Origin: an uncultured Pseudomonadales bacterium
GTDB taxonomy: Bacteria > Patescibacteriota > Microgenomatia > UBA1400 > MFAQ01
DNA: 64,000 bases
NCBI GenBank assembly: GCA_964439805.1
Contig: CAYTOI010000002.1
Coordinates: 47,489 to 111,488 of the forward strand
Reading direction: 5' to 3'
In this document: positions 1 to 64,000 of the stretch, in pieces
How the letters are laid out: each line of letters starts with the position of its first letter
How positions within the stretch are numbered: position 1 is the first letter of the stretch
Made by a program: the position numbers and the translations under genes
The notes under the pieces: generated by a model
What the model was told of the DNA's origin: nothing
What the model saw: only the letters and a program-made list of their open reading frames with translations
Databases searched by the model: none

Positions 1-735
1 ACCATCTACCCAAAGACCCTGAAGTTTTTCTTTGGCACTTGGTTCCTCTACATTCATTGCGCTTCTTGAATTGTAATCGTCACTAGCTCCGCCAATTAGC
101 TTTGGTAAAAACGAAACAATATCATTATTTTTCTGCGACAAGAAAGTATTTTTCCAAACTAGGTTGTCCCAAGGCTTCGACACAGAGTTAGCGATCAAAA
201 AGTTCTCTGTAGGCATCAAGTCTTTTACAGATGGGGCAATTCTCCTTACTGCTTCAATTTTTGTTTCACCAATTTTTCTATTTACTTCCGACGCTATTTC
301 TAGCAGAGTTTTTTGCCACCAGACACTTTCGCCAGCTGAGGCGCCTTCCCAAATATTGTAGGCGTCTACGATACCTTTGTTTGGCGAACCAGCCATAATA
401 ACCTTCGATACATTTTGGTTATTGAATTTTTGCAAATAAGTTCTGGCTACAAGTCCGCCCATGCTATGACCAACTAAATTTATTTTCTTGTCTGCTAAGT
501 TATTTGCGACAATAAAACCATTTAAGTCACTAGCTAAGTCGTCTAAACTTTTCCTCCAGTCATAAGGGAAAACATAAAAATCTTTATTCACCTCGTAGTT
601 CGCTGCCTTGAGAGAATTAATAACTCCGTCATATTCTTTTACAAACAATGGTACTTGCCAGTTGCTGCCACTGGTACCACCCAAAACTGCTTCTACATTC
701 CAGCTCCCCCCAAGGAGGTGTACATTGTTACAACA
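1..735 (-). CDS. LCAT-like alpha/beta-hydrolase lipase, 3'-truncated at window edge (putative C-terminal body of a split gene)
   Basis: Minus-strand frame open from stop (736-738) to window start; absent from the ORF track because it runs off the edge. Translation contains FPYDWRKS, nucleophile elbow NLVGHSMGG (~455-480) and VIMAGSPNKG: LCAT/PF02450-type lipase signatures. No in-frame ATG at the 5' end (possible TTG at 684). Confidence 0.6.
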
Positions 736-821
736 TTAAATATATTGTTAGAGTTGTGGTGAGTCGGGTAGAGTATCAACGAGTAAGAATGGAGGGGTCG
801 AGGTACTTCCACCGATAAGGG

Positions 822-1295
822 TTATTTTGAGTTTTTCCCGTTTAGAATATCATCAATTATCTTGTTTCCAGTGTTGCTTACTTGACCAGGTCTTGAACTA
901 AATATTTTTGTAAAGTCTATTGGTTTACTTGGAGGAGTCTGTAGATATGGTAAGAGTCTGTTGATTGGAGTCATTGTAATTGGTGGCAAAGTTCCTGGCT
1001 TGATTTTTAGTGTTAAACTCCCCTTGATTTTTTTATTTATCCACTCCCAAGCATCTTTATTCAATACTCCATTGAAATCATTCATATCGACCTTCATTAT
1101 TAAAAACGATAGTCCTTTGCACCGAGCAATAATGGTATCTGCAAGATACTTCGAAGAGGCGTTGGTTTGGACAATATAAGTATTGGGGAGATAGTGCCAC
1201 CAGTCATCTATTGTGGCCGTTGTTGTAATGGCGCTATGAAATACTGACGGTTCAATACCTTGGGTGTCGTTGTAGGTAATTAAATAAAACTTCAT
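822..1295 (-). CDS. hypothetical protein (157 aa)
   Basis: ORF; 4-nt overlap (ATGA) with upstream gene, part of minus-strand operon. No recognisable motifs. Confidence 0.45.
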   Translation of the reverse strand: MKFYLITYNDTQGIEPSVFHSAITTTATIDDWWHYLPNTYIVQTNASSKYLADTIIARCKGLSFLIMKVDMNDFNGVLNKDAWEWINKKIKGSLTLKIKPGTLPPITMTPINRLLPYLQTPPSKPIDFTKIFSSRPGQVSNTGNKIIDDILNGKNSK

Positions 1296-1711
1296 ATTTT
1301 TACCTCCTTTCCTGATACTGGCTCAACTTCATAGGTTAGCGACTTTGGAATATTCTTTATAGTCGGTTGGTAAAATTCTGTTTGGGTAGGCAATTCCATT
1401 AAACCAGAAGTTTTATTCCCAAGCTGGATTTTTTGAAGTTGAATCCAATACTTATCTTCTCTGAACATATCTTTGTGATAAATTGCCAAATAACCCATGA
1501 ACCCTGAAATTCCAGCACAAAAAACCAGAAAGGAACAAAAAGCGTATAGCGGATAACCGAAGAAGGCAAAAAGTACAAGAAAAAACCCGATTATCTGTAG
1601 CAAATAAAGAAAATGTTTTGCGCCACTACTTTGTGAGACAAATTGTAAAATTTGTCCTGCCACTCGCATTATGGTCGAATCTCTATTGTCTGGCATATTA
1701 TCTATGCCCAT
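1292..1711 (-). CDS. hypothetical membrane protein (139 aa, 2-3 TM helices)
   Basis: ORF with hydrophobic segments (LYLLQIIGFFLVLFAFFGYPLYAFCSFLVFCAGISGF); operon context. Confidence 0.45.
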   Translation of the reverse strand: MGIDNMPDNRDSTIMRVAGQILQFVSQSSGAKHFLYLLQIIGFFLVLFAFFGYPLYAFCSFLVFCAGISGFMGYLAIYHKDMFREDKYWIQLQKIQLGNKTSGLMELPTQTEFYQPTIKNIPKSLTYEVEPVSGKEVKI

Positions 1712-1721
1712 ATTTTACACC

Positions 1722-2135
1722 CTACCTCACCGCATTATATTCAACCGCGCATTTCCAAGAACAACAAGCTTCTCCTGCTGGACATGGCTTGCCACATACT
1801 CTACATTTTCCAGGTACAAACTTTTTAACCATCTTTCTATTCGATTCTCTACACACTACACTGCAATATCTAGTTTTTGGATAACCCAAGAAATTTCCGC
1901 CACAAGCCTTACATGTTAACCGCGAAGCATGTTCTCCCAAGCTCTCCAACTTACAACTATTTGAGCAATAACTTTTTTGGTCTTCCTTTAATTTCTTACC
2001 GCAAAACTTACAAACCTTTTCTATTTCTTTTGGTTTGGGCGCTGGGGGATTTAAAAAATCATGTTCGCATTTTGGGCTACAGAATCGCCCCGAACCATAG
2101 AAAAAACTAGAACAATAAGTGCAACTGCCCCACAT
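1722..2135 (-). CDS. Cys-rich protein with four tandem zinc-ribbon-like repeats (137 aa)
   Basis: Repeated C-x2-C...C-x3/4-C units (CxxCxxK...YCSxxC) four times; no family assignment. Confidence 0.45.
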   Translation of the reverse strand: MWGSCTYCSSFFYGSGRFCSPKCEHDFLNPPAPKPKEIEKVCKFCGKKLKEDQKSYCSNSCKLESLGEHASRLTCKACGGNFLGYPKTRYCSVVCRESNRKMVKKFVPGKCRVCGKPCPAGEACCSWKCAVEYNAVR

Positions 2136-2320
2136 AGTTATTTATTGGACTGTTTCTTTATCGCTGGTCGGTTCTTACTGTATCCAAGATTAAAAGCTGG
2201 TTTGTCTTTATCTTGCAACATTGGAATAGGAGCTTTGTTTATTGAGCCTTGTGGTGGCAAGCTTCCCATTTGGTAACCTTGATTTTTTTTGGTTTCAAAA
2301 GTCATTTTGTATTTAAATAA

Positions 2321-2740
2321 TTAGTAAAGTAGGTCATCTTCGAGTTGACCTTGTAGTTTTTCTAAGCGTTCCTCTTTGGTTTGCCAACCACGAACTCTAC
2401 TTTTTTCCAAAGCTTCCTCTGTCTTTTTTTGAGCCTCAACTACTCCAGCCCAATACTTTCCTTTTTCGTCGAATGTCATTGCTGGCATTTCAGAAGCGGC
2501 ACTCACGCGCTCAATTAATTCTGAGTGTGCTTGGGTGTACCCTTTCACCTTCATTTCTTGAAGCGTTTTTTGTTGGTTCGCCTCAAGAACTGGCTTCCAG
2601 TTATCGAAAGCGGGTCCAATTCCAACTTCTAAATCCTTTTGAGCTTTGTCCATAGCAATGGCATTGTTTAAGCGCTCTATAAAAGAGGGGTTGGTAGATG
2701 ATGTTTTGTATGCGACATCGCGCATTATTGGTCTGTTCAT
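2321..2740 (-). CDS. hypothetical protein (139 aa)
   Basis: ORF in minus-strand operon; start codon directly abuts stop of the 47-aa ORF upstream (TAAATG). Confidence 0.45.
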   Translation of the reverse strand: MNRPIMRDVAYKTSSTNPSFIERLNNAIAMDKAQKDLEVGIGPAFDNWKPVLEANQQKTLQEMKVKGYTQAHSELIERVSAASEMPAMTFDEKGKYWAGVVEAQKKTEEALEKSRVRGWQTKEERLEKLQGQLEDDLLY

Positions 2741-2884
2741 TTATTTAACTTTCTTGTTGTTATTAACTCCACTCGCTATTCTTCTAGCTCTTACAGGGTT
2801 AAATCCGCGAGCTAATAATTCAGCAAGTTTCTTAATAAACTTTTCCCCTTTACCCTGGGGACCAGGAATGTCGTTGTATGCCAT
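2741..2884 (-). CDS. small basic protein (47 aa), unlisted ORF
   Basis: ATG at 2884 two nt after the stop of the 1049-aa gene; stop TAA (2741-2743) immediately followed by the ATG of the next gene. MAYNDIPGPQGKGEKFIKKLAELLARGFNPVRARRIASGVNNNKKVK. Fills an otherwise empty gap in a tightly coupled operon. Confidence 0.35.
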   Translation of the reverse strand: MAYNDIPGPQGKGEKFIKKLAELLARGFNPVRARRIASGVNNNKKVK

Positions 2885-2886
2885 AG

Positions 2887-5800
2887 TTATAATTTTGTTT
2901 TAAATCCTTTTAGAAAATCGCTGGAGTCGTATTCCTCAAGAAGGGACTTGGGAAGTTTGCCTACTTTGGGAGCAATTATTTTTCTAGGAGCGGAAGCCTT
3001 AATGGGTGAGACTGAGATTTTTCTTATTGCGGGTGACTTGGTTCCAGAACTAACCTTCTTGCCTTTGGTTGCTGATATGACCTTGTTAAATGCTTTCTGT
3101 TGGTTCTCAGTGATAAAACCATCATCTAGCCACTTAGCTGTAACTCCTGTGGTTAAAACCTCGGACTCAGCAAGTTTATAAACTGTCTGGGCGTATTGTT
3201 GTTCTGTCATTCCTGAAAGGAAGTTCACCAAGTAGTTTCCACGACTGCCACTATCGACAGGAAGTGTCTTCATCATTTTCAAAGAACTTTCTTCGTAATT
3301 TGGCAAGCCTCTTTTTTGTAGAACTAACTCAATTTTGTCTTTAGATAGTCCAGACTGAAAAATTTGCTTTATTTCGTTAACTTGGTCTGAGACCTGTGTT
3401 TGTTTGTCCAAAGTGTCCAACAGTAAATCACCTCTTGAGGTACTAGTTTTTTTAGTTGTACCAAAAACTTTCTCCTTTAATAAATCGAAGAGGTTAAAAC
3501 TTTGCTGGCCAGAAATATCTTTTTTCAATGACTCCGCTTGTGTTCTGCCTTGTGTTGCTGTGGCATACGCGTCTTCTGGTTTTATTCCAGCGGAAACAAG
3601 TGACCTGTAAATGTCGGATTGGTTAACACCTAATGGATTTGGTTTATCAAAATACTTTTTGGCATTTTCTCCAACTGTAGGACCAAACATAATATCTTGC
3701 ACAGCGTTACCGCTCGGATACTTAAGGTTTCCTGTGGTTGGTGAGTACACTCCGCCTTGGAGCTGGCTTTGTAGGCCATTGTAGGACTTCAATATTTGGC
3801 CTCCTGCGGGGATGTATGACATTCCGCCTTTGAGAATGTCTTTTGGTCCATTTTCGTTACCTGTTGCTGTTTCAATAATTCCCTTTGGAAGTTGTAGGGT
3901 TGGTGGCGTTGTAGATATTCCAGAATTAAAAGGAATCATATTGTCCCACTCCATTCCTACAGCTTTTCCAATTGTTGAGGTGAACAATAAGGAAGCACCT
4001 ATATAGCGAAGTAGACCAGCAAAATCTTTTTGTACTACTTTGTTTCCTAAAAACTCCACTTGTTTGACCCCGAAAGACTGGAATTGTAAAAGTGTTTTTG
4101 CAATATCGCTTTGTAAAGCTACAGGTGTGTCTATGGCTCCAAAATTAAACTGTGTCTTGCGGACAATAGACTTGGCGAATTCAATAGCTTTTTCCTCACT
4201 TATTCCTTTATCTATCGCTTGAGCTTTCGCGCCCCAATAAGCGGCGCCTCTATTTACTTTCTCAGCTAGGTTAAACATGTAAAACAATCCGTCGTCCAGT
4301 TTTTGTAAAGTTTTACGAGTGGCGTTTAGGGTTCTATCTTCAATAAAAGAATTTTTAAGAACTCCAACTTTTTCCAGCTCACTATCGGCACCCGTGACAA
4401 AGTTCTTTAAGTTCTTGGCGACCTGGGTATAACCTTTGAGAGTGTATTTTTCTCCTAGTTCTGCGTAGGTATTGGCTCCTTGAGACAGGTTACGAAGGGC
4501 ACTCGCTGGATTCAAGCCAATTAAACCCTTGTAGACGGCTTGTCTAGCTTTTTGGGTAATAGCAGTCGTTGGTCTTTGACCAAATTTATAGCCAATAGGA
4601 CTACTTTTTATCGTGTTGTCCAAGAGGTTATCAATATCGGTAGGACGCATTTGGACACGGTCAATAAAATTCTTTACATAATTAAACTGTGAAGTTTCTA
4701 GGTCGTCGGCTACAGTTTTAACTTTCTCAAGTGCAGGGTCCATCCAATACTTACGGACTGCTCTTTTTGTATAAGCGTCCAAAGCCTGCCAAGTGTCTTG
4801 TATGTAACCTTCAGCGTCACCGCGTTTTTGGAGGAAAGGGTCATAAGTAGAGCCCGCAACCTTGTCACGAATTAACTTCGCAAATTCTGGGTCAAACTCT
4901 TGCTCTACTTCACCTCTCTTAAAAATATGGGTAATGTAGTTTGAGAGTCTTTTGTCTTTTGGAAGTTTTAACTTCTCAGCCCAATCGGAAAGATAACCCT
5001 TGATTTCAGTAGCCACTTTCAACTCTGTCTTATCCAAAAACTTCTCAGGCGCTTTACCGTCTAGGTACTGGAAAATAAGTTTATTGCTTTCTGGTGAGAC
5101 TTGTTTACTCCACTCTGTAATTTTGCTAATTTCCTTTGGAAGTTCATCCAAATATGTATCGTGTGCCAAGCGAATACTTTGAAACTCTGGCTTAAGTCCC
5201 ATTTTGCTAAACACAGTTGAGGGAGTGCGAAGGTAGTCCAATAAATTTACTTTTGACTTAACACTAAGTCCTGCCTCATCCGCAAACTTTGTCGCCATGT
5301 TCTCAATTGTTTTACCTTCTATTTTCGCCCAAGCTTTACTTGCTGGCATTTCTATCATTTCTTTTTCTGAAAATTTACCAGCTAAATAACTCAATCTCTT
5401 TTGAGGGTCTAAGCTTCTAAATGCTTTTTGTAACTTTGTAAATGGTCCAGCTTCACCCTCCAATTTACTTGCAAGTACTTGGGCGCCTTTCTTGATTAAG
5501 GGACTGGCTTTTGCACCAATATCCTCAATAGGGGCAGTCATACCCATAATCATTCCCGACATTCTGTTAAAGTCTTCTTTTTGTAAACTCTTTATATCTT
5601 GAGGTGTAGCTTTGTCATTGTAAAAATTTTCTGTAGCGGTTCTTGTCTCATCTGAAGGGCTCAACATGGTTTTAAATAGACCGCCAAAAACTGGTGTTTT
5701 GAAAATTGTGTTTTTTTTAAAATTCTCAATTGCTGGTGAGGCTTTAACTGGTGCACCATATAAACCAACCTTTCTAGCTTTTTCGGAATCTGAAATATAT

Positions 5801-6036
5801 TGGTCAAATTGTTGCTGTAAACCTTGGAAGGCTTTTGACAAATCGACTTTAAAAGTAGGCTTTTGGACTGTGTCCAAGTTTTTGACTATTTCACGAGTTG
5901 ATAAATTGCTTGGTCTGTAAGTAGATAACTCAGCGTTTAACTGGGCGTTTCTGTATGGGTCAATTGTTTTTTGTGGAGTGGGAGCGGGGTTTACGAACTC
6001 TTTGACCTTCTGGACGATGGCCTTAAAAATATTCAT
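2887..6036 (-). CDS. large hypothetical protein (1049 aa), element-encoded; possible virion/structural or DNA-delivery protein
   Basis: Uninterrupted 3.15-kb ORF, mostly soluble, Lys-rich C-terminal tail; start overlaps stop of upstream 405-aa gene (TAATG). No catalytic motif recognised by eye. Confidence 0.6.
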   Translation of the reverse strand: MNIFKAIVQKVKEFVNPAPTPQKTIDPYRNAQLNAELSTYRPSNLSTREIVKNLDTVQKPTFKVDLSKAFQGLQQQFDQYISDSEKARKVGLYGAPVKASPAIENFKKNTIFKTPVFGGLFKTMLSPSDETRTATENFYNDKATPQDIKSLQKEDFNRMSGMIMGMTAPIEDIGAKASPLIKKGAQVLASKLEGEAGPFTKLQKAFRSLDPQKRLSYLAGKFSEKEMIEMPASKAWAKIEGKTIENMATKFADEAGLSVKSKVNLLDYLRTPSTVFSKMGLKPEFQSIRLAHDTYLDELPKEISKITEWSKQVSPESNKLIFQYLDGKAPEKFLDKTELKVATEIKGYLSDWAEKLKLPKDKRLSNYITHIFKRGEVEQEFDPEFAKLIRDKVAGSTYDPFLQKRGDAEGYIQDTWQALDAYTKRAVRKYWMDPALEKVKTVADDLETSQFNYVKNFIDRVQMRPTDIDNLLDNTIKSSPIGYKFGQRPTTAITQKARQAVYKGLIGLNPASALRNLSQGANTYAELGEKYTLKGYTQVAKNLKNFVTGADSELEKVGVLKNSFIEDRTLNATRKTLQKLDDGLFYMFNLAEKVNRGAAYWGAKAQAIDKGISEEKAIEFAKSIVRKTQFNFGAIDTPVALQSDIAKTLLQFQSFGVKQVEFLGNKVVQKDFAGLLRYIGASLLFTSTIGKAVGMEWDNMIPFNSGISTTPPTLQLPKGIIETATGNENGPKDILKGGMSYIPAGGQILKSYNGLQSQLQGGVYSPTTGNLKYPSGNAVQDIMFGPTVGENAKKYFDKPNPLGVNQSDIYRSLVSAGIKPEDAYATATQGRTQAESLKKDISGQQSFNLFDLLKEKVFGTTKKTSTSRGDLLLDTLDKQTQVSDQVNEIKQIFQSGLSKDKIELVLQKRGLPNYEESSLKMMKTLPVDSGSRGNYLVNFLSGMTEQQYAQTVYKLAESEVLTTGVTAKWLDDGFITENQQKAFNKVISATKGKKVSSGTKSPAIRKISVSPIKASAPRKIIAPKVGKLPKSLLEEYDSSDFLKGFKTKL

Positions 6037-7253
6037 TATGCGAATATGTCAAATAATTCGGTGAAGGTGTTTCCTTGTAACTCACTGTCACTTAGTAGAG
6101 TGCTCTTGCTGTCATAAGTTGTTCTTGTTGGAACTTGTGAGCTTTGGGAAGGTGCTTGGTTGTCGTATCCTGAAAACTGGACGTTGTTTATTTTTGGAAC
6201 TGAGAGAACAGTTTCAGCATTTTTTGCTAGATTGTTTTGTAGTTGAGTCTTTACTTGCTCGCGCCACATGTTTAGTTCTAGTTCTGCGGCGTATTTTTGA
6301 TTTGCTAAAGCTTGACTGTCGGCAAGCTGTTGTCTAAGAACGTCTACTTTGGCCGCTTGTCTTGCTGACTCAGTTTCAAACTTCCTTGCTTGTATTTCTG
6401 CTCTTTTTTGGTCGTATAAAGAATTTATTTTTTTAAGTTCTGTGGCTTGTGCCTTTTGTAGCTCAAATTTTTTATCGTTTACAAATTTGTTTGCATTATC
6501 GAAGTATTGGAACGCTTGAGTTATTCCCTCCATCATTGTTTTACGAAGTCCACCAGTACCGCGAAGCGTCTCTTGTCCAAGTAAATCACTAACCGCGGCT
6601 CCTGTTGAGCTTCCACCTCCGAAGCGGTTCATTGCTCCTTGTTTTAAGGTGTTGTACTCGCGAATGGCGTTACTGTAAGCTGAAGAGTATTGGTCTTGTA
6701 GAGTTTGCTGTGCGTTGTCTCTATTTTGGGCGTACTGTCCCAAACTTCTATCAAGTTCGTTTTGCGCTGATATTGAAGCGTTGTTTGCTTCCTCAATTGC
6801 AATAGGGCGTTGCTTTTCTAGTTCACCAAGATAGTTATCGTATGTTTGATTTAAGGGAGCATAAATGGAATCAATTTCACCGTTTAAGTTATTACCAGAT
6901 GAATTGCCAAGTTCTGCTTCGTATCTAGCTCTTTGGCTTGGGTCGTTAAGAATATTGTTGATGGTGTTCTGGTCATTAAAACCAAACTTACTTCTTAACA
7001 AATCAGCAGTTAACCCTCCCGAAGATTGTTGGGGTTGTGGTGTTGGAGTTGAGCTATAAGTTTTTTGTACAGAATTAACAAGAGGTTTAATTGTTGTATT
7101 GTTTGGTTGAGTTATGGGAAGAGTGCTGTAGTCTGGTGGATTGTTAGTCACTGTTCTAGCGAATTCCGCTTGTCGAACCGTCGAAGAATTCATAATGGAA
7201 TCCCAAGTCTTTTGGAAAATGTTTCTTGTATCGGGCAGGATTGAATCTGGCAT
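6036..7253 (-). CDS. Q/N-rich coiled-coil protein (405 aa); scaffold/tape-measure-like
   Basis: Long predicted coiled-coil segments, low-complexity S/T/Q/N N-terminus; first gene of the operon. Confidence 0.55.
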   Translation of the reverse strand: MPDSILPDTRNIFQKTWDSIMNSSTVRQAEFARTVTNNPPDYSTLPITQPNNTTIKPLVNSVQKTYSSTPTPQPQQSSGGLTADLLRSKFGFNDQNTINNILNDPSQRARYEAELGNSSGNNLNGEIDSIYAPLNQTYDNYLGELEKQRPIAIEEANNASISAQNELDRSLGQYAQNRDNAQQTLQDQYSSAYSNAIREYNTLKQGAMNRFGGGSSTGAAVSDLLGQETLRGTGGLRKTMMEGITQAFQYFDNANKFVNDKKFELQKAQATELKKINSLYDQKRAEIQARKFETESARQAAKVDVLRQQLADSQALANQKYAAELELNMWREQVKTQLQNNLAKNAETVLSVPKINNVQFSGYDNQAPSQSSQVPTRTTYDSKSTLLSDSELQGNTFTELFDIFA

Positions 7254-7292
7254 GTATGTTTTTTGTTTTTTTTAAATAATTAGTTAGTTGCA

Positions 7293-7308
7293 TGACCTCC
7301 GAAGAGGT
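7293..7308. promoter_or_regulatory. perfect palindrome GACCTCCGAAGAGGTC ~40 nt upstream of the operon start (candidate operator)
   Basis: 6-bp arms, 4-bp spacer, read directly; location between operon start (7253) and a hairpin at 7426-7448. Confidence 0.25.
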
Positions 7309-7421
7309 CGAAAATGTTTGAGCACTGCGCATAATCGAGGTGAAAAGTAAGAAAATCCTTGATTTACCGTTTAGAAGCTCGGTCAACTCCTTTCCAAAGT
7401 TGACCCAACCTCCAAATACAC

Positions 7422-7450
7422 AAAAAGACCCACTGTTTAAATGGGTCTTT
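7422..7450 (-). terminator. hairpin + U-run oriented for the minus strand (terminator/insulator or leader hairpin)
   Basis: AGACCCA-loop-TGGGTCT preceded on plus strand by AAAAA (U-run on minus transcript). Confidence 0.3.
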
Positions 7451-7610
7451 GAGTCGAAGAACAGTTGCAACTGTTTCTCAAACAATATCCTTATATCAAC
7501 AAACTACAGGATAAAAGTCAATAGGTAAATAGTCATAAATAAATTTAAATGACATCCTAGAGCATTGTAGTGGGTCAAAAATGAGTGATAATTTGGTGAA
7601 GGGGTAAAAT

Positions 7611-8162
7611 ATGGGTATGGAAGAAAACAAAACAATTCTTCACTTGTCAAAAACAGAAGTTGTAAGAAGAGAAATTGAAACAGCTATCGCAATGTTTTTT
7701 ACAGGTGGAGAACCTGTAGCTATACATTTAATTGCTCAATCTGCAAACGATATATTGACTAAGTTAGGAGGTAAGTCTTTTTATTCAGATATATCAAGTT
7801 ACATAAAGCCAGAACATCAAAAATGGTTTACAGATATAATCAGGAAACCAAACAATTTTTTTAAACACGTGTTGAGAGACGAAAACGAAGTATTAACCTT
7901 CAACCCCGAAGCAACAACCTTTATACTTTGGGACTGCGTTGAGATGTATAAAAAGTCTACTGGCGAAGTTACTGGAAAAATGACGGCATACCTCCTTTAC
8001 TTCTGGGCAAACAATCCTCAAATTATTGTAGAAAAAGAGCACCGAGACGAGTTTCAAAAGGCCATGGCTAATGGCCCAATATCAAAAGCAGAATTTCTTA
8101 AATTTGCCGATAACATGGAAAACTCGAGAATTACAGGAAGACTTATGCCCACAGGTATATAA
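7611..8162 (+). CDS. hypothetical protein (183 aa)
   Basis: ORF with GAAGGGG RBS 7 nt upstream. Confidence 0.5.
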   Translation: MGMEENKTILHLSKTEVVRREIETAIAMFFTGGEPVAIHLIAQSANDILTKLGGKSFYSDISSYIKPEHQKWFTDIIRKPNNFFKHVLRDENEVLTFNPEATTFILWDCVEMYKKSTGEVTGKMTAYLLYFWANNPQIIVEKEHRDEFQKAMANGPISKAEFLKFADNMENSRITGRLMPTGI

Positions 8163-8173
8163 TCCACCTCATA

Positions 8174-8632
8174 ATGAAGAAAATACTGCTTTCCTTGGTT
8201 TTTCTGCTCGTAAGTGCTTCGCCTGTATTCGCTCATCCTGGACGTACGGACTCAAGCGGTTGCCATGTTTGCAGAACAAACTGTGATAAATGGGGCGTTT
8301 CTTGGAATGTAAAACACTGTCATGGTGGCTCAGTTGCTCCAGTAGTAACAGCAAAACCTACTGTTAAGGCGACACCACTACCAACAAGAATCTACACACC
8401 AGCTCCTACAAAAATAGCTACTCCAACACTAACTAAATTGGTAACCCCTACACCTACACCAACCGCTACACCCACTCCTACAGTTGAGCCCACTGTAACA
8501 ACTACACTGACTCCAACAATTGAGGTTACAGCTATACCTACAAACACTCCAACACCCACCGTCTTGGGCACTAAGACGACTCAAGGGAGAGGCTTTTGGG
8601 GATGGTTATCAAGAATGTTTGGTGGTAAATGA
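8174..8632 (+). CDS. secreted Cys/His-rich protein with Thr/Pro-rich linker (152 aa)
   Basis: Signal peptide MKKILLSLVFLLVSASPVFA; HPGRTDSSGCHVCRTNCDKWGVSWNVKHCHGG module; (TPTPTPTATPTPT) linker. Confidence 0.55.
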   Translation: MKKILLSLVFLLVSASPVFAHPGRTDSSGCHVCRTNCDKWGVSWNVKHCHGGSVAPVVTAKPTVKATPLPTRIYTPAPTKIATPTLTKLVTPTPTPTATPTPTVEPTVTTTLTPTIEVTAIPTNTPTPTVLGTKTTQGRGFWGWLSRMFGGK

Positions 8633-8961
8633 AAAACATAATAGTTGTTTTGGGTATGTTAATGGTTGGGTTTGGATTTTATTGGACTCAGGTGAGACCA
8701 TCGCAAATAAAACATGACTGTTCTTGGAAAAAAGTTGTTGTTCCATACCAACCAGCAAAACCACCAATGACAGATGAAGAGTTGGTTAAACAAGGAATAA
8801 CCATAAACTGTACAGATGAAGGCAGTTCAATGGAAGACTTATTTTGTAAAAGTAGGTTAGAAATGTTTAGAAAAGGTTCTCCAGAAATACCTGCTTCTGA
8901 AAATTGGAAAAAGACCAACGACGTCGAGTATAAATTTTGTTTGAGAGATAAAGGGTTATAA
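8629..8961 (+). CDS. membrane-anchored small protein (110 aa)
   Basis: ATGA overlap with previous gene; N-terminal TM anchor, 4 Cys in ectodomain. Confidence 0.45.
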   Translation: MKNIIVVLGMLMVGFGFYWTQVRPSQIKHDCSWKKVVVPYQPAKPPMTDEELVKQGITINCTDEGSSMEDLFCKSRLEMFRKGSPEIPASENWKKTNDVEYKFCLRDKGL

Positions 8962-9059
8962 AAAACACACCCATTACACATTGATGAAAATATAAGTTTG
9001 TGCGAGAATAGTTCTCTCGACCTTTCGGTTGGGGTACCCTTAATTTAAGGAGATTCAAA

Positions 9060-9278
9060 ATGGCAGACGGCGATGAAGATGAGGCAGACAACACGCAAGT
9101 AACTTGGAACACGAACACAGAACAGGGCACAGGAAATGGGACTAACCAGACCACGACCTATGAACGCTCACTACCACAGGAAAACAGCAAGAACACTCAA
9201 ACGGGTGACCACAAGTTCTATGACCCCCGCAACCAGCGTTCTGGTGTAGCAGGCGGAAGCCGCAACGACGAAAATTAA
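9060..9278 (+). CDS. small acidic, low-complexity protein (72 aa)
   Basis: Strong SD (AAGGAG, 8 nt spacing), followed by intrinsic terminator; D/E/N/T/Q-rich (MADGDEDEADNTQVTWNTNTEQGTGNGTNQTTT...); locally GC-rich relative to surroundings. Confidence 0.5.
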   Translation: MADGDEDEADNTQVTWNTNTEQGTGNGTNQTTTYERSLPQENSKNTQTGDHKFYDPRNQRSGVAGGSRNDEN

Positions 9279-9286
9279 TTTGGTTT

Positions 9287-9313
9287 GGTGGGGTTTTATA
9301 CCCCACCTTTTTT
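9287..9313 (+). terminator. rho-independent terminator
   Basis: GGTGGGG-ttttata-CCCCACC followed by TTTTTT. Confidence 0.65.
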
Positions 9314-9547
9314 GTGGTCTATAATCTAGCTATGTCAGAAAAAATAGAAATTGATAAAACACTCACGCCAGAGAATGCAGTGGATAGAGGTCTAATGTGG
9401 GTCAAGGATGTAATTGTAGACAACGAAGCACCAGACGAAGCTATGCAGGATATTTTGGAGCTAATAAAAAATGGTGACGTTATTGGGCTACCGGCTGGAG
9501 AAAATGTAGAGAATAATTTATGTGGACTTTATAGAAAAATTTCCTAG
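9314..9547 (+). CDS. hypothetical protein (77 aa; alternative start 9332)
   Basis: ORF; TATAAT at 9321-9326 suggests short/leaderless transcript. Confidence 0.3.
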   Translation: MVYNLAMSEKIEIDKTLTPENAVDRGLMWVKDVIVDNEAPDEAMQDILELIKNGDVIGLPAGENVENNLCGLYRKIS

Positions 9548-9957
9548 AAAAATTTATCAACTTTTTATATTCCGCGTTTTTTGTGTATGGGGGTGTTGGG
9601 TATGGGTAAATGTAAATTGTAAAAAAATATTGATAGACCGCTTTTATTCCGTACTAGATATTATCCTCTTTACTGCCTTTTCCCCCAGCGAGGTATCGGT
9701 TATAAATAGACCCCTATATATGGGGATGTAAGGAATTATGTATATGTATGATTTATATCCTTGATATGTTGTATCTGTGGCTAGGTGGGGGGGTGGGGAG
9801 GAGATTGGGGAATGGGGATATTTATAATAAATAAACTACTCTCGCGCATATCGTACAGGCACGACCAACCATAAATATTATATTTTTATATATTTCCGCA
9901 CAAAACCCGAAAGGTAATACAATCAATATAAAGTGTATTCACAAACAAAACACGAAC
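9548..9957. other. 410-bp non-coding region with G-tract clusters (G4 motif 9787-9817) and AT-rich repeats; candidate origin/packaging/regulatory region of the element
   Basis: GGGGGGG-t-GGGG-aggagatt-GGGG-aat-GGGG at 9787-9817; second G-rich patch 9589-9606; TATGTATATGTATGATTTATATCC AT-rich block; lies between convergent gene blocks. Confidence 0.3.
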
Positions 9958-10197
9958 CTAACGACCAACATTTAAAATAGTCGTGATTAAACAACCACGA
10001 GCCAGCGAATACTTTGAGCCTTTTGTTTTTCCAGTCTTACGAACAATATTTCTATTTATTAAATCTTTAATATCTCGAAGCAATGTATCGTCCGAAACAC
10101 TTTGACCAAAGCTATTTAGCTTTAAATTACCACCTTCTAGCAATGTCTCAACAATTAGGCATTGCCTATCTGTTAACGATGTTAGTTTAATCTCCAT
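9958..10197 (-). CDS. winged-helix DNA-binding protein (79 aa; DeoR/Fic-C-terminal-like HTH)
   Basis: DRQCLIVETLLEGG...VSDDTLLRDIKDLINRNIVRKTG resembles DeoR-type HTH. Confidence 0.4.
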   Translation of the reverse strand: MEIKLTSLTDRQCLIVETLLEGGNLKLNSFGQSVSDDTLLRDIKDLINRNIVRKTGKTKGSKYSLARGCLITTILNVGR

Positions 10198-10457
10198 TTA
10201 CTTCTATTCCTTTCTTGTTCTTGTTTCTCGAGTCTGGCAAGTGACTCTGTTCTCTTTAAGACCTCAAGTCCTTCATTGAGGGCACTAACCAAGTTATTTT
10301 CACTCATCTGTGTGTGGTTTGGGTCAATACCTTTGACAGACAAAATTAAAGTATCTATACCGTGCAATATTGGCTCAACTGAGCGGGCACCAATACGGCG
10401 AACTTGAGTAAGCGATTGTTCTACCTCGTTTAATTTATTCTGTAGGGTTTGTGTCAT
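10182..10457 (-). CDS. hypothetical protein (91 aa)
   Basis: ORF, coiled-coil-prone; overlaps neighbours by a few codons. Confidence 0.4.
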   Translation of the reverse strand: MTQTLQNKLNEVEQSLTQVRRIGARSVEPILHGIDTLILSVKGIDPNHTQMSENNLVSALNEGLEVLKRTESLARLEKQEQERNRSKWRLN

Positions 10458-10629
10458 AGCCTGCTAATTTAGAAGTAAATTTTGAGTATCGTTCTGTAAT
10501 ATCTTGTAAATAGTCACTTGTTCTCATCAAGCCTCGGGTAAGCCACCATGTGAACATTGCAAACAAAAAACTTGTCTTTAATAGAAACATAGCTGTTTTG
10601 TAGGAAGGCGCGTCGATGGTAACTATCAT
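10435..10629 (-). CDS. small membrane protein (64 aa)
   Basis: ORF with one TM segment. Confidence 0.3.
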   Translation of the reverse strand: MIVTIDAPSYKTAMFLLKTSFLFAMFTWWLTRGLMRTSDYLQDITERYSKFTSKLAGYDTNPTE

Positions 10630-10805
10630 TTGCCAATTTTGTTAGTTAAAGTTAGTTGAATTTTGTCCAACTCCAAAATTATTTTGTCTGCTGAAAAATT
10701 GACCTCACCAATTGCCTTGGTTAACATTAGTAACTCGTTAAAGGTATCTATAATCTTTTTCTCTTTTTTGGAGGGCACGGCTTTTTGTTTAATTTCTTCT
10801 ATCAT
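10626..10805 (-). CDS. hypothetical protein (59 aa; ORF track extends it to 10910)
   Basis: Internal ATG at 10805 lies 4 nt (AAAA) after the stop of the upstream gene; the 5' extension to 10910 overlaps the upstream gene by 100 nt and is probably not translated. Confidence 0.3.
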   Translation of the reverse strand: MIEEIKQKAVPSKKEKKIIDTFNELLMLTKAIGEVNFSADKIILELDKIQLTLTNKIGK

Positions 10806-10809
10806 TTTT

Positions 10810-11241
10810 TTAAAATATTTCTGTTGGTCTTGGTGTTCTACCACCTGGTTTATTATTTGGGTTATTTGGTGACCAAAATGGTCCTGTTCTTGTTGTTCTA
10901 CTATTAGCAATCTTCACAGCGTCACCAGGCAGGATTTTGGTACTCTTAGTCATTCCAAGACGGCGCTCGACATCTGGGCGGGCTTTCTCGCACTTATCGC
11001 ATAAGGGCACACTCTTGGAACGAGTATCTTTAATGAATGCAGGGCCACCACACCAAAGACAAACTTTGACACTTATTCCGCGGGTCTTGGCGTACTCTTT
11101 AGCTTTCTCAAATTCGTATTGTAGATTTTCGGACAGGTGCGAGTGACCTACTTTGGTCTCTTCAATTTCTTGTCTCTTCTCATCTGAAAATTGAGATTGG
11201 GCTTCGTTGTGTAAATATTGGTCTAGTTTATTCATAAACAA
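10810..11241 (-). CDS. zinc-ribbon protein (143 aa)
   Basis: CLWCGG...CDKC zinc ribbon; low-complexity C-terminal tail. Confidence 0.45.
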   Translation of the reverse strand: MFMNKLDQYLHNEAQSQFSDEKRQEIEETKVGHSHLSENLQYEFEKAKEYAKTRGISVKVCLWCGGPAFIKDTRSKSVPLCDKCEKARPDVERRLGMTKSTKILPGDAVKIANSRTTRTGPFWSPNNPNNKPGGRTPRPTEIF

Positions 11242-11245
11242 TCGC

Positions 11246-11452
11246 TTATTTGAGGTTTTTAATAAAAGAAATAATTTCGGAGCCTAAAAAACTATATGAC
11301 CCTTGACCATCAAAACCACCCTTACCAATACGACTGGGTTTTAACTTTCCTTCTCTAACAAATCTTTCAGCCCTAACTCTACCAATCCCAAGAGTTTTCT
11401 GGGTCTCTTTGTAGTTATAAATTGCGTCTCTTTTTATTGTTGTCTTCTCCAT
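11246..11452 (-). CDS. excisionase/HTH_17-like DNA-binding protein (68 aa)
   Basis: YNYKETQKTLGIGRVRAERFVREGKLKPSRIGKG matches the Xis/MerR-type helix-turn-helix pattern (...iGr.rr.....). Confidence 0.5.
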   Translation of the reverse strand: MEKTTIKRDAIYNYKETQKTLGIGRVRAERFVREGKLKPSRIGKGGFDGQGSYSFLGSEIISFIKNLK

Positions 11453-11544
11453 GTTTTAAAGATGTATCGCTAAAACAAATAAATCAATCATCAAGTGTTC
11501 GCCATTTCCAAACAAATGACACAAGATTGAAGCTAAATTCATGC

Positions 11545-11573
11545 TTGACAGAATGCCTATAGTTTGATTATAT
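11545..11573 (+). promoter_or_regulatory. sigma70-like promoter TTGACA-17-TTATAT
   Basis: Consensus -35 at 11545-11550, 17-nt spacer, -10 TTATAT at 11568-11573; in divergent intergenic region. Confidence 0.45.
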
Positions 11574-11751
11574 GAGTACAGAGTTGCAGTAGAGAAAAAA
11601 TCTCAGGCGACCACAAACAATCAATAAATACATGACTCGTATTTTTTGGTGTAAGTGGCCGCTTTTTTGTTGGTTGGGATAAGGAAAAAACTTTATCCGA
11701 GCTAATAAGCTCGAAAGACAAAATTCTTGATATGGATTGTGTCGCAGAAGC

Positions 11752-11783
11752 GTAGGTGGTGGTCTGCCCTGGCTACCACCTAC
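11752..11783. promoter_or_regulatory. 9-bp perfect inverted repeat GTAGGTGGT-N14-ACCACCTAC in leader of HTH/rep operon
   Basis: Read directly; not followed by a U-run, so more likely operator/attenuator than terminator. Confidence 0.3.
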
Positions 11784-11815
11784 AAACAAAAAATTATTTA
11801 TTAAATCGAAAAATT

Positions 11816-12082
11816 ATGACAAATCTCGATATTTATTTAAGTTACTCCTTGGGAGCGAACGATATTCGTTTCCTTGAGTTACTACAAACTTTACCAAACT
11901 GTGAGTGGAGGGACAAGCAGACGGCATTAGCCATTGACCTACGCCTTCACAAAACCACAGTTAACGAAATGATTAAACGACTCAAGAAAAAGAAGTTGGT
12001 TCGAGTTAGAAAAACAAAAAAAAGTGTGCCCCTAGTTATCAAGCTTGGTTTGGAGCTAAGAAAGGAGAAAACAAATGGCTAA
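11816..12082 (+). CDS. small HTH transcriptional regulator (88 aa; MarR/wHTH-like)
   Basis: ...KQTALAIDLRLHKTTVNEMIKRLKKKKLV; ATG at 11816 preferred over GTG 11756, which lies in the hairpin. Confidence 0.45.
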   Translation: MTNLDIYLSYSLGANDIRFLELLQTLPNCEWRDKQTALAIDLRLHKTTVNEMIKRLKKKKLVRVRKTKKSVPLVIKLGLELRKEKTNG

Positions 12083-13016
12083 CAGAAAAAAGGTAATAGA
12101 TAACGATTCTGCTTGTGCTCTTGGTTTAACCGAGTCTGTAGTTTTTAATCAAATTAACTATTGGTCAAAAAAATCAAAACACACAGTCAACGGAGTATCT
12201 GGTTGGTTCTACAAAACTTTTGACAAATTCCAAAAAGAGGACTTCCCTTTTTTGTCAGTACGATGGATAAAAACTACCATAAAAAAACTTAACGAGCTGA
12301 AACTAATTGAGGTAGGAGAATTTAATACTTGGAGAGCTGACCGCACAAAGTGGTACAAAGTTGCCGACGACGCTGAGGCCAAAATCAAAGCTATTTTAGA
12401 AAAAAAGCATAGTGAACAAAATGCACTATGCTCTGACACAAAGTGCACTATGCCAAAGTGCACAAAGTGCACGAGCAATAACCATAGAGTAACTAAACCA
12501 AAGAGTACAGACATAAATTTAGAATTACATTCTAATGGCGGTGCCATTTTAAAGGACTCAGTAAGTAATAAAGTTAGACTATCTATTGAGACAAATAGTT
12601 ACAACAAGACCGAGCCAATAAGCGCTTACTCCAATAATCGCCTAGCAGAAATCACCACCACCCTTCTAGCTAAACGCCACCTGACCAAGTTAACTTTCGA
12701 GCTAGACAAACCTTTACCGCCAAATGAAAAAGGTGAGTATCCAGCAGAGGCGTATCAACTTATCCGCGATTATGGCTGTTCTTACTCACCAGACAGTTTT
12801 CTGTATAACGAAGGCGACGATAAAAATTGGGGATACTTTGGCCGAAGAATAAAAGAAGCATTTCAAGAAGGAGCGACCGTTGAAGGACTGTGCGGCGCAA
12901 TTTACAGAATTGCAGAAGGTGAGGACATAAACAACCTTGGCTCTTTCAGAGATGAGCCCATTCAGGTTGATAGTGTTTATTCCGAATGGTCTGCTTGGAC
13001 AAATAAAGTTGAATAA
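12075..13016 (+). CDS. replication-initiator-like protein (313 aa) containing internal iterons
   Basis: Good SD (AAAGGAG); N-terminal wHTH-like segment; internal tandem repeats AAAGTGCAC x3; position after regulator gene. Confidence 0.4.
   Translation: MANRKKVIDNDSACALGLTESVVFNQINYWSKKSKHTVNGVSGWFYKTFDKFQKEDFPFLSVRWIKTTIKKLNELKLIEVGEFNTWRADRTKWYKVADDAEAKIKAILEKKHSEQNALCSDTKCTMPKCTKCTSNNHRVTKPKSTDINLELHSNGGAILKDSVSNKVRLSIETNSYNKTEPISAYSNNRLAEITTTLLAKRHLTKLTFELDKPLPPNEKGEYPAEAYQLIRDYGCSYSPDSFLYNEGDDKNWGYFGRRIKEAFQEGATVEGLCGAIYRIAEGEDINNLGSFRDEPIQVDSVYSEWSAWTNKVE
12422..12472. repeat. iteron-like direct repeats (AAAGTGCAC x3 at 12440, 12455, 12464; TGCACTATGC x2) with palindromic GTGCAC cores
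   Basis: Seen directly within the rep-like ORF. Confidence 0.5.
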
Positions 13017-13018
13017 AT

Positions 13019-13363
13019 ATGAAATTACAAAAAATTATTAAAACCATGGAAAAAACCTGTAACCGCTGTCACCAGCAAAAACCACAAAATGAATTTAGTA
13101 ACAAATACCGCTGTAGAGAATGCAGTAGAGAACTTTTTAGAGACTACTACCGCAGACATGCAGAAGAACTAAATGAGAAGGGAAGAATTTGGCGCATGAA
13201 TAACCAAGAAAAAGTAAAAGCAAACGCTAAGGAATATTTTAAAAATCATAAACAAGAAATTAATTCTTATTTAAAAAAGAGAAGAGACCAAAAGAAACTT
13301 AACAACCCCATAGCAAATGCATTTGTAAGACCTCAGGATGCCTCTAAATCGTTTGCAAAATAA
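13019..13363 (+). CDS. basic zinc-finger protein (114 aa)
   Basis: CNRCHQQK...RCRECSRE two CxxC pairs; K/R-rich remainder. Confidence 0.4.
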   Translation: MKLQKIIKTMEKTCNRCHQQKPQNEFSNKYRCRECSRELFRDYYRRHAEELNEKGRIWRMNNQEKVKANAKEYFKNHKQEINSYLKKRRDQKKLNNPIANAFVRPQDASKSFAK

Positions 13364-13407
13364 CTTTACGACTACTATTACAAAAGACCTATAAAAAAAC
13401 AAATATT

Positions 13408-13782
13408 ATGAAAAATAAAACAACAAAAAAAGAAAACTACTTCTTAGGAGTTTTCGGACAAGAATTAATAAAAAACTTGTTTCCATTAACAACACCAGGC
13501 AAAAGAAGTTTTGACCTTCGGGTATTAACTGAGGAAAAACCAAAAGTCGGAACTCGTATAGAAGTAAAAACGAGAAAGCCAAGAAGAGGAGGAACTTTCC
13601 AAATAAACTTTACAAGACATGAAAGGACTCACAGCGACACAACGGCAATTTTACTGCTGGCTGATGATTTTGAGATATTAAGGCTTTACTGGATACCTAC
13701 CGCATTTTTACCTCGAGATAAGGGGTTTTTATATTTTGGGAAAAAAGTAAACCCAAAGTATGAGAGTTTTAGGCTTATTTAG
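13408..13782 (+). CDS. hypothetical protein, possible PD-(D/E)xK nuclease fold (124 aa)
   Basis: FDLRVL...RIEVKTRK resembles D...(E)xK core; weak. Confidence 0.3.
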   Translation: MKNKTTKKENYFLGVFGQELIKNLFPLTTPGKRSFDLRVLTEEKPKVGTRIEVKTRKPRRGGTFQINFTRHERTHSDTTAILLLADDFEILRLYWIPTAFLPRDKGFLYFGKKVNPKYESFRLI

Positions 13783-14098
13783 ATTTCTCTGGAAACAGAA
13801 AATCGTACAACTTAGTACCGCCAAAAAATAGTACAAGCAAACTAAAACCAATACCAAAGCCGTACCATATTATGCTGGAAACTTGAGCAAGGTCCTTATA
13901 GTACCATCCGCACACCCCTGGTGAATTTACTCCACTAAACCTTGATTGACATTCTAATGTATTTAAATACGCATTGTGAGCTATCTTGTCGTAATTCAAT
14001 AAGTAAAGTGAGGCCACTCCGATAGACAAAACAGACACAAGAACAACTAAAAAACGAACCACGATATATAGACGCTTTTTATCAAGTTTTCTACTCAT
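13775..14098 (-). CDS. membrane protein (107 aa, 2 TM)
   Basis: Two hydrophobic helices flanking Cys-containing loop. Confidence 0.4.
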   Translation of the reverse strand: MSRKLDKKRLYIVVRFLVVLVSVLSIGVASLYLLNYDKIAHNAYLNTLECQSRFSGVNSPGVCGWYYKDLAQVSSIIWYGFGIGFSLLVLFFGGTKLYDFLFPEKSK

Positions 14099-14165
14099 AA
14101 TTAAATTATACTCTTGAGCAAATTATATCCTTTATGAGCAAGAGATGAGCTAAAATATTTTCCAA

Positions 14166-14339
14166 ATGCAACTCTCACAACAGGCCATAGAGGAGTACAA
14201 AGATATTATCCTGAAGGATTATGGAATAAAGTTGACTGACTTAGAGGCAACAGAGCAAGCAACAAAACTTATAAACCTGTTTAAGGTTTTGGCTAAGCCA
14301 GTTCCAGAAAGTAAAACCGAACCTACAAAAAATCTATAG
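14166..14339 (+). CDS. possible small protein (57 aa), unlisted
   Basis: MQLSQQAIEEYKDIILKDYGIKLTDLEATEQATKLINLFKVLAKPVPESKTEPTKNL; no clear SD; low confidence. Confidence 0.2.
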   Translation: MQLSQQAIEEYKDIILKDYGIKLTDLEATEQATKLINLFKVLAKPVPESKTEPTKNL

Positions 14340-14378
14340 GTTTTGTCGAAGTACTAAAATTATAGTAGCATATATTTA

Positions 14379-14621
14379 TTGATATATCAACAAATAATTG
14401 ACAATAAAATATATAAAGTGTATATTGACGGCATGGACATATTTAATACACCAGAAGGAAAAAAGTTTTTAGAAGCATACAAGGTAACCCGCCAAACTAT
14501 TCCCAACGAAAAAAGGTGGAAACTAGCTGAAGAACGACTAAATGGCTTACCGCTATCCGTAAAAAAAGAAGAGAAAGCTCAAGGCATACCCCTTAGTGTG
14601 GTGACTTTAAACAAAAAATAA
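14379..14621 (+). CDS. hypothetical protein (80 aa), upstream of integrase (possible directionality factor)
   Basis: ORF only. Confidence 0.3.
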   Translation: MIYQQIIDNKIYKVYIDGMDIFNTPEGKKFLEAYKVTRQTIPNEKRWKLAEERLNGLPLSVKKEEKAQGIPLSVVTLNKK

Positions 14622-14662
14622 TAACCCAAGGACATCATCTTTGAACTATAATAAATTTAAAG

Positions 14663-16333
14663 ATGAAAAAAGCAGTAGCATACCTTCGTGTTAGTACTGA
14701 TAGCCAAAGCACTAGTTCTCAAAGGGACAAAATACAAGAATATGCCGTAGCAAATGGCTATGAAGTTGAGAAATGGTTTGAGGACTCTGCTCTTTCTGGA
14801 ACTCTAGACGATAGACCTCAACTCTTAGCTCTAAAAGAATGGGTACCAAACAATGAGGGCAAAAGTATTTTAATGGTTGGCCTCGATAGACTTGCGAGAG
14901 ACTTTGCAATATTTATCGACATGTCAACGCTTTTCAATAATTACAATGTAACCCCTGTTTACATAAATTGTCCAAGTAGTGGTGACGCAGTCATGGACAC
15001 TTTTCTCCAAAATATTCTAGCCTCTTTTGCTTCACTAGAAAAAGAACTCATTTCTCAAAGATTTAATAGAGGAAAACGATTTAAATTAAAAAATGGAATT
15101 ATTGCCGCTGGTGGTCCGCCATTGTTTGGGTATAAGTATCGGGTCGACTATTATCCTAGTGGTAAAAAAGATAAGTATTACGAAATAAACGAGGAGGAGG
15201 CGGAGACTGTTCGCCTCATGTTTAGAATGCTGTTATCTGAAAAGTACAAAGTTCAAGGAATTGGTAGAGAGTTAACTAGATTAAAAATCAGAACCCGCTC
15301 AGGGACTACCAGATGGGCGCCAAGCAGTACTCGAAGTCTGCTTTGTAACACAACATATATGGGTGATTACAGATACGGCAAAACTAAAATGCAAGGAGTT
15401 GGAAAAAATAGACACGAAGTCCCTCGAGCCATTGAAGAACAAATGGTTATTCCTGTACCTCCAATAATTACAAGAGAAGAATTTGCAAGAGCACAAGAAA
15501 TACTTGAGAGATTGGCGAGAGGTGCGGGTGGTCGCAAGCGACACAATGACACAGTTTTACTTTCAGGACTAATGATTTGCGGAAACTGTAACTATAGGTA
15601 TTCAGCAGGTGGACGAAGTACAGGGAAAAGGCTACATAGTTATTACAGGTGTAATTCTATAAACCGCTATAACGCAGACGGTGAACACCACTCCTGTGGT
15701 AACGCTACTTTGAAAACGGCCGAGGCGGATAGTGCAGTTTGGAACGCACTCGCGGATATACTTATAAACCCCGATAAGGTTAAAAACACCACAGACTCAA
15801 AAAGAAGAAAAGAGGAAATAGAGGGAATGTATGACGATATGATAAGTTTGGTTAAAAGACAGGAAAAAATTGCCGATGAGGAAAAAAGAATAATTGATGG
15901 TTATGCCAAGGGTTTGTTTGGAGATAGTCAAGTTAGGGAATACAGACAAGACTTAGCTGAGAAAAATAAAGAAATTGGCGATAAGTTACACGAAATAAAT
16001 TTACAAGTAAGCAACGCGTTGTGGGAGGATGGGGAGATAGATTTTGGCAAACCAAAAACTAGGAAGCAGGTCGACAAGTACACTTTTGATAAAAAGAGGG
16101 AGCTTATAAAAACCTACATTACAGAAGTTAGAGTTTTACCAACCGAACCAACCAAGTTAGAGATAGTTTTTAGGTTACCAATTGAGCCTAACAAGTCAGT
16201 TGTAACAATCAACGGCTCCCCGCGGGAAGTAGTACCTAGTTACAAAAATAATGGAAAAGTTGTAACAACTAATAACTCCCTCCAAATCCAGGCAAGATCA
16301 CTACCTTCTCCTTCTCGGGAGCAGGGCTTGTAA
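14663..16333 (+). CDS. large serine recombinase (phage-type integrase, 556 aa)
   Basis: N-terminal resolvase catalytic domain (AVAYLRVSTDSQ, ...GLDRLARD), recombinase domain, zinc-ribbon (CGNCNYRYSAGG...YYRCNS), coiled-coil region. Confidence 0.9.
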   Translation: MKKAVAYLRVSTDSQSTSSQRDKIQEYAVANGYEVEKWFEDSALSGTLDDRPQLLALKEWVPNNEGKSILMVGLDRLARDFAIFIDMSTLFNNYNVTPVYINCPSSGDAVMDTFLQNILASFASLEKELISQRFNRGKRFKLKNGIIAAGGPPLFGYKYRVDYYPSGKKDKYYEINEEEAETVRLMFRMLLSEKYKVQGIGRELTRLKIRTRSGTTRWAPSSTRSLLCNTTYMGDYRYGKTKMQGVGKNRHEVPRAIEEQMVIPVPPIITREEFARAQEILERLARGAGGRKRHNDTVLLSGLMICGNCNYRYSAGGRSTGKRLHSYYRCNSINRYNADGEHHSCGNATLKTAEADSAVWNALADILINPDKVKNTTDSKRRKEEIEGMYDDMISLVKRQEKIADEEKRIIDGYAKGLFGDSQVREYRQDLAEKNKEIGDKLHEINLQVSNALWEDGEIDFGKPKTRKQVDKYTFDKKRELIKTYITEVRVLPTEPTKLEIVFRLPIEPNKSVVTINGSPREVVPSYKNNGKVVTTNNSLQIQARSLPSPSREQGL

Positions 16334-17000
16334 TACTTAAAAAATCAACCAATATTGATGCTCTAGAAGTTACTGTAATTGTCTCCTGGGGGCTACCAAA
16401 TAATGCATACTTTAGATTTCTACTAGCTATATAGCTTTTTATGCTATTTGAATCAATTGATACATCATATAATCCATTTTTATAATTAACTTTAAAATCG
16501 TGATAAATATTGAGATTAAAAGTGCTAATTTTTCTAAATTGATTTTGGTTGCACCCAGGTTCGGTTGTTGGGCATAAACTAGTCCAAAGATTTGCCGTAG
16601 TATTACTTTCAGGCCATATTAGAAAAATAATATCGCTAGGCAGAATATCTCTCTTGTCTAGATTTGGAAAAATTTTGTCAGATAGTATTATTCCAGATCC
16701 AAAATTTAATGGACCTTCTATTTTAAATTTTGTTAAGAGTTTATATTCAAGAAGCGGAAATATATCAGGCTTGGAAACTAGATATGGAAAAAAATTACCC
16801 GATGGGGTACTCAACTTAATAGATCCATCTATTATAGAAACGCTTCCGTAGTTTTGATAAACCGTCCATTTAGATTCATCTACCGTATCAAAATTATCGA
16901 TATAGATTTTATCTGCCGAAAAAATATGGCTGGGGAAGATAATTAAAAAAACAAACAGCAAGCAAGAACAAGAAAAAAATACTTTGATAATGTGTCTCAT
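16269..17000 (-). CDS. secreted N-terminal portion of the split LCAT-like lipase gene (243 aa: signal peptide + beta-rich domain, ends ...KVVILPGFGGSY*)
   Basis: Signal peptide; C-terminus PGFGGS = LCAT oxyanion motif immediately followed by a stop; overlaps integrase 3' end. Confidence 0.5.
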   Translation of the reverse strand: MRHIIKVFFSCSCLLFVFLIIFPSHIFSADKIYIDNFDTVDESKWTVYQNYGSVSIIDGSIKLSTPSGNFFPYLVSKPDIFPLLEYKLLTKFKIEGPLNFGSGIILSDKIFPNLDKRDILPSDIIFLIWPESNTTANLWTSLCPTTEPGCNQNQFRKISTFNLNIYHDFKVNYKNGLYDVSIDSNSIKSYIASRNLKYALFGSPQETITVTSRASILVDFLSITSPAPEKEKVVILPGFGGSY

Positions 17001-17030
17001 GTTTTATCTAGTAAAATTATTAATTGAACT

Positions 17031-17903
17031 ATGCAGGAAAACAGAAGCTTATCAATAATCATTGTAACTTATAACTCAGAAAAGTACATATCTAATTGTT
17101 TGATAAGTCTAATAACTTCGACAGAATATTTATCTAAAGTAAAATTTATAATTATTGATAATTGCTCGGTCGACAAAACATTGATAGCGATTGATAAATT
17201 AAAGAAAAAGTATAACAAAGTAGATATTGATTTAATCAAAAACGAAAGTAACCTTGGCTTTTCAAAGGCAGTAAATAATGGGATTAAAACTGTAGACAGC
17301 GATTTATATTTACTAGTTAATCCTGATATACAAGTTAGTAAAGAAACTATCAAAAATATACTTAAATGCCAAAATAACTGTAATTCAGATATTGTTGGCG
17401 TAAAAACTGTTGATTTTAATGGTAAACCAAACAGCAGTTACTTTAGAAAACCAACTTTAGGGGTAGGAATTTTTGACTTTACAAACCTTAGAAAGCTAGA
17501 TTTTACAGATTATTGGCACAGATATTTTTATTACAAGGATAAGGAAGGAATTAAAGGTAATTTTAATGTTGATATTGTCACAGGTGGGTTTATGCTGATC
17601 AGAAAAGAATTAATTAAAAAAATTGGGTTATTTGATGAAGATTTTTTCATGTATTTGGAGGACGTTGATTTTTGTGTTAGAGCGCTAGAAAGCGGCAGCA
17701 GCGTTTGCTTATGTGATGAGATAGTTAGGCATTATGGAGGTGGCAGTAGCAACAATAAAGAGCGCTCAAATCAAATAGCTTGGATCAAGTCTCGTTCAAA
17801 ATATTTCTATAAGCATTTTAATAATTTAGTAAATATATTTATTCAACCAATATTTATCTTAGATAGTATATTAATAATGTTTCTGAAAAAAACAAAAAGA
17901 TGA
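17031..17903 (+). CDS. glycosyltransferase family 2
   Basis: LSIIIVTYNSEKYI, DNCSVDKT, DxD region, typical GT2-A fold motifs. Confidence 0.8.
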   Translation: MQENRSLSIIIVTYNSEKYISNCLISLITSTEYLSKVKFIIIDNCSVDKTLIAIDKLKKKYNKVDIDLIKNESNLGFSKAVNNGIKTVDSDLYLLVNPDIQVSKETIKNILKCQNNCNSDIVGVKTVDFNGKPNSSYFRKPTLGVGIFDFTNLRKLDFTDYWHRYFYYKDKEGIKGNFNVDIVTGGFMLIRKELIKKIGLFDEDFFMYLEDVDFCVRALESGSSVCLCDEIVRHYGGGSSNNKERSNQIAWIKSRSKYFYKHFNNLVNIFIQPIFILDSILIMFLKKTKR

Positions 17904-18988
17904 TCCTAAAAATTATCAGGGGGGCGTTTTTGAACCCATTTGAACTGCAAAATTTTTATGGACTGGAGGAGGGGAACGATGTGCAGGTGATCTCGTCCAA
18001 GCGGCCATTAAACTCAAAAATAAACTTACCTCTCAAAAAACTTTGGTCACCAGCCGATCTCCCAAACTTCCCATTCAAATACCCAATTTTAAACAGACTC
18101 TTTGTCGACGCCCAAATACTTTTTGGTCTAGAAAAAGTCATTAAAGGAGCTGACATTGTCCATGTAGCCGAAACATATTTTGGTTATACCTACCAAGCGA
18201 TTATGGCAAAGCGGAAAGGCTTGGTCAAAAAAGTAATCACCACAGTCTGGGAAACCATTCCTTTCAACAACCAGTCCCTACGCGGCCGAAAAATGGCAAA
18301 GATTTACGCAAGAGAAAATATAGATCACTTCATTGCTGTTACCGAAAAGGCAAAAAAAACTCTCATCAAAGAGGGGATTAAAGAAGAAAAAATAACCGTA
18401 ATCCCTATGGGAGTAGATCTCAATAGATTTAAACCCAGACCAAATCTCAAAAACAAAAGAACTATAAACATCCTCTGTGTGGCCAGATTGGTCCCCGAAA
18501 AAGGAGTCCTGACTCTTCTCAAAGCTTTTTTGCATATTCGCAAAAGAAACAATAACGTCACTCTTACTTTTGTGGGTGATGGACCCTTAAAGCCAGAGCT
18601 TAAGGGCTACAAAGGAGTTTTTGTAAAAAGCGTACCCTACAACAAAATGCCGGAAGAATACTCTAGCGCTGACATCCTTTGTCTTCCTAGCCATACCACT
18701 GCTACCTGGGAAGAACAGTTTGGTATGTGCCTTGTAGAAGCCATGGCCACAGGACTACCTATAGTTTCTACCAAAACTGGAGCTATCCCAGAAGTCTGTG
18801 GGACTGTGGCCAGCCTTGTAACCGCTAGCAACGCCCATAGCTTGGCAGTCAGCCTGGAGAAATTAATTTATAATAAGGACTTGAGAACAAAAATTGGTAT
18901 AAACGCCAAAAAGAGAGCTGAAGAGCTTTACGATAGAGAAAAAATAACCAAAAAAATCAAAGAGATCTACAAACTTGTATGTCGATAA
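17900..18988 (+). CDS. glycosyltransferase family 1/4
   Basis: C-terminal EQFGMCLVEAMATGLPIVSTKTGAIPEV (EX7E-type GT4 motif). Confidence 0.8.
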   Translation: MILKIIRGAFLNPFELQNFYGLEEGNDVQVISSKRPLNSKINLPLKKLWSPADLPNFPFKYPILNRLFVDAQILFGLEKVIKGADIVHVAETYFGYTYQAIMAKRKGLVKKVITTVWETIPFNNQSLRGRKMAKIYARENIDHFIAVTEKAKKTLIKEGIKEEKITVIPMGVDLNRFKPRPNLKNKRTINILCVARLVPEKGVLTLLKAFLHIRKRNNNVTLTFVGDGPLKPELKGYKGVFVKSVPYNKMPEEYSSADILCLPSHTTATWEEQFGMCLVEAMATGLPIVSTKTGAIPEVCGTVASLVTASNAHSLAVSLEKLIYNKDLRTKIGINAKKRAEELYDREKITKKIKEIYKLVCR

Positions 18989-20277
18989 AAAGCTTACTAA
19001 TCAAAAATTCTTTCTTTAACCTTCTGGGTTATTTTTATCTTTTGATAGTCAGTTTTGTTTCTGTTTCCATATTTTTAGGAAGTTTTGGCCGCGACGTCTT
19101 TGGAGTTTATTTGTTTTTGGCATCTTTTGTCCCCATGGCTTCTGTTTTTGACTTTGGTGTTTCTATTGCCGTAATCAGAGAGCTTTCGCTCCCAAGTGCC
19201 ACAAAAGAATCAAAAATAAAAGTCTGGAGAACTGCCTTAGCCATTTTTATCGCCGAAGCCTTACTTCTTGTGGCCGTGTTTTCTGGACTTTTGCTTTATC
19301 TCTCCTCTCACATGCCCTTGCTACAAATAGTGAGTAAAAACATTGTGTTGCCTAGTATTTTTGTCTTAACCTTTACGATTTTTGTAAACCACCTAAATAA
19401 CTTGATGCTTAGTGTCCCTCAGGCCAATCAACGTTTTGATATCTTTAATTCAAAAACTTTTATTGTTGGAACAGCTAACACTCTTTTGTCAGCTTTTTTG
19501 AGCACTTACACCCACAACATTCTGCATCTGTTTATTTTGCAGCTAGTCTTTAATCTCGTCACTTTTGTTTATATTTCTATTTATGTCAAAAACGTGTTTG
19601 GTTCAAAAAACTTATTACCTGAGTACAACAGGGAACAGGCCAAGTCATTGCTTGGTTACGGCCTTAAGAATTTTGTTGGTACCCTCGCTAGTCAAATGGA
19701 GTCTCAAGTTTCCAAGTTTTTTCTGGGGTTCCTCTCTTCTGCCCAATCTATAACTGCATTTAGCATTCCCCAAAATATTGTTAGTAAAGCAGCCGGAATA
19801 GTTTCCCAGCTTGCTCAAGCCTTTTTTCCACTTTCAGCTTCTCTCCTGGAAAAAGATAGAATCCACAAACTCAAGAAACTATTTTTTGGTTTGCAATTTA
19901 TTATTTTATTGGGTGGAATTCTATCTGTAGTAGTCACTAATAATTTTGGTGTTCCTTTTCTCACTTGGTGGCTCAAAGACTCTGTAGTTGTAGATCTAGC
20001 TTATCCAGTTTTACAGGTAATGTGCTGGTACTTTGTATTAGTTTCTCTTACCCCACTTCCAACCGCCTTGGTCCAAAGCTTGGGCAAGCCACAAGTGTCC
20101 AGTTTCTTTGCCGTTCTTAGTATTACGTGCGAAATAATTGGTATGGCTTATTATATTCCTAGGTACGCTTCCCTTGGAGCAGCCTTTTCCTTTTTCTTCG
20201 GTGCCGTTGTCTCCATTCCTCCCTTTCTAATCTATACCGTCTATTTGCTTAATCAGAAAATAAATGAGTACCAATAG
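18979..20277 (+). CDS. polysaccharide flippase-like membrane protein (Wzx/MOP superfamily, ~12 TM)
   Basis: 432 aa, highly hydrophobic, glycan-cluster context. Confidence 0.55.
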   Translation: MSIKSLLIKNSFFNLLGYFYLLIVSFVSVSIFLGSFGRDVFGVYLFLASFVPMASVFDFGVSIAVIRELSLPSATKESKIKVWRTALAIFIAEALLLVAVFSGLLLYLSSHMPLLQIVSKNIVLPSIFVLTFTIFVNHLNNLMLSVPQANQRFDIFNSKTFIVGTANTLLSAFLSTYTHNILHLFILQLVFNLVTFVYISIYVKNVFGSKNLLPEYNREQAKSLLGYGLKNFVGTLASQMESQVSKFFLGFLSSAQSITAFSIPQNIVSKAAGIVSQLAQAFFPLSASLLEKDRIHKLKKLFFGLQFIILLGGILSVVVTNNFGVPFLTWWLKDSVVVDLAYPVLQVMCWYFVLVSLTPLPTALVQSLGKPQVSSFFAVLSITCEIIGMAYYIPRYASLGAAFSFFFGAVVSIPPFLIYTVYLLNQKINEYQ

Positions 20278-20950
20278 CTACCTCATAAATAGTAAAAAAT
20301 TTAAGTGGGGACCAGGAAGTATCAGTCTAAACCCAGATAAGGTGCTGCTCCTAAAAAAGTTTGCCGTGGGCAGCTGCTTGGATGTGGGTACTGGAAGTGG
20401 AATATACGCTAACTACTTGTACTCCGAGAGCCACTACACAGTAGGAGTGGATAACGAAATCCAGTTTGTCAAAAAAGCGCAAAAAAACTACAAAAGTATT
20501 ACTTTCAAAAAAGCAGACGCCTGCAACCTTCCTTTCAAAGACAATCAGTTTGACACTCTTGTAGCTTTTGACATCTTGGAACACCTAGACGACGAGAAGG
20601 CTCTAGAAGAATTTTTTCGAGTCGCCAAGAGAGTGGTCTTTTCTGTTCCCCACAAAAATCAAAAGATACTAGAAGAATATGGGCTCTCTCACTCGCATTA
20701 CCTAGACAATACTCACAAAAGAGTCTACGACAAAAAGGCTATTACAATCATTGCCAAAAAAAATAAACTTCAAGTTGTCTTGTTAAAAAATTCATTGCCC
20801 ATCAGTGTCTCTGGGTTATTAATTGAAAGACTCTCCAAAGGAAATCTTCTTAAAAAATATCTTCTCAAAGTAATTCTTAAACCTTTCTTGCCAGAGCCAC
20901 CCATCTACTCCACTGTTTTTGGAGTTTTAGAAAAAGCCAAAAGCAAATGA
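20264..20950 (+). CDS. class I SAM-dependent methyltransferase
   Basis: VLDVGTGSGIYANYL motif I; acidic motif II (VAFDILEHLDDE). Confidence 0.7.
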   Translation: MSTNSYLINSKKFKWGPGSISLNPDKVLLLKKFAVGSCLDVGTGSGIYANYLYSESHYTVGVDNEIQFVKKAQKNYKSITFKKADACNLPFKDNQFDTLVAFDILEHLDDEKALEEFFRVAKRVVFSVPHKNQKILEEYGLSHSHYLDNTHKRVYDKKAITIIAKKNKLQVVLLKNSLPISVSGLLIERLSKGNLLKKYLLKVILKPFLPEPPIYSTVFGVLEKAKSK

Positions 20951-22041
20951 AAGTAGCCGTGTATTACGATCTGCCTTTTGGTGGAGCAAGTGTCGCTATG
21001 ACAGAAATAATTTCCGAATTAAGGAAAAGACATGAAATTGTTGAGTATCGTAATTTAGAAAACAATAAAATTAGCTTACCTCCAGCCAGGCTTTGGAAAG
21101 ACATTGAATCAATTGTTCTTCAATATTTTAAACAGCAAAAACAAGCAGAAATTATAAATAGTCAATACTTTGACCTTGTCTTTGTTTGCCACGACCGCCA
21201 CTTTCAATCCCCATGGATTTTAAGATTTCTAAGTAAGCCTACAGTATTTCTTTGTCAGGAACCTACCAGAGCTTTTTTTGAAAAGTTTTTGGATATCGAT
21301 CCAACCTTGCCGTTACTGAACAGACTTTACGAAAGACTAAATAGAATAATTAGAAAAGGAATAGAAATAAAAAACGCTTCTTTTGCTACAAAAATAATTG
21401 CCAACTCCAACTTTTCCAGAGAGTCCATCAAAAACGCCTATGGCATAGACTCCACTCCAATTTACATGGGGGTAAACACCGCCAAATTCTTTCCTCAAAA
21501 ACTAAAAATAAAAAATCAAGTAGTGGTGGTAGGGAACAACGAACCTCAAAAAAACCTCTCACTTGCCATTTTGTCCGTCGCTGCCATAGAGAAAAAAATA
21601 AGACCAAATTTGGTAATAATCTCACCCAGAGCACGAATTAATTCCGACCTAAAAAGCTTAGCCAAAAAGAGTAAAGTAGTTTTGGACATTCAAACCAGTA
21701 TCGAAACCAAAGATGTCCAAAAAATTTATGGAGAATCCAATTGCTTACTTGCAGTTGCCAAGTTTGAACCCTTTGGGCTTTCGGTAATAGAAAGCTTGGC
21801 TTGTGGCACTCCAGTAGTGGCAATAAACGAAGGAGGTTTTAAAGAAACTGTAGTTAATAACTCTACCGGATTTCTGGTAGCTCCTGATAAAAAAGAAATT
21901 GGTAATGCCATAACCAAGCTAATAAAGAACTCCAATTTAAGAGAAAAAATGGGCAAGCAGGGGATAGAGGATATAAATAAGAGATTTTTATGGCCAAGTT
22001 TAGTTAAAAAAATAGAGAAGTTATTTTATGAAATTGCCTAA
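20947..22041 (+). CDS. glycosyltransferase family 1/4
   Basis: EPFGLSVIESLACGTPVVAINEGGFKETV. Confidence 0.75.
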   Translation: MKVAVYYDLPFGGASVAMTEIISELRKRHEIVEYRNLENNKISLPPARLWKDIESIVLQYFKQQKQAEIINSQYFDLVFVCHDRHFQSPWILRFLSKPTVFLCQEPTRAFFEKFLDIDPTLPLLNRLYERLNRIIRKGIEIKNASFATKIIANSNFSRESIKNAYGIDSTPIYMGVNTAKFFPQKLKIKNQVVVVGNNEPQKNLSLAILSVAAIEKKIRPNLVIISPRARINSDLKSLAKKSKVVLDIQTSIETKDVQKIYGESNCLLAVAKFEPFGLSVIESLACGTPVVAINEGGFKETVVNNSTGFLVAPDKKEIGNAITKLIKNSNLREKMGKQGIEDINKRFLWPSLVKKIEKLFYEIA

Positions 22042-23494
22042 GATTGGAGCGGTAGTCGTTAACTACAACAATCCAGAATCAACCAGAGAAACTTTAAGTT
22101 CTTTGTTGCAGCAAAGTAACAAGAAAGAGTTTGAACTAAAAATTTATTTGATAAACAATGGCTGCACTGATACGGATTCAGCAAATTTAGCTGAAGAGTT
22201 CGAGTCAGTAATCTTGCTAGAATCAAAAACAAATTTAGGTTTTGCTGGGGGAAATAACCTGGGGATCAAAAAGGCTTTGGTAAATAGGTGCGATTATTTA
22301 TTGATAGTCAATAACGACGTTACCATTCTTTCTGATAATTTTTTTGAAACTTTGCTAAAGTCTACCTCCGACATTACCGCTCCCCTAATAGAATACAAGC
22401 GAGAAGGAAAAACTATTTATGACTTTGGTGGGAAGGTGGATTTACTCTTCGGGCGCAATACTCATCTGACCAAGGCAGGCAAGCCAGATTATTTTTCTGG
22501 GGCGTGTCTCTTTGTAAAAAGTCAGGTTTTCAAAAAACTAATAGGATTCGATGAGAAATTCTTTCTCTACTACGAAGACGTCGATTTTTGCTTAAGGGCC
22601 AAATGCGCTGGGTTTACCCTAGGGCAAGCTGTTAACGCCAAAGTTTTTCACTTGCTCTCCGACTCTACTAACAAACTTGGTGTCAAGAAAATAAAAATTC
22701 TGGCTGCTAGCCACCTCAGGTTTTGCCTGAAGCATTTAAGTATTTTTTCCTTTCCACTGTATTATTTCTTTAATCTTTATTTAAATTCCAAGCGAATAGC
22801 GCCTTATGTCTCTTGGAAATCCTACGAAATGTATAAGTCAGCTTATCCATTCTTAAACAGAGTCTATTGTTTTTTAAACAACACTCCTCAAATCCATCTA
22901 ATAGGGGATAGTCACACCTGGTCCTACTACTATCATCACCCCTTTCTGGTTCATCATCTTGGTGCAGCCACAGCCTACAATCTAGGGAATCCGAATTCCT
23001 CCACAAATTCTTATCAAGAATTAATGAACCTTCTTCCAAAAATCAATAAGAGTAAAGACCTTCTGTTATTTGAGTTGGGAGAAATAGATTGCCGTGTTCA
23101 CATCTACAACCAATACTGCAAAGGGAATAAAAAGCAAAAAATAAGCACCATTATTGCGCTTACGGTAGAAAAGTATCTTGCTGTTTTGGATAAACTTATC
23201 TCACAGGGTTACAAAGTATCTGTCCTCAGCCCCACACCCACAGGCACCGAAAAAAATATTTACCACAAGCCTTTTTTTGCCGATTTTAAACTCAGAGCAG
23301 AAATAACCAGAGACTTTCACCAAAAACTAAAGCTAGAGGCGAAAAAAAGAAATATTCCTTACATAAACCTTTTTGAAAAAGTGGTGAGTAAAGATGGGGG
23401 GATAAAGAAAGTTTACAGAGCCGACGAAGTCCATTTAAATTCCAAGGTGGTTCCCTTTACCTTGAGTATAATAAAAACTAATGCAACCAAATAA
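22028..23494 (+). CDS. GT2 glycosyltransferase fused to C-terminal SGNH/GDSL-like hydrolase domain (488 aa)
   Basis: N-term KIGAVVVNYNNPEST...DVDFCLRA (GT2); C-term ...IHLIGDSHTW... and GEIDCRVHIY (GDS(H) block). Confidence 0.6.
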   Translation: MKLPKIGAVVVNYNNPESTRETLSSLLQQSNKKEFELKIYLINNGCTDTDSANLAEEFESVILLESKTNLGFAGGNNLGIKKALVNRCDYLLIVNNDVTILSDNFFETLLKSTSDITAPLIEYKREGKTIYDFGGKVDLLFGRNTHLTKAGKPDYFSGACLFVKSQVFKKLIGFDEKFFLYYEDVDFCLRAKCAGFTLGQAVNAKVFHLLSDSTNKLGVKKIKILAASHLRFCLKHLSIFSFPLYYFFNLYLNSKRIAPYVSWKSYEMYKSAYPFLNRVYCFLNNTPQIHLIGDSHTWSYYYHHPFLVHHLGAATAYNLGNPNSSTNSYQELMNLLPKINKSKDLLLFELGEIDCRVHIYNQYCKGNKKQKISTIIALTVEKYLAVLDKLISQGYKVSVLSPTPTGTEKNIYHKPFFADFKLRAEITRDFHQKLKLEAKKRNIPYINLFEKVVSKDGGIKKVYRADEVHLNSKVVPFTLSIIKTNATK

Positions 23495-24614
23495 AGAAAG
23501 GTTTACCAAGTTAGACGGACTAAGGGGCTTACTCTCTCTGGTCGTAGCTCTCAATCACTCTTTTTTAATTCTTTTAATTCCTGCCTTTGCCAATGTCTGG
23601 GAACAAAACATTTTTGCCTTTAACGATTTCCAGTCTAAGATTCAGCAAATATTTATGCTTCTTGGTAATGGTGGAGTAGCTGTTACCATGTTTTTTGTTT
23701 TGTCTGGTCTGGTTATGGGTCAGTCTCTCAAAAAAATAGAGCCAAGCCTCTCTGGAGTTCTCGGGTTCTATGTAAAACGCATGACTCGCTTGTATCCTGC
23801 TTACTTCTTCTTAATAGTCTTCTCAGCCCTCTACATGCGTCTAGGCTTTGTCTATCGCACTTATCCGGTAGCTTCTTCCTGGTTTCACTGGTGGATGAAC
23901 TTTGAAATGACTCTGTCCGAGTTTTTCCGCAACGCCTACTTTGCCAGTATTTCTCTAGGCGGCATTACCTGGACGCTAAGAGTTATTGTTATCGCTTCAT
24001 TTATTTTTCCAGTTTTTTACTTTTTGACAAAAAATACTTCAAAGTATATTGACCTTGCCCTTACGGCACTTCTTATCTATTTGAGTTTCACTCTCTTAAA
24101 TATTGCAGGCTTTAGAGATCTTCGATATCTATATATGTTTTTTGCTGGGCTTATCTTACCCAAATTCAGGTCTCTGTTTGAAAATTTCCCTAAGTGGTTA
24201 TTTTTTGTCACCCTTCCAATTTGTCTTTATGTGATGTTGGATCTTAGGTATATGAGTGATGAGTACATAGGTGGACTTGGTGAAGCTGTAGTCGCTTGGT
24301 TTTACCTAGGACTAATGGCCTACAACCACAAAGAGACAATCTTTAACTTTTTGGACTCCAAGTTTTTACAATTTTTTGGCAAAATCTCTTACAGCCTTTA
24401 TCTTATTCACTTTTCTGTGCTTTATATCTTTGCTAAGATCGTCTTGGACTACCTCCCAAATCTTCCCTATGCCCACAACTATGTGGCCATCCACTTAATG
24501 TTCTTTGTCTTCTCTACCATTCTTGCTACCTACCTATCAATATTTATGAATAAGTTCGTAGAAGAGCCGTCGGTGAAGCTGGCTAGTTTCATTAGTGAAA
24601 AGTTCAAAAGATGA
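23481..24614 (+). CDS. acyltransferase family 3 (membrane O-acyltransferase)
   Basis: LDGLRGLLSLVVALNH N-terminal hallmark; ~10 TM. Confidence 0.8.
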   Translation: MQPNKERFTKLDGLRGLLSLVVALNHSFLILLIPAFANVWEQNIFAFNDFQSKIQQIFMLLGNGGVAVTMFFVLSGLVMGQSLKKIEPSLSGVLGFYVKRMTRLYPAYFFLIVFSALYMRLGFVYRTYPVASSWFHWWMNFEMTLSEFFRNAYFASISLGGITWTLRVIVIASFIFPVFYFLTKNTSKYIDLALTALLIYLSFTLLNIAGFRDLRYLYMFFAGLILPKFRSLFENFPKWLFFVTLPICLYVMLDLRYMSDEYIGGLGEAVVAWFYLGLMAYNHKETIFNFLDSKFLQFFGKISYSLYLIHFSVLYIFAKIVLDYLPNLPYAHNYVAIHLMFFVFSTILATYLSIFMNKFVEEPSVKLASFISEKFKR

Positions 24615-25291
24615 AGCTCTCCATTGTTGTTATTACTAATAAAGAAAAGTTAAACGATCATTTTTTGGAGCTCCTAAAATTTGGAGATGAACTGATTGTT
24701 GAGTATAGTAAAACCTTAGAAAGTTTTGCGGAAAAAAGAAACAAGGCGTTAGCCAAAGCAAAAGGGGACTGGGTACTATTTGTGGATGATGATGAAATAG
24801 TAAGCCGTGAGCTTGCTGAGGAAATTTTGCTGGCTATCAATTCTCCCATATTTTCAGGTTTTAACTTAAAGAGGGTTGACACAGTATTTAACGAAGAGCA
24901 GAAACACGGAGAAGTCGGTAATATAAAAATTTTAAGACTAGCAAAGAAAAAGTCCGGTGAATTTAAACGTAGTGTCCACGAAGTTTGGAAAATCCAAGGC
25001 AAAATAAAAACTCTAAAAAACCCTCTTTACCATATTAAAGATAGTTTTGTTTCTGAGTTTATCAGTAGAATGAGCTTTTACGGTCCGCTAGACGCTGCCA
25101 GCCTCAAATCAGAAAACAAAAACTTTTCGTACTTTAAACTTTTGTTTTTGCCTGTAGCCAAGTTTGTAAATAACTATATTGTCAAAGAAGGCTACAGGGA
25201 TGGTTACCCAGGACTTTTTCTTTCTTACCTTATGAGTATTCAGTCACTATCCGTCAGAATTTTTCAAAAAGAACTAAATGAAGCAAAATAA
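24611..25291 (+). CDS. glycosyltransferase family 2-like (short, 226 aa)
   Basis: MKLSIVVITNKE..., DDDE motif. Confidence 0.55.
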   Translation: MKLSIVVITNKEKLNDHFLELLKFGDELIVEYSKTLESFAEKRNKALAKAKGDWVLFVDDDEIVSRELAEEILLAINSPIFSGFNLKRVDTVFNEEQKHGEVGNIKILRLAKKKSGEFKRSVHEVWKIQGKIKTLKNPLYHIKDSFVSEFISRMSFYGPLDAASLKSENKNFSYFKLLFLPVAKFVNNYIVKEGYRDGYPGLFLSYLMSIQSLSVRIFQKELNEAK

Positions 25292-26345
25292 ATATCTGCT
25301 TTATCTTATTATCCTAGTTTGGCCCTTTGGCTTGCTACTAAGAGGGGAGTTTGGATTTTTAGCTAAACCAGTTTATTTGCTCGATATTCTAGTGGGCTTG
25401 GTTTTTGTAGTTTCAAATTTTGACAAAAAATTTAGAATAGAGGCTAAAAAAGACTCTCTGTTTAAACCCCTCTCAATTTTTATTCTTGCCCTAACAGTTT
25501 CACTTCTTGCCAATTTAAATAGATTATCTTCTTTGGAGCTAACGGTTTCGCTTCAATACTTGTTAAGAGTTATTGTCTATCCAGTTCTGTACTTTGTAGC
25601 CAAAAACAATAAGAGTAGGGATTTGCAGTTATTGTCTTTTATCTCAGCACTGTTATTTATTGCCTTTGGACTTCTGCAATATTTTTTACTTCCCGACCTA
25701 AGATTCCTAAAAAATCTGGGTTTTGACGATCACTTGTATCGGCTAGCGGGAACCTTTGCTGACCCCAATTTTGCTGGGGCAATACTGGCCAGTCTCTCTC
25801 TTGTATTTCTATCCCTCAATCAGTACTTATTGCTCTTGGTAAGCTTATTATCTCTCGCCCTTACTTTTTCCCGAGCCTCTTATCTTGCCTTTGTTGTTGG
25901 GCTGATTCTATATGTAATTTTAAATAAAAAATATAAGGCGCTAGCCATAATGGGTTTTTTGTCAGTTGCTATTTTTCTTTCGCCTAAGCCTTTTGGAGAA
26001 GGGGTAAATTTGCTACGTACTGTGTCCATTTTTTCTAGACTAGAAAACGTTAAAGAAGGAATCATCTTGTTTCAACAAAAGCCAGTTTTTGGCTGGGGTT
26101 ATAACACTTTAAATGCAAGCCTTAGTAATAGTTTTGTGTTTATCCTTGCTACCTCTGGAGTAGTGGGCTTTGTTGCCTTCTTAAACTTACTCAAATCTGT
26201 TTACCTCAATAGTTCTAACACTTCCAAAGTAATATTGGTGGCTTTACTGACACACTCACTGTTTAACAATACCTTTTTCTTTATCTACGCCCTATCTTTT
26301 TTCTGGATAACTCTGGCTCTTATGGAGTATAAGAAACCTTTATAG
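25278..26345 (+). CDS. O-antigen ligase/polymerase-like (Wzy_C) membrane protein
   Basis: 10-12 TM; LTFSRASYLAFVVGLILYV resembles Wzy_C loop motif. Confidence 0.55.
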   Translation: MKQNKYLLYLIILVWPFGLLLRGEFGFLAKPVYLLDILVGLVFVVSNFDKKFRIEAKKDSLFKPLSIFILALTVSLLANLNRLSSLELTVSLQYLLRVIVYPVLYFVAKNNKSRDLQLLSFISALLFIAFGLLQYFLLPDLRFLKNLGFDDHLYRLAGTFADPNFAGAILASLSLVFLSLNQYLLLLVSLLSLALTFSRASYLAFVVGLILYVILNKKYKALAIMGFLSVAIFLSPKPFGEGVNLLRTVSIFSRLENVKEGIILFQQKPVFGWGYNTLNASLSNSFVFILATSGVVGFVAFLNLLKSVYLNSSNTSKVILVALLTHSLFNNTFFFIYALSFFWITLALMEYKKPL

Positions 26346-27027
26346 TTTGCTCATCCACATTTCCAGCTTTGTCCGAAGCTACAATCTTCAATATATTTTC
26401 TCCGTCCTTTAGCTGAATTCTTTGGACAAAGCTTCCGTCTTTATTGACATCCACAAAAGAATTGTTAGCCATTACCTGGGCGTTACTCTTGCTTGTCTTC
26501 CCTGTAATCTCTATTGATTGGCTGCTCTTTCCGATGTACTCAGTACCTTCTTTGGGAGAGGTAACTGTGAGGACTATTGGCTCTTTGTCGACGTTAATTA
26601 TTTTTATCTCAGATAGACTAGAGTTGTTGGCAGCGTCTACTGCTCGGATCTGAACTCTATTGGCTCCTGCACTAAGGTCAGCATTAAAAGAAAAAGATCC
26701 ATCTTCTTTGGACTTGTCTGCTTTGTTTAGAGTATCGTTTACCATCAGCTCTAGGTCAGCTCCTGCTTCTGTATAGCCTTCTATGGTAACCATGGCGGTA
26801 TTTGTCGCTTCTGGGACAGCTGAGAGTATGGGGGGTTGTGGGGGAATAATGTCAGTTTCGGTTTTGTTTACCGTTACTCCGTTTCCGGCAATAACTTTTA
26901 TAAACAGCGGGAATCCCCACTTTATCATTACAAAAATAAAAACAATTGAAAGGAGAAAATAAAAGCGAGACTTGTTTCCTTCTTGCGATTTTCTGTATCT
27001 GCCTATCATGCCTCTAGTATAAGGCAT
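26320..27027 (-). CDS. membrane-anchored protein with Ig-like (Big) domains (235 aa)
   Basis: N-terminal TM anchor, beta-rich repeats (ANRVQIRAVDAANNSS). Confidence 0.45.
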   Translation of the reverse strand: MPYTRGMIGRYRKSQEGNKSRFYFLLSIVFIFVMIKWGFPLFIKVIAGNGVTVNKTETDIIPPQPPILSAVPEATNTAMVTIEGYTEAGADLELMVNDTLNKADKSKEDGSFSFNADLSAGANRVQIRAVDAANNSSLSEIKIINVDKEPIVLTVTSPKEGTEYIGKSSQSIEITGKTSKSNAQVMANNSFVDVNKDGSFVQRIQLKDGENILKIVASDKAGNVDEQTIKVSYTP

Positions 27028-27046
27028 AAAGTATAATTGTTCCTGT

Positions 27047-27117
27047 GCGGGTATAGTTCACCGGTAGAATGCTTCCTTCCCAAGGAAGAGAAGTGGGTCC
27101 GATTCCCATTACCCGCT
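27047..27117 (+). tRNA. tRNA-Gly (anticodon CCC)
   Basis: Hand-folded cloverleaf: acceptor GCGGGTA/TACCCGC, D-stem GTTC/GAAT, anticodon stem CTTCC/GGAAG, loop TTCCCAA, T-stem GTGGG/CCCAT; no encoded CCA. Confidence 0.75.
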
Positions 27118-27127
27118 CACAAAAAAG

Positions 27128-27152
27128 TCAGACCCTTGTGGTCTGATTTTTT
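27128..27152 (+). terminator. rho-independent terminator after tRNA-Gly
   Basis: TCAGACC-cttgt-GGTCTGA + TTTTTT. Confidence 0.65.
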
Positions 27153-27157
27153 GGTAA

Positions 27158-27213
27158 GTGAGCAAAGAATCGGACCTGACGGAAGCAAGCTCTTACTCCG
27201 GTATCCCGCTCAC
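27158..27213. repeat. scrambled tRNA-Gly fragments (inverted T-arm GAATCGGACC; direct repeat of acceptor 3' end TCCCGCTCAC)
   Basis: Compared by eye with the tRNA-Gly at 27047-27117. Confidence 0.4.
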
Positions 27214-27219
27214 TAATAC

Positions 27220-27705
27220 TTACTCTGTTACCTTACAGATTTCGAAAGCGTGAACAAATACTAATTCATCCATATATTTAATTGTTTCGAGAGCTCTTGT
27301 AAGATTGAATGAAGGAAAAGAATCGGTTATTTGGTAGGAATATCGCCACTCCCCATCCGGGCTTGGAAGGCACTCGTCAAACAGTCTTGTATTTCCCCCT
27401 AATTCACCAACCTTATTTATTAAGTACTTTATTACATCCTTTTCAGATATGCCTAGCTTAGATAAAATTTCATCTTTAGCAACCCCACCTGCATATAATC
27501 GTGTAATTGTTTCATCACCAGTAGTTGCAAGTTCCTGTCCGCCACCAGTTTTTGTTGGAAGCCACTCATCGTGATAGCTTCCTTCTGGTCCTTTGTAGTC
27601 ACTTACTTTTAAGGTAAAATCCCCTCTGGTTGTGGTTGTAACATCAGTATGTCCAGCATATCCTTCACCTAAACCCTTAGTTAAAATTTCTTTTCCACTT
27701 GTCAT
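27220..27705 (-). CDS. hypothetical protein (161 aa)
   Basis: ORF only. Confidence 0.45.
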   Translation of the reverse strand: MTSGKEILTKGLGEGYAGHTDVTTTTRGDFTLKVSDYKGPEGSYHDEWLPTKTGGGQELATTGDETITRLYAGGVAKDEILSKLGISEKDVIKYLINKVGELGGNTRLFDECLPSPDGEWRYSYQITDSFPSFNLTRALETIKYMDELVFVHAFEICKVTE

Positions 27706-27821
27706 TTCTGTATCTTATCAAATTTGCCATATCTCAATGAATAGTCAAATTTGGTTTGATCGCGTTCATGCCTCAGAAGACTAGATATGGCCAATAATCA
27801 TTTCGAGCCAATTACCCAGTA

Positions 27822-27852
27822 GTCCACAAAAAACCGCCCCTTTTGAGGCGGT
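27822..27852 (-). terminator. terminator for minus-strand lipoprotein gene
   Basis: CCGCC-loop-GGCGG hairpin preceded on plus by AAAAAA. Confidence 0.5.
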
Positions 27853-27870
27853 TTTAATTTCGAAAATAAA

Positions 27871-28548
27871 TCACTTTGTTACTGTGTAAATTTCTCCTGC
27901 TTCTGTACTTTGCAAAAACTCCGGAGAAGGTGGTACAAAGCCTAGGATTGTTAAAGATGTATTCATCGGGCCTTCAAATGACAGATCCCAATCACCCGAG
28001 TGTTGATATGTGAATCTGTCTTGTTTGGCATTCAATGTGTACTGCAAAATTTCAAATTGACCATTAAACGTACAGGTCAGGTTCAGAAAAATATCCCGAT
28101 CGCAGTTTGGAAGGCGGAAGGTTGCAAACACTGTTTCTTCAGAACTTGGCACTCTGCATAGTGGCTTTGCTGATACAGTAGTATCGTTATTGTCCATTGG
28201 AATTTGGTACGAGTTAATTTCACAATTTCCAATCTTGTTTTCATAACCATCGAACTCAATAGGAAAAAGTGGTCCATGATAGACAAAAACAGGAGAAAGC
28301 TCGCTAGTGCCCCATTCGTCGCCCCGGGGGTAAAAAGAGATCGTTTCGCTTTCTTTGTAATTTTGGACCCAGTTCTTGGGAACAAAATTGTACACGAAGA
28401 TGAAATTGATTCTGGTCACTTCCGGAAGTGACTCATGCGTTGCGGCCGGCACATCGGTAGCAGGAATTTCGGGTTGAGCTGGAGCTTGAGCTGGTGCTCC
28501 ACAGGCAAACATAAGCAGTGCAATTAATACAAAAACAATATTTTTCAA
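27871..28548 (-). CDS. putative lipoprotein (225 aa)
   Basis: Signal peptide with lipobox-like LMFACG; A/P-rich linker. Confidence 0.5.
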   Translation of the reverse strand: MKNIVFVLIALLMFACGAPAQAPAQPEIPATDVPAATHESLPEVTRINFIFVYNFVPKNWVQNYKESETISFYPRGDEWGTSELSPVFVYHGPLFPIEFDGYENKIGNCEINSYQIPMDNNDTTVSAKPLCRVPSSEETVFATFRLPNCDRDIFLNLTCTFNGQFEILQYTLNAKQDRFTYQHSGDWDLSFEGPMNTSLTILGFVPPSPEFLQSTEAGEIYTVTK

Positions 28549-28621
28549 GGTATCACTCCTAAGTTTAGATTTGCTGTATTTTACCTCAAAACCCTTAATT
28601 GCACAACTATAGGGTTATAGT

Positions 28622-29182
28622 TTACGCACTTATGAGGACGGGCTTGGTGAACCTGCGCTCCTCTAGCTGCTCCAAAAACAATCTTATCGTCTCATCTATA
28701 TCAATTCTCTCGGGGACTTCATCCAGCAGGTGGACATCTTCTCTGGTCAGAGCCTCCAAATAATCTAGGGTAGTGGTCTCAGCCATGTGGTTTGGTAAAG
28801 AAATTCTCCCAGCATCTTCGATCAAACCATCATTATCGGAGTGAAAACTATAGTTTTCCATATATCCAAACTCTCTACCAAAACGAAACACATCAATAAA
28901 AACAGTATTTACAATTTCATCTCTATCAGGTCTCTTTACACTCTGAACTCTCATCATTTCTCCACCAACCAGTTTATCCGTGCAAATCAATATGACATCT
29001 TTGAGCCAAGTTCCTTCCCACTCTTTTCCTCCCATTACTGTCACAATAACTTTATGCTTACCATCCTGGCTTAGCCATTCCTCAATTCTTTCCCCATGAC
29101 TCACAACATCTTCCATACTCAGCTCAATTGAGGGGTATTTATTTTGGCTATGAACAGAATGTTCTTTTGTTACCACAAGCAA
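28622..29182 (-). CDS. hypothetical protein (186 aa)
   Basis: ORF only. Confidence 0.45.
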   Translation of the reverse strand: MLVVTKEHSVHSQNKYPSIELSMEDVVSHGERIEEWLSQDGKHKVIVTVMGGKEWEGTWLKDVILICTDKLVGGEMMRVQSVKRPDRDEIVNTVFIDVFRFGREFGYMENYSFHSDNDGLIEDAGRISLPNHMAETTTLDYLEALTREDVHLLDEVPERIDIDETIRLFLEQLEERRFTKPVLISA

Positions 29183-29207
29183 ATTATACTACCACTCAAA
29201 AATCGCA

Positions 29208-29921
29208 GTGTACAATAACTCTGTGCCCAAAATTGAATATAAATTAGTTAGAACCAGGAGATTGTCGGGCAGTATAAGTATCCGAATCAAAAATGGAGAG
29301 GTAATTGCTAGTGCCCCTTTTTGGGTCCCCAAAATCGCTATCGATAGTTTTGTAAAAGAAAAAGCCGACTGGATAGAAAAATCTTTAAAGTCTCAAAAGC
29401 CAGTAGAGGCGGGCAAAAAATATATTACCGGAGAGACTCACTTACTTTTTGGCAAAGAGTATCTACTAGAAGTTGTCACTTCTGTCTCACCAATTAGAAC
29501 TAGTGTCAAAGAGTCGGGGAGCAAACTTGTTGTAGATGTTTATGTAGGATTTGATAAAGATAAGCTAGCCAAAGAAATTCAAGATGCCATGCTCAGATTT
29601 TACTTGGAGAAGGGGATTGGCTACTTAACTGAAAAAGTAAATTACTACACATCTCTATTGGGTGTAGACTATTCTAAGATCGAAATAAAAAAAGTTTCTA
29701 GTATCTGGGGAAGTTGTTCTGCAAAGAATGTCTTAAGTTTTAATCGAAAACTCGTAATGGCTCCGGAAGAAATTATTGATTATGTCATAATTCATGAAGT
29801 CTGTCATCTAAGGGAAAGAAATCACTCTAGTAGATTTTGGGGATTGGTTTTTCGCTTTGATCGAAAGTACAAAGAACATCGCCGTTGGCTCCATATTAAT
29901 CATGCTATCCTAAGTTTATAA
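29208..29921 (+). CDS. M48/YgjP-like (DUF45, WLM) zinc metallopeptidase
   Basis: C-terminal YVIIHEVCHLRERNHSSRFW (HExxH + ...NHsxxFW) typical of YgjP family. Confidence 0.7.
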   Translation: MYNNSVPKIEYKLVRTRRLSGSISIRIKNGEVIASAPFWVPKIAIDSFVKEKADWIEKSLKSQKPVEAGKKYITGETHLLFGKEYLLEVVTSVSPIRTSVKESGSKLVVDVYVGFDKDKLAKEIQDAMLRFYLEKGIGYLTEKVNYYTSLLGVDYSKIEIKKVSSIWGSCSAKNVLSFNRKLVMAPEEIIDYVIIHEVCHLRERNHSSRFWGLVFRFDRKYKEHRRWLHINHAILSL

Positions 29922-31220
29922 ATGTCAAAAAACACCGACCCAGATTTTGAAAAAGCTCTAAATATTTTGCTGCATAGTGAAGAACACGTTTTTCTCACAG
30001 GGAACGCCGGTACTGGTAAAACGACCCTCATCAACAAGTTCCAGTCAGAAACAGAAAAGGATCTGGCCATAGTCGCCCCTACCGGAGTAGCAGCCGTCAA
30101 TGTCGGGGGAGAAACCATTCATTCATTTTTTGGATTTCCCCCTAATGTAAATATCGATAGGGCCATTTTTGAAGCCAAAAAAACCAAAAAAGCCAAAATC
30201 TACCAAGCTCTCGAAGTTTTGGTTATCGATGAAATCTCTATGGTCAGAGCGGATCTGCTGGACTGCATCGATATCTTTTTGCAAACAGTTCGCAAAATGA
30301 GAGTTTCTTTTGGGGGAGTTCGCGTCATTATGGTGGGAGACTTACACCAGCTTCCACCAGTAGTTACTCCCACAGAAAGAGAAGCTCTTCTCAGTATGTA
30401 TAGTAGCCCCTACTTTTTCAGCTCTCACGTCTTTCAAAAATTAATGTCTGGTCTTTATACACAAATAATTTTTCTTGAGCTTCAAAAAATCTATCGTCAG
30501 ACTGATCTCAAATTTATCGATATTCTCAATCGCATTCGGACCAAAACTATTTTGCCAGAAGACTTAGACGTGCTAAATCGCTGCGTACTAGACTCTGAAA
30601 GTATCGACGAACATATTCTTTTGACCACCATCAACGACACTGCCGACAAGGTAAATGACATGCGACTAGCACAGATAGAAGGACCGCTGCATGTCTTTCA
30701 CGCCACTGTTACTGGTGACTTCTCTGAGAAGCAAAGCCCTGCCTCACAATCTCTATCTCTAAAAACAGGAGCCAAAGTAATGCTGCTGAATAATGACCCA
30801 GATGATAGATGGATCAATGGCACTATAGGAACCTTGTTCCGAGTATCCGGTGAAGAAGTCTATGTAAAACTAGAAAATGGAGAAATAGAAAAAGTTGAGC
30901 CGGTTACTTGGAACGCGTACAAAACTAGATTTAATGAAGAAGAAAACAAACTTGAATCATTTGATGTTGGTAGCTTTAAGCAGCTCCCTCTCAGGCTAGC
31001 TTGGGCAATAACTATTCACAAAAGCCAGGGAAAAACTTTTCAAAAAGTCGCCATCGACTTTGGCAGAGGCTCTTTTGCTCACGGGCAAACATATGTCGCT
31101 CTAAGTAGAGCCACAAGCTTAAGCGGATTAAAACTTTTAAGACCACTGACAGAATCCGGAATTATCGTCGACGAAACAGTTCTGCAATTTTTGGAAAATA
31201 TCAAGAAGCTATCCGCTTAA
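29922..31220 (+). CDS. PIF1-family (RecD-like) ATP-dependent DNA helicase
   Basis: Walker A LTGNAGTGKTT, VIDEISMV, GDLHQLPPV, ...ITIHKSQGKTF; start abuts stop of peptidase gene. Confidence 0.8.
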   Translation: MSKNTDPDFEKALNILLHSEEHVFLTGNAGTGKTTLINKFQSETEKDLAIVAPTGVAAVNVGGETIHSFFGFPPNVNIDRAIFEAKKTKKAKIYQALEVLVIDEISMVRADLLDCIDIFLQTVRKMRVSFGGVRVIMVGDLHQLPPVVTPTEREALLSMYSSPYFFSSHVFQKLMSGLYTQIIFLELQKIYRQTDLKFIDILNRIRTKTILPEDLDVLNRCVLDSESIDEHILLTTINDTADKVNDMRLAQIEGPLHVFHATVTGDFSEKQSPASQSLSLKTGAKVMLLNNDPDDRWINGTIGTLFRVSGEEVYVKLENGEIEKVEPVTWNAYKTRFNEEENKLESFDVGSFKQLPLRLAWAITIHKSQGKTFQKVAIDFGRGSFAHGQTYVALSRATSLSGLKLLRPLTESGIIVDETVLQFLENIKKLSA

Positions 31221-32397
31221 GATTATTTTGTTTGGTTAAAACCAAAAATAAGAAGGCTGCAAGTAAAGCAAGCGCTGAGCCAAAATAAAAGGGAGATCTG
31301 GGTCCTGAGTATGTCCATAGGTAGCCAGCAATTATCGATGCTAGCAGAGTGGCCACGCCAAGAAGGGTGTGATAAATCCCAAATGCCGACGCCACAATTT
31401 CGTGAGGAACTAGCCGAGAGATATAAGACTTTGCCACTCCATCCGTAAGAGCCAAAAACACTCCATAGGCAGGGAACAGGAACCAAACAATTTTAGATGT
31501 TTCAGCAAAACCAAAAAGAAAATAAACTACGGCAAAAATTAAGTACCCCACAAACAATACTTTTCTTGAGCCGATTTTGTCAGCAACAAGTCCTGCCGGT
31601 AGCGAGGCAATGGAATTTGTAATATTAAATAGGACATAAGTAAGAATGGTTAAACTCACAGACAAACCTAGGTTTTGAGATCGCAGAATCATAAAAGCCT
31701 CTGAGCTGTTTCCGATAGCAAAAATAATACTTATAAGTAAAAATATTTTGTAGGAAGCATTTGTCTTTATCCATTCGAACTTAATTTTTTTGCCTGCATA
31801 CTTTTCGCCTTCAGTTTCCTTGATAAAAATTGAAATCAAAATTACACCGATAAGGGTAGGAACAAAAGCAATCAAAAATAAGGTTCTGTACTCATTTTTT
31901 AGCAAAGCCAAAATGCCAATGGCAAGCAATGGTCCCACTACTCCACCAAAGTCATCCATCATACGGTGAATTCCAAAAGACATACCCCGAGACTCTTTTT
32001 CTGAGCTTTCAGTGATTATTGCGTCGCGAGCAGCAGTTCGTATTCCCTTTCCTGCCCTGTTGGTAATTCTAGAGATTAAAACTGTGGGCCAGGCAAAAGC
32101 CATAGACATTAACAAGTGAGAAGCAGCCGAAAACCCGTAACCAAGACCTACAAATACTTTTCTTCTATGAATTTTGTCAGAAACCACTCCACTTATCGCC
32201 ATCAAAATATTTGCGGTAGCGTCCGAGAGACCTTCAATAAGACCCAAAATAGTAGCCGGCACTCCCAAAACAGTAGACAAAAAGATGGGCACTACCGGGT
32301 AAATCATTTCTGAAGAGATATCGTTAAGAAAACTTACTAGTCCTAGGATCAGAATATTTTTGGGGACTTTTTTAATCTTCGTCTTTAAATCGTTCAT
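31201..32397 (-). CDS. MFS transporter
   Basis: 12 TM; typical MFS loop motifs (GxxSDKxGRRK-like at loop 2-3). Confidence 0.7.
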   Translation of the reverse strand: MNDLKTKIKKVPKNILILGLVSFLNDISSEMIYPVVPIFLSTVLGVPATILGLIEGLSDATANILMAISGVVSDKIHRRKVFVGLGYGFSAASHLLMSMAFAWPTVLISRITNRAGKGIRTAARDAIITESSEKESRGMSFGIHRMMDDFGGVVGPLLAIGILALLKNEYRTLFLIAFVPTLIGVILISIFIKETEGEKYAGKKIKFEWIKTNASYKIFLLISIIFAIGNSSEAFMILRSQNLGLSVSLTILTYVLFNITNSIASLPAGLVADKIGSRKVLFVGYLIFAVVYFLFGFAETSKIVWFLFPAYGVFLALTDGVAKSYISRLVPHEIVASAFGIYHTLLGVATLLASIIAGYLWTYSGPRSPFYFGSALALLAAFLFLVLTKQNNLKRIAS

Positions 32398-32689
32398 ATG
32401 GATAGTCCTCTACATTTAATTCTTCTGCTTGGATTACAAACAGTTTTCCGTCTTCAGTACGAAACAATCTATATCTGTATGTTTCGTAAAGTTCATTATC
32501 ATCCGAACAAATAAAACTAATAATACTATTTGCTTCAGTCAGCAGTTCGGTGATTTCCTCCAAGGTACCTACACGCGACAGAGTCGCTATTTCAATCTGT
32601 ATATCTTTCAGCTGACGATTTAAAGTATTTTCTACTTTACTTTCACAAGCCTCAATTATTTTTCGCTTTTCTGTCATGTCCAGTATCAT
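32372..32689 (-). CDS. hypothetical protein (105 aa)
   Basis: ORF only. Confidence 0.4.
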   Translation of the reverse strand: MILDMTEKRKIIEACESKVENTLNRQLKDIQIEIATLSRVGTLEEITELLTEANSIISFICSDDNELYETYRYRLFRTEDGKLFVIQAEELNVEDYPYERFKDED

Positions 32690-32698
32690 TAGTATACA

Positions 32699-33001
32699 GT
32701 GAAAATTAATGCCACAATTGCCTTAAGTTTTTTTGATCGACTACTAGGTTTAATAGTAAAAACCAATAAGCCGCCTATGCTTTTCCATACCCACTTTGGA
32801 ATCCACACGTTATTTATGAATTATCCGATCGACGTTCTGGTTCTGGATGAAAACAAAAAAATTGTAAAGGCAAAAAACTCACTCATGCCTAATAAACTAT
32901 TTTTTTATAATCCCAAATACTCAGTTGTATTGGAGCTAGAAAGTGGGTTTATCAAAAAAAACAAGTTACAACTAGGTGATAAAATTGAACTTAACTCATG
33001 A
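32699..33001 (+). CDS. DUF192 family protein
   Basis: ...PIDVLVLDENKKIV...YVLELESGF...GDKIEL matches DUF192 pattern. Confidence 0.55.
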   Translation: MKINATIALSFFDRLLGLIVKTNKPPMLFHTHFGIHTLFMNYPIDVLVLDENKKIVKAKNSLMPNKLFFYNPKYSVVLELESGFIKKNKLQLGDKIELNS

Positions 33002-33540
33002 ATATTTTTGCCATAGATCTTTCAGTATCTCACTTAGTTCAAAGCTTTAACTCGACTTTAATTTACTCATTCTTATACTCAGTTTCTTACATAGGCAACG
33101 TAGTACCCATGTTCTTTATACTTTGCATCAGCCTAATTTATTTTTATTTTACTAAACACCGAAAGGCAGCTCTCTACTTATTTTTTTCTACCGGTATCGG
33201 AGTAGGCATAAGTACATTATTAAAAATAATAGTTGCCAGGCCTCGCCCCAGCTCTGAACTGGTTAATGTTTTTGTGAGACACAATGATTTTAGCTTTCCC
33301 AGTACTCACACCACCACCTTTGCCATTGTCTTTGGTTTTCTCTACTACTACTTAACAATTCACAACAAGAACAGCCATTACAACAAGCTTATTAGGTTAT
33401 TACTTTCAATTTTAATAATTTCCGTCGGTATTTCTAGAATCTATTTGGGAGCTCACTGGTTGAGTGATGTTCTGGCAGGCTACGCATTAGGCTTTTTTGT
33501 ATTATTTATTTCCCTCAAACAATTTAAAAATGAAAGATAA
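32998..33540 (+). CDS. PAP2-family phosphatase (undecaprenyl-diphosphatase/PgpB-like)
   Basis: KxxxxxxRP, SFPSTHT, SRxxxxxHxxxD (GISRIYLGAHWLSDVLAG). Confidence 0.8.
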   Translation: MNIFAIDLSVSHLVQSFNSTLIYSFLYSVSYIGNVVPMFFILCISLIYFYFTKHRKAALYLFFSTGIGVGISTLLKIIVARPRPSSELVNVFVRHNDFSFPSTHTTTFAIVFGFLYYYLTIHNKNSHYNKLIRLLLSILIISVGISRIYLGAHWLSDVLAGYALGFFVLFISLKQFKNER

Positions 33541-34399
33541 ATTTGCCGCCACTTGGATATCCCACACCTCAATTAGTGATTACTTGCTTTGCCCTAGGGG
33601 GTATTACCTAAAAAATGTTTACAAGGATCGCAGCACAGGGCACAAACTCCAGATCGTCAGTCCCGCTCTAGCATTGGGGTCGGCAGTTCATGGCGTGCTT
33701 GAAGGTCTGTCTCAAAAGCCAACCGAAACACGTTTGAAAGATTCGCTCGTTTTGGAGTTTGACAAAGTCTGGGAAAAATTTCAAGGCAAACTTGGTGGAT
33801 TCAAAAACAAAGAAGAGGAATATCAATACAAAGAAAGAGGCAAAGCCATGCTCAGGAGAGTCATGGAAAACCCAGGTCCAATAGGCAAGTTGTCTCTAAA
33901 ACTAAAACAAGACTTTCTCTATTACTGGCTAAACGAAGAGGACAATATTATTTTGTGTGGCAAAATTGACTGGCTAGAATATTTACCAGAAACAAATTCA
34001 GTGCATATTATCGACTTCAAAACAAGCAAAAAAGAAGAAAAGGCAAACTCTCTTCAGCTTCCAATCTATTTGTTACTTGCCCAAAACTGCCAAAACCGCA
34101 AAGTAGACAAGATGAGCTATTGGTATCTCGAATTTGATAACTTGCCTACTAGAGTAGAACTACCAAAGTTAGAAGAAGCTACTCAGACATTACTAGATAT
34201 TGGTCGAAAAATAAAACTAGCAAGAAAGTTAGATAACATGAAATGCCCTAACGGAGACGATGGCTGCTTCTCTTGCAGGCCACTAGAGATGGTCTTAAGA
34301 GGTGAAGGGGAAAAGGTAGGAGAGACAGACAGACATGATCTTTACTTCATCGAAAAAGCCCCAGTCGTTGAAGAAGAAATCGAAGAACTAATCCACTAG
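33530..34399 (+). CDS. PD-(D/E)xK nuclease, Cas4/RecB-like
   Basis: N-terminal Cys, IIDFKTSKK core, C-terminal CPNGDDGCFSC cluster; ATG 33530 preferred to 33497. Confidence 0.6.
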   Translation: MKDKFAATWISHTSISDYLLCPRGYYLKNVYKDRSTGHKLQIVSPALALGSAVHGVLEGLSQKPTETRLKDSLVLEFDKVWEKFQGKLGGFKNKEEEYQYKERGKAMLRRVMENPGPIGKLSLKLKQDFLYYWLNEEDNIILCGKIDWLEYLPETNSVHIIDFKTSKKEEKANSLQLPIYLLLAQNCQNRKVDKMSYWYLEFDNLPTRVELPKLEEATQTLLDIGRKIKLARKLDNMKCPNGDDGCFSCRPLEMVLRGEGEKVGETDRHDLYFIEKAPVVEEEIEELIH

Positions 34400-35319
34400 T
34401 ACGCCGCTATCGCCACTGCAAAGTTATTTTGAGCGTACACGCAGCCCCAAACATACTCACCACCAGAGAGTAAGCTTTTGTGTCCCAAAGTATTTTCCCA
34501 GCCTTTGACTGTTTCTGTTGGTGTAGCAAAGCCAGATGCCAAGTACTCACTAATATTATATTTTTCGCTTATCCATTTCAGGTCTGACCTGTCTAGCACT
34601 GGTTGAAAACCTGCATGCCCATCTAGTTTTTTTAGTTCCAATAATTGATTTAGACGAATTGAAGCAATGGTACACAGCTCATCTTTTTTACTTAACTTTC
34701 CGACTCCAAACTCAACTCTTTTGTTGTTCACCGCTTCCCATAAGTCAGGCCCACCCCAAGCAGTTTTTTTAATAGGCTGAACAGTAGGAGCTGCTACGGC
34801 TGACACTTTTACTTGCTCATTACTGAATATTAGATAAAAAAAGTTTTTACCTTTTGATCTGTACTCCGCAATTCCTACCTCTGAAAATTTTGGATGAAGT
34901 ATGGTTTCTTTTTCTATATTGTCAGAAAGCAAATTGGTCATAAAATCATCTTCTGCGCTTTTGAGACTTATAAACGCATCTCCGACAATCGTAGAGTGAT
35001 AGCCTACCATTTCCAACGCCTTTTCTCTTGTCAAAGCTGATGAAGTTCCCAAATAGTCATCGTAGGCAACTATTACGCCCATTCTTGCTCTTGTTGCTTT
35101 GTTTAAATTCTCATTCAGTTTAAGTTCTGTAAGCTTATCTTCTACTCTCTTTTTGTTTATTGCCTCTACAATTTTTGCTCCAAAATTATCAGGAAAACTA
35201 GACTCCTGAGTAGGTGAAACCAAAAAAGATGGTGCCTGAACCTCATTTTTGGCCAAAAATATTCCAACTGAAATCGAAAGAGCTAGGACAATGCTAAGAA
35301 TCAAAATTTTTCTAACCAT
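34396..35319 (-). CDS. secreted protein with two CAP/SCP-like domains
   Basis: Signal peptide; duplicated ~120-aa modules with HYTQVVW-like degenerate motifs (GYHSTIVG..., GHKSLLSGGEYVWGCVYAQN). Confidence 0.45.
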   Translation of the reverse strand: MVRKILILSIVLALSISVGIFLAKNEVQAPSFLVSPTQESSFPDNFGAKIVEAINKKRVEDKLTELKLNENLNKATRARMGVIVAYDDYLGTSSALTREKALEMVGYHSTIVGDAFISLKSAEDDFMTNLLSDNIEKETILHPKFSEVGIAEYRSKGKNFFYLIFSNEQVKVSAVAAPTVQPIKKTAWGGPDLWEAVNNKRVEFGVGKLSKKDELCTIASIRLNQLLELKKLDGHAGFQPVLDRSDLKWISEKYNISEYLASGFATPTETVKGWENTLGHKSLLSGGEYVWGCVYAQNNFAVAIAAY

Positions 35320-35343
35320 TTACATATAGTATAGAATATATCT

Positions 35344-35649
35344 ATGCAAATAATTTTCAATACACAGAAGATTAGCATCAGCGACAGGTTCAAACAGAGG
35401 ATAGAGACAAAATTCGAACAAGGCTTGGGTAAACTGCTTCAGCACTACAAAGAAGAGATGAAGGTGGGCTTGCTGTCTATCAAAAAGGTTTCAAAGTCAG
35501 GATACGAAATTAAGTTTGACATGAACTTGCCAGCCTGCCCCATAAACATCAAAGATACTCACAAAGTTTTACTTGATGGGGTAATGAGAGTCAGAGACCA
35601 GGCAAAACGACAAGTAAAAAAACATCTCGAAAAACTTCGAAATTATTGA
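35344..35649 (+). CDS. hpf: ribosome hibernation promoting factor (HPF/RaiA family)
   Basis: MQIIFNT..ISISDRFKQRIETKFEQGLGKL...EIKFDMNL...KDTHKVLLDGVMRVRDQAKRQVKKH follows HPF beta-alpha-beta pattern. Confidence 0.55.
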   Translation: MQIIFNTQKISISDRFKQRIETKFEQGLGKLLQHYKEEMKVGLLSIKKVSKSGYEIKFDMNLPACPINIKDTHKVLLDGVMRVRDQAKRQVKKHLEKLRNY

Positions 35650-35664
35650 GGCTATAATGGTTAA

Positions 35665-36738
35665 ATGCAAAATACCATTAACTGTCCCAAATGTAATACC
35701 GAAATAGAAATCACCGAAGCTCTTCGTAAAACAATATCACCTCAGTTTGAAAAAGATATAGAACAAAAGGCACGCGCTTCATTTCAAAAAGAACAAGAAA
35801 CCCTTCTGGAAGAACTAAAGTTCAAAACTAAAAAACTAGATGAAGCCAGAGAAGAATCCCTGAAACTTCACCAAGAGAAATTAAAGCTAGAAGACGAAAG
35901 AAAAAGTTTTGAGCTAGAAAAACAAAGACAGTTAGATATTGAAAGAGATCAGATAAGGCAAAAAACTTTGCTAGAGTTTTCAGATCAGCATCGCATGAAA
36001 GATGCCGAAAAGGACAAAATGATAAACGATTTAAAAAAGTCTCTAGAGGATGCTCAGATTAGAGCCTCGCAAAGCTCTCAACAACTTCAGGGTGAAGTTC
36101 AAGAGCTAGACCTGGAAAACTTTTTGGCTCAAGCCTTTCCCTTTGACGATATAAAGCCAGTAGAAAAAGGAGTAAGGGGTGCAGACATTAGCCAGGTGGT
36201 CAAAACTAATATGGGAACCGTTTGTGGAATAATTCTTTGGGAATCAAAAAGAACAAAAACTTGGGCAGGGGACTGGACTCAAAAATTAAAGGACGACCTT
36301 CGTCAGTCCAAAGCCAACATTCCGGTAATTATTAGTACAGCGTTACCAAAAGAAATTGTCTCTGGTTTTGGATCCTTGGATGGAGTTTGGGTCTGTGAAC
36401 CGAAGTTTATTAAACCGTTAGCAGAAGTTCTGCGCCAAGGATTGATAAATGTGGCTAGAGAAAAACACACTGGCAAAGATAGGGGGACCAAGGCTGATGC
36501 GGTTTATGATTACCTAACCAGTAATGAGTTCAGACAACAGGTGGAGAGCATTATAGAAGCCCACACCGGTCTCATTATGCAAATTCAAAAGGAAAAGGTT
36601 GCTTTTGAAAAAATCTGGAAAGAACGAGAAGCTCAAGCTCAAAGAATTATTGGCAGCACCGCAAGGATATATGGAAGCATCTCAGGTCTTGCGGGACAAT
36701 CTCTTCCCATGCTTCCCTCCCTCTCTCTCCCAGAATAA
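35665..36738 (+). CDS. DUF2130-like protein (zinc ribbon + coiled coil + PD-(D/E)xK-like C-terminal domain)
   Basis: CPKCNTEIEI; long E/K/Q coiled coil; GADISQVV...ILWESKRTK core. Confidence 0.5.
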   Translation: MQNTINCPKCNTEIEITEALRKTISPQFEKDIEQKARASFQKEQETLLEELKFKTKKLDEAREESLKLHQEKLKLEDERKSFELEKQRQLDIERDQIRQKTLLEFSDQHRMKDAEKDKMINDLKKSLEDAQIRASQSSQQLQGEVQELDLENFLAQAFPFDDIKPVEKGVRGADISQVVKTNMGTVCGIILWESKRTKTWAGDWTQKLKDDLRQSKANIPVIISTALPKEIVSGFGSLDGVWVCEPKFIKPLAEVLRQGLINVAREKHTGKDRGTKADAVYDYLTSNEFRQQVESIIEAHTGLIMQIQKEKVAFEKIWKEREAQAQRIIGSTARIYGSISGLAGQSLPMLPSLSLPE

Positions 36739-36781
36739 CTTGATATAATAGTCCAAAATCCATTTACAAAGGAAGGTTTCC

Positions 36782-37189
36782 TTGAAAAAACTAAAATCTG
36801 TTTTGCGGGTCTTGATCTGGTTTCTTATAATTGCAATAGTAGGTACTATCGAGATTGGACTGATCGCTTGGTATAAGTCAGCCGAAATCATTAGTCTTGA
36901 AAGTATATTAATTAAGAACTTGCCTAACTTCTTCTTCTTTACCATTTCCTGGATATTGGCAATCTTAAGCATAGTTGCCGTTTACAAAAGATATCTATCA
37001 AATAAGCGCGAAGATGCACTAGACCTTTTGTTTGTTACAAGCGTGGCTGGCTTTGCGGGCCAATCACTATATCTCTTTTTGGGTGATATTACAGGTACTG
37101 GTCATTCAACAGGTTTTTTGGGAAATCTGATATTGAGTCAGCTAAATATCTATTTACTGATCTTTTTGTTTCCTAATGAATTTAAGTAA
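36782..37189 (+). CDS. membrane protein (135 aa, 4 TM)
   Basis: Hydrophobicity. Confidence 0.45.
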   Translation: MKKLKSVLRVLIWFLIIAIVGTIEIGLIAWYKSAEIISLESILIKNLPNFFFFTISWILAILSIVAVYKRYLSNKREDALDLLFVTSVAGFAGQSLYLFLGDITGTGHSTGFLGNLILSQLNIYLLIFLFPNEFK

Positions 37190-37191
37190 CA

Positions 37192-37216
37192 CCGCCCCCC
37201 CAAGGGGGGCTTTTTT
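37192..37216 (+). terminator. rho-independent terminator
   Basis: GCCCCCC-caa-GGGGGGC + TTTTTT. Confidence 0.7.
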
Positions 37217-38615
37217 ATGCTTTGTATATTGCCACTGAGTTAGTTGAGCCCTCATCGTAATAGTGTTGACCATGAACAACTAGAATTGACTCACCAATAT
37301 TTAATCTCCCTGCTTCTATGAGTTGGTCTATTGTTTTGTTTGGTAAAGAAAACACTCCATCATTCAATTTTGATTTATGCGCCTCAACTCCGTAAGAAAT
37401 TGTCAGTTCTTCAACTGTTTTCTGATCCTTGGTAATTGCCAGTATCGGCATTTTTGGTCTTAATCTCGAAATTGATCTGGCTGTTTTTCCTGAATTTGTA
37501 AAAACCAAAATAAATTTAAAATTTATTACTTTTTGATTTAGCATTCCCAAAACACTATTTACTACCAAATCAGTCTCGCTATTAATTTCAATTCTTAACT
37601 TTGTAATAGATCTAATCTCTTCGTTGTATTTGGTTATCTTGGCCATTGCCTGAACTGCTTTTACTGGATACTTTCCTTGAGCCGTTTCTCCCGAAAGCAT
37701 TACCGCGTCCGTTCCATCCAAAACTGCATTGGCAACGTCTGTCGCTTCTGCTCTGGTAGGCGTAGGATTATTAGTCATCGACTCGAGCATTTGTGTAGCG
37801 GTTATCACTGGTTTATTTGCTAGTCGACACTTTCGGATCATCTGCTTTTGAATATTGGCAAGTCTCTCAATTGGTACTTCTGTTCCCAAGTCACCTCTGG
37901 CTACCATTATTACATCTGCCGTTTCAATTATTTCTGTTAAGTTGTCCAAAGCTTTCTGACTCTCAATTTTGGCTACTATTTTTGCCACAATTCCTCTTTT
38001 TTCCATTTGCTCTCTGAGAATATCGATATCATTTTTGGATCGGCAAAAAGAAAGTGCCACAAAGTCGATTTTATTTGTTGCCGCCATGTCCAGCTTGATT
38101 AAGTCATCTTCAATAAGAGAAGGAAGGTCAATATCAACCCCTGGTAAATTAACTCCCTTACGGTGACCAATTTCATTGTCTTCAGTAGCTCTGGCCATAA
38201 TAAAGTCACTATTAACTTCTTCGGCAATAAGCTCTATTGCTCCATCATCGATGAGAATCTGATCTCCAGACTTTAATGTATCAAAGACCAGCTGATGAGG
38301 AATACAAACCAAATCGTCTTCATTTACAAAAGATGGAACTATGCGAACAAGTTGGTCTTGTTTCACCGAAATTTTTTCTTTATTTTTTGTTTCCAAGCGA
38401 ATTTCTGGCCCCTGAAGATCCAAGAGAATTCCAATATCCATCCTTAGTTCGTTAGCTATCTTTTGTACTCTTTTTATTCTTTCTTCATGCCAGGCGACCA
38501 CTCCATGTTTGGTGTTAAAGCGGAACACATTGACTCCAGACTCTATTAATTTCTTTATTGTTTCTTCTGTGTCACTAGCAGGTCCTAATGTTGCAACGAT
38601 TTTTGTAAGTTTCAT
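37215..38615 (-). CDS. pyk: pyruvate kinase
   Basis: MKLTKIVATLGPASDTEETIKKLIESGVNVFRFN, ...MVARGDLG, full-length 466 aa. Confidence 0.9.
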   Translation of the reverse strand: MKLTKIVATLGPASDTEETIKKLIESGVNVFRFNTKHGVVAWHEERIKRVQKIANELRMDIGILLDLQGPEIRLETKNKEKISVKQDQLVRIVPSFVNEDDLVCIPHQLVFDTLKSGDQILIDDGAIELIAEEVNSDFIMARATEDNEIGHRKGVNLPGVDIDLPSLIEDDLIKLDMAATNKIDFVALSFCRSKNDIDILREQMEKRGIVAKIVAKIESQKALDNLTEIIETADVIMVARGDLGTEVPIERLANIQKQMIRKCRLANKPVITATQMLESMTNNPTPTRAEATDVANAVLDGTDAVMLSGETAQGKYPVKAVQAMAKITKYNEEIRSITKLRIEINSETDLVVNSVLGMLNQKVINFKFILVFTNSGKTARSISRLRPKMPILAITKDQKTVEELTISYGVEAHKSKLNDGVFSLPNKTIDQLIEAGRLNIGESILVVHGQHYYDEGSTNSVAIYKA

Positions 38616-38645
38616 AAGACACTAGTATAGTGTTAACATTAGCCA

Positions 38646-39413
38646 ATGTACACTCGAAAGACTTGGGGAACCTACACGCCAAACTCAAAAACTCCCTACA
38701 AAATTAGCAGATCCAAAATAGAACTCTTCCTAAACTGTCCTCGATGTTTCTACATGGATTGTAGATTAGGTTTGTCTCGACCCTCAACTCCTCCGTATAC
38801 GTTGAACAATGCAGTCGACAACTTGTTAAAAAACGAGTTTGACATTTTGAGAGAAAAAGGTGAAAAGCACGCGCTTGTAGAGAAATATGGCATAGACGCT
38901 GTTCCATTTAAACATTCAGAGTTAAAGCAATGGAGGGGAGAGGTAAAAGCATATGAGGGCGCACTAGTAGTGGACGAAAAATCAAATCTATTGATAAATG
39001 GCTTGGTCGACGATATCTGGCAAAATAAAGAAGGAGAATTAGTCATTGTCGATTACAAAGCCACCAGTACCACCAAGGCAATTTCTTTGGACGACGAATA
39101 CAAACAGAGCTACAAGAGACAGATGGAAATCTATCAATGGATCTTCCGAAAACTAGATTTTAAGGTTAGCAATATCGGCTATTTTGTTTTTGCCAATGCC
39201 ATAAAAGATAGAGAAAAGTTTGATGGAAAACTAGAGTTTGAAATGACCATAGTAGAGCACACAGGGAATTCAAGCTGGGTAGAGCTAACTCTTTTGGAAA
39301 TTGCCGAGTGTCTCAAAAACCCTAGAGTTCCAGCTCCCGCCCCAGACTGCGAGTATTGTACCTACAAACAATTCTCTGTCCAGGCAATGAGGGAAATTTC
39401 GGAAAAAAGTTAA
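38646..39413 (+). CDS. PD-(D/E)xK nuclease, Cas4/RecB-like (paralog of 33530-34399)
   Basis: LNCPRCFY N-terminal Cys pair, IVDYKATS core, C-terminal CEYC. Confidence 0.55.
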   Translation: MYTRKTWGTYTPNSKTPYKISRSKIELFLNCPRCFYMDCRLGLSRPSTPPYTLNNAVDNLLKNEFDILREKGEKHALVEKYGIDAVPFKHSELKQWRGEVKAYEGALVVDEKSNLLINGLVDDIWQNKEGELVIVDYKATSTTKAISLDDEYKQSYKRQMEIYQWIFRKLDFKVSNIGYFVFANAIKDREKFDGKLEFEMTIVEHTGNSSWVELTLLEIAECLKNPRVPAPAPDCEYCTYKQFSVQAMREISEKS

Positions 39414-39784
39414 GCTATAGCTCTTTCGAGCTTTATTATTCTTTTCTCGTGATCAGTAACTCGTACAGCTAACATGTCAGTAACCACATCTAGTTTTCTT
39501 TCGATTCCGTCCATCTTGTCGTCTACTTTGCCGATCACTTCTTTTAATGAAATCTCAAGATTGTGAACCATTGGTGCAGTAACTTTTTCATGAAAATCAA
39601 TCATTTTACCGTCAATCCTTTTGTCTAGAACATCTCCAACTTTTTCTAAGTTATTTCCAAACTTATCGTCAATTCTCTTATCTACAACCTCACTAACCTT
39701 CTCCAAATTTTTCCCAAGCCTGCGTTCAAGACTATCTTCAATTAAGTTTCCTAGAGCATTTAAATCATCTTTGTCTAGAGTCAT
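39410..39784 (-). CDS. hypothetical protein with internal 18-aa repeats (GxNLEKVxxVxDKRIDxK)
   Basis: Repeat seen in translation. Confidence 0.4.
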   Translation of the reverse strand: MTLDKDDLNALGNLIEDSLERRLGKNLEKVSEVVDKRIDDKFGNNLEKVGDVLDKRIDGKMIDFHEKVTAPMVHNLEISLKEVIGKVDDKMDGIERKLDVVTDMLAVRVTDHEKRIIKLERAIA

Positions 39785-39811
39785 AGTTCCAGTATAACAA
39801 AAATGAGATAA

Positions 39812-40870
39812 TTGCTTATGAACTTGTCAGATTTTAGCTACCATTTACCCCCAGAACTCATAGGCCAAAAAGCCATTGAGCCAAGAGATTCTTGCAAATT
39901 GATGGTGGTAAACAGAGAAAAAAACCAAATTTCTCATCACATTTTTCGAGATTTGATTAATATCTTGGACTCCAATACGGTTTTGGTTCTAAATGATACA
40001 AAAGTCTTTCCGGCAAGACTCTTTGGCAGCAAAAACACTGGCGGAAAAATTGAAGTATTGCTACTTAAGCAGCTCTCACCAAATAGTTTTTCTTGTCTGG
40101 TGCGAGGAAAAAGCAAAGAAAGTCAAAAAATAATTTTTAGTTCAACTCTAAACGCCACAATTACCAAGGGCGTGGAGTTTATCATCACCTTCAATCTCTC
40201 TGGTCCTGATTTACTCGCACAACTAGATAATCTTGGAAAAACTCCTTTACCTCCATATATTCACTCAGAAGAATCAGAGCAGGCCTTGCGACAGCAGTAC
40301 CAAACTGTTTACGCAAAAGAAAAGGGGAGTGCCGCAGCTCCCACAGCCGGACTTCACTTCACTGAAGAGTTACTCGAAAGTCTCCAAAGCAAAGGAGTAC
40401 AAATAGAAAAAATAACCCTTCATGTAGGACTGGGAACTTTTAAGCCAGTTACTCAGGACCAAATAGAATCAAAAACATTGCATAGTGAGCAATTTGAAAT
40501 TAGCGAGAAAACTGCAGATAGAATAAATGAATCCAAAAAGCAGGGTAAAAAAATAATTGCTGTGGGCACAACATCTTGCAGAGTTTTGGAGTCTCAAACA
40601 GACGAACAAGGTTTTTTGAAATCTGGTAGGGGAGAGACCAATATCTTCATACAGCCACCTTACCAATTTAAATTATTAAACGGATTAATCACCAACTTCC
40701 ACTTCCCCGAAACCAGTTTATTAATGCTTGTTTCAGCCTTGGTTTCTTTCCCCAACTCCCCTATTCATTTTGAAAATTTTTCCAAGTTCTTAGTAGGGGA
40801 GGCATACTCAGAAGCAGTCAAAAACGAATACAAATTCTTCTCCTTCGGCGACGCGATGCTCATAAATTAA
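39812..40870 (+). CDS. queA: S-adenosylmethionine:tRNA ribosyltransferase-isomerase
   Basis: FSYHLPPELIGQ, ...LHVGLGTFKPV, AVGTTSCRVLES. Confidence 0.9.
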   Translation: MLMNLSDFSYHLPPELIGQKAIEPRDSCKLMVVNREKNQISHHIFRDLINILDSNTVLVLNDTKVFPARLFGSKNTGGKIEVLLLKQLSPNSFSCLVRGKSKESQKIIFSSTLNATITKGVEFIITFNLSGPDLLAQLDNLGKTPLPPYIHSEESEQALRQQYQTVYAKEKGSAAAPTAGLHFTEELLESLQSKGVQIEKITLHVGLGTFKPVTQDQIESKTLHSEQFEISEKTADRINESKKQGKKIIAVGTTSCRVLESQTDEQGFLKSGRGETNIFIQPPYQFKLLNGLITNFHFPETSLLMLVSALVSFPNSPIHFENFSKFLVGEAYSEAVKNEYKFFSFGDAMLIN

Positions 40871-40900
40871 AAATGTAACCTCACCTTGAGTTCTTGATTT

Positions 40901-42034
40901 CTAGATTTCTTGAGTTCTTCTTTCTCGTATCTCCTCCGCCAACCTGACCATAAACCTCACATTGTGTATCGAGGCCAATCGATAATAACTAAGTTCCTTA
41001 GCTCTGTACAAGTGCCTCAAATAGCTCCTAGAATATCCAGATGTACAGGTATAACAATCACACCCTTCCATAATCACCGATTTATCATTCTCATAAATTT
41101 TATTATCAATATTAAGTCGGCCGTTTTTGAACTCACTTTCAAACTTACCTCCTCTTATCTCTCCATAATAAAGAGCCCCATTGCGAGCTAATCTGGTGGG
41201 AGCAACACAGTCACACATATCTACTCCCGCCGCAAAGATATCAACCAAGTTTTGAGGGTCTCTCCCCAGTCCCATGGCATAAAGTGGTTTGTCTGCTGGT
41301 AGCAAATCCTTTATCCACTCAATCATTTCTAGTGTTCCTTCCATGTTGTACCCTACTGTCTCTCCTCCTAAGGCAATTCCCGAAAAGGGGAGGGAACAAA
41401 TAAATTTTGCCGACTCTCTACGCAACTCTTTATCCATAGCGCCTTGGATAATTCCAAACAGAGCTTGGTTTTTCCCTTGTGCACTTAGTTTATTGTTTTC
41501 TTCCCAGCGTTTTACTGATTGTTCTGCCCATCTATGAGTTCTGCCTAGTGCTTCTTTGGCATATGCACTTGTCGCTTCGTCTGGAGTGCATTCATCAAAA
41601 GCCATAATTATGTCCGCTCCCAAGTCTCTTTGAATATCTATAGAAATTTCTGGAGTAAATCTGTGCATTTTGCCATCCAAATGAGATTTAAAGGTGACAC
41701 CCTCTTCATCAATTTTGGCTAGTGGCTTGCCATTAGCTCCTTTACCAAGTGAAAAAACCTGAAATCCACCACTGTCGGTAAGCATGGGTTTATTCCAATT
41801 CATAAACTCAGTTACTCCACCCATTTCGCTCACTAATTTTTCTCCAGGGCGTAAAAAAAGATGATAAGTATTGGCTAAAATTATTTCTGCCTTTGTATTT
41901 TCAATATCGGCTACATCTAGAGCCTTGACTGTAGCTGCAGTACCCACTGGCATAAAAACAGGTGTGTTTATCTCTCCTCTGTCTGTGGTTATTACTCCAG
42001 TACCATCAATGTTTTTCTTAAAGCTAAAACTCAT
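40901..42034 (-). CDS. tgt: queuine tRNA-ribosyltransferase
   Basis: PVFMPVGTAATVKAL, zinc site CDCYTCTSGYSRSYLRHL; ATG 42034 chosen (ORF-track extension to 42064 runs into the tRNA). Confidence 0.9.
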   Translation of the reverse strand: MSFSFKKNIDGTGVITTDRGEINTPVFMPVGTAATVKALDVADIENTKAEIILANTYHLFLRPGEKLVSEMGGVTEFMNWNKPMLTDSGGFQVFSLGKGANGKPLAKIDEEGVTFKSHLDGKMHRFTPEISIDIQRDLGADIIMAFDECTPDEATSAYAKEALGRTHRWAEQSVKRWEENNKLSAQGKNQALFGIIQGAMDKELRRESAKFICSLPFSGIALGGETVGYNMEGTLEMIEWIKDLLPADKPLYAMGLGRDPQNLVDIFAAGVDMCDCVAPTRLARNGALYYGEIRGGKFESEFKNGRLNIDNKIYENDKSVIMEGCDCYTCTSGYSRSYLRHLYRAKELSYYRLASIHNVRFMVRLAEEIRERRTQEI

Positions 42035-42036
42035 GG

Positions 42037-42110
42037 AGCCGAAGGTCGGACTCGAACCGACCACCTGCTGTTTACGATACAGCTGCTCTACCAGATGAGC
42101 TACTTCGGCT
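42037..42110 (-). tRNA. tRNA-Thr (anticodon CGT), CCA encoded (42034-42036)
   Basis: Hand-folded: acceptor GCCGAAG/CTTCGGC, D GCTC/GAGC, anticodon stem GCTGT/ACAGC loop ATCGTAA, T GTCGG/CCGAC loop TTCGAGT. Confidence 0.8.
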
Positions 42111-42178
42111 TAAGGGTATTTTAACTGAAACTAGAGCCAAAGTGCTAAAATAGCGCATACTTTAAATTTGGAGGCTAG

Positions 42179-42475
42179 ATGAGTTATCAAAAAGTACTTT
42201 TTGGCACAGCTTTGGACCGCAATCAGTTGTTAGATTTATTTTTAGGTAGGGGTGACATCCAAGTTGCTCACGAAGGACAATTGATCACAGTTTACGGAAT
42301 TAATGATAGACATGTTCTTCGCGAGGTTGAAGATGGAGAACTTCATACTGTTAATATCATCGGTATGTCAGCTAGCGATAAGGTAGGCTTGGTGGACGGT
42401 CAAGGTACCTTAAAGCTAAACAATTCCAACAAAGACTTGTTTATACTTAATTTAGAAATAAATCTGCACGACTAG
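42179..42475 (+). CDS. hypothetical protein (98 aa)
   Basis: ORF only. Confidence 0.4.
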   Translation: MSYQKVLFGTALDRNQLLDLFLGRGDIQVAHEGQLITVYGINDRHVLREVEDGELHTVNIIGMSASDKVGLVDGQGTLKLNNSNKDLFILNLEINLHD

Positions 42476-42510
42476 TAGGATTAATTAATTGCCTAATCAA
42501 ATAAACATCT

Positions 42511-42535
42511 ACCTCTGGAAGCCCAGAGGTTTTTT
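42511..42535 (+). terminator. rho-independent terminator
   Basis: CCTCTGG-aagc-CCAGAGG + TTTTTT. Confidence 0.65.
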
Positions 42536-42537
42536 AT

Positions 42538-43200
42538 TTAAATTTTTGGCAAACTGAGCTTCAATCCACTAAATAGAATATTTGGATTCTTTCCAATCAC
42601 TGTTCTGTTTGCCCAGTATATCTTGGTCCACTTAAAACCATCTCCATAAGCGCGCACAGATATTGTCCAGAGAGAGTCACCCTTCAGTGTGGTGTAAGTA
42701 TCTACATCAATTGTTCCAGACTCTTTTGTTTTTGTCTCAACAGCAACCTCATTTTTTGGAGCAACTGCCTTAGCCTCTTCTTTTTCCATTACAGTAATCT
42801 TCTTTGCTTCTACTTTTGGCATCTTTAGTTCTTGCCCAACTTCTATATTTCCTTTGGCAGAAAGTTTGTTTTCCTTGATGATATCAACATAATTGTATCC
42901 AGACTTGTAGTATTTTTCTGAGATGTGCCAAAGATCATCCCCCTTAACTACTTTATAGGTATCTCCGCCCGGTAAATAGGCCTTTTTACTATCTTCAAGA
43001 GAAATTGTGGCTGGTTCAGTCTCAGAAAGTAGACTACCTTTCCAGATTTTTAAATTCGCTGTTTTGAAGTAATTTATCATCATTCCAGCCACCAAAAAAA
43101 CCACTACTATGCCCAGTAGCGTGCTAAAACGATCTTCGTTTACTTTGAAAAATTTTAGGATATCTTTTATCCTTGTATCTGAACTCTGTCCTTTATTCAT
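42538..43200 (-). CDS. membrane-anchored protein with two LysM domains
   Basis: YKVVKGDDLWHISEKYY... and YTTLKGDSLWTISVRAYGDGFKW...; N-terminal TM. Confidence 0.75.
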   Translation of the reverse strand: MNKGQSSDTRIKDILKFFKVNEDRFSTLLGIVVVFLVAGMMINYFKTANLKIWKGSLLSETEPATISLEDSKKAYLPGGDTYKVVKGDDLWHISEKYYKSGYNYVDIIKENKLSAKGNIEVGQELKMPKVEAKKITVMEKEEAKAVAPKNEVAVETKTKESGTIDVDTYTTLKGDSLWTISVRAYGDGFKWTKIYWANRTVIGKNPNILFSGLKLSLPKI

Positions 43201-43304
43201 AACTCCATCTTATATAGAAATATATAAATGTCAACAACTAGCCATGGAAGCAGGAAAATCCTATAGAATGGTGTAAAATATGCTATAGAAGAAATCCTTA
43301 ATAT

Positions 43305-43691
43305 TTGGAGGTAATTGTGGCAAATGAAGTTGATTTGACTATTGATGAGAAGAATGAAGCTTTGGACAAAATTTTAAGATATTTAAAACAGAATGCTCTT
43401 GAGAACATTAGTAGTAAGGTTGAAGATGGGATCGAGCATTATAGTGCTAGTTTTGTAGACCAAAAAAGTATAGGTTTTAGTTTTGTGTGTAGTGCATACA
43501 AAGACAACGGTCCAGAACACGGCCGGTTTGGTATTCGCATGGTTGATATAGCCATCAGCTGGGAAAGTTACTACACAGTTATCGAGTCTGGCGGCGGCGA
43601 GATATATAACAAAATCAGAGAACTTGTAGGCAGCTTGGCAACATATTGTCGCACCCACAACTTAGAAGCAAGAAGTCATCTCCTAGGCTAG
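43305..43691 (+). CDS. hypothetical protein (128 aa)
   Basis: ORF only. Confidence 0.45.
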   Translation: MEVIVANEVDLTIDEKNEALDKILRYLKQNALENISSKVEDGIEHYSASFVDQKSIGFSFVCSAYKDNGPEHGRFGIRMVDIAISWESYYTVIESGGGEIYNKIRELVGSLATYCRTHNLEARSHLLG

Positions 43692-43715
43692 TTTTAGTCA
43701 GTAGATAAATAAAGT

Positions 43716-43740
43716 CCCCCTCATTTGAGGGGGATTTTTC
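43716..43740 (+). terminator. rho-independent terminator
   Basis: CCCCCTCA-tt-TGAGGGGG + ATTTTT. Confidence 0.6.
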
Positions 43741-43743
43741 ATA

Positions 43744-43773
43744 GCCAGCCTGCTGGGACGATTTTTGAACCTA
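43744..43773. repeat. tRNA-Asp 3'-end-derived repeat, copy 1 (AGCCAGCCTGCTGGGACGATTTTTGAACCT)
   Basis: Alignment by eye with reverse complement of tRNA-Asp 3' end GCGAGGCTGATGGGATTCGAACCC and with copies 3-5. Confidence 0.5.
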
Positions 43774-43932
43774 CTTAAACTCAATTAAACCTACTCTAAA
43801 TCTCTCTATCTAGGCACAAATAGCCCTATAGCATAGACTTTTGAACAAATTCTTGGTATAATTAAGCACAATTGATATTGATTTTATCAATCGACGTGCA
43901 CCTTAAATTTATTCCAGACTCAGGAGAAACCC

Positions 43933-44553
43933 ATGAAATACAGACCATTTAAACCGTTTTTTAGTTGGCTTTACGAGTTGTACATTATGATCAGTTTGAA
44001 AAATCAAGGTTACGGTGAAGAGCTGGCAAGATCCGTGATCGGCTATAGTCCAAAAGATGTCCCCTATGTATACAGCACGGATCCAAGCTATCCAAATAAC
44101 GGCACGCTTAAGTCCGAACTTTGGATGGGATCAGTAGTCAGTAAGGAAGAGCTGGTAGGAGTATGGTCCGATCAAATTCCTGAGGTTATTGTCCAATGGC
44201 GAGGTCACACTCCCATCAAAGGCAGTGTTTGTGGCAAGAGAGAGGTCAACAGACTAGAAGTTCACCACTTAGGTGACGGTTCATTTGTTCAGCTTGAATT
44301 TCGGAATGTATCTGATACGGGAGCTTTTGACGGCAAGCTTAAATATTTGGACCTGTACAAGCTTAAAGAGGAAACTAATTATTCTGGAAAGCTGTGCAAA
44401 GAATACTCTATTCACAAAATTCACCGAGTTGGTGTAAGGTGGGTGGTTGACTTGGGATTTTCCAGCTTCTCAGGCACGACCATGCTCAATGCATGGCAGG
44501 AAATTCTGCAATTTCGGGTGAACACATACATGATCAAGCCAGACATCAAATAA
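43933..44553 (+). CDS. hypothetical protein (206 aa), cassette gene
   Basis: AGGAGAAACCC-ATG RBS. Confidence 0.5.
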   Translation: MKYRPFKPFFSWLYELYIMISLKNQGYGEELARSVIGYSPKDVPYVYSTDPSYPNNGTLKSELWMGSVVSKEELVGVWSDQIPEVIVQWRGHTPIKGSVCGKREVNRLEVHHLGDGSFVQLEFRNVSDTGAFDGKLKYLDLYKLKEETNYSGKLCKEYSIHKIHRVGVRWVVDLGFSSFSGTTMLNAWQEILQFRVNTYMIKPDIK

Positions 44554-44556
44554 TTT

Positions 44557-44778
44557 ATGGACGAAAAAAGGAGACTAATGTCAGCAACAGAAGAGTTCAT
44601 TCGTGTTATGGGATTTATATTGGGGCCGATTTTAACTCCAATTGTGTTTGTAGGCTCTGGGGTTGCGTTTACGGCCGATCAACCAAATTACACCCACACA
44701 GTTGTATTGTTTCTGATGGGTGTAGCAATGCTGGTAATTACAATTATCAGCCATTATGATTTTTGGAAGAAAAAGTAA
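44557..44778 (+). CDS. small membrane protein (73 aa, 2 TM)
   Basis: Hydrophobicity; starts 3 nt after previous stop. Confidence 0.4.
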   Translation: MDEKRRLMSATEEFIRVMGFILGPILTPIVFVGSGVAFTADQPNYTHTVVLFLMGVAMLVITIISHYDFWKKK

Positions 44779-44950
44779 AAAGTAGTAATGTAAAGACCTC
44801 ATCTCTAAAGATGGGGTCTTTTTTTAGACCAAAAAGTACATATCTAGCCACAAACACCCCATAACTAGACAATATGCAGGTCTATAGGTATAATACGCAC
44901 ATAGGATTAGTTTCTACTATTACATTCACAAAATATTGGAAGGAGTAAAA

Positions 44951-45307
44951 ATGGATTTAGCATCCGTAAGTGTCATATTGAATATTGTTATGGCGGTGGT
45001 TTCTCTCTATTATCGGAACATAAGAAGTTTGGAAGTAAATATAGTAAAATTTTTACTGGCAACAGGTCTATTTTTTGTTGCAGCTTTTAGAGGAGAGATA
45101 TTTTTTGAGATTTTTTGGGGAATACTAATGATTGGATTTCTTTTTGTTATCACTGGTTATCCAGGTGAGTCGAGTACGGTGACAAAAATTGAAGTTCAGG
45201 ATCAGATTCAAAATTCCAATGAGCAAAGCACCTATCAGTGCACACACTGCCAAACTTTCTCGAAAGAAAGGATTGGTACTTGTAAGTCATGCGGTGCTCC
45301 TCTTTAA
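44951..45307 (+). CDS. membrane protein with C-terminal zinc ribbon (118 aa)
   Basis: AAGGAG 6 nt before ATG 44951; 3 TM; CTHC...CKSC. Confidence 0.5.
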   Translation: MDLASVSVILNIVMAVVSLYYRNIRSLEVNIVKFLLATGLFFVAAFRGEIFFEIFWGILMIGFLFVITGYPGESSTVTKIEVQDQIQNSNEQSTYQCTHCQTFSKERIGTCKSCGAPL

Positions 45308-45322
45308 AAAGAATTAAACTTG

Positions 45323-45349
45323 CCCTCTTAATAAAAAGAGGGTATTTTT
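45323..45349 (+). terminator. rho-independent terminator
   Basis: CCCTCTT-aataaa-AAGAGGG + TATTTTT. Confidence 0.6.
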
Positions 45350-45429
45350 GTGCCAAAAATGCATGTTTTCACCACCAGTACACATACGCTAGGGGTATAC
45401 TTAGGAATAAAAATTAAGACGAGTCTTAG

Positions 45430-45449
45430 TGGACGATATTCGAACCCAA
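45430..45449. repeat. tRNA-Asp T-arm-derived fragment, copy 2 (TGGACGATATTCGAACCCAA)
   Basis: Shares TTCGAACCCA with tRNA-Asp (reverse-complement sense). Confidence 0.35.
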
Positions 45450-45540
45450 ATATACTCAAAATAGGCACAAAATAAAGCCTATAGGTTGAAAAAACTTGAG
45501 AAAGATGATAAGATACTCAATCTCAAACTAAGGAGTTATC

Positions 45541-45840
45541 ATGCAAACATTTAAATATCCGTGGGAAGACTGGCTTACTGCATTGATGCTCAGTCTGCGT
45601 CCTCGCCTTTATATCTACCGCAAGGGTGAGTACAAGAAAGTGGTCGGTCCTGCTCCGTTACTCAACAGTCTCAAAGGAGTTGGCGGTTACTTGGTTATCG
45701 GTGACCAAATTCAGATCGTCTCAGGTCTATACTTCTCAGGAACAAACGCTCTAGGTTCCAACGCTGTGAACGGCTGGACAATCAACGAGATGGAGACGGA
45801 TGCACTTGACGATTCTGACAAAAAGAAATTAGGGCTCTAG
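45541..45840 (+). CDS. hypothetical protein (99 aa), cassette gene
   Basis: AAGGAG RBS. Confidence 0.5.
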   Translation: MQTFKYPWEDWLTALMLSLRPRLYIYRKGEYKKVVGPAPLLNSLKGVGGYLVIGDQIQIVSGLYFSGTNALGSNAVNGWTINEMETDALDDSDKKKLGL

Positions 45841-45953
45841 CCCCCAAACACAAAGAGAAAATCTCCAAGTGCGAGGGGGATTTTCTTTGCCAAAAAAGTT
45901 TGTATCCCATATTTGGCCACAAAAAATCCCTCCACAAGGGAAGGATTTTTCAT

Positions 45954-45987
45954 GGCGAGCCTACTGGGACGATTTTAGAACTTTTAA
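45954..45987. repeat. tRNA-Asp 3'-end-derived repeat, copy 3 (GGCGAGCCTACTGGGACGATTTTAGAACTTTT)
   Basis: Preceded by hairpin + GATTTTTCAT exactly as copy 1. Confidence 0.55.
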
Positions 45988-46045
45988 ACTGCGCAAATGA
46001 GTTATATCTATTTACCTAATATGGCTCTGCTGATACATTTAAGTC

Positions 46046-47959
46046 ATGGCAGAAGTTCAAATAAACCACGAGGTTGAAACAGTAGAGTCGAGGCTAACTA
46101 GCAAATGCATTGACAAATATCTTGATTTTGCGATGGACAATGAGGTCAAATTTCAACACAACAAGGAAGAAATTAAAACACAAGTTCAGGAAATAATAAC
46201 AAAATTTCAAGTTGAACCAGCATTTTTTCGCTCTGTTTTTGGACTTGCAAGACCCATGCTTCTTTTGGGGGTTGCTGATAGATGGATCTCAGCCAAGAAT
46301 TTAGATGAAAAGAAGTATTTGGTTGATTATATGAAGGTTCTTTTTTCAAATGACTTTATCCAAAATACTGATATTGGTCTTGAATTTGGAAAAACTTTCT
46401 CTATAAAAGAAGAAGAAAAAGCGATAATGGGTTATTCTGGTTCCTACGAGTTTGCTTCTGGCTTGTCGACAATAGAATCTGTAAATAGAGAGGGCTGGAG
46501 GAAAAAAAGAGATTTTGCAAACGACGACAACAATACTGACCTAGAAAAAACCGCCTCGCTGATTAACGGGATTAGTATTGATAACCCAGATTCCCAATTA
46601 AGCATTATTCGTAATGAACTCGGTATAACAAAAGAAAACGAACAAGAGTTTAAAGTTAAAGTTTCAAAACTTACAAAGTCAGAAATGGCAAAAAAATTTA
46701 ACGGAACAATTGCTTTCCAAGTTGGTAGCTTGGTATACCTTCCAAATAATTTCAATCAAAGCCTGTTGGAGCATGAATATACTCACTCTCAACAGCTAAA
46801 ATTTAGCTTCGGAGGTGGTCGAGTACTTGGCTCAGCTTTAGGGGAAGCTTTAACAGAATACCAAGTTCAGAAGCCAAAGTATTATGGTGAAGTTAGAAAG
46901 GTTCTTAAAGAGATCGAAAAGGTAATACCAGGATTTATAAATGAACTTAAAGAGTATGGGGTGGTAAAAATAATCTCAAAAGGTGACAAGGTAGTTATGA
47001 AAATGATGCAAGGGTTAGGTGCCTCAACAGCAATTGATGCACTAGCCCTGGCACCAGTTAGCTCAAAGTCTAATATGGCGCAAAACTACTTCCATGGTGG
47101 TAGTTTTTTTAGGAGACCGTATGATGTTTACAAGTCAGTCCACGCATTAGTAGGGAAACAAACTATTGAACAGAAAGATGTAGATTTTAAGGTATTTTCT
47201 TCTCTAGATGCTGAAATATCAAAAGAGACAGAAAGCAAAAGGTTGCAGGCTCATGAAATAGTTGAAAAGTTAAGCGAAATAACTGAATTTGATAAAGTTA
47301 GTATTCAACTTGAAAAGATTATCAGGTTATGGCGAGCAAATAGAGAGGTAACCTCATACGAGTTAAGGAGTTTTATAGAGCAAGTCAGTAAAAAATTCCC
47401 GAACGACTATGAGCAGGTCAGTGAGGTAATATCAAAAACCCTTCTAAGTGATGCTTCGGGCAATAAATACTACTTTGAATCATTTGTAAAAGATCCAAAT
47501 TTAAACCTTATGCTAATTTTGTTAAATAATGATGATCAAAAAAGTAACGAATTTGTTCGCAACTTATATACTGATTTATTAAGAAAATCTTCAACTAGTA
47601 ATAACAGCCAAATTATTGACTATGTCTCGTCACTCAGTAGTTTTTCCACTCCTGAATTTTTCGCAATACATGGTACTGAAGCAATTAATATGGCTTTAGA
47701 GACATCCAAATCAAATCCTGAAGATCGGTATGTGTATTTATCCTTCATTGAAGAAGTCCTAAAAAAGAATCTATTGGATAGTTTGAAAACAGAGGATAGG
47801 TCGGTGGCAATAGAAAAGCTGCAGTCCATATATAACAACATTGTAAAAACGCCAAGTGACATGTTCAAGAAATACACCAAGCCAGAAGAACTAGAAAAAA
47901 TACTCGTTTCAATAAAACAAAAAAAGAAAGAAGTATTACATCAAATGCTCAGTGAGTAG
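46046..47959 (+). CDS. large hypothetical protein (637 aa) with zincin-like HExxH..QQ motif (DUF4157-like)
   Basis: LEHEYTHSQQ at ~aa 250; otherwise no similarity recognised; sole gene of its cassette. Confidence 0.5.
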   Translation: MAEVQINHEVETVESRLTSKCIDKYLDFAMDNEVKFQHNKEEIKTQVQEIITKFQVEPAFFRSVFGLARPMLLLGVADRWISAKNLDEKKYLVDYMKVLFSNDFIQNTDIGLEFGKTFSIKEEEKAIMGYSGSYEFASGLSTIESVNREGWRKKRDFANDDNNTDLEKTASLINGISIDNPDSQLSIIRNELGITKENEQEFKVKVSKLTKSEMAKKFNGTIAFQVGSLVYLPNNFNQSLLEHEYTHSQQLKFSFGGGRVLGSALGEALTEYQVQKPKYYGEVRKVLKEIEKVIPGFINELKEYGVVKIISKGDKVVMKMMQGLGASTAIDALALAPVSSKSNMAQNYFHGGSFFRRPYDVYKSVHALVGKQTIEQKDVDFKVFSSLDAEISKETESKRLQAHEIVEKLSEITEFDKVSIQLEKIIRLWRANREVTSYELRSFIEQVSKKFPNDYEQVSEVISKTLLSDASGNKYYFESFVKDPNLNLMLILLNNDDQKSNEFVRNLYTDLLRKSSTSNNSQIIDYVSSLSSFSTPEFFAIHGTEAINMALETSKSNPEDRYVYLSFIEEVLKKNLLDSLKTEDRSVAIEKLQSIYNNIVKTPSDMFKKYTKPEELEKILVSIKQKKKEVLHQMLSE

Positions 47960-47991
47960 TCCCATTTTTACATATCTGGACATGACTCACC

Positions 47992-48090
47992 AGGCTCGTT
48001 ACGAGACTAGTTCCGGCAGTTCGAATCCCATACCAACAAACTAAAAATCTCGGCACAAGGCCGAGACTTTTACTTGCGAGCCTGATGGGA
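47992..48090. repeat. ~100-bp repeat X (inverted T-arm fragment GTTCGAATCCCATACCA + hairpin/terminator module + att copy); paralog of 49781-49880
   Basis: Direct comparison: ...GTTCGTTACGA(G/A)ACT...GTTCGAATCC(C/T)ATACCAA(C/T)AAACTAAAAATCTCGGCACAAGGCCGAGACTTTTACTTGCGAG(C/G)CTGATGGGA. Confidence 0.6.
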
Positions 48091-48108
48091 CAATTTTAGA
48101 ACTTTTCC
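48076..48108. repeat. tRNA-Asp 3'-end-derived repeat, copy 4 (GCGAGCCTGATGGGACAATTTTAGAACTTTTCC)
   Basis: 15/16 identity with tRNA-Asp acceptor/T-stem segment. Confidence 0.6.
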
Positions 48109-48173
48109 AGCGCAAAACTAACAATTTCGCCAACAAAAAAACTCGCCCATTGCTGAACGAGTCTGTGACACCA

Positions 48174-48485
48174 TTATTTCGTTTCAGTTACTTCTTTCGA
48201 AACCTGGATTTGATTTGAGTACACACGCCAAAGCGTGTATTTCTTCCCTTTGTACTCAACTGTTGATCCATAGTCAGAGTTCTTTACTGGTAATTCATCG
48301 TAGTTTTTGTATTCAAGGTTCCATGTCGTTCGGGTCCCACCAACAAAAACATCCCACGAATTGTCACCTTCGACAAGGACAATATTCTTTGGCGATTCCT
48401 GGTCGTTGCTATGCATAAAGAATGGAACCAGCAATAAAGCTACCAAAATAGTCCCGACACACAATTCGAAAAGTCCAATTTTCAT
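48174..48485 (-). CDS. hypothetical secreted/membrane-anchored protein (103 aa)
   Basis: AGGAGAG RBS before ATG 48485; N-terminal TM. Confidence 0.45.
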   Translation of the reverse strand: MKIGLFELCVGTILVALLLVPFFMHSNDQESPKNIVLVEGDNSWDVFVGGTRTTWNLEYKNYDELPVKNSDYGSTVEYKGKKYTLWRVYSNQIQVSKEVTETK

Positions 48486-48505
48486 AATCTCTCCTGTCAG
48501 TATTT

Positions 48506-48796
48506 TTACCAAAACTTGATGTGAAGTGAGACAATGAGCGCCCACAACCCAAGATTGATGATAGCGGGTCCAAATGGCTCAAAATATGCATCTACAAAGC
48601 CAACCCACTCGCCGAATGCCAGCTTGTTTGCCAGGGAAAACATTCCCCAGTTTACGGAAAACAAAAGGATTAGTACACATAGCAGTGATTTCAAAGTGTT
48701 TGGCATCGGTATCGGTGTAATCATTCCAACCGCCAAGCCGACAATTATGTCAAGTAAAGCCAGTACTATAAAGAACTTTTTCAAGGTAGCCTCCAA
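48506..48796 (-). CDS. membrane protein (96 aa, 3 TM), TTG start within repeat
   Basis: GGAGGCTACC-TTG shared with gene at 49615. Confidence 0.45.
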   Translation of the reverse strand: MEATLKKFFIVLALLDIIVGLAVGMITPIPMPNTLKSLLCVLILLFSVNWGMFSLANKLAFGEWVGFVDAYFEPFGPAIINLGLWALIVSLHIKFW

Positions 48797-48880
48797 GCTA
48801 ACGAAATTAGATTTGAATAGGGAATTCTAGCACAAAACCACCCAAAAATCAACTACTATAGGATCAATGCGAGCCTAATG
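48781..48880. repeat. ~100-bp promoter/RBS-bearing repeat, copy a (includes att copy 5 and minus-strand promoter TTGATT-17-TAGAAT)
   Basis: ~85% identical to 49611-49710. Confidence 0.6.
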
Positions 48881-48900
48881 GGACGGTTTTAGTACTTTCT
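48869..48900. repeat. tRNA-Asp 3'-end-derived repeat, copy 5 (GCGAGCCTAATGGGACGGTTTTAGTACTTTCT)
   Basis: As above. Confidence 0.55.
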
Positions 48901-48967
48901 CAGCACGAAATCTTAAAATTTAGCCAATAAAAAGCCCTGAACCAATTATGGTCCAGGGCTTGTTTTC

Positions 48968-49615
48968 CTACTTGTAATTTTCTTCGCTTTCCTGTGTCAA
49001 TAGTTCCGAGAACAACAGCATCTCAATCATTTCTGGATCAGGATCTACACGACACCAACGATCTAAGGTATAACGAACCACCTTTTTTGATACAACGGGC
49101 TTTCCAACCATTTCTGGGGAGCTACCAATTTCCCTGAAAACAAAAGTGGCGTTATCTCTCCACTCAGGATGAGGTTCATGTGCCCACTCAGGATGATCTA
49201 CAAACGGTTGAAGTGCTGGGTAATAAGGGGGAGAGGTCAACGCACGAGCCCTAGCTATTCCAATCACGAATACATCCCTGGAGATGTACAACCCATCTCT
49301 TACCTTTCGGCAGTTGTGGATGTTCATAAGGCGCTGTTCTTCAGAATCAAATACATACTCTACAGCAAATTTCTTTGATAGAAATGCCTTTGCAGAGTCC
49401 ATATTAAAGGGGATCGGGTAGAAGGAAATCAATAATTCCTGAGACAAATGGCGCCGAATTTTTGTCGTATCCATAAGAACCTCAGAATCATTTGTTAATG
49501 AGTATGCAACGGTAATTCCTCCAGACTTATCAGATAAAACGATGTCGGCCTCAAACATGCGGGCTAGATCAATATCTTCTCTGAGATCATTCGAACTTGC
49601 AATAAATATTTTCAA
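48968..49615 (-). CDS. hypothetical protein (215 aa), TTG start within repeat
   Basis: GGAGGCTACC-TTG; ORF only. Confidence 0.45.
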   Translation of the reverse strand: MKIFIASSNDLREDIDLARMFEADIVLSDKSGGITVAYSLTNDSEVLMDTTKIRRHLSQELLISFYPIPFNMDSAKAFLSKKFAVEYVFDSEEQRLMNIHNCRKVRDGLYISRDVFVIGIARARALTSPPYYPALQPFVDHPEWAHEPHPEWRDNATFVFREIGSSPEMVGKPVVSKKVVRYTLDRWCRVDPDPEMIEMLLFSELLTQESEENYK

Positions 49616-49710
49616 GGTAGCCTCCTAGCTAATGAATTTAGATTTGAATGTCCAATTTTAGCACAAAACCATCCAAAAATCAACTACTATAGGATCAATG
49701 CGAGGCTGAT
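49611..49710. repeat. ~100-bp promoter/RBS-bearing repeat, copy b (includes att copy 6 GCGAGGCTGATG and promoter TTGATT-17-TAAAAT)
   Basis: See copy a. Confidence 0.6.
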
Positions 49711-49780
49711 GCTTGTCCACCTGTGGCGGAGGAGGATTCACCTTCGGTCGAACTACGTTCGCCTCAGGACCGGTCTCAGC

Positions 49781-49880
49781 AGGTTCGTTACGAAACTGCT
49801 TCCGACTGTTCGAATCCTATACCAATAAACTAAAAATCTCGGCACAAGGCCGAGACTTTTACTTGCGAGGCTGATGGGAT
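49781..49880. repeat. ~100-bp repeat Y (paralog of 47992-48090) including minus-strand terminator hairpin 49836-49862 downstream of tRNA-Asp
   Basis: See X. Confidence 0.6.
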
Positions 49881-49939
49881 TCGAACCCACGACCTTCTCC
49901 GTGACAGGGAGACGCGCTAACCAACTGCGCTACAGCCCC
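49866..49939 (-). tRNA. tRNA-Asp (anticodon GTC)
   Basis: Hand-folded: acceptor GGGGCTG/CAGCCTC, D GCGC/GCGC loop AGTTGGTTA, anticodon stem TCTCC/GGAGA loop CTGTCAC, T GTGGG/CCCAT loop TTCGAAT. Confidence 0.85.
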
Positions 49940-50095
49940 AACAAGCTATATTCTAAGGCCAAAAGACCATATTTGCCATACTAAAATGCGTATTGGCACA
50001 ATTTCTGTTAAAATACCCTTAGTTAAATCATCTTAACTTTTTAATTTGGTTCCCTGGTGATGATGGCCATGGGGTAAGCAAGAAAGGAGCCAGAA

Positions 50096-50377
50096 ATGGC
50101 TGTTCGTTTATACGTAGGGAATCTACCCTACAATATTACTCAATCTAGACTACAGGAGGTATTTTCACCTTTTGGAGCCCTTGGTGAAGTAACTGTTATT
50201 TCAGACAAGTTCTCAGGCAGAAGTAAAGGCTTTGGATTCGTAGAATTCGAAGACGCAGAAGCTGCTAAAAGTGCTATTGAAAAAATGAATGGTGCCGACC
50301 TCGATGGCCGCAACATCATCGTTAATGAAGCTCGACCAAAAGAAGAGCGCCCAGACCGATCATTCGGTGGACGCTAG
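50096..50377 (+). CDS. RNA-binding protein (single RRM domain)
   Basis: RNP2 LYVGNL, RNP1 KGFGFVEF; AAGGAG RBS. Confidence 0.85.
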   Translation: MAVRLYVGNLPYNITQSRLQEVFSPFGALGEVTVISDKFSGRSKGFGFVEFEDAEAAKSAIEKMNGADLDGRNIIVNEARPKEERPDRSFGGR

Positions 50378-50405
50378 TCTCCAATCGATTTAATTATCAC
50401 AAAAA

Positions 50406-50427
50406 ACCCGCTTAGGCGGGTTTTTTG
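50406..50427 (+). terminator. rho-independent terminator
   Basis: ACCCGC-ttag-GCGGGT + TTTTTT. Confidence 0.7.
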
Positions 50428-50453
50428 GTGCTAAAATTTATCCAATACGCTCA

Positions 50454-50732
50454 ATGAACACCTTTTTTAGCCTTTTAATTATTTTTTCTTTAACCTTCTC
50501 CTATTTGATTATTGTATTTAATAGGCTTCAACAAACACTTAATAATCTTAGCCATACCAAAGTAGACATAAAAACTTTCCAAAACAAAACAGATTCTATT
50601 TCTCAAGAAAAATTCATTTATTCCACCAGGGTACAAAAAAACTTAGAACTTGAATTAAGCACTATGCTCAAAAGATCTGACTATCAGCTGATGCTTCACT
50701 TTTTGAAGTCGCACCCAGAAATAAAAAGATAA
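50454..50732 (+). CDS. small membrane protein (92 aa)
   Basis: N-terminal TM. Confidence 0.4.
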   Translation: MNTFFSLLIIFSLTFSYLIIVFNRLQQTLNNLSHTKVDIKTFQNKTDSISQEKFIYSTRVQKNLELELSTMLKRSDYQLMLHFLKSHPEIKR

Positions 50733-50740
50733 GAAAACAA

Positions 50741-52090
50741 ATGATCAGTTTAAAAATTAGTAAGCTCCAAAAAAGCTACAACCAACCACTTTTGGACGAT
50801 ATTACCTTTAACCACGTAGGAGAAGGTGTGGTGGCACTAATTGGTGATAACGGCTGCGGCAAATCAACTTTGTTAAAGATTTTAGCTGGGTTAGATCAGC
50901 AAGATGGGGGAAAGTTTGAGTGGGGAGGAACCCTAAGAATTGGTTACTTGACACAAGAGATTGAAAGTTTACCTACTCTTTCTGGAGGCCAAAAGAAAAT
51001 TAGTTTGCTTGCCGATCTCTTTTATTCTGGCGAATACGACGTGTTACTTCTCGATGAACCAGACAATCATCTGGATATCCAAAACAAACAGTGGCTCGCC
51101 TCAGCTATTAAGGATTTTGGTGGTCTGGTAATAATGATTTCGCACGACCGACATTTGTTGAAACAAATTTCAAACTATACCTGGCTAGTAGAGGATAGAG
51201 AAGTTCGCACCTATCCCTTTGGCTACGGCAAGTTTGTAGTTGAATATCAAAAAGAAACCGAGAGCATGGAAAAGCTTTTTAGTGTTCAAGAAAAAGAACA
51301 CAAGAGACTGGCGGCTCTTGTAGATGTTTTTCGCCAAAGAGCAGCCAGTGGTCCCAAGGCTGCCAGATACTTTCACGCTCTGGAAAAGCGCTTGGCCAGA
51401 TTTGAAGCCGAAATGGTGAACGACCCCAAGAAGAAAGATGTCAAAATTCTTCTCAATACCAAAACTTCTAGCAAGCAAATAAAAAACAAGCTTTCTGTGT
51501 TGGTCAGAAACTTAAGCTTTTCTTATGGAGAAACAGAAATCTTCAAAGACGCCGACTTTTTTATGGAAGTAGGGGATAAGGTAGCACTTGTTTCACCCAA
51601 TGGCACTGGAAAATCTACTTTAATAAAACTAATTTTAGGATTTCTCAGCCCTGATCAGGGTACAGCAAGAGTCGGCGAAAATCTTAAAGTTGGTTATTAC
51701 TCTCAAGAACACTTGGAAACACTTCCTGCAGAAGGCACTCCAATATCTGTCTTTACTAGCCGCTTCCCCATAGCCGACTACGATGCTGCTGCAGTTTTGA
51801 AAAAGTTTTATTTCAGCAAGCAAACAATAAAGTCAAAAATTTGGACGCTCTCTGGTGGCCAAAAAGCAAGATTGCAATTGGCTCTTTTTCTCTATACCAA
51901 CCCCGACGTTTTAATTTTGGACGAGCCAACTAACCATTTGGACATTCGTTCCGTTACTGCCCTGGAGGAATTTTTGGTGGACTACGCGGGCTCCATTTTG
52001 CTCATTTCTCACGACCACGATCTCCTAAACACTGTTTGCGACGTGGCCTACGCTGTAAAAAATCAAAAAATCACCCTAACTGAAATTTAG
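50741..52090 (+). CDS. ABC-F-type ATPase (two tandem nucleotide-binding domains, no membrane domain); first NBD shortened
   Basis: Walker A GDNGCGKST and SPNGTGKST, signatures LSGGQKKI and LSGGQKARL, Walker B LLLDEP and LILDEP. Confidence 0.75.
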   Translation: MISLKISKLQKSYNQPLLDDITFNHVGEGVVALIGDNGCGKSTLLKILAGLDQQDGGKFEWGGTLRIGYLTQEIESLPTLSGGQKKISLLADLFYSGEYDVLLLDEPDNHLDIQNKQWLASAIKDFGGLVIMISHDRHLLKQISNYTWLVEDREVRTYPFGYGKFVVEYQKETESMEKLFSVQEKEHKRLAALVDVFRQRAASGPKAARYFHALEKRLARFEAEMVNDPKKKDVKILLNTKTSSKQIKNKLSVLVRNLSFSYGETEIFKDADFFMEVGDKVALVSPNGTGKSTLIKLILGFLSPDQGTARVGENLKVGYYSQEHLETLPAEGTPISVFTSRFPIADYDAAAVLKKFYFSKQTIKSKIWTLSGGQKARLQLALFLYTNPDVLILDEPTNHLDIRSVTALEEFLVDYAGSILLISHDHDLLNTVCDVAYAVKNQKITLTEI

Positions 52091-52107
52091 TCTGATAAAA
52101 TTGGTCT

Positions 52108-52416
52108 GTGTCCAAAGTAATCGTCACTGCAGATGAGGTCAAAAAAATAGCCAAGCTGGCTAGCCTTACCCTGCAAAACAACCAAGAGGATCTCTTTGCT
52201 GAGCAGTTCACCGACACCCTCGAAGTAGTCAAAAAACTAGATCAGCTCGACACTACAGTAGTTACCGGCACTTACCAAGTAAACTCCTTGCAAAACGTTA
52301 CCCGAGAAGATGTTGTCGACTCAGAAAGAATTCTTCCCCAATCAGTAGCCATAAGAGAGGCAAAAATTACCTACAATGGTTATTTTGTCGTTCCTCGCCT
52401 TATCGATAACTCATGA
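52108..52416 (+). CDS. gatC: Asp/Glu-tRNA amidotransferase subunit C (GTG start)
   Basis: Position before gatA/gatB, size, ...VKKIAKLASL...; GTG at 52108. Confidence 0.75.
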   Translation: MSKVIVTADEVKKIAKLASLTLQNNQEDLFAEQFTDTLEVVKKLDQLDTTVVTGTYQVNSLQNVTREDVVDSERILPQSVAIREAKITYNGYFVVPRLIDNS

Positions 52417-53837
52417 AAGAACTTCACCAACTAACAATCAAAGAAATCCACAAAGGGTACTCCGAAGGAAATTTTACTTGCGAACAACTTGTTCGCCATT
52501 TTCTTGCCCGGATAGAAAAATATAATTCCAAACTGAATATTTATTTGAGCCTAAACAAAAATGCTTTAAACGAAGCCGTAAAAGTTGACTTGGAAATAAA
52601 AGAAAACGGAATCACCAAACCTCTTCAAGGAATTCCCTTTGCTGTCAAAGATAACTTTTTGACGGTAGGAATGGAAACAACTGCTAGTAGTAATGTTCTT
52701 AAAGGCTACTTCCCCCAATACGAGTCTACGGTAACAAAAAAAATTCTCGATGCCGGTGCCATTATCTTGGGCAAAACCAATATGGACTCTTTTGCCCATG
52801 GAAGTAGTACCGAAACTTCTGACTTCGGACCAACTCTTAACCCTTGGAACCCTGAACACCTTCCTGGTGGCTCTTCCGGTGGATCGACAGCTGCAATTTC
52901 TGCAGAGCTGGCTATAGCAGCCCTAGGATCCGAAACAGCCGGCTCTATTCGCCAACCCTCCGCTTGGGTAGGAGTTACCGGCTTCAAACCCACCTACGGC
53001 CGTTCTAGCCGCTACGGTGTTATCTCTATGGCTAGCTCTACAGACACTCCTGGCCCCATAGCCAAAAACGTCGAAGACTGCGCTATTGTCACCGAAGTTA
53101 TAGCCGGGAAGGACAACAAAGACGCCACCAGCTCACCCAAAGAAGTATTGGACTATTCCAAGTTGCTAAACAAAAAAGATCTTAAAGGTGTAAGAGTAGG
53201 GCTTATTTCTGAATACTTATTAAATGACATGTCCGAAGAGGTAAAAACTTTAATAAAAAATGCAGCAGAAAAATTTAAATCCCTTGGCGCTACCGTAGAA
53301 AATGTTTCCTTAATGGACCCCCAATACTCAATTGGAGTTTATACCGTACTTCAGCGATCTGAAGTGAGTTCTAACCTTGCCCGTTTCGACGGCATTCGTT
53401 TTGGTCACCCCAGAACTGTCTTTAATGAAGAAAACAAACGAAGAATAATGCTCGGAACATATACTCTTTCAGCAGGTTACTACGATGCCTTTTACAAAAA
53501 GTCACTTGCGGTAAGAACTCAAATAATCGAAGATTTTGCCAAAGCATTTGAATCATTTGATGTTTTGATTGGTGCTGTTTCCCCGGGGCCAGCTCTCAAA
53601 ATTGGCGCCAGTAAAAACCAACCCATGTTTGGAGAGATGGAAGATGTCCTGGTAGAGGCCAGCTCAATTGCCGGACTAACTAGTATTTCTGTCCCTTGTG
53701 GTTTTGTAGACGATCTTCCCATTGGTCTGCAGATTACCGGTAATCATTTTGAGGAAGAAAAAGTATTGTCTATAGCCAAAGTATTTCAAGATTCTACTGA
53801 TTTTGTTAAGTTCCCAGATTTAGAAAAAACCTTATGA
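52413..53837 (+). CDS. gatA: Asp/Glu-tRNA amidotransferase subunit A (amidase signature)
   Basis: GGSSGGS, amidase Ser-cisSer-Lys region, ATGA overlap with gatC. Confidence 0.9.
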   Translation: MKELHQLTIKEIHKGYSEGNFTCEQLVRHFLARIEKYNSKLNIYLSLNKNALNEAVKVDLEIKENGITKPLQGIPFAVKDNFLTVGMETTASSNVLKGYFPQYESTVTKKILDAGAIILGKTNMDSFAHGSSTETSDFGPTLNPWNPEHLPGGSSGGSTAAISAELAIAALGSETAGSIRQPSAWVGVTGFKPTYGRSSRYGVISMASSTDTPGPIAKNVEDCAIVTEVIAGKDNKDATSSPKEVLDYSKLLNKKDLKGVRVGLISEYLLNDMSEEVKTLIKNAAEKFKSLGATVENVSLMDPQYSIGVYTVLQRSEVSSNLARFDGIRFGHPRTVFNEENKRRIMLGTYTLSAGYYDAFYKKSLAVRTQIIEDFAKAFESFDVLIGAVSPGPALKIGASKNQPMFGEMEDVLVEASSIAGLTSISVPCGFVDDLPIGLQITGNHFEEEKVLSIAKVFQDSTDFVKFPDLEKTL

Positions 53838-55150
53838 CCATCACACCTTTAATCGGCCTCGAAGTCCATGTAGAGCTAGAAACAAAATCCAAAATGTTTT
53901 GTGGTTGTCCTGCAGATCATTTTGGCAAAGAACCAAATACTCAAACCTGTCCAGTGTGTCTTGGCCTTCCTGGTGCTCTGCCAGTACCAAACAAAAAAGC
54001 CATTGAAAGTTGTATTCAAATTGGCTTGGCTCTAAACTGTGAAATAAACAAAAACAGTAAGTTCGATAGAAAACAATATTTTTACCCAGACCTTTCCAAA
54101 GGGTATCAAATAAGTCAGTACGATGAACCATTTTGCTCCGAAGGCTTTATTCATTTGGATTCCGGTAAAAAAATTGGCATCGAAAGAGTCCATCAAGAAG
54201 AAGATACCGGCAAACTTCAGCACACTATCTTAGAAGGAGAAAAAGTCAGTCTTGTAGACTTCAACAGATCCGGTGTTCCACTAGTAGAAATTGTTTCCAA
54301 GCCAGACATGAGCTCTAGTGAAGAAGCAAAAGAGTACCTCAAAAAAATTCACGAAATAATCAGAGCCTTGGGTGTTTCTAGCGCCGATATGGACAAGGGT
54401 CAAATGAGACTAGAACCAACAGTAAACGCCAAAATTGAAAAAGATGGTGAGACTTTCTACACTCCACTGGCAGAAATAAAAAACATCAACTCCTTTAACT
54501 TTGTTGCCTCAGCAATTGAGTTTGAGGTTAAACGCCAAGTGAAAGAATGGGAAGAAACAGGAGTGGTAAAAACAGCAACCAACAAAACTACCAGGGGCTA
54601 CGACTCGGTCAAAAAAGTAACCTTTTTGCAAAGAACCAAAGAAGAGGCCAAGGACTATAGATACTTCCCGGAGCCAGACATTCCACCCTTTGTCATAGAA
54701 AAAGATTATGTTGAAAAGCTTCGATCTGAACTTCCCAAACTTCCCGCAGAAATTATTTCAGATTTGGAGTCACTTGGTGTAGAAAATAAATACGCCAAAA
54801 TAATTGCCTCAAGCGAAGAATTGCTTTCCATAATTAGCTTGTTTAAAAACGACACTGAGATAGAAACTAGTAAGCTCGCAAGTGCTCTAGTAAATAAAAA
54901 AATCCGCACCGAAGACGACATCAAAGCGCAGTACCTCACAATCACCAAGGTGGGCAACACCAATACAGACGAACTAAAATCAATTGTCATGAAGATTGTA
55001 GAAGCCAACCCTGGCCCAGTGGCGGAATACAAAAAAGGCAAAACCAATATCGCTGGCTTCTTTGTCGGCCAGGCCATGAAAGAATCAAAAGGAACGGCTT
55101 CTCCACAGGTATTAGCCGAAATCGTGGCTAAATTGCTCTCAGAAATTTAA
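53834..55150 (+). CDS. gatB: Asp/Glu-tRNA amidotransferase subunit B
   Basis: IGLEVHVEL...KMFCGCPA..., GatB/YqeY C-terminal domain. Confidence 0.9.
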   Translation: MTITPLIGLEVHVELETKSKMFCGCPADHFGKEPNTQTCPVCLGLPGALPVPNKKAIESCIQIGLALNCEINKNSKFDRKQYFYPDLSKGYQISQYDEPFCSEGFIHLDSGKKIGIERVHQEEDTGKLQHTILEGEKVSLVDFNRSGVPLVEIVSKPDMSSSEEAKEYLKKIHEIIRALGVSSADMDKGQMRLEPTVNAKIEKDGETFYTPLAEIKNINSFNFVASAIEFEVKRQVKEWEETGVVKTATNKTTRGYDSVKKVTFLQRTKEEAKDYRYFPEPDIPPFVIEKDYVEKLRSELPKLPAEIISDLESLGVENKYAKIIASSEELLSIISLFKNDTEIETSKLASALVNKKIRTEDDIKAQYLTITKVGNTNTDELKSIVMKIVEANPGPVAEYKKGKTNIAGFFVGQAMKESKGTASPQVLAEIVAKLLSEI

Positions 55151-55240
55151 CCCATAATAAAGTAAATTGGTTGTTGACAATATCCGATAAAAATTTGCTA
55201 TAATATCTAAGCAAGTTAAAATCTTTTTTAGGAGTGTAGA

Positions 55241-55570
55241 ATGCCAGGAAAAAAGCCAATTCCAATTAAGACAGAAACACTGATCGAGCTTTACCGTGGG
55301 AAAGTAGCACCGTTTAAATCCGATAATGAAATCAACCAGCTCGGAGCTCAGATTACTCAGATCAAAAATTTCTCTCACACAAACACGGCGCATCAGCTGG
55401 CTCTTCAAGCTATTCTTGGGAAGCAGTGCGAATGGCTTATTTGTCTGGGCTTCAATCGTAAAGATTATGATGCCTGGATGGACAATTTGAAGGAGAATCA
55501 CGGCGAAACTCAGCTTATTACCCCCGCTGATCCGCAACCAGAAGAAGAAACTTCGGAAGTTCTTGCTTAA
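55241..55570 (+). CDS. hypothetical protein (109 aa)
   Basis: Upstream TTGACA...TGcTATAAT promoter-like (55176-55209), GGAG RBS. Confidence 0.45.
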   Translation: MPGKKPIPIKTETLIELYRGKVAPFKSDNEINQLGAQITQIKNFSHTNTAHQLALQAILGKQCEWLICLGFNRKDYDAWMDNLKENHGETQLITPADPQPEEETSEVLA

Positions 55571-55602
55571 CTCCTAATCTATAGATATCTTAATAAAACC
55601 GA

Positions 55603-55631
55603 AGGGCTCTCATTGCGAGAGTCCTTTTTTT
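55603..55631. terminator. terminator hairpin (likely bidirectional) between convergent genes
   Basis: GGGCTCTC-attgc-GAGAGTCC + TTTTTTT; A-run upstream. Confidence 0.6.
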
Positions 55632-55932
55632 ATGCCAAAAATTTCTTCAAGTCAATTTTCATGCCCACAATTTCTACACCTTCATTTCTGAGCAATACAA
55701 TTTTTCTGGCCACTTCTTCCCCAGCTTGTTTCCCCATAAACCCTCCCACAGACCCATCACTCTTAACTACTCTATGACATGGTACTTCTGGTGCATAAGG
55801 ATTATTTTTTAGTGCGCTTCCTACTGCTCTATACGCTTTGGTTCCCAGAGATTCTGCTAGTTTTTTGTATGTCGTTACCTTACCCTTTGGCACTTTTCTT
55901 AGCTCTTCATAAACTCTTTCCGTAAAGGTCAT
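55630..55932 (-). CDS. ogt: methylated-DNA-protein-cysteine methyltransferase (Ogt/MGMT DNA-binding domain)
   Basis: VPCHRVVKSDGSVGGF active-site motif. Confidence 0.85.
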   Translation of the reverse strand: MTFTERVYEELRKVPKGKVTTYKKLAESLGTKAYRAVGSALKNNPYAPEVPCHRVVKSDGSVGGFMGKQAGEEVARKIVLLRNEGVEIVGMKIDLKKFLA

Positions 55933-55954
55933 TTTTTTAATATATCATTAAATT

Positions 55955-56728
55955 GTGAACATCCCAAAAATCGGACTTGGAACATGGAATATCAAAACAG
56001 ATGACTTGGTAAATATAATTCCTGAAGCTATAAAACTAGGCTATAGACATTTTGATACCGCCAGAAAATATAGCAACGAAGAGGGAGTCGGAGAGGGGAT
56101 TAGAAAATCAGGAATTGCTAGAAAAGATGTTTTTATTACCACCAAACTTTGGATCACTGATTTTCTAAGAACAAAAAACGCCTTTGAGGCAAGTCTGGAA
56201 AGACTGCAAATGGATTATGTCGATCTTTATATTATTCACTGGCCATTCCCCTTCTGGACCAAAGCTTGGGTAGAGCTAGAAAAAATTTATAAATCTGGCA
56301 AGGCCAAAAATATAGGAGTGAGTAACTTCGGTATCAAAGATCTCGAGTTTATAAAAAATCACTATAAAATTATTCCTGCCGTAAACCAAATAGAGTTCAG
56401 CCCTTTCTTTTACAAAAAAGAGTTAATTGAGTACTGCCAAAAAGAGGGAATTCAGGTGGAGGCATACAGTCCGCTAACTAGGGGATACCGACTAGATGAT
56501 CCCAAAATTCAAGTAATTGCCGATAAGTACCAAAGAACTATTCCTCAAATATTACTTGCTTGGTGTCTGCATCATAATCTTGTCATCCTCCCAAAATCCA
56601 CCACCAAAGAACATCTTAAAGAGAACTTTGAATCTCAAAATATTAAGCTATTAAAGCCTGACATGGAGTACCTAGACTCACTTAACGAAAACTACTCCGC
56701 CCTCAGTACCTTTTGGAGTAAAAAGTAG
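55955..56728 (+). CDS. aldo/keto reductase
   Basis: IGLGTW...GYRHFDTARKY..., IHWP, typical AKR motifs. Confidence 0.85.
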   Translation: MNIPKIGLGTWNIKTDDLVNIIPEAIKLGYRHFDTARKYSNEEGVGEGIRKSGIARKDVFITTKLWITDFLRTKNAFEASLERLQMDYVDLYIIHWPFPFWTKAWVELEKIYKSGKAKNIGVSNFGIKDLEFIKNHYKIIPAVNQIEFSPFFYKKELIEYCQKEGIQVEAYSPLTRGYRLDDPKIQVIADKYQRTIPQILLAWCLHHNLVILPKSTTKEHLKENFESQNIKLLKPDMEYLDSLNENYSALSTFWSKK

Positions 56729-56766
56729 GTGTATTTAGCTGTTTCAATTGGTAAGATAAAACTGCA

Positions 56767-59700
56767 ATGAGCAAGTTTACCCATTTACACGTCCACACAG
56801 AATTTTCCTTGCTCGATGGCATGAGCAAAATTGGTAAGCTGGTCACCAGAACCAAAGAACTAGAACAGACTCACTTAGCCATTACCGACCATGGTTCTAT
56901 GTACGGAGCTATAGAGTTTTACAAAAAAACAACCAAAGAAGGAATAATTCCAATTTTGGGTTGTGAAATATATTTGGCCAAAGGTTCTCGCTTTGATAAA
57001 AATAAGTCCGATGCCAATCACCTGCTACTTCTATCCGAAGACTTTGAGGGATACCAAAACTTAATGAAGATAGTTACCATCGGCCAGACAGAAGGTTTTT
57101 ATTACAAACCCCGTGTAGACAAAGAAACTCTAGAAAAATATTCCAAAGGCTTAATCTGTACCACTGGTTGCCCTGCTGGCAGAGTCCAAAAACTATTTTT
57201 GGAAGAAGGATATGACGCAGCCAAACAAGAAATAAAAGAGTATGAACAAATTTTTGGTAGTAAAAATGTCTTCATAGAACTTCAGCGCCACCACTACAAC
57301 CGTTATGCCGAAAGTTCAAATGTCCCCGCTGATATCAAACCCAAACTGCTTGAGTTTTACGAAAACGAACAAAAATCAGAAGAGGCTTTAATAAAATTAA
57401 GTAGAGATCTAGGGCTTCCCCTAATAGCTACCAACGATGCTCACTACGTCAACGCCGATGACGCTTCTGCTCAAGATGCTCTTGTTTGTGTTCAAACAGG
57501 AAAAACCATCGAAGATACGCATAGAATGCGATACATCGACACCCCAGATTTTTATCTTAAGTCCCCAGACGAAATGGCTGAAGATTTTAAAGATCTTCCG
57601 GAATCGATAGAAAATACCCAAAAACTTGCAGACAGATGCCACGTAGAAATAAAAATTGGTGAATGGTACTTCCCAAAACTAGATTTACCAGAAGGCAAAA
57701 CAGCCGGAGAAGTACTAAGAGAGAGATCATACGATGGCTGCAAAGAAATTTTTGGCGGTGTCAACGAAGTACAATCAACTAGACTTGATTATGAACTAAA
57801 AATTATTGAAGATAAAGGATACTCACCATATTTTTTACTCGAGTCTGGCATCGTGAAGTTTGCCGACAGAGAGGGAATCTATACCAACACTAGAGGATCC
57901 GCTGCAGGTTCTTTTGTTTCCTATTGTATGGGCATTACCACTGTTGACCCGCTGTACTTCCGTTTACCTTTTGAACGATTTCTAAATCCTTTCCGTCCAT
58001 CACCTCCAGATATTGACTTGGACGTTGCTGATATTCATCGCGACGATCTCATAAAATATTTAGCCGACACTTACGGACACGAAAAGGTGGGGCAGATCTG
58101 TACCTTTGGAACCATGAAGGCCAGAGCCGCTGTGCGCGACATCGGCCGCGTTATGGGCATGCCATATTCTCAGGTAGATAAAATCAGTAAAACTATTCCA
58201 GAAGGTAGCCAGGGTTTCCCCATGACTCTCAAAAAAGCACTAGAGACAACTCCGGAGCTTCAAAAGATGAAAGAAGATGATCCAGAAGTAAAAAAACTTC
58301 TCAATCTCGCCCAAAAAATCGAAGGTAATGCGAGACACCTTTCTGTTCATGCTGCTGCTGTTATCGTCGGTCCTGATGATCTTGTTAAGTACACACCTCT
58401 TCAGCTAGAAACTGGCGGCGGCACTAGAGTCATCACTCAGTACGAAATGCATGCTTGTGAAGATGTAGGGCTAATAAAACTAGATATTCTTGGTATCGCC
58501 AACTTAAGTATTTTGGCAAACGCAGTCAAACTTGTCGAAGATATTCACAAAATAAAAATAAATATCAAAAAACTTCCACTAGACGACAGAGAAACTTACG
58601 AAATGCTTTCTCGTGGTGAAACCTTTGGTGTTTTTCAGCTAGCTAGTGGTGGCATGACCAAATACCTAGTCGACCTTCACCCAGAAAGAATCGAAGATGT
58701 TATGGCCATGGTTGCACTTTACCGCCCTGGTCCTATGGGTAGTATTCCAGAATATATTGCCAGAAAAAGAGATCCGTCCAAAATTTCTTACTTTGTTCCT
58801 GGCCTCGAGAAAATTTTGGATATGTCTTACGGCATCATTACCTATCAAGATGACGTTTTGTTTATGGCTATTCAATTGGCAGGATACAACTGGGAAGAAG
58901 CTGATAAATTTCGCAAAGCCATTGGTAAAAAAATTGTTTCCGAAATGGAAGCTCAACATGCCAAGTTTGTCGATGGTTGTGTTAACAATTCTGGAATTGA
59001 TAGAGAAAAAGCCGAAGAATTATTTAAACAAATTGAGACATTTGCGGCATACGGATTCAACAAAGCCCACGCTGCTTCTTACGGCATAGTCGCTTACTGG
59101 ACTGCCTACATCAAAGCCCATTATCCAGTAGAGTACATGACTGCTTTGATGTCTGTAGAGGCTTCTGATACCGATAAAATTGTTCCAGCTATTGCAGAAT
59201 GCGAGAAACTAGGTATTAGAGTTTTGCCTCCTGATGTCAACGAGTCTAACGTCGATTTTACTGTCGTAAATTTACCAGAAGACCAAAGACTAGAAGAAGG
59301 TAGAGCAAAAGACTCTGGTAGAGCTATTCGCTTTGGACTTACTGCTATCAAAAATGTTGGTGGAGCAGCCATTACATCCATATTGGAACAACGCAAAGAC
59401 GGCGACTATTCTTCCTTTAGTGATTTTCTAAAAAGAGTTGACTTACAAAAAGTAAACAAGAGAGTTGCTGAGTCACTTATAAAAGCCGGGGCCATGGATA
59501 GGTTTGGTAATAGAGCTCAGCTTTTGGCTGCCCTACCAATAATCAGAGACAACACTGTAAAATCCCAAAAGTCCAAAAAAGATGGTCAAGAAAGTCTTTT
59601 TTCTACTCATAGTAGCAGTAGTGATACCGACAATCTTCCCAATATTCCCGAGATGCCTTTGGAAGAAAAATTGAAAATGGAAAAAGCTCTTCTGGGGTTC

Positions 59701-60270
59701 TACCTTTCCGATCACCCAGTAAAAAAGATTGTCAGAATTGTTTCCAATATTATTAGTCATAAAATAAATCAGTTAGACCCCACGCTTCACCTAAATCAAT
59801 CTGTTACCTTGGCTGGAATTATTTCTAGAACAAAGCTAGTTTTTACCAAAAAAAGTAACGCCAAAATGGCCTTTGTGACGCTAGAAGATGATACTGGAAC
59901 TATAGACTGCATTGTTTTCCCAAAGCTTTTTGCCGAAAATCCAGATATTTGGGTAGAAGATCAGGCAATTATTGTCAAAGGAAAAATTGACAATAGAGAA
60001 GAAAAGCTTCAGGTAGTTGTTGACTCGGGAATAGAAATTGACACCAAAAGAACGCCAGTCGACATGATTCACGAAGTGTTTATCAAGTCTGGTACTCCTA
60101 GAGAGGTCATGGAAAATGTCTCCAAGCTTCTAAAGGATAACCCAGGGGACCACGAAGTGATCATCGCTATAGAGTCTGGCAACAACCTAAAAAAGATTAC
60201 ATTGCCCTATAAGATTAACTTTACCGACAAGCTGGAGAAAGAGGTGGATAAAACTCTTAGAGGCTGGTAA
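56767..60270 (+). CDS. dnaE: DNA polymerase III alpha subunit
   Basis: PHP domain HLHVHTEFSLLDG, full 1167 aa, OB-fold C-terminus. Confidence 0.95.
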   Translation: MSKFTHLHVHTEFSLLDGMSKIGKLVTRTKELEQTHLAITDHGSMYGAIEFYKKTTKEGIIPILGCEIYLAKGSRFDKNKSDANHLLLLSEDFEGYQNLMKIVTIGQTEGFYYKPRVDKETLEKYSKGLICTTGCPAGRVQKLFLEEGYDAAKQEIKEYEQIFGSKNVFIELQRHHYNRYAESSNVPADIKPKLLEFYENEQKSEEALIKLSRDLGLPLIATNDAHYVNADDASAQDALVCVQTGKTIEDTHRMRYIDTPDFYLKSPDEMAEDFKDLPESIENTQKLADRCHVEIKIGEWYFPKLDLPEGKTAGEVLRERSYDGCKEIFGGVNEVQSTRLDYELKIIEDKGYSPYFLLESGIVKFADREGIYTNTRGSAAGSFVSYCMGITTVDPLYFRLPFERFLNPFRPSPPDIDLDVADIHRDDLIKYLADTYGHEKVGQICTFGTMKARAAVRDIGRVMGMPYSQVDKISKTIPEGSQGFPMTLKKALETTPELQKMKEDDPEVKKLLNLAQKIEGNARHLSVHAAAVIVGPDDLVKYTPLQLETGGGTRVITQYEMHACEDVGLIKLDILGIANLSILANAVKLVEDIHKIKINIKKLPLDDRETYEMLSRGETFGVFQLASGGMTKYLVDLHPERIEDVMAMVALYRPGPMGSIPEYIARKRDPSKISYFVPGLEKILDMSYGIITYQDDVLFMAIQLAGYNWEEADKFRKAIGKKIVSEMEAQHAKFVDGCVNNSGIDREKAEELFKQIETFAAYGFNKAHAASYGIVAYWTAYIKAHYPVEYMTALMSVEASDTDKIVPAIAECEKLGIRVLPPDVNESNVDFTVVNLPEDQRLEEGRAKDSGRAIRFGLTAIKNVGGAAITSILEQRKDGDYSSFSDFLKRVDLQKVNKRVAESLIKAGAMDRFGNRAQLLAALPIIRDNTVKSQKSKKDGQESLFSTHSSSSDTDNLPNIPEMPLEEKLKMEKALLGFYLSDHPVKKIVRIVSNIISHKINQLDPTLHLNQSVTLAGIISRTKLVFTKKSNAKMAFVTLEDDTGTIDCIVFPKLFAENPDIWVEDQAIIVKGKIDNREEKLQVVVDSGIEIDTKRTPVDMIHEVFIKSGTPREVMENVSKLLKDNPGDHEVIIAIESGNNLKKITLPYKINFTDKLEKEVDKTLRGW

Positions 60271-60280
60271 AATAAGCGTC

Positions 60281-60799
60281 ATGGCAAATCACATCAAATG
60301 GCAGGACAAAATTGAATTTGGAGTCGGAGACACCCTAAAAGTATCTCTTACTGTAAAAGAAGGCGAAAAAGTTCGCTCTCAGCTCTTTCAGGGTATCGTT
60401 ATCGCTATCCGAGGCACTGGAGAAGGTAAAAGCTTCATAATTCGTAAAATTGCCGCCGGTGGAGTAGGAGTTGAGCGTATTCTTCCTATAAACTCACCTG
60501 TAATCAACGGAATTGAAATAATCAAAAAAGGTAAGGTCCGCCGAGCTAAGCTTTATTACCTCCGTGATCTCTTGGGTAAAAAGGCTACCAAGGTCAAGGA
60601 CATCTTCGTCAAAAAAGGACTTTCTGCTTTCACTGAAGTTGCTGAAGCAATCTCAGAAGGATCAGAATCCAAAGAAGAAAAGACCAGACCAGAGCCAGTT
60701 AAGGTCAAAAATGCTCCAAAAGCAGACGCTCCAAAAGTCAAAAAAGTCAAAAAAGGACCAAAAAAGATCGTTCGCAAAGAAAAAGTCTTTGTAAGATAA
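60281..60799 (+). CDS. rplS: 50S ribosomal protein L19 with ~55-aa Lys-rich C-terminal extension
   Basis: ...FQGIVIAIRGTGEGKSFIIRKIAAGGVGVERILPINSPVI... Confidence 0.85.
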   Translation: MANHIKWQDKIEFGVGDTLKVSLTVKEGEKVRSQLFQGIVIAIRGTGEGKSFIIRKIAAGGVGVERILPINSPVINGIEIIKKGKVRRAKLYYLRDLLGKKATKVKDIFVKKGLSAFTEVAEAISEGSESKEEKTRPEPVKVKNAPKADAPKVKKVKKGPKKIVRKEKVFVR

Positions 60800-60806
60800 A
60801 AAAATG

Positions 60807-60831
60807 GCCCCGCACAAGCGGGGCTTTTTTT
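60807..60831. terminator. bidirectional rho-independent terminator
   Basis: GCCCCGC-acaa-GCGGGGC flanked by A-run and T-run. Confidence 0.75.
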
Positions 60832-60837
60832 ATACTA

Positions 60838-61554
60838 TCAGCTAACTAAGGTACCTATCTCTTCTCCACAAATGATTTTTTCAATATTATCTAGATTATC
60901 AATGTCAAAGACAATTATCGGTATTCTATTTGTTTGACATAAGGCAAACGCAGTACCATCCATTACCTTTAATCCCTGAACTAAAGCTTCTTGATAGCTT
61001 AAGGTTTTGTAAAGAACGGCATCAGGGTATTTCTTTGGATCTTTGTCAAAAATGCCCTCCACAGTACTTCCCTTTAACAGGATACAGTTAAATTCAGCAG
61101 CAAATTGGGCGGCAGCCAGGTCAGTAGATGAATACGGAATACCCAAGCCGCCAACCAAAATAATCACTTTTCCAGCTTCTAGATGACTGAGTGCAACTCT
61201 GTGAATGTAGGGTTCGTATGCTTGCTTCATTTCCAGGTAGGACATAACTCGAGTTTTAACTTGCATGTCTTCCAAATAAGCTTGAAGTATTAGGCCATTG
61301 GGAATCGTTGCTGTCATTCCAGCATAGTCTGCAGAGGCACGGTTGATTATTGTACCCTCTGTCGATCGACCACGAATAATGTTTCCCCCACCGACAACAA
61401 TTGCAACAGTCAAGTCGTAATTTGTTTTTAATTTTGCTATGGTTTTTGCAACTTTTTCGACAGTTTCCAGATCAATTCCTCGACCGTCCTTACCCAAAGC
61501 TTCTCCTGAAAGCTTCAACAGAACTCTTTTGTATTTTTGCACAATAACCTCCAT
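60838..61554 (-). CDS. pyrH: UMP kinase
   Basis: KRVLLKLSGEALG..., amino-acid kinase fold motifs. Confidence 0.9.
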   Translation of the reverse strand: MEVIVQKYKRVLLKLSGEALGKDGRGIDLETVEKVAKTIAKLKTNYDLTVAIVVGGGNIIRGRSTEGTIINRASADYAGMTATIPNGLILQAYLEDMQVKTRVMSYLEMKQAYEPYIHRVALSHLEAGKVIILVGGLGIPYSSTDLAAAQFAAEFNCILLKGSTVEGIFDKDPKKYPDAVLYKTLSYQEALVQGLKVMDGTAFALCQTNRIPIIVFDIDNLDNIEKIICGEEIGTLVS

Positions 61555-61588
61555 TTATAGAATAAACGTGCGTTTTGAGTATTATACC

Positions 61589-61906
61589 TTAAGCCTTTTT
61601 GTTTTCTTTTTTTATCGTATTCCAGTGGTACAGGTAAAGCGGTGCACCCACTACTAACATGGAAAATGCAGTAATGAACTCTCTCTGTCGCTGTCTTTCT
61701 ATGTCTTTTTTCTGCCTAGCTTGTTGAATTTCTACTGATTCTTGAACCTCTCCAGGAATTTTTGGAGCCGAATATATTTCGTAATTATCTACGTCTTTGA
61801 AGACAGTTAGTTTTAAGGTCAGGTCCACCATCTGAATGCTCCCAATGACCACAATTAATAGTCCTACAAACGAAAACAGGTATAAGTACAAAAGTCTTAA
61901 GTTCAT
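61589..61906 (-). CDS. membrane protein (105 aa, 2 TM)
   Basis: Hydrophobicity. Confidence 0.4.
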   Translation of the reverse strand: MNLRLLYLYLFSFVGLLIVVIGSIQMVDLTLKLTVFKDVDNYEIYSAPKIPGEVQESVEIQQARQKKDIERQRQREFITAFSMLVVGAPLYLYHWNTIKKENKKA

Positions 61907-61907
61907 T

Positions 61908-62576
61908 TTAATCAGTAATTACTAATTTGCGATCCTTAAATTTATAAAATGCTGCAGGCCTGTGAGCCTTACCATCACTTTTGTTGCCAGTGGGTAGAAG
62001 TAAGCCAGTAGAGAGGATTTTTTTGCGAAAGTTTCTCTTGTCCAGTTTTGTTCCCAATATAATCTCGTGCATTTTTTGCAGATCTGACAAGGTAAAGTTA
62101 TCAGGTAGAAGACCAAGAACTATATTTGAGTAACCAATTTTATTTCTCAATCTTTCCAAACCATAATCAATTATTTTTCGGTGGTCAAAAGCAAGTTTGG
62201 GTAGTGACTTAATAGGAAATAGTTTTGCTTCCATGCCGGCTTCTGAAGTTTTAAGTTCCCAGTTTTTTGAGTCAGCCAAAGCTAGATAGGTTACAGTTAT
62301 TACCCAAGATCTAGGATCTCTGTTTGGATCTCCAAATGTAAAAAGCTGCTCCAAATATACATTGTCGACACTGCCTTTGTCTTTGAGCACTCTCATAGCT
62401 GCCTGCTCAAGTGACTCAGCTTGGTGGACAAAGCCGCCTGGAAGTGCCCAGCTGCCCTTAAAAGGCTCAATATTACGCTTAACAAGAAGAATATTAAGCT
62501 CTCCCTCAAGTACTGAAAATAGCAAGACGTCTGTGGTTACGGAAGGGTGTGGGTACTTATCAATAGGTGTGTTCAT
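61908..62576 (-). CDS. NrtR-like Nudix-related transcriptional regulator (degenerate Nudix box + C-terminal winged helix)
   Basis: Nudix-like GGFVHQAESLEQAAMRVLKDKGS (catalytic REuxEE replaced by RVLKDK); C-terminal ...DNFTLSDLQKMHEIILGTKLDKRNFRKKI = NrtR wHTH hallmark. Confidence 0.6.
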   Translation of the reverse strand: MNTPIDKYPHPSVTTDVLLFSVLEGELNILLVKRNIEPFKGSWALPGGFVHQAESLEQAAMRVLKDKGSVDNVYLEQLFTFGDPNRDPRSWVITVTYLALADSKNWELKTSEAGMEAKLFPIKSLPKLAFDHRKIIDYGLERLRNKIGYSNIVLGLLPDNFTLSDLQKMHEIILGTKLDKRNFRKKILSTGLLLPTGNKSDGKAHRPAAFYKFKDRKLVITD

Positions 62577-62647
62577 ATAACTATTCTAAACCAAAATCCA
62601 CATAATGTATAATCAACACATCCCAGAACATTACAAGGAGCGTTTAT

Positions 62648-63322
62648 ATGGCTAAGGTTGCAAGAGAACAAGACCATCATGGTTATTGGAAAGAGCTGGC
62701 AAGTAAGATGGCCCAAGGTACAGCCAAATTAAGCATGAACGACATGGTCGCAATTGCAGAATATTTTGATTTTCGTAAGATGAACCCCGATTATTATCCC
62801 AAAAAAGAGCTTGCCAACTCAATTAAATTACGTGCCGATGAAGTAGACAAGCTGACCTTCAATTTGTGGGGATTGAGCCGAAAGTATTGGCTCGGACGTG
62901 AGCAATGTTGGTTGGAAGAGGCGCGCAAGGTCAGTGGTATTACCGAAGATGATAGTAAAGACAAACCTGGCGATGTTGTCAGTCTAGACATCCTCGTGAG
63001 AATATTCACTTTGGCCTATCTTTTTTACAATACCGAAGAACTTGTTGTGTCAAACCCAGAGTTGGCTCTTACGATCAGAACAAAAGCATTGCGAGTAGTA
63101 AACGACTTCATCGGCGGTGCCGTTCAAAAAGGTCAGTTACGGATAGATCGAGTTCCAAATCCTTCTGGAAACGGAACAATCTCTATGTACACATACCTCA
63201 AAAACGCAGGGCTCCCTGCCGGGCCATCTGGAAAGTATTTACCTTTCCCCGAGCATATGCTTTTTGAGTTATACGCCTGGCTCCACAAAGATAGTCTCAA
63301 CGAAAAAGTCTACATCAAGTAG
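62648..63322 (+). CDS. hypothetical protein (224 aa)
   Basis: ORF only. Confidence 0.45.
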   Translation: MAKVAREQDHHGYWKELASKMAQGTAKLSMNDMVAIAEYFDFRKMNPDYYPKKELANSIKLRADEVDKLTFNLWGLSRKYWLGREQCWLEEARKVSGITEDDSKDKPGDVVSLDILVRIFTLAYLFYNTEELVVSNPELALTIRTKALRVVNDFIGGAVQKGQLRIDRVPNPSGNGTISMYTYLKNAGLPAGPSGKYLPFPEHMLFELYAWLHKDSLNEKVYIK

Positions 63323-63337
63323 AACGAAAGATCCAAA

Positions 63338-63367
63338 GACTCCGTCCAGTACGGGGTCTTTTTTTTG
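63338..63367 (+). terminator. rho-independent terminator
   Basis: GACTCCGT-ccagt-ACGGGGTC + TTTTTTTT. Confidence 0.65.
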
Positions 63368-63396
63368 TGATTTTAAAAAAGATGTAGAATATATTT

Positions 63397-63912
63397 ATGA
63401 AGAAAGTGAAAAAAACCACAAAAATTAACCTTGACCCAAAGATTTCTGACGCAGAAAAGAAAATCGAAGATGTCACAGGCTTAAATCTCAACAATATTGA
63501 GTCCAAGATGCAAGATTTTTTTAACAAAAACATTCCCGCTCTTCCACCAAAAGGAATCGAACTAATTGTCAAGATTGCTCCCTATTTGGCAATTGTAAGT
63601 GTAATTGCTGGAGTTCCTGCAGTATTGGCACTATTACAAGTTGGCAAGTACGCCTCTATCTACAGAATGGCAGGAGTCAGTTTGGGCTGGACATATCAAT
63701 TGACAAATATTTTGTTAGTTATTCAGTTAGTTTTAACTGCTCTATCTATTCAGGGTCTTTTTTCCAAAAAACTTTCAGCTTGGAAACTAATGTACTACTC
63801 TGCTTGGATATCAGCTCTATCTGGACTCTTTTCCGGAGGAGTGATCAGTATGCTTATTGGAGGTTTTATATCCTTCTATCTGCTATTCCAAGTAAAAAGC
63901 TCTTACAAGTAA
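63397..63912 (+). CDS. membrane protein (171 aa, 4 TM)
   Basis: Hydrophobicity. Confidence 0.45.
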   Translation: MKKVKKTTKINLDPKISDAEKKIEDVTGLNLNNIESKMQDFFNKNIPALPPKGIELIVKIAPYLAIVSVIAGVPAVLALLQVGKYASIYRMAGVSLGWTYQLTNILLVIQLVLTALSIQGLFSKKLSAWKLMYYSAWISALSGLFSGGVISMLIGGFISFYLLFQVKSSYK

Positions 63913-64000
63913 GTTCAAAAACCACTTACAGAAATTCGGAACAAACCATTATTAAGGCTTTGGTGAATAGTCAGCCCATGATGATCGGCAACTTCTTTAA

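Follow-up and report, generated by a model that had tools for sequence, protein, structure and literature searches.

Staphylococcal and enterococcal SCC elements use the 3' end of the housekeeping gene rlmH as attB, and short direct repeats that originate from this end divide the region into cassettes. In SCC composite islands, pseudo-SCC cassettes without a recombinase rely on large serine recombinases acting in trans, new units are placed beside the anchor gene, and Ccr recombinases are usually encoded in at least one unit. Integrons hold ordered small cassettes with short sites at a fixed insertion point, the newest beside that point, and the cargo of chromosomal integrons is largely ORFan; attC is an imperfect palindrome, and an intI gene and an attI/Pc arrangement are present. 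The pdif (Xer) modules of Acinetobacter plasmids carry one to three genes and lack a recombinase; host enzymes acting in trans mobilise them at ~28-bp sites (XerC/XerD, 11-6-11) that alternate in orientation. In Prochlorococcus, tycheposons integrate at tRNA 3' ends, each new integration displacing earlier elements further into the island (10.1101/2020.12.28.424599). Tandem integration leaves partial tRNA copies scattered inside these islands, the cargo of which is variable and adaptive, and the elements themselves, several kb or more in length, carry a tyrosine or serine recombinase and replication genes (10.1101/2020.12.28.424599).

The window analysed here is a 64-kb stretch of DNA from an uncultured Collierbacteria (CPR) bacterium. 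We read a 6-kb interval within it, between a LysM gene and tRNA-Asp, as a tRNA-anchored composite island that would have formed by serial site-specific insertion of small, recombinase-less cassettes at the tRNA-Asp 3' end, and put the probability of this reading at roughly 0.55. The initial annotation had suggested such serial insertion. The checks that it proposed (alignment of the repeats to the tRNA-Asp 3' end, comparison of the locus among related genomes, a search for repeat and cassette as a unit elsewhere, and a search for a cognate recombinase) all gave favourable results, from which we infer recombination at a 27-bp site.

Shared with tycheposons are the tRNA 3'-end anchor, the scattered partial tRNA copies and the variable cargo. 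In the reading proposed here, newer units would lie beside the anchor, as in SCC and integrons, and displace older ones, as in tycheposon islands. In contrast, the units here measure 0.4-2.2 kb, lack the hallmark genes, all use one 27-bp site with a diagnostic T-loop insertion and reside in a CPR host. As in SCC, a gene 3' end would provide the attB-like anchor, and direct repeats and recombinase-less cassettes are present, but the SCC anchor is rlmH rather than a tRNA, SCC units are much larger, and no Ccr-like gene was identified in the array. The array may be likened to an integron with no recombinase gene beside it, given its ordered, small, site-delimited cassettes at a fixed point and their largely ORFan cargo. 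Lacking, however, are intI and attI/Pc; the 27-bp site is not an attC-like palindrome, and the cassettes occur in both orientations with promoter-like sites of their own. As with pdif modules, short sites partition the DNA into modules of one to three genes without a recombinase, whereas the sites here are all direct, tRNA-derived and chromosomal, and lack XerC/XerD symmetry. The kind of island is not new, since tycheposons and SCC-type composite islands already provide examples of tRNA-anchored islands through which partial tRNAs are scattered. The earlier description of the array as unusual holds for its compact, integrase-less form, which is new.

The tRNA-Asp(GTC) gene was identified by ARAGORN on the minus strand at 49865..49939 (71.8 bits, Rfam tRNA). 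We propose that the array is anchored at the gene's 3' end (left on the plus strand), which would be its attB-like end. The repeat site (GCGAGnCTnnTGGGACGnTTTCnGAAC) has sharp boundaries and corresponds to the final ~22 nt of tRNA-Asp, with 4-5 nt inserted in the T-loop. Information content is 1-2 bits inside the 27 bp and ~0.1-0.6 bits just beyond position 27. The initial annotation noted an extension shared by the copies and absent from the tRNA; this is confirmed, though it stops at site position 27 (GAAC). The T-loop insertion is common to all site copies, and the copies thus descend from one att type. The 15-nt tRNA-Asp 3'-end consensus GCGAGsCTnnTGGGA recurs in direct orientation at 43744, 45955, 48076 and 48869. 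Exact matches to the 15-nt sequence GCGAGSCTNNTGGGA are found at 45955, 48076, 48869 and 49865 (the last being tRNA-Asp itself), along with one at 43744 with a single mismatch; when up to two mismatches are allowed, the single further match is at 8587 (two mismatches). The first 15 nt of a 24-mer initially quoted as recurring do recur, but the full 24-mer does not, even with 3 mismatches. None of 100 shuffles reaches six matches to GCGAGSCTNNTGGGA (shuffle mean 1.18), and a site profile recovers four window copies at E = 1e-8 to 1e-9, with no copies outside the tRNA-Asp-LysM interval in the whole 64 kb. By both measures the match of the repeats to the tRNA-Asp 3' end is far above chance, and the array is confirmed. 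Secondary partial copies were not identified for tRNA-Gly and tRNA-Thr, the window's other two tRNAs, which served as controls.

All site copies in the window are in the same orientation, as first described. On the plus strand, they are site C (GCGAGCCTAATGGGACGGTTTTAGTAC, 48869..48895, 27 bp, profile score 34 bits), site D (GCGAGCCTGATGGGACAATTTTAGAAC, 48076..48102, 27 bp, 35 bits, repeat family D2), site E (GCGAGCCTACTGGGACGATTTTAGAAC, 45955..45981, 27 bp, 37 bits), a degenerate copy (GACGAGTCTTAGTGGACGATATTCGAAC, 45418..45445, 7 bits), and site F (GCCAGCCTGCTGGGACGATTTTTGAAC, 43744..43770, 27 bp, 31 bits), which is partly decayed and farthest from tRNA-Asp. The degenerate copy had been taken for a T-arm-only fragment at 45430 and is instead a full copy. 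The lowest scores belong to the two copies nearest LysM, without a strictly monotonic trend (43744 at 31 bits, 45418 at 7 bits). Dyad symmetry is not obvious in the 27-bp site. Three unrelated classes of left arm can be distinguished among the sites, a diversity that fits poorly with a recombinase requiring two conserved half-sites.

Each cassette has the 27-bp att-like site as its left (tRNA-distal) edge and comprises a promoter-like site, one to three mostly ORFan genes and a terminator, making it a self-contained transcription unit. Promoter-like sites lie upstream of each cassette unit, terminator-like sites number 20 in the array (5.7 +/- 2.4 expected), and leader motifs and a leader backbone were found in the array only. 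The interval ORFs have no recombinase match in Pfam, PHROG or PADLOC, in agreement with the initial annotation of one to three ORFs per interval and no integrase. The conserved far anchor (42538..43691) consists of a minus-strand LysM gene (42538-43200) and, on the plus strand, a 128-aa ORF (43305-43691) shared with the related genome L001. Of the plus-strand cassettes, the one nearest LysM encodes ORFans of 206 aa and 73 aa (43933..44778; promoter-like site 43834-43862). It is followed by a 123-aa ORF (44936..45307) with a membrane segment and a zinc-ribbon-like C-terminus; its promoter-like site (44866-44894) and terminator (45321-45344) are present, and its left-hand site has been lost. The degenerate site heads a 99-aa ORF (45541..45840), the C-terminal domain of which is common to a 232-aa ORF of the L001 array, and this cassette is homologous to the L001 cassette beginning at site 3872 (window 45431-45570, L001 3884-4028). 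A 637-aa ORF (46046..47959) has no Pfam match; invariant HExxH...E residues characterise the rare family of which it is a member.

On the minus strand, two small membrane ORFs (listed lengths 123 aa and 96 aa; 48174..48796) are headed by a promoter/RBS element (48778..48868; -35 TTGATT, -10 TAGAAT) that adjoins site C. A paralogous second copy (49609..49699, minus strand) drives a 215-aa ORF (48968..49615, minus strand); these heads form repeat family D4 (48778-48880 and 49609-49711, 89% identical). The N-terminal region of the 215-aa ORF is common to a 165-aa ORF of L001 (BLASTP), and beyond ORFs of L001 and the related genome L069 no homologue was identified among 5.8 billion proteins. By eye only, the start of the 267-aa ORF of L069 (8500-9303) resembles that of the 215-aa ORF.

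The second promoter head adjoins module a (49700..49864, plus strand, 90.3 bits), which in turn adjoins tRNA-Asp. Its left end is a 12-nt tRNA 3'-end copy (GCGAGGCTGATG, 49700-49711). Next come a 20-nt hairpin at 49712-49731, which is optional, and the three-way-junction core at 49733-49820; a bidirectional terminator occupies 49837-49855. A repeat copy had been reported at 49699; the 12-nt match is there, but it is the left end of this different, ~165-nt element rather than a full copy. Module b (47954..48075, plus strand, 44.2 bits), inside the array, is a 5'-truncated copy with a terminator at 48048-48066. The initial annotation correctly identified these two ~100-bp modules as paralogous (47975-48090 and 49764-49879, 88% identical) and noted their inverted T-arm fragments, which we read from the sequence at 48021-48037 and 49811-49827. 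The modules are a separate family of three-way-junction elements with strong covariation, which lie beside the 3' ends of tRNA genes for Asp, Thr and Ser. The non-coding ~90-nt core, with a tRNA 3'-end copy and terminator alongside, usually lies between array and tRNA-Asp. Site D has as its upstream neighbour the same module 3' part and terminator as are found directly before tRNA-Asp, as the serial-insertion reading predicts where a later insertion has moved an earlier flank away from the tRNA. Thus, module b, like internal module copies generally, may be read as a former tRNA-proximal flank.

In at least four other Collierbacteria lineages, the interval from LysM to tRNA-Asp is likewise a site-delimited array, with cargo of mostly unrelated ORFans. 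Different cassettes were identified at this locus in L001, L038, L059-61 and L054 (LysM identity among genomes with sites is 67-75%). L058 has different genes and a module there, with no secondary site, and L070 and L073 have LysM, one small gene and tRNA-Asp, with neither repeat nor module. The span of tRNA-Thr, LysM, small gene and tRNA-Asp is 1.1-1.5 kb in L070 and L073, compared with 7.76 kb for the same span in the window. Relatives with different cassettes or none at this spot suggest a gene-capture hotspot.

Homology between genomes begins or ends exactly at the site. A segment shared by L038 (2775-3399) and L059 (2847-3471) is 84.8% identical over 625 nt, with homology from the exact site start, a first 42 nt (site + 15 nt) that is 100% identical, and unrelated left neighbours; here repeat and cassette occur together as a unit. 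An internal duplication in L038 (2360-2709 and 4427-4778, 96%) also starts at the first base of a site and has unrelated left flanks. At window 48869 and L001:3872, the sequences left of the site are 95% identical (the 48778..48868 head region matches L001:3782-3888), and those on its right are unrelated. Site E is identical at 26 of 27 positions to a site at 9241 in L059, a distant relative, and the cargo is unrelated. The right-hand ends of common segments lie near gene starts rather than at sites, and thus other recombination probably also shuffles cassettes. In three relatives (L001, L038, L059) the site closest to LysM has the lowest score or has disappeared, and the cassettes common to several genomes are the LysM-proximal ones (families 4 and 7). 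No circular or excised form was recovered, nor were any two near-identical strains whose difference is exactly one cassette.

Some of these features could reflect modular exchange by homologous recombination after DNA uptake, with no site-specific recombinase or circle. Cassettes would be swapped, duplicated or deleted through conserved junction pieces (the 27-bp site, ~100-nt promoter heads, terminators and the module) serving as portable homology patches. We consider this unlikely, although junction pieces of 90-115 nt are 88-95% identical within and between genomes, some homology tracts stop at gene starts instead of sites, and no recombinase lies inside or beside any array. Several pairs share only the 27-bp site at the breakpoint, with homology from its first base, which is very short for RecA-dependent exchange. 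Such exchange also does not account for tRNA-derived sequence kept near-unchanged across species amid diverged surroundings, for the co-orientation of the copies, for site decay that tends to rise away from the tRNA, or for recombinase-bearing elements that end at the same nucleotide.

Less probable again is that the array is fossil debris. Larger integrase or serine-recombinase elements (prophages or islands) would have inserted in tandem at tRNA-Asp and been deleted down to att scars and a few genes, with nothing mobile today. In relatives, tRNA-Asp does serve as an integration point for large-serine-recombinase elements (at least 6.8 kb), decay is evident in the degenerate sites, the lost site and the truncated module, and tycheposon islands hold such remnants (10.1101/2020.12.28.424599). 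However, no recombinase fragment or phage-like gene was identified in five arrays, and every unit is a tidy promoter-gene-terminator package with the array-only leader backbone. Debris is also difficult to reconcile with the same cassette and site in differing neighbourhoods, or with near-perfect 27-bp sites kept beside unrelated cargo between species at ~87% core nucleotide identity or less. The conserved block lies in untranscribed spacers, with a terminator on one side and a promoter on the other, as might a cis element (an insulator, regulator-binding or processing signal) that spreads with promoter/terminator units and resembles the tRNA incidentally. This we consider very improbable: 15 consecutive nt of the tRNA end are matched, plus the T-loop remainder, and the block is confined to the tRNA-LysM stretch, coincides with homology breakpoints and is absent from promoters elsewhere in the window.

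In serial insertion at tRNA-Asp, a circular cassette or multi-cassette segment would recombine with the tRNA-Asp 3' end through the first few bases of its site (GCGA/GCGAG), which both sequences have in common, and the tRNA would remain intact. The newest cassette would settle beside tRNA-Asp, and older ones would be shifted towards LysM, where their sites would decay; internal module copies would mark earlier tRNA-proximal flanks. The recombinase would be supplied in trans. No recombinase gene was identified in any array (window and L038 ORFs by Pfam; L001 and L059-61 by precomputed Pfam records). The sole recombinase among window ORFs of at least 150 aa (64 kb) is a large serine recombinase 30 kb from the array, just 21% identical to the tRNA-Asp-associated one of relatives. 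The latter, a 523-aa large serine recombinase, was identified in L005 and L067, in elements that end at exactly the same tRNA-Asp nucleotide; their far junction was looked for and not found. This family is the sole candidate seen at the array attachment point, and its link to the 27-bp-site array is circumstantial. In L062, a recombinase 73% identical to the tRNA-Asp-associated one adjoins tRNA-Asn; L005, L067 and L062 are all of the same genus.

The window is a segment of bacterial chromosome with a GC content of ~39%, and its housekeeping genes include those for pyruvate kinase, QueA, TGT, GatCAB, an ABC-F ATPase, DnaE and L19, along with a glycosyltransferase operon. The local order is TGT, tRNA-Thr (42034-42109, minus strand), a 98-aa ORF, a LysM protein gene (42538-43200, minus strand), the array interval, tRNA-Asp (49865-49939, minus strand, identified by ARAGORN) and the gene for an RRM protein (50096-50377). 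Homologues of the LysM protein carry the source name Candidatus Collierbacteria (Microgenomates, CPR). The same sequence is also contained in run SRR12487046. A 20-nt inverted repeat (TTTCWGTTAAAATACCCTTA), its arms 95% complementary, lies just upstream of tRNA-Thr (42111-42130) and upstream of the RRM gene (50002-50021); it is also present in L001, a contig of a related genome, and is probably a shared extended -10 promoter. Genes for two PD-(D/E)XK (Cas4-like) nucleases (33497-34399 and 38646-39413) and a PIF1-like helicase (29922-31220) occur at most 20 kb upstream of the array.

The first 15 nt of the tRNA-Asp end recur as direct copies at 48869, 48076, 45955 and 43744 (the last with one mismatch). 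This count was equalled by no shuffled sequence, and a profile built from the site copies recovers those in the window with E = 1e-8 to 1e-9, so that the repeats reported in the initial annotation are real. The whole 24-mer given there, however, is found in the tRNA alone, with no second copy in the window when three mismatches are allowed. What had been read as a T-arm-only fragment at 45430 is a degenerate copy of the full site, and the supposed copy at 49699 extends over 12 nt only and is part of a different element, a ~165-nt non-coding module beside the tRNA. The profile finds no further site in the rest of the 64-kb window, and the window's other two tRNAs (tRNA-Gly and tRNA-Thr) have no partial copies.

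Alignment of 14 non-redundant copies from four genomes defines a conserved block of 27 bp with sharp edges, GCGAGnCTnnTGGGACGnTTTCnGAAC. Information content directly to its right is 0.1-0.6 bits, its left flanks sort into classes, and the flanking sequences are class-specific terminators or promoters. The tRNA-Asp counterpart reads GCGAGGCTGATGGGA----TTCGAACCC; the block thus equals this 3' end plus an insertion of 4-5 nt (CGAT) in the T-loop. Because the copies have in common both the tRNA end and this insertion, all derive from one att-type sequence, as had been proposed. Some keep extra tRNA-like bases (...TTCGAACACCAC at L001:3872 and ...TTCGAACCCA in the degenerate copy at 45418). All sites are co-oriented; by inspection of the site alignment, the block has no dif-like or attC-like dyad symmetry, and the 11-6-11 symmetry of XerC/XerD sites was not seen. 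An origin by tandem duplication and decay of the tRNA gene is ruled out, as the copies comprise only the 3' ~22 nt and 5' tRNA sequence never recurs. A 22-nt degenerate pattern of the site matched 40 loci in GTDB genomes, all by chance and in unrelated, mostly GC-rich taxa, except for one contig (L038); the two matches in IMG/VR are chance occurrences in coding DNA with 48-58% GC, and a 27-nt pattern had zero matches in JGI metagenomes.

Each interval between sites encodes one to three ORFs. Genes occur on both strands, and each unit has promoter-like and terminator-like sites, the former upstream of the unit on the matching strand. Terminator-like hairpins in the array number 20, against 5.7 +/- 2.4 expected. 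The 27-bp sites occupy the spacers, with a terminator on one side and the next promoter on the other. Within the window, the leader motifs TAGGCACAAAA and CTATAGGWTSAA are essentially restricted to the array, and therefore the cassettes have a common backbone besides the site. Matches to Pfam, PHROG and PADLOC were not identified for any cassette ORF of the window. A 215-aa cassette protein found only itself among 5.8 billion proteins, and a 637-aa protein (46046-47959, plus strand) belongs to a rare family with 54 hits in 1.8 billion representatives. In this family H243, E244, H247, E267 and E271 are invariant (HExxH...E, gluzincin-like). The 637-aa protein, which has no Pfam match, is possibly an undescribed metallopeptidase.

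Related genomes have the same flanks with different contents. L001, from wastewater, encodes an identical RRM protein, has ~87% core nucleotide identity and shares both flanks, and its array has five sites and one degenerate copy with mostly unrelated genes. L038 (CAYSAM010000011.1), a GTDB MAG contig, has at least five sites and runs past the end of the locus. The contigs L059-61 (Collierbacteria RIFOXYD1_FULL_40_9 and relatives; LysM protein 67% identical) have three sites, one of which is identical to the window site at 45955 at 26/27 positions and adjoins unrelated cargo. One relative (L054) has a weak, degenerate site plus the module, two (L058, L069) have a short interval with other genes, and in two more (L070, L073) only 1.1-1.5 kb separate tRNA-Thr from tRNA-Asp, with LysM and one small gene between (in L070 additionally the 98-aa ORF) and neither repeat nor module. 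The polymorphism in content and presence that the initial annotation proposed to look for thus exists, with different cassettes in L001, L038 and L059-61 and none in L070 and L073. Many metagenome contigs break at tRNA-Asp, which would fit strain heterogeneity. L038 is titled 'uncultured Pseudomonadales bacterium' but has low GC and Collierbacteria synteny (TGT, tRNA-Thr, LysM, array); a binning or labelling error is probable.

A DUF6624 cassette is common to L038 (2775-3399) and L059 (2847-3471), with 84.8% identity. Homology begins at the first base of the site, the initial 42 nt are identical, and the left neighbours are unrelated. The start of an internal duplication in L038 (96%, 353 nt) is also the first base of a site. 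The window copy at 48869 and L001:3872 are 95% identical from ~100 nt leftward through the site and unrelated rightward. Thus, the site is a junction at which left and right sequences assort independently. The right-hand ends of shared tracts are often at gene starts, so other recombination operates too. A variant site (GCGACCCTTACGGGATGCG...) moves together with its cassette and resembles the 3' terminus of another tRNA or allele. The variant GCGACCCTTACGGGATGCGTTCAGCAACC, which has this resemblance too (acceptor AAGGGTC), heads the DUF6624 cassette in both L038:2726 and L059:8354 (both minus strand), a hint that cassettes may pass from an array at one tRNA to an array at another.

The copy nearest LysM has the lowest score or has been lost in L001, L038 and L059, and the two nearest copies score lowest in the window, where the order is not strict. 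Cassettes common to several genomes are those beside LysM (families 4 and 7). The site at 48076 is preceded by the 3' part of the module and a terminator, as before tRNA-Asp (88% identity), as would result from a later insertion that pushed the former flank away from the tRNA. The score gradient, the sharing on the LysM side and this flank fit accretion at the tRNA end.

Two paralogous ~100-bp modules had been noted within the array. They are true copies, but of the separate ~165-nt non-coding unit, present beside tRNA-Asp (49700-49864) and truncated at 47954-48075. The unit begins with 12-20 nt copied from the tRNA 3' end; an optional hairpin (20 nt), the ~90-nt core and a bidirectional terminator follow in this order. 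The core is predicted to fold as a three-way junction, in which stem A, a copy of the T-stem/loop (GGGATTC) paired with the inverted GAATCCC fragment seen earlier, surrounds two hairpins, one with a conserved CGTTACG apex. When 14 copies are aligned with plain MAFFT, the paired cells amount to 89.8% (75.1 +/- 1.2 when shuffled) and compensatory changes affect 16/25 pairs and 57 cells (18 +/- 3.7 when shuffled; 0/500 shuffles reach the observed level), and shifted registers reduce pairing to 23-57%. A model-guided alignment of 21 distinct copies gives 20/25 compensatory pairs. The plus strand has 17 G-U and 8 A-C pairs, a weak hint that the structured strand is the one antisense to the tRNA. 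A covariance model places the module beside the tRNA-Asp 3' end in most relatives, as well as at tRNA-Thr (L072, L075) and two tRNA-Ser genes (L062). In every case it is convergent with the adjacent tRNA, which stem A matches; tandem copies occur in L069 and L075. Within the window, the model matches only 49733-49820 and the truncated 47954-48031.

Rfam reports only tRNA above threshold, and nothing relevant at E up to 10 over 43600-50100. The module is not a tRNA or tmRNA (ARAGORN and Rfam were negative and anticodon-loop geometry is not visible), nor is its 5' end a retroelement primer-binding site, as the tRNA-Asp copies lack the TGG needed to pair with CCA. Possible roles are those of a miniature integrative element, a folded recombination site and a small RNA. 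At tRNA-Ser(GGA) in L062 (12290-12475), a ~55-nt direct repeat made up of the terminator and the tRNA's final 20 nt (encoded CCA included) flanks the module, whose H1 hairpin region (ctcagcaggttcgttacgaaactgcttccgact) reads the same as in the tRNA-Asp module of the window.

The window, L001, L038 and L059-61 have arrays that encode neither a recombinase nor a replication/hallmark gene, and none of the window ORFs of at least 150 aa matches Phage_integrase. The sole recombinase among those ORFs is a 556-aa large serine recombinase (14663-16333, plus strand; Resolvase, Recombinase and Zn_ribbon_recom domains), 30 kb from the array, within or bordering a stretch of hypothetical genes with low GC (0.32-0.37) at ~7-17 kb that is probably an integrated element. 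We rejected it as the cognate enzyme, since its identity to the recombinase found at tRNA-Asp in L005 is only 21% and neither site nor module is nearby. The RRM/tRNA flank of L005 and L067 matches that of the window lineage. Both have a gene for a 523-aa large serine recombinase whose stop codon falls within the tRNA-Asp 3' end, and the element directly adjoins the same base at which the site starts. The tRNA-Asn genes of L062 and L063 are abutted likewise by a 73%-identical recombinase. This family has thousands of relatives, the few source-named ones being mostly CPR; the L005 recombinase has none in IMG/VR. The L067 contig stops within the element, and no displaced tRNA-Asn 3' copy was found within 6-10 kb of the elements in L062 and L064 (seven errors in 25 nt allowed). 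The tie between these recombinases and the 27-bp site is circumstantial, because the far junction of the elements was not recovered. In L064 (Collierbacteria RIFOXYB2_FULL_46_14; 11560-11860), the tRNA-Asn adjoining a frameshifted serine recombinase gene has a ~230-nt intron-like insertion in the anticodon-loop region, and ARAGORN makes no call for it.

The most economical account of the locus is a composite island formed by serial site-specific insertion at the tRNA-Asp 3' end. This is the interpretation of the initial annotation, and the tests proposed there support it. Crossover would occur within the first bases of the site, leaving the tRNA untouched and each cassette with its own site variant, and the recombinase would be supplied in trans. 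Such an island may work as do tycheposon islands and SCC composite islands with recombinase-less units. It is possible that homologous recombination through conserved junctions exchanges cassettes, and possible too that the array reflects simple decay of larger elements. We rate both lower because they leave unexplained the cross-species conservation and co-orientation of the sites, their sharp boundaries and the tidy unit structure. A wider reading of serial insertion, to which we give about one chance in four, is that Collierbacteria, and perhaps other CPR, have an integron-like capture platform unlinked to an integrase. The 3' end of a tRNA gene may serve as attI and the 27-bp sequence as the site of promoter-equipped ORFan mini-cassettes. 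The module, in this reading a previously undescribed three-way junction whose outer stem copies the cognate T-arm, may participate in recombination or help to control it, acting either as a single strand in folded form or as a small antisense RNA against the tRNA end.

By analogy, the logic of the locus resembles that of integrons and pdif modules. Integrons have an intI tyrosine-recombinase gene adjoining the array, with attI and Pc; no intI adjoins this one (no Phage_integrase in window ORFs of at least 150 aa). Their attC sites are imperfect palindromes of 57-141 bp with R''/L'' and L'/R' boxes at each cassette end, whereas the block here is 27 bp and lacks dyad symmetry. Integron cassettes are mostly promoterless, in a single orientation and read from Pc; those described here lie on both strands with their own promoter-like and terminator-like sites. 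The pdif sites of Xer systems are 28-bp XerC-spacer-XerD sequences with partial dyad symmetry and alternating orientation, unlike the co-oriented sites of the array, in which an 11-6-11 symmetry is not visible. In SCC, a large serine recombinase (Ccr) catalyses integration at the rlmH 3' end. Here the anchor is tRNA-Asp and a Ccr-like gene is absent from the array; related serine-recombinase elements target tRNA genes. The likeness to SCC composite islands is an analogy of architecture only: direct repeats of the anchor 3' end separate units, recombinase-less ones included. In tycheposon islands, integration at tRNA 3' ends leaves partial tRNA repeats and tandem accumulation (10.1101/2020.12.28.424599). 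The array is alike in its partial tRNA-Asp direct repeats flanking units, its tandem accumulation and its variable content among relatives. It differs in that the arrays of the window, L001, L038 and L059-61 lack recombinase and replication/hallmark genes, a serine-recombinase element being present at the attachment point only in L005 and L067. The locus thus lacks what defines each known system, with no linked integrase, attC/dif structure or hallmark genes, and a different anchor. The phenomenon as such is known; in the literature searched, neither its minimal form in a CPR genus, with a 27-bp site and no integrase, nor the structured element at the tRNA flank seems to have been described.

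The genomes of CPR bacteria are tiny and are believed to hold few classical mobile elements, which raises the question of how strain-specific genes are acquired. The locus is a compact, ordered hotspot in which ORFan genes turn over between species as the flanking core stays syntenic, and it yields a precise 27-bp site and a candidate recombinase family. If a recombinase acting in trans does move the cassettes, this would be a minimal gene-capture system distinct from integrons, with the 27-bp site and the tRNA end as a ready-made att pair. The tRNA-flank module adds a new candidate motif, of non-coding RNA or of DNA, whose covariation is unusually clear.

The 5' side of tRNA-Asp has insertions of its own in some relatives. 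One of ~100 nt occurs in L002 (731-830), L005 (3609-3710), L008 (410-510) and L006 (890-975), and is absent from the window and L001. It is bounded by a repeat of AGCCCCAA and contains an incomplete tRNA 5'-end copy, which the 20-nt hairpin of the 3' module (CTTGTCCGCCTGTGGCGGAG) interrupts, and two further hairpins. A gene for a GIY-YIG endonuclease (80-86 aa) lies between tRNA-Asp and the RRM gene in L006 (629-889), L059 and L061 (5893-6135) and L060 (2681-2923); in L006 the real tRNA is on one side of it and the partial 5' copy on the other.

What the first reader, a model, noticed from the sequence alone, without database searches (positions are those of the whole stretch)
46046..47959. 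637-aa cassette protein carrying a DUF4157-like zincin motif (HEYTHSQQ)
It is the sole gene of its cassette. The only recognisable feature is LEHEYTHSQQ, which matches the HExxH..QQ signature of DUF4157 metallopeptidase-like domains found in polymorphic-toxin and phage-like effector contexts. The rest is novel. Acquisition as a discrete cassette next to a tRNA suggests an accessory effector or toxin function.
Basis: partly seen in the sequence, partly recalled or inferred. Interest (0 to 1): 0.5.

Follow-up and report, generated by a model that had tools for sequence, protein, structure and literature searches.

The report
Unclassified thermolysin-like metalloprotease in tRNA island
The 637-aa gene is real and most likely encodes a zinc protease of the thermolysin-like (gluzincin) type from a small, uncatalogued family; it is not a DUF4157 toxin-marker protein, and it sits as strain-specific cargo in a variable gene array next to a tRNA-Asp gene of a candidate-phyla-radiation bacterium.

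Summary

The DUF4157 assignment does not hold. PF13699 hits no family member. hhalign against 40 verified DUF4157 proteins gives 3% probability. The QQ is one residue out of register and occurs in only 8 of 54 members. No eCIS genes, conserved immunity-like neighbour or viral-contig relative was found.

The protein has an N-terminal helical domain, the catalytic core and a fast-diverging C-terminal alpha-solenoid, with no signal peptide.

The cassette claim holds. The gene lies between two 27-nt repeats derived from the tRNA-Asp 3' end. A sister strain carries the same repeats at the same locus with different genes and no copy of this one.

Substrate and biological role are unknown. This is an undescribed family of a known enzyme kind, of moderate interest.

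The parts
46046..47959 (+). 637-aa ORF (stop codon included). It is a long-form member of an uncatalogued HExxH-x19-ExxxE family.
46082..46570 (+). N-terminal all-helical domain (aa 13-175). It is shared with the short (~330-410 aa) family members.
   Evidence: AF2 model; extent of matches; mean identity 32% among long forms
46571..47161 (+). Predicted gluzincin catalytic core (aa 176-372). It has a three-stranded sheet (E203-207, E224-226, E229-232), the HExxH helix (238-249), the Glu helix (263-272) and a helical subdomain.
46772..46786 (+). H243-E244-Y245-T246-H247: two proposed zinc ligands and the proposed general-base Glu. The invariant Q249 follows at 46790-46792.
   Evidence: invariant in 54 of 54
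46844..46858 (+). E267-A-L-T-E271: proposed third zinc ligand (invariant) and the His-orienting acidic residue (E or D in 53 of 54). Same spacing as thermolysin E166...D170.
47186..47956 (+). C-terminal alpha-solenoid (aa 381-637). It is present only in the long subfamily and is poorly conserved.
45955..45981 (+). Upstream cassette junction GCGAGCCTACTGGGACGATTTTAGAAC. The first 15 nt are a 13-of-15 match to the tRNA-Asp 3' end (two mismatches).
48076..48102 (+). Downstream cassette junction GCGAGCCTGATGGGACAATTTTAGAAC.
47975..48075 (.). Copy (88% over the 116-nt repeat 47975-48090) of the sequence that lies just 3' of tRNA-Asp (49764-49879). It contains a two-way terminator-like hairpin at 48042-48072, 83 nt after the ORF's stop codon.
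49865..49939 (-). tRNA-Asp(GTC), the anchor of the repeat array. Further junction copies lie at 43744-43770 and 48869-48895, with a 12-nt partial copy at 49700-49711.

Best explanation
The gene encodes a soluble zinc metallopeptidase with no signal peptide, of the thermolysin-like gluzincin type. It belongs to a small family that no curated library describes.

Proposed mechanism (inferred from sequence and model):
- H243 and H247 on one helix and E267 on the next helix bind Zn2+.
- E244 activates the water molecule.
- E271 orients a His ligand, as D170 does in thermolysin.
- The strand carrying A223-F224 is the substrate-docking edge strand.
- The invariant Q249 and near-invariant R189, Y245 and Y280 line the active site.
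- The conserved N-terminal helical domain and, in the long subfamily, a fast-diverging C-terminal alpha-solenoid restrict or select the protein substrate.

The gene is strain-specific cargo of a tRNA-Asp-anchored array of small units flanked by partial-tRNA repeats. This is accessory DNA gained by site-specific integration, in a Microgenomates-type (candidate phyla radiation) bacterium. The most probable role is cleavage of a specific protein in some genetic or cellular conflict, such as phage defence or manipulation of a host cell. That last step is inference only, and the substrate is unknown.
For: Shown:
- 54 homologue clusters exist with E<=1e-3.
- H243, E244, H247, Q249 and E267 are invariant. 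R189, Y245, E271, P277 and Y280 are conserved in at least 90%.
- The His-to-Glu spacing is 19 residues in 41 of 54 members. This equals thermolysin's HELTH-x19-E166xxxD170, a segment verified against PDB chains.
- hhalign places both motifs in register with thermolysin.
- The core model has pLDDT 92.3 and pTM 0.87. The full-length model has pLDDT 86.5.
- 53 of 54 members lack a hydrophobic N-terminus.
- The C-terminal half resembles HEAT/ARM-type repeats and diverges faster than the core.
- The gene is cargo: junction repeats flank it. Sister contig L019 is 85-87% identical in the flanking genes and has the same junction motif five times, with different genes and no family member.
- Homologues sit beside a restriction-modification system, a BrnT/BrnA toxin-antitoxin pair and a transposase.
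- Lineage: the neighbouring RRM protein clusters at >=90% identity with Collierbacteria and Woesebacteria proteins.
Against: - No curated HMM or PDB sequence matches at the sequence level.
- hhalign to a single thermolysin segment gives only 6.6% probability.
- No Shine-Dalgarno sequence or consensus promoter lies upstream of the ATG, unlike the neighbouring cassette genes. Expression is therefore untested.
- Nothing indicates a substrate, a secretion route or a partner protein.
- The conflict role rests only on the variable-region location.
Confidence: 0.6

Rival explanations
1. One reading: a DUF4157 (PF13699) zincin domain of the kind that marks contractile-injection-system or polymorphic toxins, making the protein a toxin or effector with a nearby immunity gene.
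For: - An HExxH followed by QQ is present.
- hhalign does align the strand-strand-HExxH segment of both families over 40 columns, so a very distant shared zincin ancestry is possible.
- DUF4157 proteins are conflict-associated (PMC8213781).
Against: - PF13699 gives no hit for the query or about 60 relatives, even at E<=10.
- hhalign probability is 3.3%.
- DUF4157 has QQ at His+3 and His+4. Here the invariant Q is at His+2 and the second Q is in only 8 of 54 members.
- The core is central in the protein, not N-terminal to a toxin domain.
- No sheath, tube or baseplate domains appear in any neighbourhood.
- No conserved small neighbour exists.
- No relative was found in viral contigs.
Confidence: 0.05
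2. Secreted or injected effector protease with which the episymbiotic bacterium modifies its host cell. The variable alpha-solenoid would target a host protein.
For: - The lineage is likely a candidate-phyla-radiation bacterium, a group generally regarded as host-dependent (background knowledge; see abstract of PMC12102498).
- The gene is strain-specific.
- The C-terminal repeat domain diverges fast.
- A protease combined with a helical repeat domain is a common effector layout (background knowledge).
Against: - There is no signal peptide.
- No secretion-system genes were recognised in the parts of the window that were scanned, or in the homologous loci.
- Most family members lack the C-terminal domain.
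- One long-form homologue lies in a MAG labelled Pseudomonadales, so the family is not tied to episymbionts.
Confidence: 0.2
3. Intracellular defence or abortive-infection protease (in the manner of Lit, which cleaves EF-Tu) that cuts a cellular or phage protein on infection.
For: - It is a single-gene unit in a hypervariable island.
- Homologues lie next to a type II restriction-modification pair (L004, L005) and a BrnT/BrnA toxin-antitoxin pair plus a transposase (L001).
- There is no signal peptide.
Against: - PADLOC gives no hit.
- Association with defence genes is seen in only two independent loci. Other loci show ordinary housekeeping neighbours.
- There is no similarity to Peptidase_U49 (Lit) in Pfam.
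Confidence: 0.2
4. The motif and fold are retained, but the protein is not a peptidase. It would be a metal-binding scaffold, or a hydrolase of another substrate class, or a housekeeping oligopeptidase of no special significance.
For: - Activity is untested.
Against: - All five catalytic-type residues are invariant across very divergent sequences, which argues for retained catalysis.
- The HExxH+E signature is that of peptidases, not the H-x3-H-x5-H of YbeY (background knowledge).
- The patchy, singleton distribution and absence from the sister strain argue against a housekeeping role.
Confidence: 0.12

Closest known systems
Thermolysin-like gluzincins (MEROPS clan MA, subclan E): M1 aminopeptidases and LTA4 hydrolase, M9 collagenases, M61, M4 thermolysin
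   Same: - HExxH on one helix and a Glu ligand on the next helix.
- The spacing and the ExxxD/E motif are identical to thermolysin.
- As in M1 enzymes, a helical repeat domain follows the catalytic domain.
   Different: - No HMM of these families matches.
- No member has the M1 GxMEN motif.
- The N-terminal domain is helical, not the M1 beta-sandwich.
- There is no signal peptide or propeptide, unlike M4 and M9.
- The invariant Q at His+2 and the P277-x2-Y280-x3-R284 motif are specific to this family.
DUF4157 / PF13699 (eCIS-associated 'PVC-metallopeptidase' domain)
   Same: Both have an HExxH preceded by a strand-helix-strand-strand unit, with Gln residues just after the motif.
   Different: - No HMM hit, and hhalign gives 3.3%.
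- The Gln register differs by one residue.
- This family has a conserved downstream ExxxE helix.
- There is no eCIS context and no C-terminal toxin domain.
Tandem tRNA-targeting integrative elements: Prochlorococcus tycheposon islands (bioRxiv 10.1101/2020.12.28.424599), and accretion of cis-mobilizable elements and Dehalococcoides ssrA islands (the last two from background knowledge and the titles)
   Same: - Units are separated by partial copies of a tRNA 3' end and stacked next to the intact tRNA. The paper describes this as newer elements pushing older ones inward.
- Content differs between close strains.
   Different: - Units here are very small (0.14-2.2 kb, 0-4 genes).
- None carries an integrase. 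The only recombinase seen in the window is a large serine recombinase 30 kb away.
- The four junctions share 12 further bases with each other that the tRNA lacks.

Membership tests
DUF4157 (PF13699) | Match to the Pfam PF13699 model | tested here: not met
   No hit for the query at E<=10, for its core fragment and 9 relatives at E<=10, or for any of 54 members at E<=0.1.
DUF4157 (PF13699) | Profile-level similarity to verified DUF4157 proteins | tested here: not met
   hhalign of A4 (54 sequences) against A5 (40 proteins that all carry PF13699) gives probability 3.3% over 40 columns.
DUF4157 (PF13699) | HELxHxxQQ signature (Q at His+3 and His+4) | tested here: not met
   In A5, Q92 and Q93 follow H89. 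In this family the invariant Q is at His+2, and the second Q occurs in 8 of 54 members.
DUF4157 (PF13699) | Location in or next to eCIS operons, or N-terminal to a toxin domain (PMC8213781) | tested here: not met
   No phage-tail, sheath or baseplate families appear among neighbours in the five neighbourhoods with gene lists. The core is central in the protein and is followed by a helical repeat.
Gluzincin (MEROPS clan MA(E)) | Conserved HExxH | tested here: met
   H243, E244 and H247 are invariant in 54 of 54 members.
Gluzincin (MEROPS clan MA(E)) | Glu third ligand on the following helix | tested here: met
   E267 is invariant and lies 19 residues after H247 in 41 of 54 members. It sits on predicted helix 263-272. 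E271 is E or D in 53 of 54. Thermolysin has the same spacing.
Gluzincin (MEROPS clan MA(E)) | Zincin fold of the catalytic domain | tested here: met
Gluzincin (MEROPS clan MA(E)) | Zinc binding and peptidase activity | not testable with these tools
   Needs biochemistry.
M1 aminopeptidase | GxMEN exopeptidase motif, Peptidase_M1 HMM match, N-terminal beta-sandwich domain | tested here: not met
   GxMEN is found in 0 of 54 members. There is no Pfam hit. The N-terminal domain is helical.
Polymorphic toxin / toxin-immunity pair | Conserved adjacent small immunity gene | tested here: not met
   All-against-all comparison of ORFs from 17 loci plus the window found no neighbour family shared by independent loci. 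The gene is alone in its unit.
Tandem tRNA-site integrative elements (context of the gene) | Units flanked by partial tRNA 3'-end repeats next to the intact tRNA, with content variable between strains | tested here: met
Tandem tRNA-site integrative elements (context of the gene) | Integrase in or beside the element | tested here: not met
   None of the array ORFs has a recombinase domain. A large serine recombinase lies at 14663-16333, but no link to the array was shown.
Integron cassette array | IntI integrase with attI, and attC imperfect-palindrome sites | tested here: inconclusive
   No tyrosine recombinase was seen near the array. The junctions are tRNA-derived direct repeats, not recognisable attC sites. 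The folding of the junctions was not analysed.

The most novel reading that the evidence does not exclude
The protein founds a new MEROPS-level family of gluzincin peptidases with a helical domain / catalytic core / alpha-solenoid layout. It would act as a conflict or host-interaction protease in candidate-phyla-radiation bacteria. It would be traded between strains as a single-gene unit of a tRNA-Asp-anchored, integrase-less cassette array, a gene-capture locus that behaves like an integron but uses tRNA-derived sites.
Probability: 0.2. Interest if true: 0.6.

Novelty: new variant of a known kind. Interest (0 to 1): 0.35.

Why it matters
Candidate-phyla-radiation bacteria are full of unannotated genes, and little is known about how they deal with hosts and phages. 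This result gives a testable label to about 54 orphan protein clusters: a zinc peptidase with named catalytic residues. It shows that one of them is strain-specific cargo of a small-unit tRNA-linked array. It also removes a wrong link to contractile-injection-system toxins. The enzyme class itself is ordinary. The more unusual object is the array that carries it.

Tried and rejected
Searches that found nothing:
- Pfam, NCBIfam, PHROGs and PADLOC scans of the query and of all 54 members gave no meaningful family.
- PDB sequence searches with the protein and with the family profile gave no hits.
- A profile search of the 5.8-billion-protein set added only more unannotated family members and no bridge to a Pfam family.
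- Scans of viral contigs for relatives found none.
- Scans of viral and metagenome contigs for the 27-nt junction motif gave 0 matches.

Searches that were uninformative:
- Foldseek against the PDB was not significant. The AFDB library was unavailable.

Ideas checked and dropped:
- att-type repeats were sought around homologues that lie near tRNAs in L002 and L008. None were found, so tRNA proximity elsewhere is not evidence of the same mechanism.
- Rfam found no RNA family in the repeats.
- Exact-sequence cluster look-ups for the taxonomy of the homologue contigs returned no organism names.
- The window holds no paralogue.
- Membership in M1 or M4 was rejected. It is a resemblance of fold and motif only.

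Full report
**1. Observation**

The ORF 46046..47959 (+) encodes 637 aa. Its exact product is on record from an NCBI assembly on a 124,889-bp contig. LEHEYTHSQQ occupies aa 241-250. Given the protein's composition, 0.012 HExxH motifs are expected by chance.

**2. Family**

A word-indexed search of 5.8 billion proteins found only the protein itself and one relative, at 33% identity over aa 26-385. An exhaustive HMMER search of 1.84 billion cluster representatives found 54 proteins with E<=1e-3.
- Seven besides the query form the close, long-form group: six are full length (646-671 aa) and one is a 310-aa fragment.
- About 45 are short (~330-410 aa) and cover only aa ~20-360 of the query.
- All ten clusters looked up hold only one or two sequences, and the few that are named are called 'hypothetical protein'.

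In the 54-sequence alignment, mean column identity is 14%. Even so, H243, E244, H247, Q249 and E267 are invariant, and R189, Y245, E271, P277 and Y280 are at least 90% conserved.

**3. What kind of HExxH protein**

The second His and the invariant Glu are 19 residues apart in 41 of 54 members. Four residues after the Glu comes another acidic residue, E or D in 53 of 54. Thermolysin has exactly this pattern: H142ELTH146-x19-E166-x3-D170. hhalign puts the two motifs in register, although a single 40-residue segment gives only 6.6% probability.

AlphaFold2 with the 54-sequence alignment gave a confident full-length model (pLDDT 86.5, pTM 0.80). It has three parts:
- a helical N-terminal domain (aa 13-175);
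- a core with a small sheet, the HExxH helix (238-249) and the Glu helix (263-272);
- an all-helical C-terminal half (aa 381-637).

**4. DUF4157 test**

PF13699 does not match the query, its core fragment or any relative. To test beyond HMMER, I used a consensus-like probe to retrieve 265 real proteins. All 120 listed carry a precomputed PF13699 annotation. I aligned 40 of them and ran hhalign against the family profile. The result was probability 3.3% over 40 columns.

In DUF4157 the two Gln residues sit at His+3 and His+4. In this family the invariant Gln is at His+2, and the second Gln of 'QQ' occurs in only 8 of 54 members.

DUF4157 is defined in the literature as an eCIS core or toxin-marker domain, usually N-terminal to a toxin domain (PMC8213781). 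Here the core is central, the C-terminus is a helical repeat, and no contractile-system domains appear in any neighbourhood. It is not a member.

**5. Context in the window**

The 15 nt at the 3' end of tRNA-Asp (49865-49879 on the + strand) recur at 43744, 45955, 48076 and 48869, giving 5 matches in all against 0.03 expected. Those four copies share a longer 27-nt consensus (4 matches against 0.00 expected). They share 12 further bases with each other that the tRNA lacks. A 12-nt partial copy lies at 49700.

The units between junctions are 0.17-2.2 kb long. The 637-aa gene is the only gene between 45955 and 48076. Downstream of its stop codon lies an 88% copy of the sequence that follows the tRNA, including a two-way hairpin.

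The neighbouring RRM protein clusters at >=90% identity with proteins of Candidatus Collierbacteria and Woesebacteria. The organism is therefore probably a Microgenomates-group candidate-phyla-radiation bacterium. This is inferred from one small, conserved protein.

A sister contig, L019, is 85-87% identical across the flanking RRM to GatA genes and about 77% across the LysM flank. It has the same locus with the junction motif five times plus the tRNA. Its cargo genes are different and it has no family member. The cassette idea is thus confirmed: the gene is strain-specific accessory cargo.

The pattern matches stacked tRNA-site integrations as described for Prochlorococcus tycheposon islands. 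It differs in that the units are tiny and none has an integrase. The only recombinase seen in the window is a large serine recombinase at 14663-16333.

**6. Context elsewhere**

- No neighbour family is shared among independent loci, so there is no immunity-like partner.
- No relatives occur in viral contigs.
- Long-form homologues sit next to a restriction-modification pair (L004, L005) and next to a BrnT/BrnA pair, an HTH_17 gene and a transposase (L001). Others sit among housekeeping genes.
- One long-form homologue is in a MAG labelled Pseudomonadales.
- The window holds no paralogue.
- 53 of 54 members lack a hydrophobic N-terminus.
- Among long forms, the C-terminal domain averages 16.7% identity against 42% for the core.

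**7. Mechanism**

- Shown: the conserved residues, the predicted fold, the domain layout and the cargo status.
- Inferred: zinc binding by H243, H247 and E267; catalysis by E244; support of a His ligand by E271; substrate docking on the A223-F224 strand; substrate selection by the flanking helical domains.
- Speculative: a role in conflict, whether defence or host manipulation.
- Caveat: no Shine-Dalgarno sequence or consensus promoter precedes the ATG, unlike the neighbouring units.

**8. Verdict**

This is an uncatalogued family of a well-known enzyme kind, carried in a small-unit tRNA-linked array. The DUF4157, polymorphic-toxin and phage context is not supported. Interest is moderate (0.35). 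The array is the more unusual feature and deserves its own analysis.

Noticed in passing
window 43744-49879; L019 3066-6365: tRNA-Asp-anchored array of very small units (0.14-2.2 kb, 0-4 genes). The units are separated by the 27-nt motif GCGAGSCTNNTGGGAYRRTTTYNGWAC, whose first 15 nt equal the tRNA 3' end. No integrase lies inside. A sister strain has the same sites with different cargo. The motif gave 0 matches in the viral and metagenome contig scans.
   Followed up: partly
window 47975-48090 and 49764-49879: A 116-nt direct repeat (88% identical): the sequence just 3' of tRNA-Asp is duplicated next to junction 48076. It holds a two-way terminator-like hairpin and, on the + strand, a T-loop-like string (GTTCGAATCC...ACCA). 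ARAGORN and Rfam report nothing there.
   Followed up: partly
window 48778-48880 and 49609-49711; L019 3782-3888: A 103-nt promoter / 5'-leader-like segment is repeated (89%) in front of two unrelated minus-strand ORFs (96 aa and 215 aa), each abutting a junction. It is 95% identical to a segment in the sister contig, which suggests a portable expression module for the units.
   Followed up: no
window 14663-16333 (+): 556-aa large serine recombinase (Resolvase, Recombinase and Zn_ribbon_recom domains). It is the only recombinase noticed in the window, about 30 kb from the array. Whether it acts on the 27-nt sites or belongs to another element is unknown.
   Followed up: no
window 42111-42130 and 50002-50021: A 20-nt inverted repeat (95% complementary) lies immediately upstream of tRNA-Thr and about 60 nt upstream of tRNA-Asp. 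It brackets the whole region from the LysM gene through the array.
   Followed up: no
window 52090-52108; L018 2982-3552; L019 8578-9793: A second variable spot lies between the ABC-F gene and gatC. It is empty in the window (17 nt), holds a 0.57-kb insert with a 125-aa ORF in L018, and a 1.2-kb insert with two ORFs in L019. The blastn blocks overlap by 10 nt at the breakpoint.
   Followed up: no
window 2887-7253 (-): Adjacent ORFs of 1049 aa and 405 aa with no Pfam match at E<=1e-5.
   Followed up: no
window 44948-45304 (+): A 119-aa membrane protein with a C-terminal zinc-ribbon-like CxxC...CxxC, in the neighbouring unit. It matches phrog_8436 (unknown function, E=4e-5), the only phage-family hit in the array.
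   Followed up: no
window 45982-46045: The 64 nt between the junction and the ATG of the 637-aa ORF hold no Shine-Dalgarno sequence and no consensus sigma-70 promoter. Neighbouring cassette genes have clear AGGAG-type sites.
   Followed up: partly

Follow-up and report, generated by a model that had tools for sequence, protein, structure and literature searches.

CPR bacteria (Patescibacteria) have tiny genomes in which few mobile elements are known, and little is understood of how they acquire and try out new genes. Small inserts of comparable kinds are familiar from other settings: the CIMEs of streptococcal ICEs are flanked by att sites, carry no recombinase and depend on a helper, and phage “morons” are self-contained inserts made up of promoter, gene and terminator. 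Some of the tycheposons of Prochlorococcus use a large serine recombinase (10.1101/2020.12.28.424599). Integrase-less arrays exist in the form of CALIN, and some integron cassettes carry their own promoter (PMC4889954). In a survey of putative mobile promoters, tRNA was the commonest Rfam match and was linked to island integration sites (Matus-Garcia et al. 2012, PMC3488235). The locus described here comes from a Candidatus Collierbacteria genome and lies in a 64-kb window, by which we mean the whole stretch of DNA that was analysed. It is a hypervariable array of 6 kb with a conserved gene on one side and tRNA-Asp(GTC) on the other. We class it with tRNA-linked integrative arrays, and also with “mobile promoters”, as a new form of both: next to a single tRNA gene there is a compact platform, seen repeatedly, on which small genes without a known function accumulate and are exchanged from genome to genome, and their expression appears to come from a promoter that is part of the cassette boundary.

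The intact tRNA-Asp(GTC) gene occupies 49865-49939 on the minus strand (ARAGORN; Rfam tRNA, 71.8 bits), and it is the last ~15 nt of this gene (GCGAGGCTGATGGGA on the plus strand, 49865-49879) that are copied across the array. A search with this tail (core) pattern gave 5 matches against 0.39 expected, all of them inside 43.7-49.9 kb. Altogether five or six tail copies stand in direct orientation within 6 kb, at 49700, 48869, 48076, 45955, ~45421 (degenerate) and 43744, and the junction sequences do not occur elsewhere in the window. Both strands carry cassettes, a separate promoter and terminator are predicted for each of them, and the region holds 20 terminators where 5.7 are expected. The flank beyond the array reads TTTCATTTTTGTGCG.

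Reading away from the tRNA, an older junction at 47975-48117 is 88% identical to 49764-49879 (repeat family D1) and consists of a partial copy of the structured element X described below (47975-48040, 34 bits with the covariance model), a terminator (48042-48072), the tail copy GCGAGCCTGATGGGA found by the core search (48076-48090) and the arm that follows it, here called the P arm. The tail copy GCGAGCCTACTGGGA with its P arm lies at 45955-45996 and is preceded by a terminator at 45927-45945. On the plus strand, 45421-45514 contains a degenerate copy of the tail, CGAGTCTTAGTGGAC, followed by ATAGGCACAAAATAAAGCCTATAGG and by TTGAAA-17-TAAGAT, a promoter that points rightward and behind which lies a 99-aa gene (45541-45840). 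The left edge of the array (43744-43862, plus strand) is formed by the tail copy GCCAGCCTGCTGGGA, a P arm, CTAGGCACAAA..CCCTATAG and, again pointing rightward, the promoter TAGACT-17-TATAAT, followed by genes for 206 and 73 aa (43933-44778).

Two junctions on the minus strand form an ungapped direct repeat of 103 nt with 89% identity (48778-48880 and 49609-49711, repeat family D2), and from the core to the start codon these modules, A and B, are 87% identical over 106 nt, which bears out the pair of repeats reported in the initial annotation. A 29-mer and a 15-mer from the repeat each occur exactly twice in 64 kb, with 0.00 and 0.11 occurrences expected, respectively. Both modules carry a copy of the tRNA-Asp 3′ end, then TTGATT-17-TA(G/A)AAT, whose -10 is of the extended type, then GGAGGCTACC, and TTG as the start codon. 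In module A (48778-48883) the tail copy TCCCATTAGGCTCGCA (48883 to 48868), which has 14 of its 16 positions in common with the tRNA 3′ end, is followed by TTGATCCTATAGTAG, the -35 box TTGATT (48852 to 48847), a 17-nt spacer with TGC at its 3′ end, the -10 box TAGAAT (48829 to 48824), the 5′UTR with GGAGG (48794 to 48790) and the TTG (48784 to 48782). Module B (49609-49711) has its parts in the same order, including TTGATCCTATAGTAG and the 5′UTR; its tail copy CATCAGCCTCGCA (49711 to 49699) agrees throughout with the tRNA 3′ end (13 of 13 positions), and TTGATT, TAAAAT, GGAGG and TTG lie at 49683 to 49678, 49660 to 49655, 49625 to 49621 and 49615 to 49613, respectively. The similarity stops directly 3′ of TTGAAAA. 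A core-like sequence at the ribosome binding site (RBS) reads GGAGGCTACCTTGAAA. The 5′UTR folds no better than shuffled sequence, with z-scores of -0.3 to +0.5.

The proteins encoded behind the two modules are, as had been noted, without similarity to each other (BLASTP E = 0.22). Cassette B encodes a soluble protein of 215 aa (48968-49615, minus strand) without an assigned function, whose N-terminal ~90 aa form a rare domain: among 1.84 billion representatives there were 10 distant homologs, every match being confined to residues 1-~90. An exact look-up of this protein gave no match, it matched nothing in Pfam, PADLOC or PHROG, and word-based homolog searches with it and with the 99-aa protein returned self and one match only. 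Its gene is closed by a terminator at 48932-48961 (minus strand; a 13-pair stem followed by a T run), and the cassette ends in the trailing P arm GGGACGGTTTTAGTACTTT... at 48884-48910 (repeat family D3, 77-81% identity), which is kept at other tail copies (45970-45996 and 48091-48117). The first gene of cassette A (48506-48784, minus strand) encodes a hydrophobic protein with three hydrophobic segments and a GRAVY of 1.26. It had been given as a 96-aa membrane protein; the shared TTG yields 92 aa, and the start of the 96-aa reading frame is an in-frame TTG that overlaps the Shine-Dalgarno sequence. Cassette A also has a second gene, which adds to the earlier description: a 103-aa protein with an N-terminal hydrophobic segment (48174-48485, minus strand), with a terminator behind it (48164 to 48139). 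Apart from one weak match to a PHROG family of unknown function, the cassette proteins of the window have no significant match in Pfam, PADLOC or PHROG.

We compared the array with related loci in other genomes. In L001, L010, L011 and L013 the flanks LysM ... tRNA-Asp-RRM are kept, partial copies of the tRNA-Asp tail again separate the units, and the genes between the tail copies are different. The stretch CTCGCA-TTGATCCTATAGTAG-(-35)-17 nt-(-10) occurs as 10 in-register copies in 5 related genomes, where the genes behind it belong to no fewer than 8 unrelated protein families; this recurrence before unrelated families marks the promoter as part of the cassette boundary. Across the 10 copies the information content is high in two places, from the core to the -35 box and at the -10 box, and the UTR has little: both hexamers, their distance of 17 nt and the extending TG are held in register and the flanking bases vary. 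The spacing is 17 nt in 23 of the 24 instances that bear the motif, and an RBS and an ORF follow each module within 25-80 nt. A promoter scan flagged both modules of the window, each of which has TG ahead of its -10. Over the region as a whole, promoter-like hexamer pairs show no enrichment (23 found, 17.2 expected), and the argument for promoter function is therefore one of comparative conservation, from which a sigma-70-type promoter is predicted in each module.

The motif CCTATAG, which adjoins the tail copy, has 6 occurrences in the 6.2-kb array, and the remaining 58 kb of the window contain 7. Together with the promoter pattern it is confined to the array within the window, for which we reject the idea of a general housekeeping promoter element; elsewhere the motif also precedes flexible genes. 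Module A is 94% identical to the module in L001, and the identities for A-B and B-L001 are 87% and 83%, respectively. The 100-nt module is thus better conserved than either the gene behind it (59% nucleotide and 46% amino acid identity at the start of the homologous gene) or the housekeeping flank (76.7%). In public collections a 21-mer from the module was found in 2 genome contigs and 1 metagenome contig, and in 0 viral contigs.

According to the initial annotation the expression module as a whole travels with the recombination site and not with the gene. The comparison upholds this for the half from the tail to the -10 box, as the 10 in-register copies show, but not for the half made up of 5′UTR, GGAGGCTACC and TTG: in the other 7 of the 10 core-promoter copies the UTR, the RBS and the start codon are all different. 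What the leader follows is the gene family of the 215-aa protein, which it tracks in five genomes. Relatives of this protein carry GGAGGCTNCYTTGAAAAT behind the same promoter type in L001, L022, L023 and L024. In L001 the leader stands with a tail copy, and the module there, ahead of a 215-like gene, shows that it does occur elsewhere next to an att copy, so that the initial annotation passes the refutation test it had set itself. In L022, L023 and L024 the leader lies away from tRNA-Asp and without an intact tail copy, and CCTATAA-(-35)-17-(-10)...GGAGGCT(A/G)C(T)TTGAAAAT precedes the homologs of the 215-aa protein. From these sequences, the 5′UTR-GGAGGCTACC-TTG half is, in our interpretation, the native leader of the 215-aa family and not a property of the site, and for the copy before the 92-aa gene the best interpretation is that the leader was captured recently. 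There are three full-length copies of the module, and module A before the 92-aa gene is the one case in which module and gene do not match, so the capture story, including its probable direction, relates to a single event.

Homology between genomes breaks exactly at the tail copy, in insertions, deletions and duplications alike, which supports recombination at this position. A block of 1.42 kb lies between two tail copies in L011, and at the corresponding place in L013 there is just one tail copy, with the switch at GCGA. L010 contains two copies of a 67-aa cassette that are identical through ...CCTCGCA and then diverge. A unit of terminator and element X between two CATCAGCCTCGC copies is present in L008 and absent in L001, L002 and L006. 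In L005, an element with a large serine recombinase is integrated at exactly the tRNA-Asp tail. Breaks without a tail copy also occur, at the start codon in module A and in L010, where the sequence is not core-like, and near the stop codon between L022 and L010.

There is no recombinase gene in or next to any array examined; neither the array ORFs tested in L010 and L011 nor the precomputed gene tables of L001 and L013 contain one, and the few Pfam matches of the L010 and L011 ORFs (DUF6624, ATP-grasp) are neither recombinase nor replication functions. Among the window ORFs of at least 150 aa, PF00589 was not matched and the sole recombinase is a serine recombinase at 14663-16333. This enzyme is part of a different element and shares 21% identity with the L005 recombinase, and neither end of its element has site similarity to the array; a helper role for it is neither supported nor ruled against. 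The L005 recombinase has no relatives in viral contigs, and no helper element with matching arms was found. Because the dyad symmetry of the P-core-P′ site does not exceed that of shuffled sequence, site symmetry was not used to decide between a serine and a tyrosine recombinase; inverted repeats were likewise not found at the junctions.

Directly after tRNA-Asp lies a two-way terminator hairpin (49831-49861) with a 13-pair stem on the minus strand and a 7-pair stem on the plus strand, and beside it element X (49712-49829), a conserved, structured non-coding sequence; the two together are flanked by the tail copies CATCAGCCTCGC. Covariation is seen in 14 of the 30 pairs of X, 95.8% of the cells are paired, and 0 of 500 shuffles were as good. 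The covariance model scores 139.6 bits at the window copy and finds 8 other loci, always downstream of tRNA-Asp; G-U against A-C counts for the strand of X are 5 and 3. An Rfam search of 40000-56000 at E ≤ 1 gave no family for X, the module or the 5′UTR, only two tRNAs and two weak, chance-level matches elsewhere, and a 19-mer from X occurred in 0 viral contigs. A tRNA or tmRNA fragment was considered and rejected, as ARAGORN and Rfam are blank here and a T-arm-like stretch is unable to form a T stem. We regard X as a possible structured element, of RNA or DNA, of a kind that has not been described before.

How might such an array arise? The account we consider probable is that promoter-tipped cassettes are exchanged at copies of the tRNA-Asp tail, with the leader being native to the 215-aa family and captured at module A. 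The two repeats would then be the leading ends of neighbouring cassettes in an array built up at the 3′ end of tRNA-Asp(GTC). A cassette in tRNA orientation would open at a tail copy, with the exchange point right after ...CTCGC(A), continue for ~55 nt with CCTATAG, the -35 box, a 17-nt spacer with TG and the -10 box, and then with a leader that precedes one or two small genes, and close with a terminator and the trailing arm into the next tail copy. Since the promoter lies wholly inside the leading arm, each cassette would be an independent transcription unit whatever stands upstream. Gain, loss and duplication of cassettes would take place by recombination at the tail copies through a recombinase that is most likely site-specific and, as the arrays encode none, supplied in trans; the L005-type large serine recombinase is a candidate. 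Homologous recombination between the conserved ends probably also reassorts cassettes. At module A, a recent copy of the leader would have had the coding sequence behind it swapped, and the first few codons (MK.F.I) may have been kept.

Could general recombination alone explain the array, with the promoter regions as duplicates that spread in a flexible region through local duplication and through homologous or illegitimate recombination, and the tail copies as relics of a few old integrations that play no current part? Arrays without an integrase, ends of 70-100 nt with 85-95% identity that would be enough for homologous exchange, the breaks at start and stop codons, and the same promoter type and leader away from tRNA-Asp all fit such a view, and so does the fact that modules A and B (103 nt, 87-89% identity, unrelated proteins) belong to the operational class “putative mobile promoter” as defined in PMC3488235. 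We nevertheless consider it rather unlikely, given three independent insertion/deletion or duplication boundaries exactly at a tail copy, five or six direct tail copies in 6 kb and a distance from tail copy to -35 box that is fixed in 10 copies; moreover, at the clearest break only 4 nt (GCGA) are common to both sides, which is too little for homologous recombination. A different objection concerns the unit that moves. The whole ~100-nt stretch of site, promoter, 5′UTR, RBS and TTG could be portable, owned by the site and placed before any captured gene, as in an integron with promoter-bearing cassettes: the A and L001 modules are 94% identical yet precede unrelated genes, the similarity of modules A and B ends right after TTGAAAA, and the likeness of the RBS-start region AGGCTACCTTGA to the core AGGCTCGCATTGA could mark a second exchange point. 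This is quite unlikely in view of the 7 core-promoter copies with unrelated UTRs, RBSs and start codons, of a leader tied to the 215-like family even in the three genomes that lack the site, and of the single mismatched pairing known; L010 presents the mirror case, a start-codon break without core-like sequence.

The conserved 55 nt could also be a binding site for a regulator or recombinase, in which the hexamers are incidental and transcription comes from elsewhere, and inverted motifs (TAGG-N11-12-CCTA) do flank the site in both module types, in a region without overall enrichment of consensus promoter matches. However, the -10 box keeps its distance of exactly 17 nt although the bases of the spacer and those further downstream change, each module has an RBS and an ORF close behind it, and terminators close each unit at well above the expected number, which makes this very unlikely. 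All sequences are metagenome assemblies, the window included, repeats could in principle mislead the assembly, and several related contigs end near the LysM side of the variable interval. An assembly artefact or a chimeric bin is nonetheless extremely improbable: the same architecture recurs in assemblies that were made independently, come from different samples and were drawn from several sources (ENA, JGI, Logan, NCBI), and the A and B copies differ at 11-14 positions and hence are not collapsed reads.

A bolder version of cassette exchange at the tail copies would be a novel kind of integron-like gene capture in Collierbacteria, with integrase-less single-gene cassettes, a site derived from tRNA-Asp, a recombinase acting in trans, perhaps a large serine recombinase, a promoter arm, element X and separately exchanged units. 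We think it unlikely as a whole. Within it, the tail-bounded element X might be a folded recombination substrate or guide, and promoter-leader and terminator units might be exchangeable apart from the ORFs at core-like sequences by the start and stop codons, which would explain the breaks at the start codon in module A and L010 and near the stop codon between L022 and L010. Should promoter activity and recombination be confirmed, the locus would offer a defined site, along with short sequences, with which gene flow could be followed in CPR bacteria that have not been cultured, a possible natural landing pad that comes with a promoter, and a “mobile promoter” traceable to a recombination site and one leader-capture event.

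The array resembles CIMEs in being att-flanked, recombinase-less and, as proposed, helper-dependent, and morons in its promoter-gene-terminator units, but unlike these it lies outside any prophage or ICE and no related helper element with matching arms was found. With integrons and CALIN (PMC4889954) it shares mostly single-gene cassettes of unknown function between repeated recombination sites. The integron likeness suggested in the initial annotation nevertheless amounts to an analogy. An integron integrase (PF00589 with the IntI-specific insert) was found neither in the window nor in the array ORFs and gene tables examined, and repeat, dyad-symmetry and motif searches at the junctions revealed no folded attC palindrome, the arm GTTCKAAAA being incompatible with GTTRRRY. 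The sites are instead direct copies of a tRNA 3′ end, and the cassettes stand in both orientations with a promoter and terminator each, in place of a common Pc, which is absent. The survey of putative mobile promoters (PMC3488235) catalogued its cases without describing an architecture of tail plus promoter, whereas here the specific recombination site, the fixed register and the recurrence before many gene families are worked out. Closest in layout are the tycheposon islands of Prochlorococcus (10.1101/2020.12.28.424599), likewise flexible islands beside a tRNA gene in a streamlined genome, in which partial tRNA copies separate the units, newcomers push older units inward and the cargo is mostly of unknown function. 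As in that type of island, the units here adjoin an intact tRNA gene, are split by direct copies of its 3′ end, and are gained and lost with boundaries at the att repeat (L011/L013, L008/L006 and L010). The array differs in its small units of 0.8-2 kb with one or two genes and no integrase or replication module, neither of which occurs in the window cassettes or the L010 and L011 array ORFs, in junctions that are well conserved rather than decaying, in a promoter that keeps a fixed register with the tail copy, and in its host, a CPR bacterium.

The observation behind the initial annotation, two repeats in which a copied tRNA tail, a promoter and a TTG start precede unrelated proteins, was confirmed, and its interpretation was partly supported. 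The direct repeats (48778-48880 and 49609-49711) align without gaps over 103 nt at 89% identity. From tail copy to start codon the two modules, A and B, share 87% identity across 106 nt, and a 29-mer and a 15-mer drawn from it are each present at exactly two places across the 64 kb (~0 expected). On the minus strand each module opens with a copied tRNA-Asp(GTC) 3' end, TCCCATTAGGCTCGCA in A and CATCAGCCTCGCA in B, where the intact gene (49865-49939, minus strand) reads TCCCATCAGCCTCGCA. This is followed directly by TTGATCCTATAGTAG, the predicted promoter hexamers (TTGATT, 17 nt ending in TGC, then TAGAAT in A or TAAAAT in B), a leader of ~38 nt after the -10 box, and GGAGGCTACC with TTG-AAA. 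The likeness ends immediately 3' of TTGAAAA, and the proteins behind the modules, one of 92 aa and hydrophobic (A), the other of 215 aa and soluble (B), have no relationship; cassette A, the gene unit behind module A, also contains a second gene of 103 aa. The first protein had been described as a 96-aa membrane protein; its hydrophobic character was borne out but its length was not, as counting from the shared TTG gives 92 aa, and the mechanically called 96-aa ORF takes as its start an in-frame TTG overlapping the Shine-Dalgarno sequence. The RBS-start stretch AGGCTACCTTGA (48790-48782 and 49621-49613, minus strand) resembles the site AGGCTCGCATTGA, which spans the tail copy and the opening bases of the leading arm, a likeness spotted post hoc that might reflect a secondary exchange point or coincidence.

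The host belongs to Candidatus Collierbacteria (CPR, Microgenomates), because a module 21-mer matches a Collierbacteria MAG and homologs of the neighbouring LysM protein carry that name. A 6.2-kb interval (43.7-49.9 kb), bounded by a conserved 128-aa gene and by tRNA-Asp, contains both repeats; its ORFs are all small and have no assignment in Pfam, PADLOC or PHROG. Tail copies punctuate this array (pattern GCGAGSCTNMTGGGA, 5 found versus 0.39 expected), with further copies truncated at 49700 and degenerate near 45421, and predicted terminators are in excess (20 versus 5.7 expected). In related genome and metagenome contigs the flanks are kept, with tgt and LysM on one side and tRNA-Asp, an RRM protein and ABC-F on the other; four of these contigs (L001, L010, L011 and L013) carry differing genes between the tail copies, and in the more distant L018, L019 and L021 the variable interval is shorter and tail copies are few or absent. 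On the tRNA-Asp/RRM side, 49865-50438 is 99.1% identical to L001 6351-6924, including intergenic DNA, while on the LysM side 42078-43620 is 76.7% identical to L001 1-1583; the array's flanks therefore differ greatly in history, owing to a recent exchange or to unusual constraint. L011 (5575-7080) and L013 (8323-9822) share a conserved block of DUF6624 and an MvdD-type ATP-grasp ligase with adjoining small ORFs, which may represent array cargo in the form of a small graspetide-type peptide cluster. Elsewhere in the window, 17031-26345 holds an ordinary surface-polysaccharide cluster on one strand (glycosyltransferase, methyltransferase, acyltransferase, MatE-like and Wzy_C genes).

It had been proposed that the expression module travels with the recombination site and not with the gene. 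For the tail copy and the promoter this stands: the arrangement CTCGCA-TTGATCCTATAGTAG-(-35)-17 nt-(-10) occurs 10 times in 5 genomes, ahead of at least 8 unrelated protein families, and judged from the alignments these ~55 nt would be the part that moves with the site. Information content per column is high between the tail copy and the -35 box inclusive, drops to an intermediate level in the spacer, is high once more at the -10 box and is low downstream, a footprint that would be expected of a working promoter. Consensus hexamer pairs are not enriched in the region (23 versus 17.2 expected), so that promoter function is argued from conservation between genomes and not from the match to consensus. 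A second junction type, TAGGCACAAAA...CCTATAG-(-35)-17-(-10), serves cassettes that point the opposite way and lie across the tail copy; at three junctions (in L001, L011 and L013) both types face outward, 68 nt apart. The density of CCTATAG in the array is about 10 times that in the remainder of the window, where the combination of this motif with a promoter does not occur. Between ABC-F and gatC, where the window has a gap of 18 nt (52090-52108), L001 (8820-9662) and L002 (3023-3500) carry one or two extra small genes behind TAGGCACGTATT...CCTATAGC-TTGCTT-17-TAGAAT, which indicates a second insertion locus for the same promoter-tipped units.

By contrast, leader and TTG start go with the gene family. 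Apart from modules A and B, the only full-length copy lies at L001 3782-3888, ahead of a homolog of the 215-aa protein, although its sequence is closest to module A (94% identity, versus 83% to B). The modules are better conserved than all surroundings compared: the homologous gene starts behind B and the L001 module share 59% nucleotide identity (46% aa across 88 residues), and the LysM housekeeping flank 76.7%. For the 215-aa protein (48968-49615), an exhaustive HMMER search of 1.84 billion representatives returned ten distant relatives and no others, all sharing its N-terminal ~90 residues alone. This domain is rare, and the C-terminal part differs in each carrier (proteins of 88-267 aa). 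Three of the ten were examined in locus context (contigs L022, L023 and L024); all are at different loci that lack an intact tail copy, and each has CCTATAA-(-35)-17-(-10) followed by GGAGGCT(A/G)C(T)TTG-AAA-AT, which assigns leader, RBS and TTG start to the 215-aa gene family. Module A with its 92-aa gene is the sole mismatched pairing, for which the best explanation is that the coding sequence behind a leader copy was recently replaced; the first codons (MK.F.I) may be a remnant.

A mirror case is found in L010 (600-1100 versus 2676-3176), where one 67-aa gene stands behind two unrelated leaders and the break falls at the start codon; the pair is 98.5% identical in amino acids, and 100% identical from ~45 nt inside the gene to the tail copy. 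At the other end, a terminator unit GTTYGATCC...AGAGAGCCGACCTAAWTACTGGTCGGCTTTTTATTGGCAAAA is shared at 88% identity between L022 (4790-4867) and L010 (941-1017 and 3008-3084), behind unrelated ORFs, with the likeness beginning ~12 nt before the stop codon. Together these cases indicate that the same cassette ends come to be joined to different ORFs, which may result from rare illegitimate events under selection, from homologous recombination at the conserved ends or from a mechanism dedicated to it.

The tail copy is supported as a recombination boundary by three independent comparisons, in each of which homology breaks precisely there. L013 has a single site, in which ...CACAAAAATAAAA abuts GCGACCCTTACGGGATGCG; in L011 the same left flank is joined to GCGAGACTATTGGGATGG, then to a 1.42-kb block containing a core-promoter cassette, and then to ...TTTTTCATG abutting GCGACCCTTACGGGATGCG. 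This layout is that of an insertion bounded by direct tail copies, and GCGA alone is common across the switch point. The duplicated 67-aa cassette of L010 is identical in gene, terminator and trailing arm up to ...CCTCGCA, and unrelated after it. In L008 a unit of terminator and element X, a conserved non-coding element, lies between two copies of CATCAGCCTCGC; the unit is absent from L001, L002 and L006, where the tRNA tail stands directly against TTTCATTTTTGTGCG. In L005 a gene for a 523-aa large serine recombinase (1972-3608) has its stop TGA inside the tRNA-Asp 3' end (...TTGCGAGGCTGA), and this element is integrated at exactly the tail copied through the arrays, which makes the tail a used integration point in the lineage. 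As none of the arrays examined holds a recombinase gene, we infer site-specific exchange by a recombinase acting in trans. Among window ORFs of at least 150 aa there is no tyrosine recombinase, and the single large serine recombinase (14663-16333, plus strand, 556 aa, with Resolvase, Recombinase and Zn_ribbon_recom domains) belongs to another element, with no site similarity to the array. This enzyme is 21% identical to that of L005; it closes a series of small unannotated ORFs and overlaps a convergent 243-aa ORF with its 3' end, and ~7.6-16.3 kb is probably a separate integrated element.

Element X (~120 nt, full at 49712-49829, partial at 47975-48040) lies directly 3' of the tRNA-Asp terminator and recurs in L001 (5338-5469 and 3065-3172), L008 (161-302), L010 (525-651), L011 (7472-7577), L014 (329-466), L018 (89-207) and L019 (6023-6125). 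It folds into a three-way junction with strong covariation, with double-sided changes in 14 of 30 pairs and 95.8% of cells pairing, and none of 500 shuffles scored equally well. Two CATCAGCCTCGC copies enclose it jointly with the terminator, and some genomes have it while others lack it. For its outer stem it uses the tRNA T-loop region, copied in inverted form. With 5 G-U against 3 A-C, either strand may carry the fold, as RNA or as DNA; no Rfam family matched.

The resemblance to integron cassettes suggested in the initial annotation fails on three counts, integrase, attC sites and Pc (definitions in PMC4889954), and what is left is an analogy to integrase-less cassette clusters. It seems to us rather improbable that CPR bacteria possess an integron-like capture system in which element X acts as a folded recombination substrate and promoter units and terminator units can be exchanged separately. 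Among tRNA-linked islands, the closest to the general pattern of the array are the tycheposon islands of Prochlorococcus, flexible islands at a tRNA whose units are split by partial tRNA copies and whose newcomers arrive at the tRNA (bioRxiv 10.1101/2020.12.28.424599). Unlike these, the array consists of tiny units without integrase or replication genes, its junctions are conserved and not decaying, and its promoter stands in fixed register with the tail copy. Both repeats fall within the operational definition of putative mobile promoters, among which tRNA fragments are common (PMC3488235).
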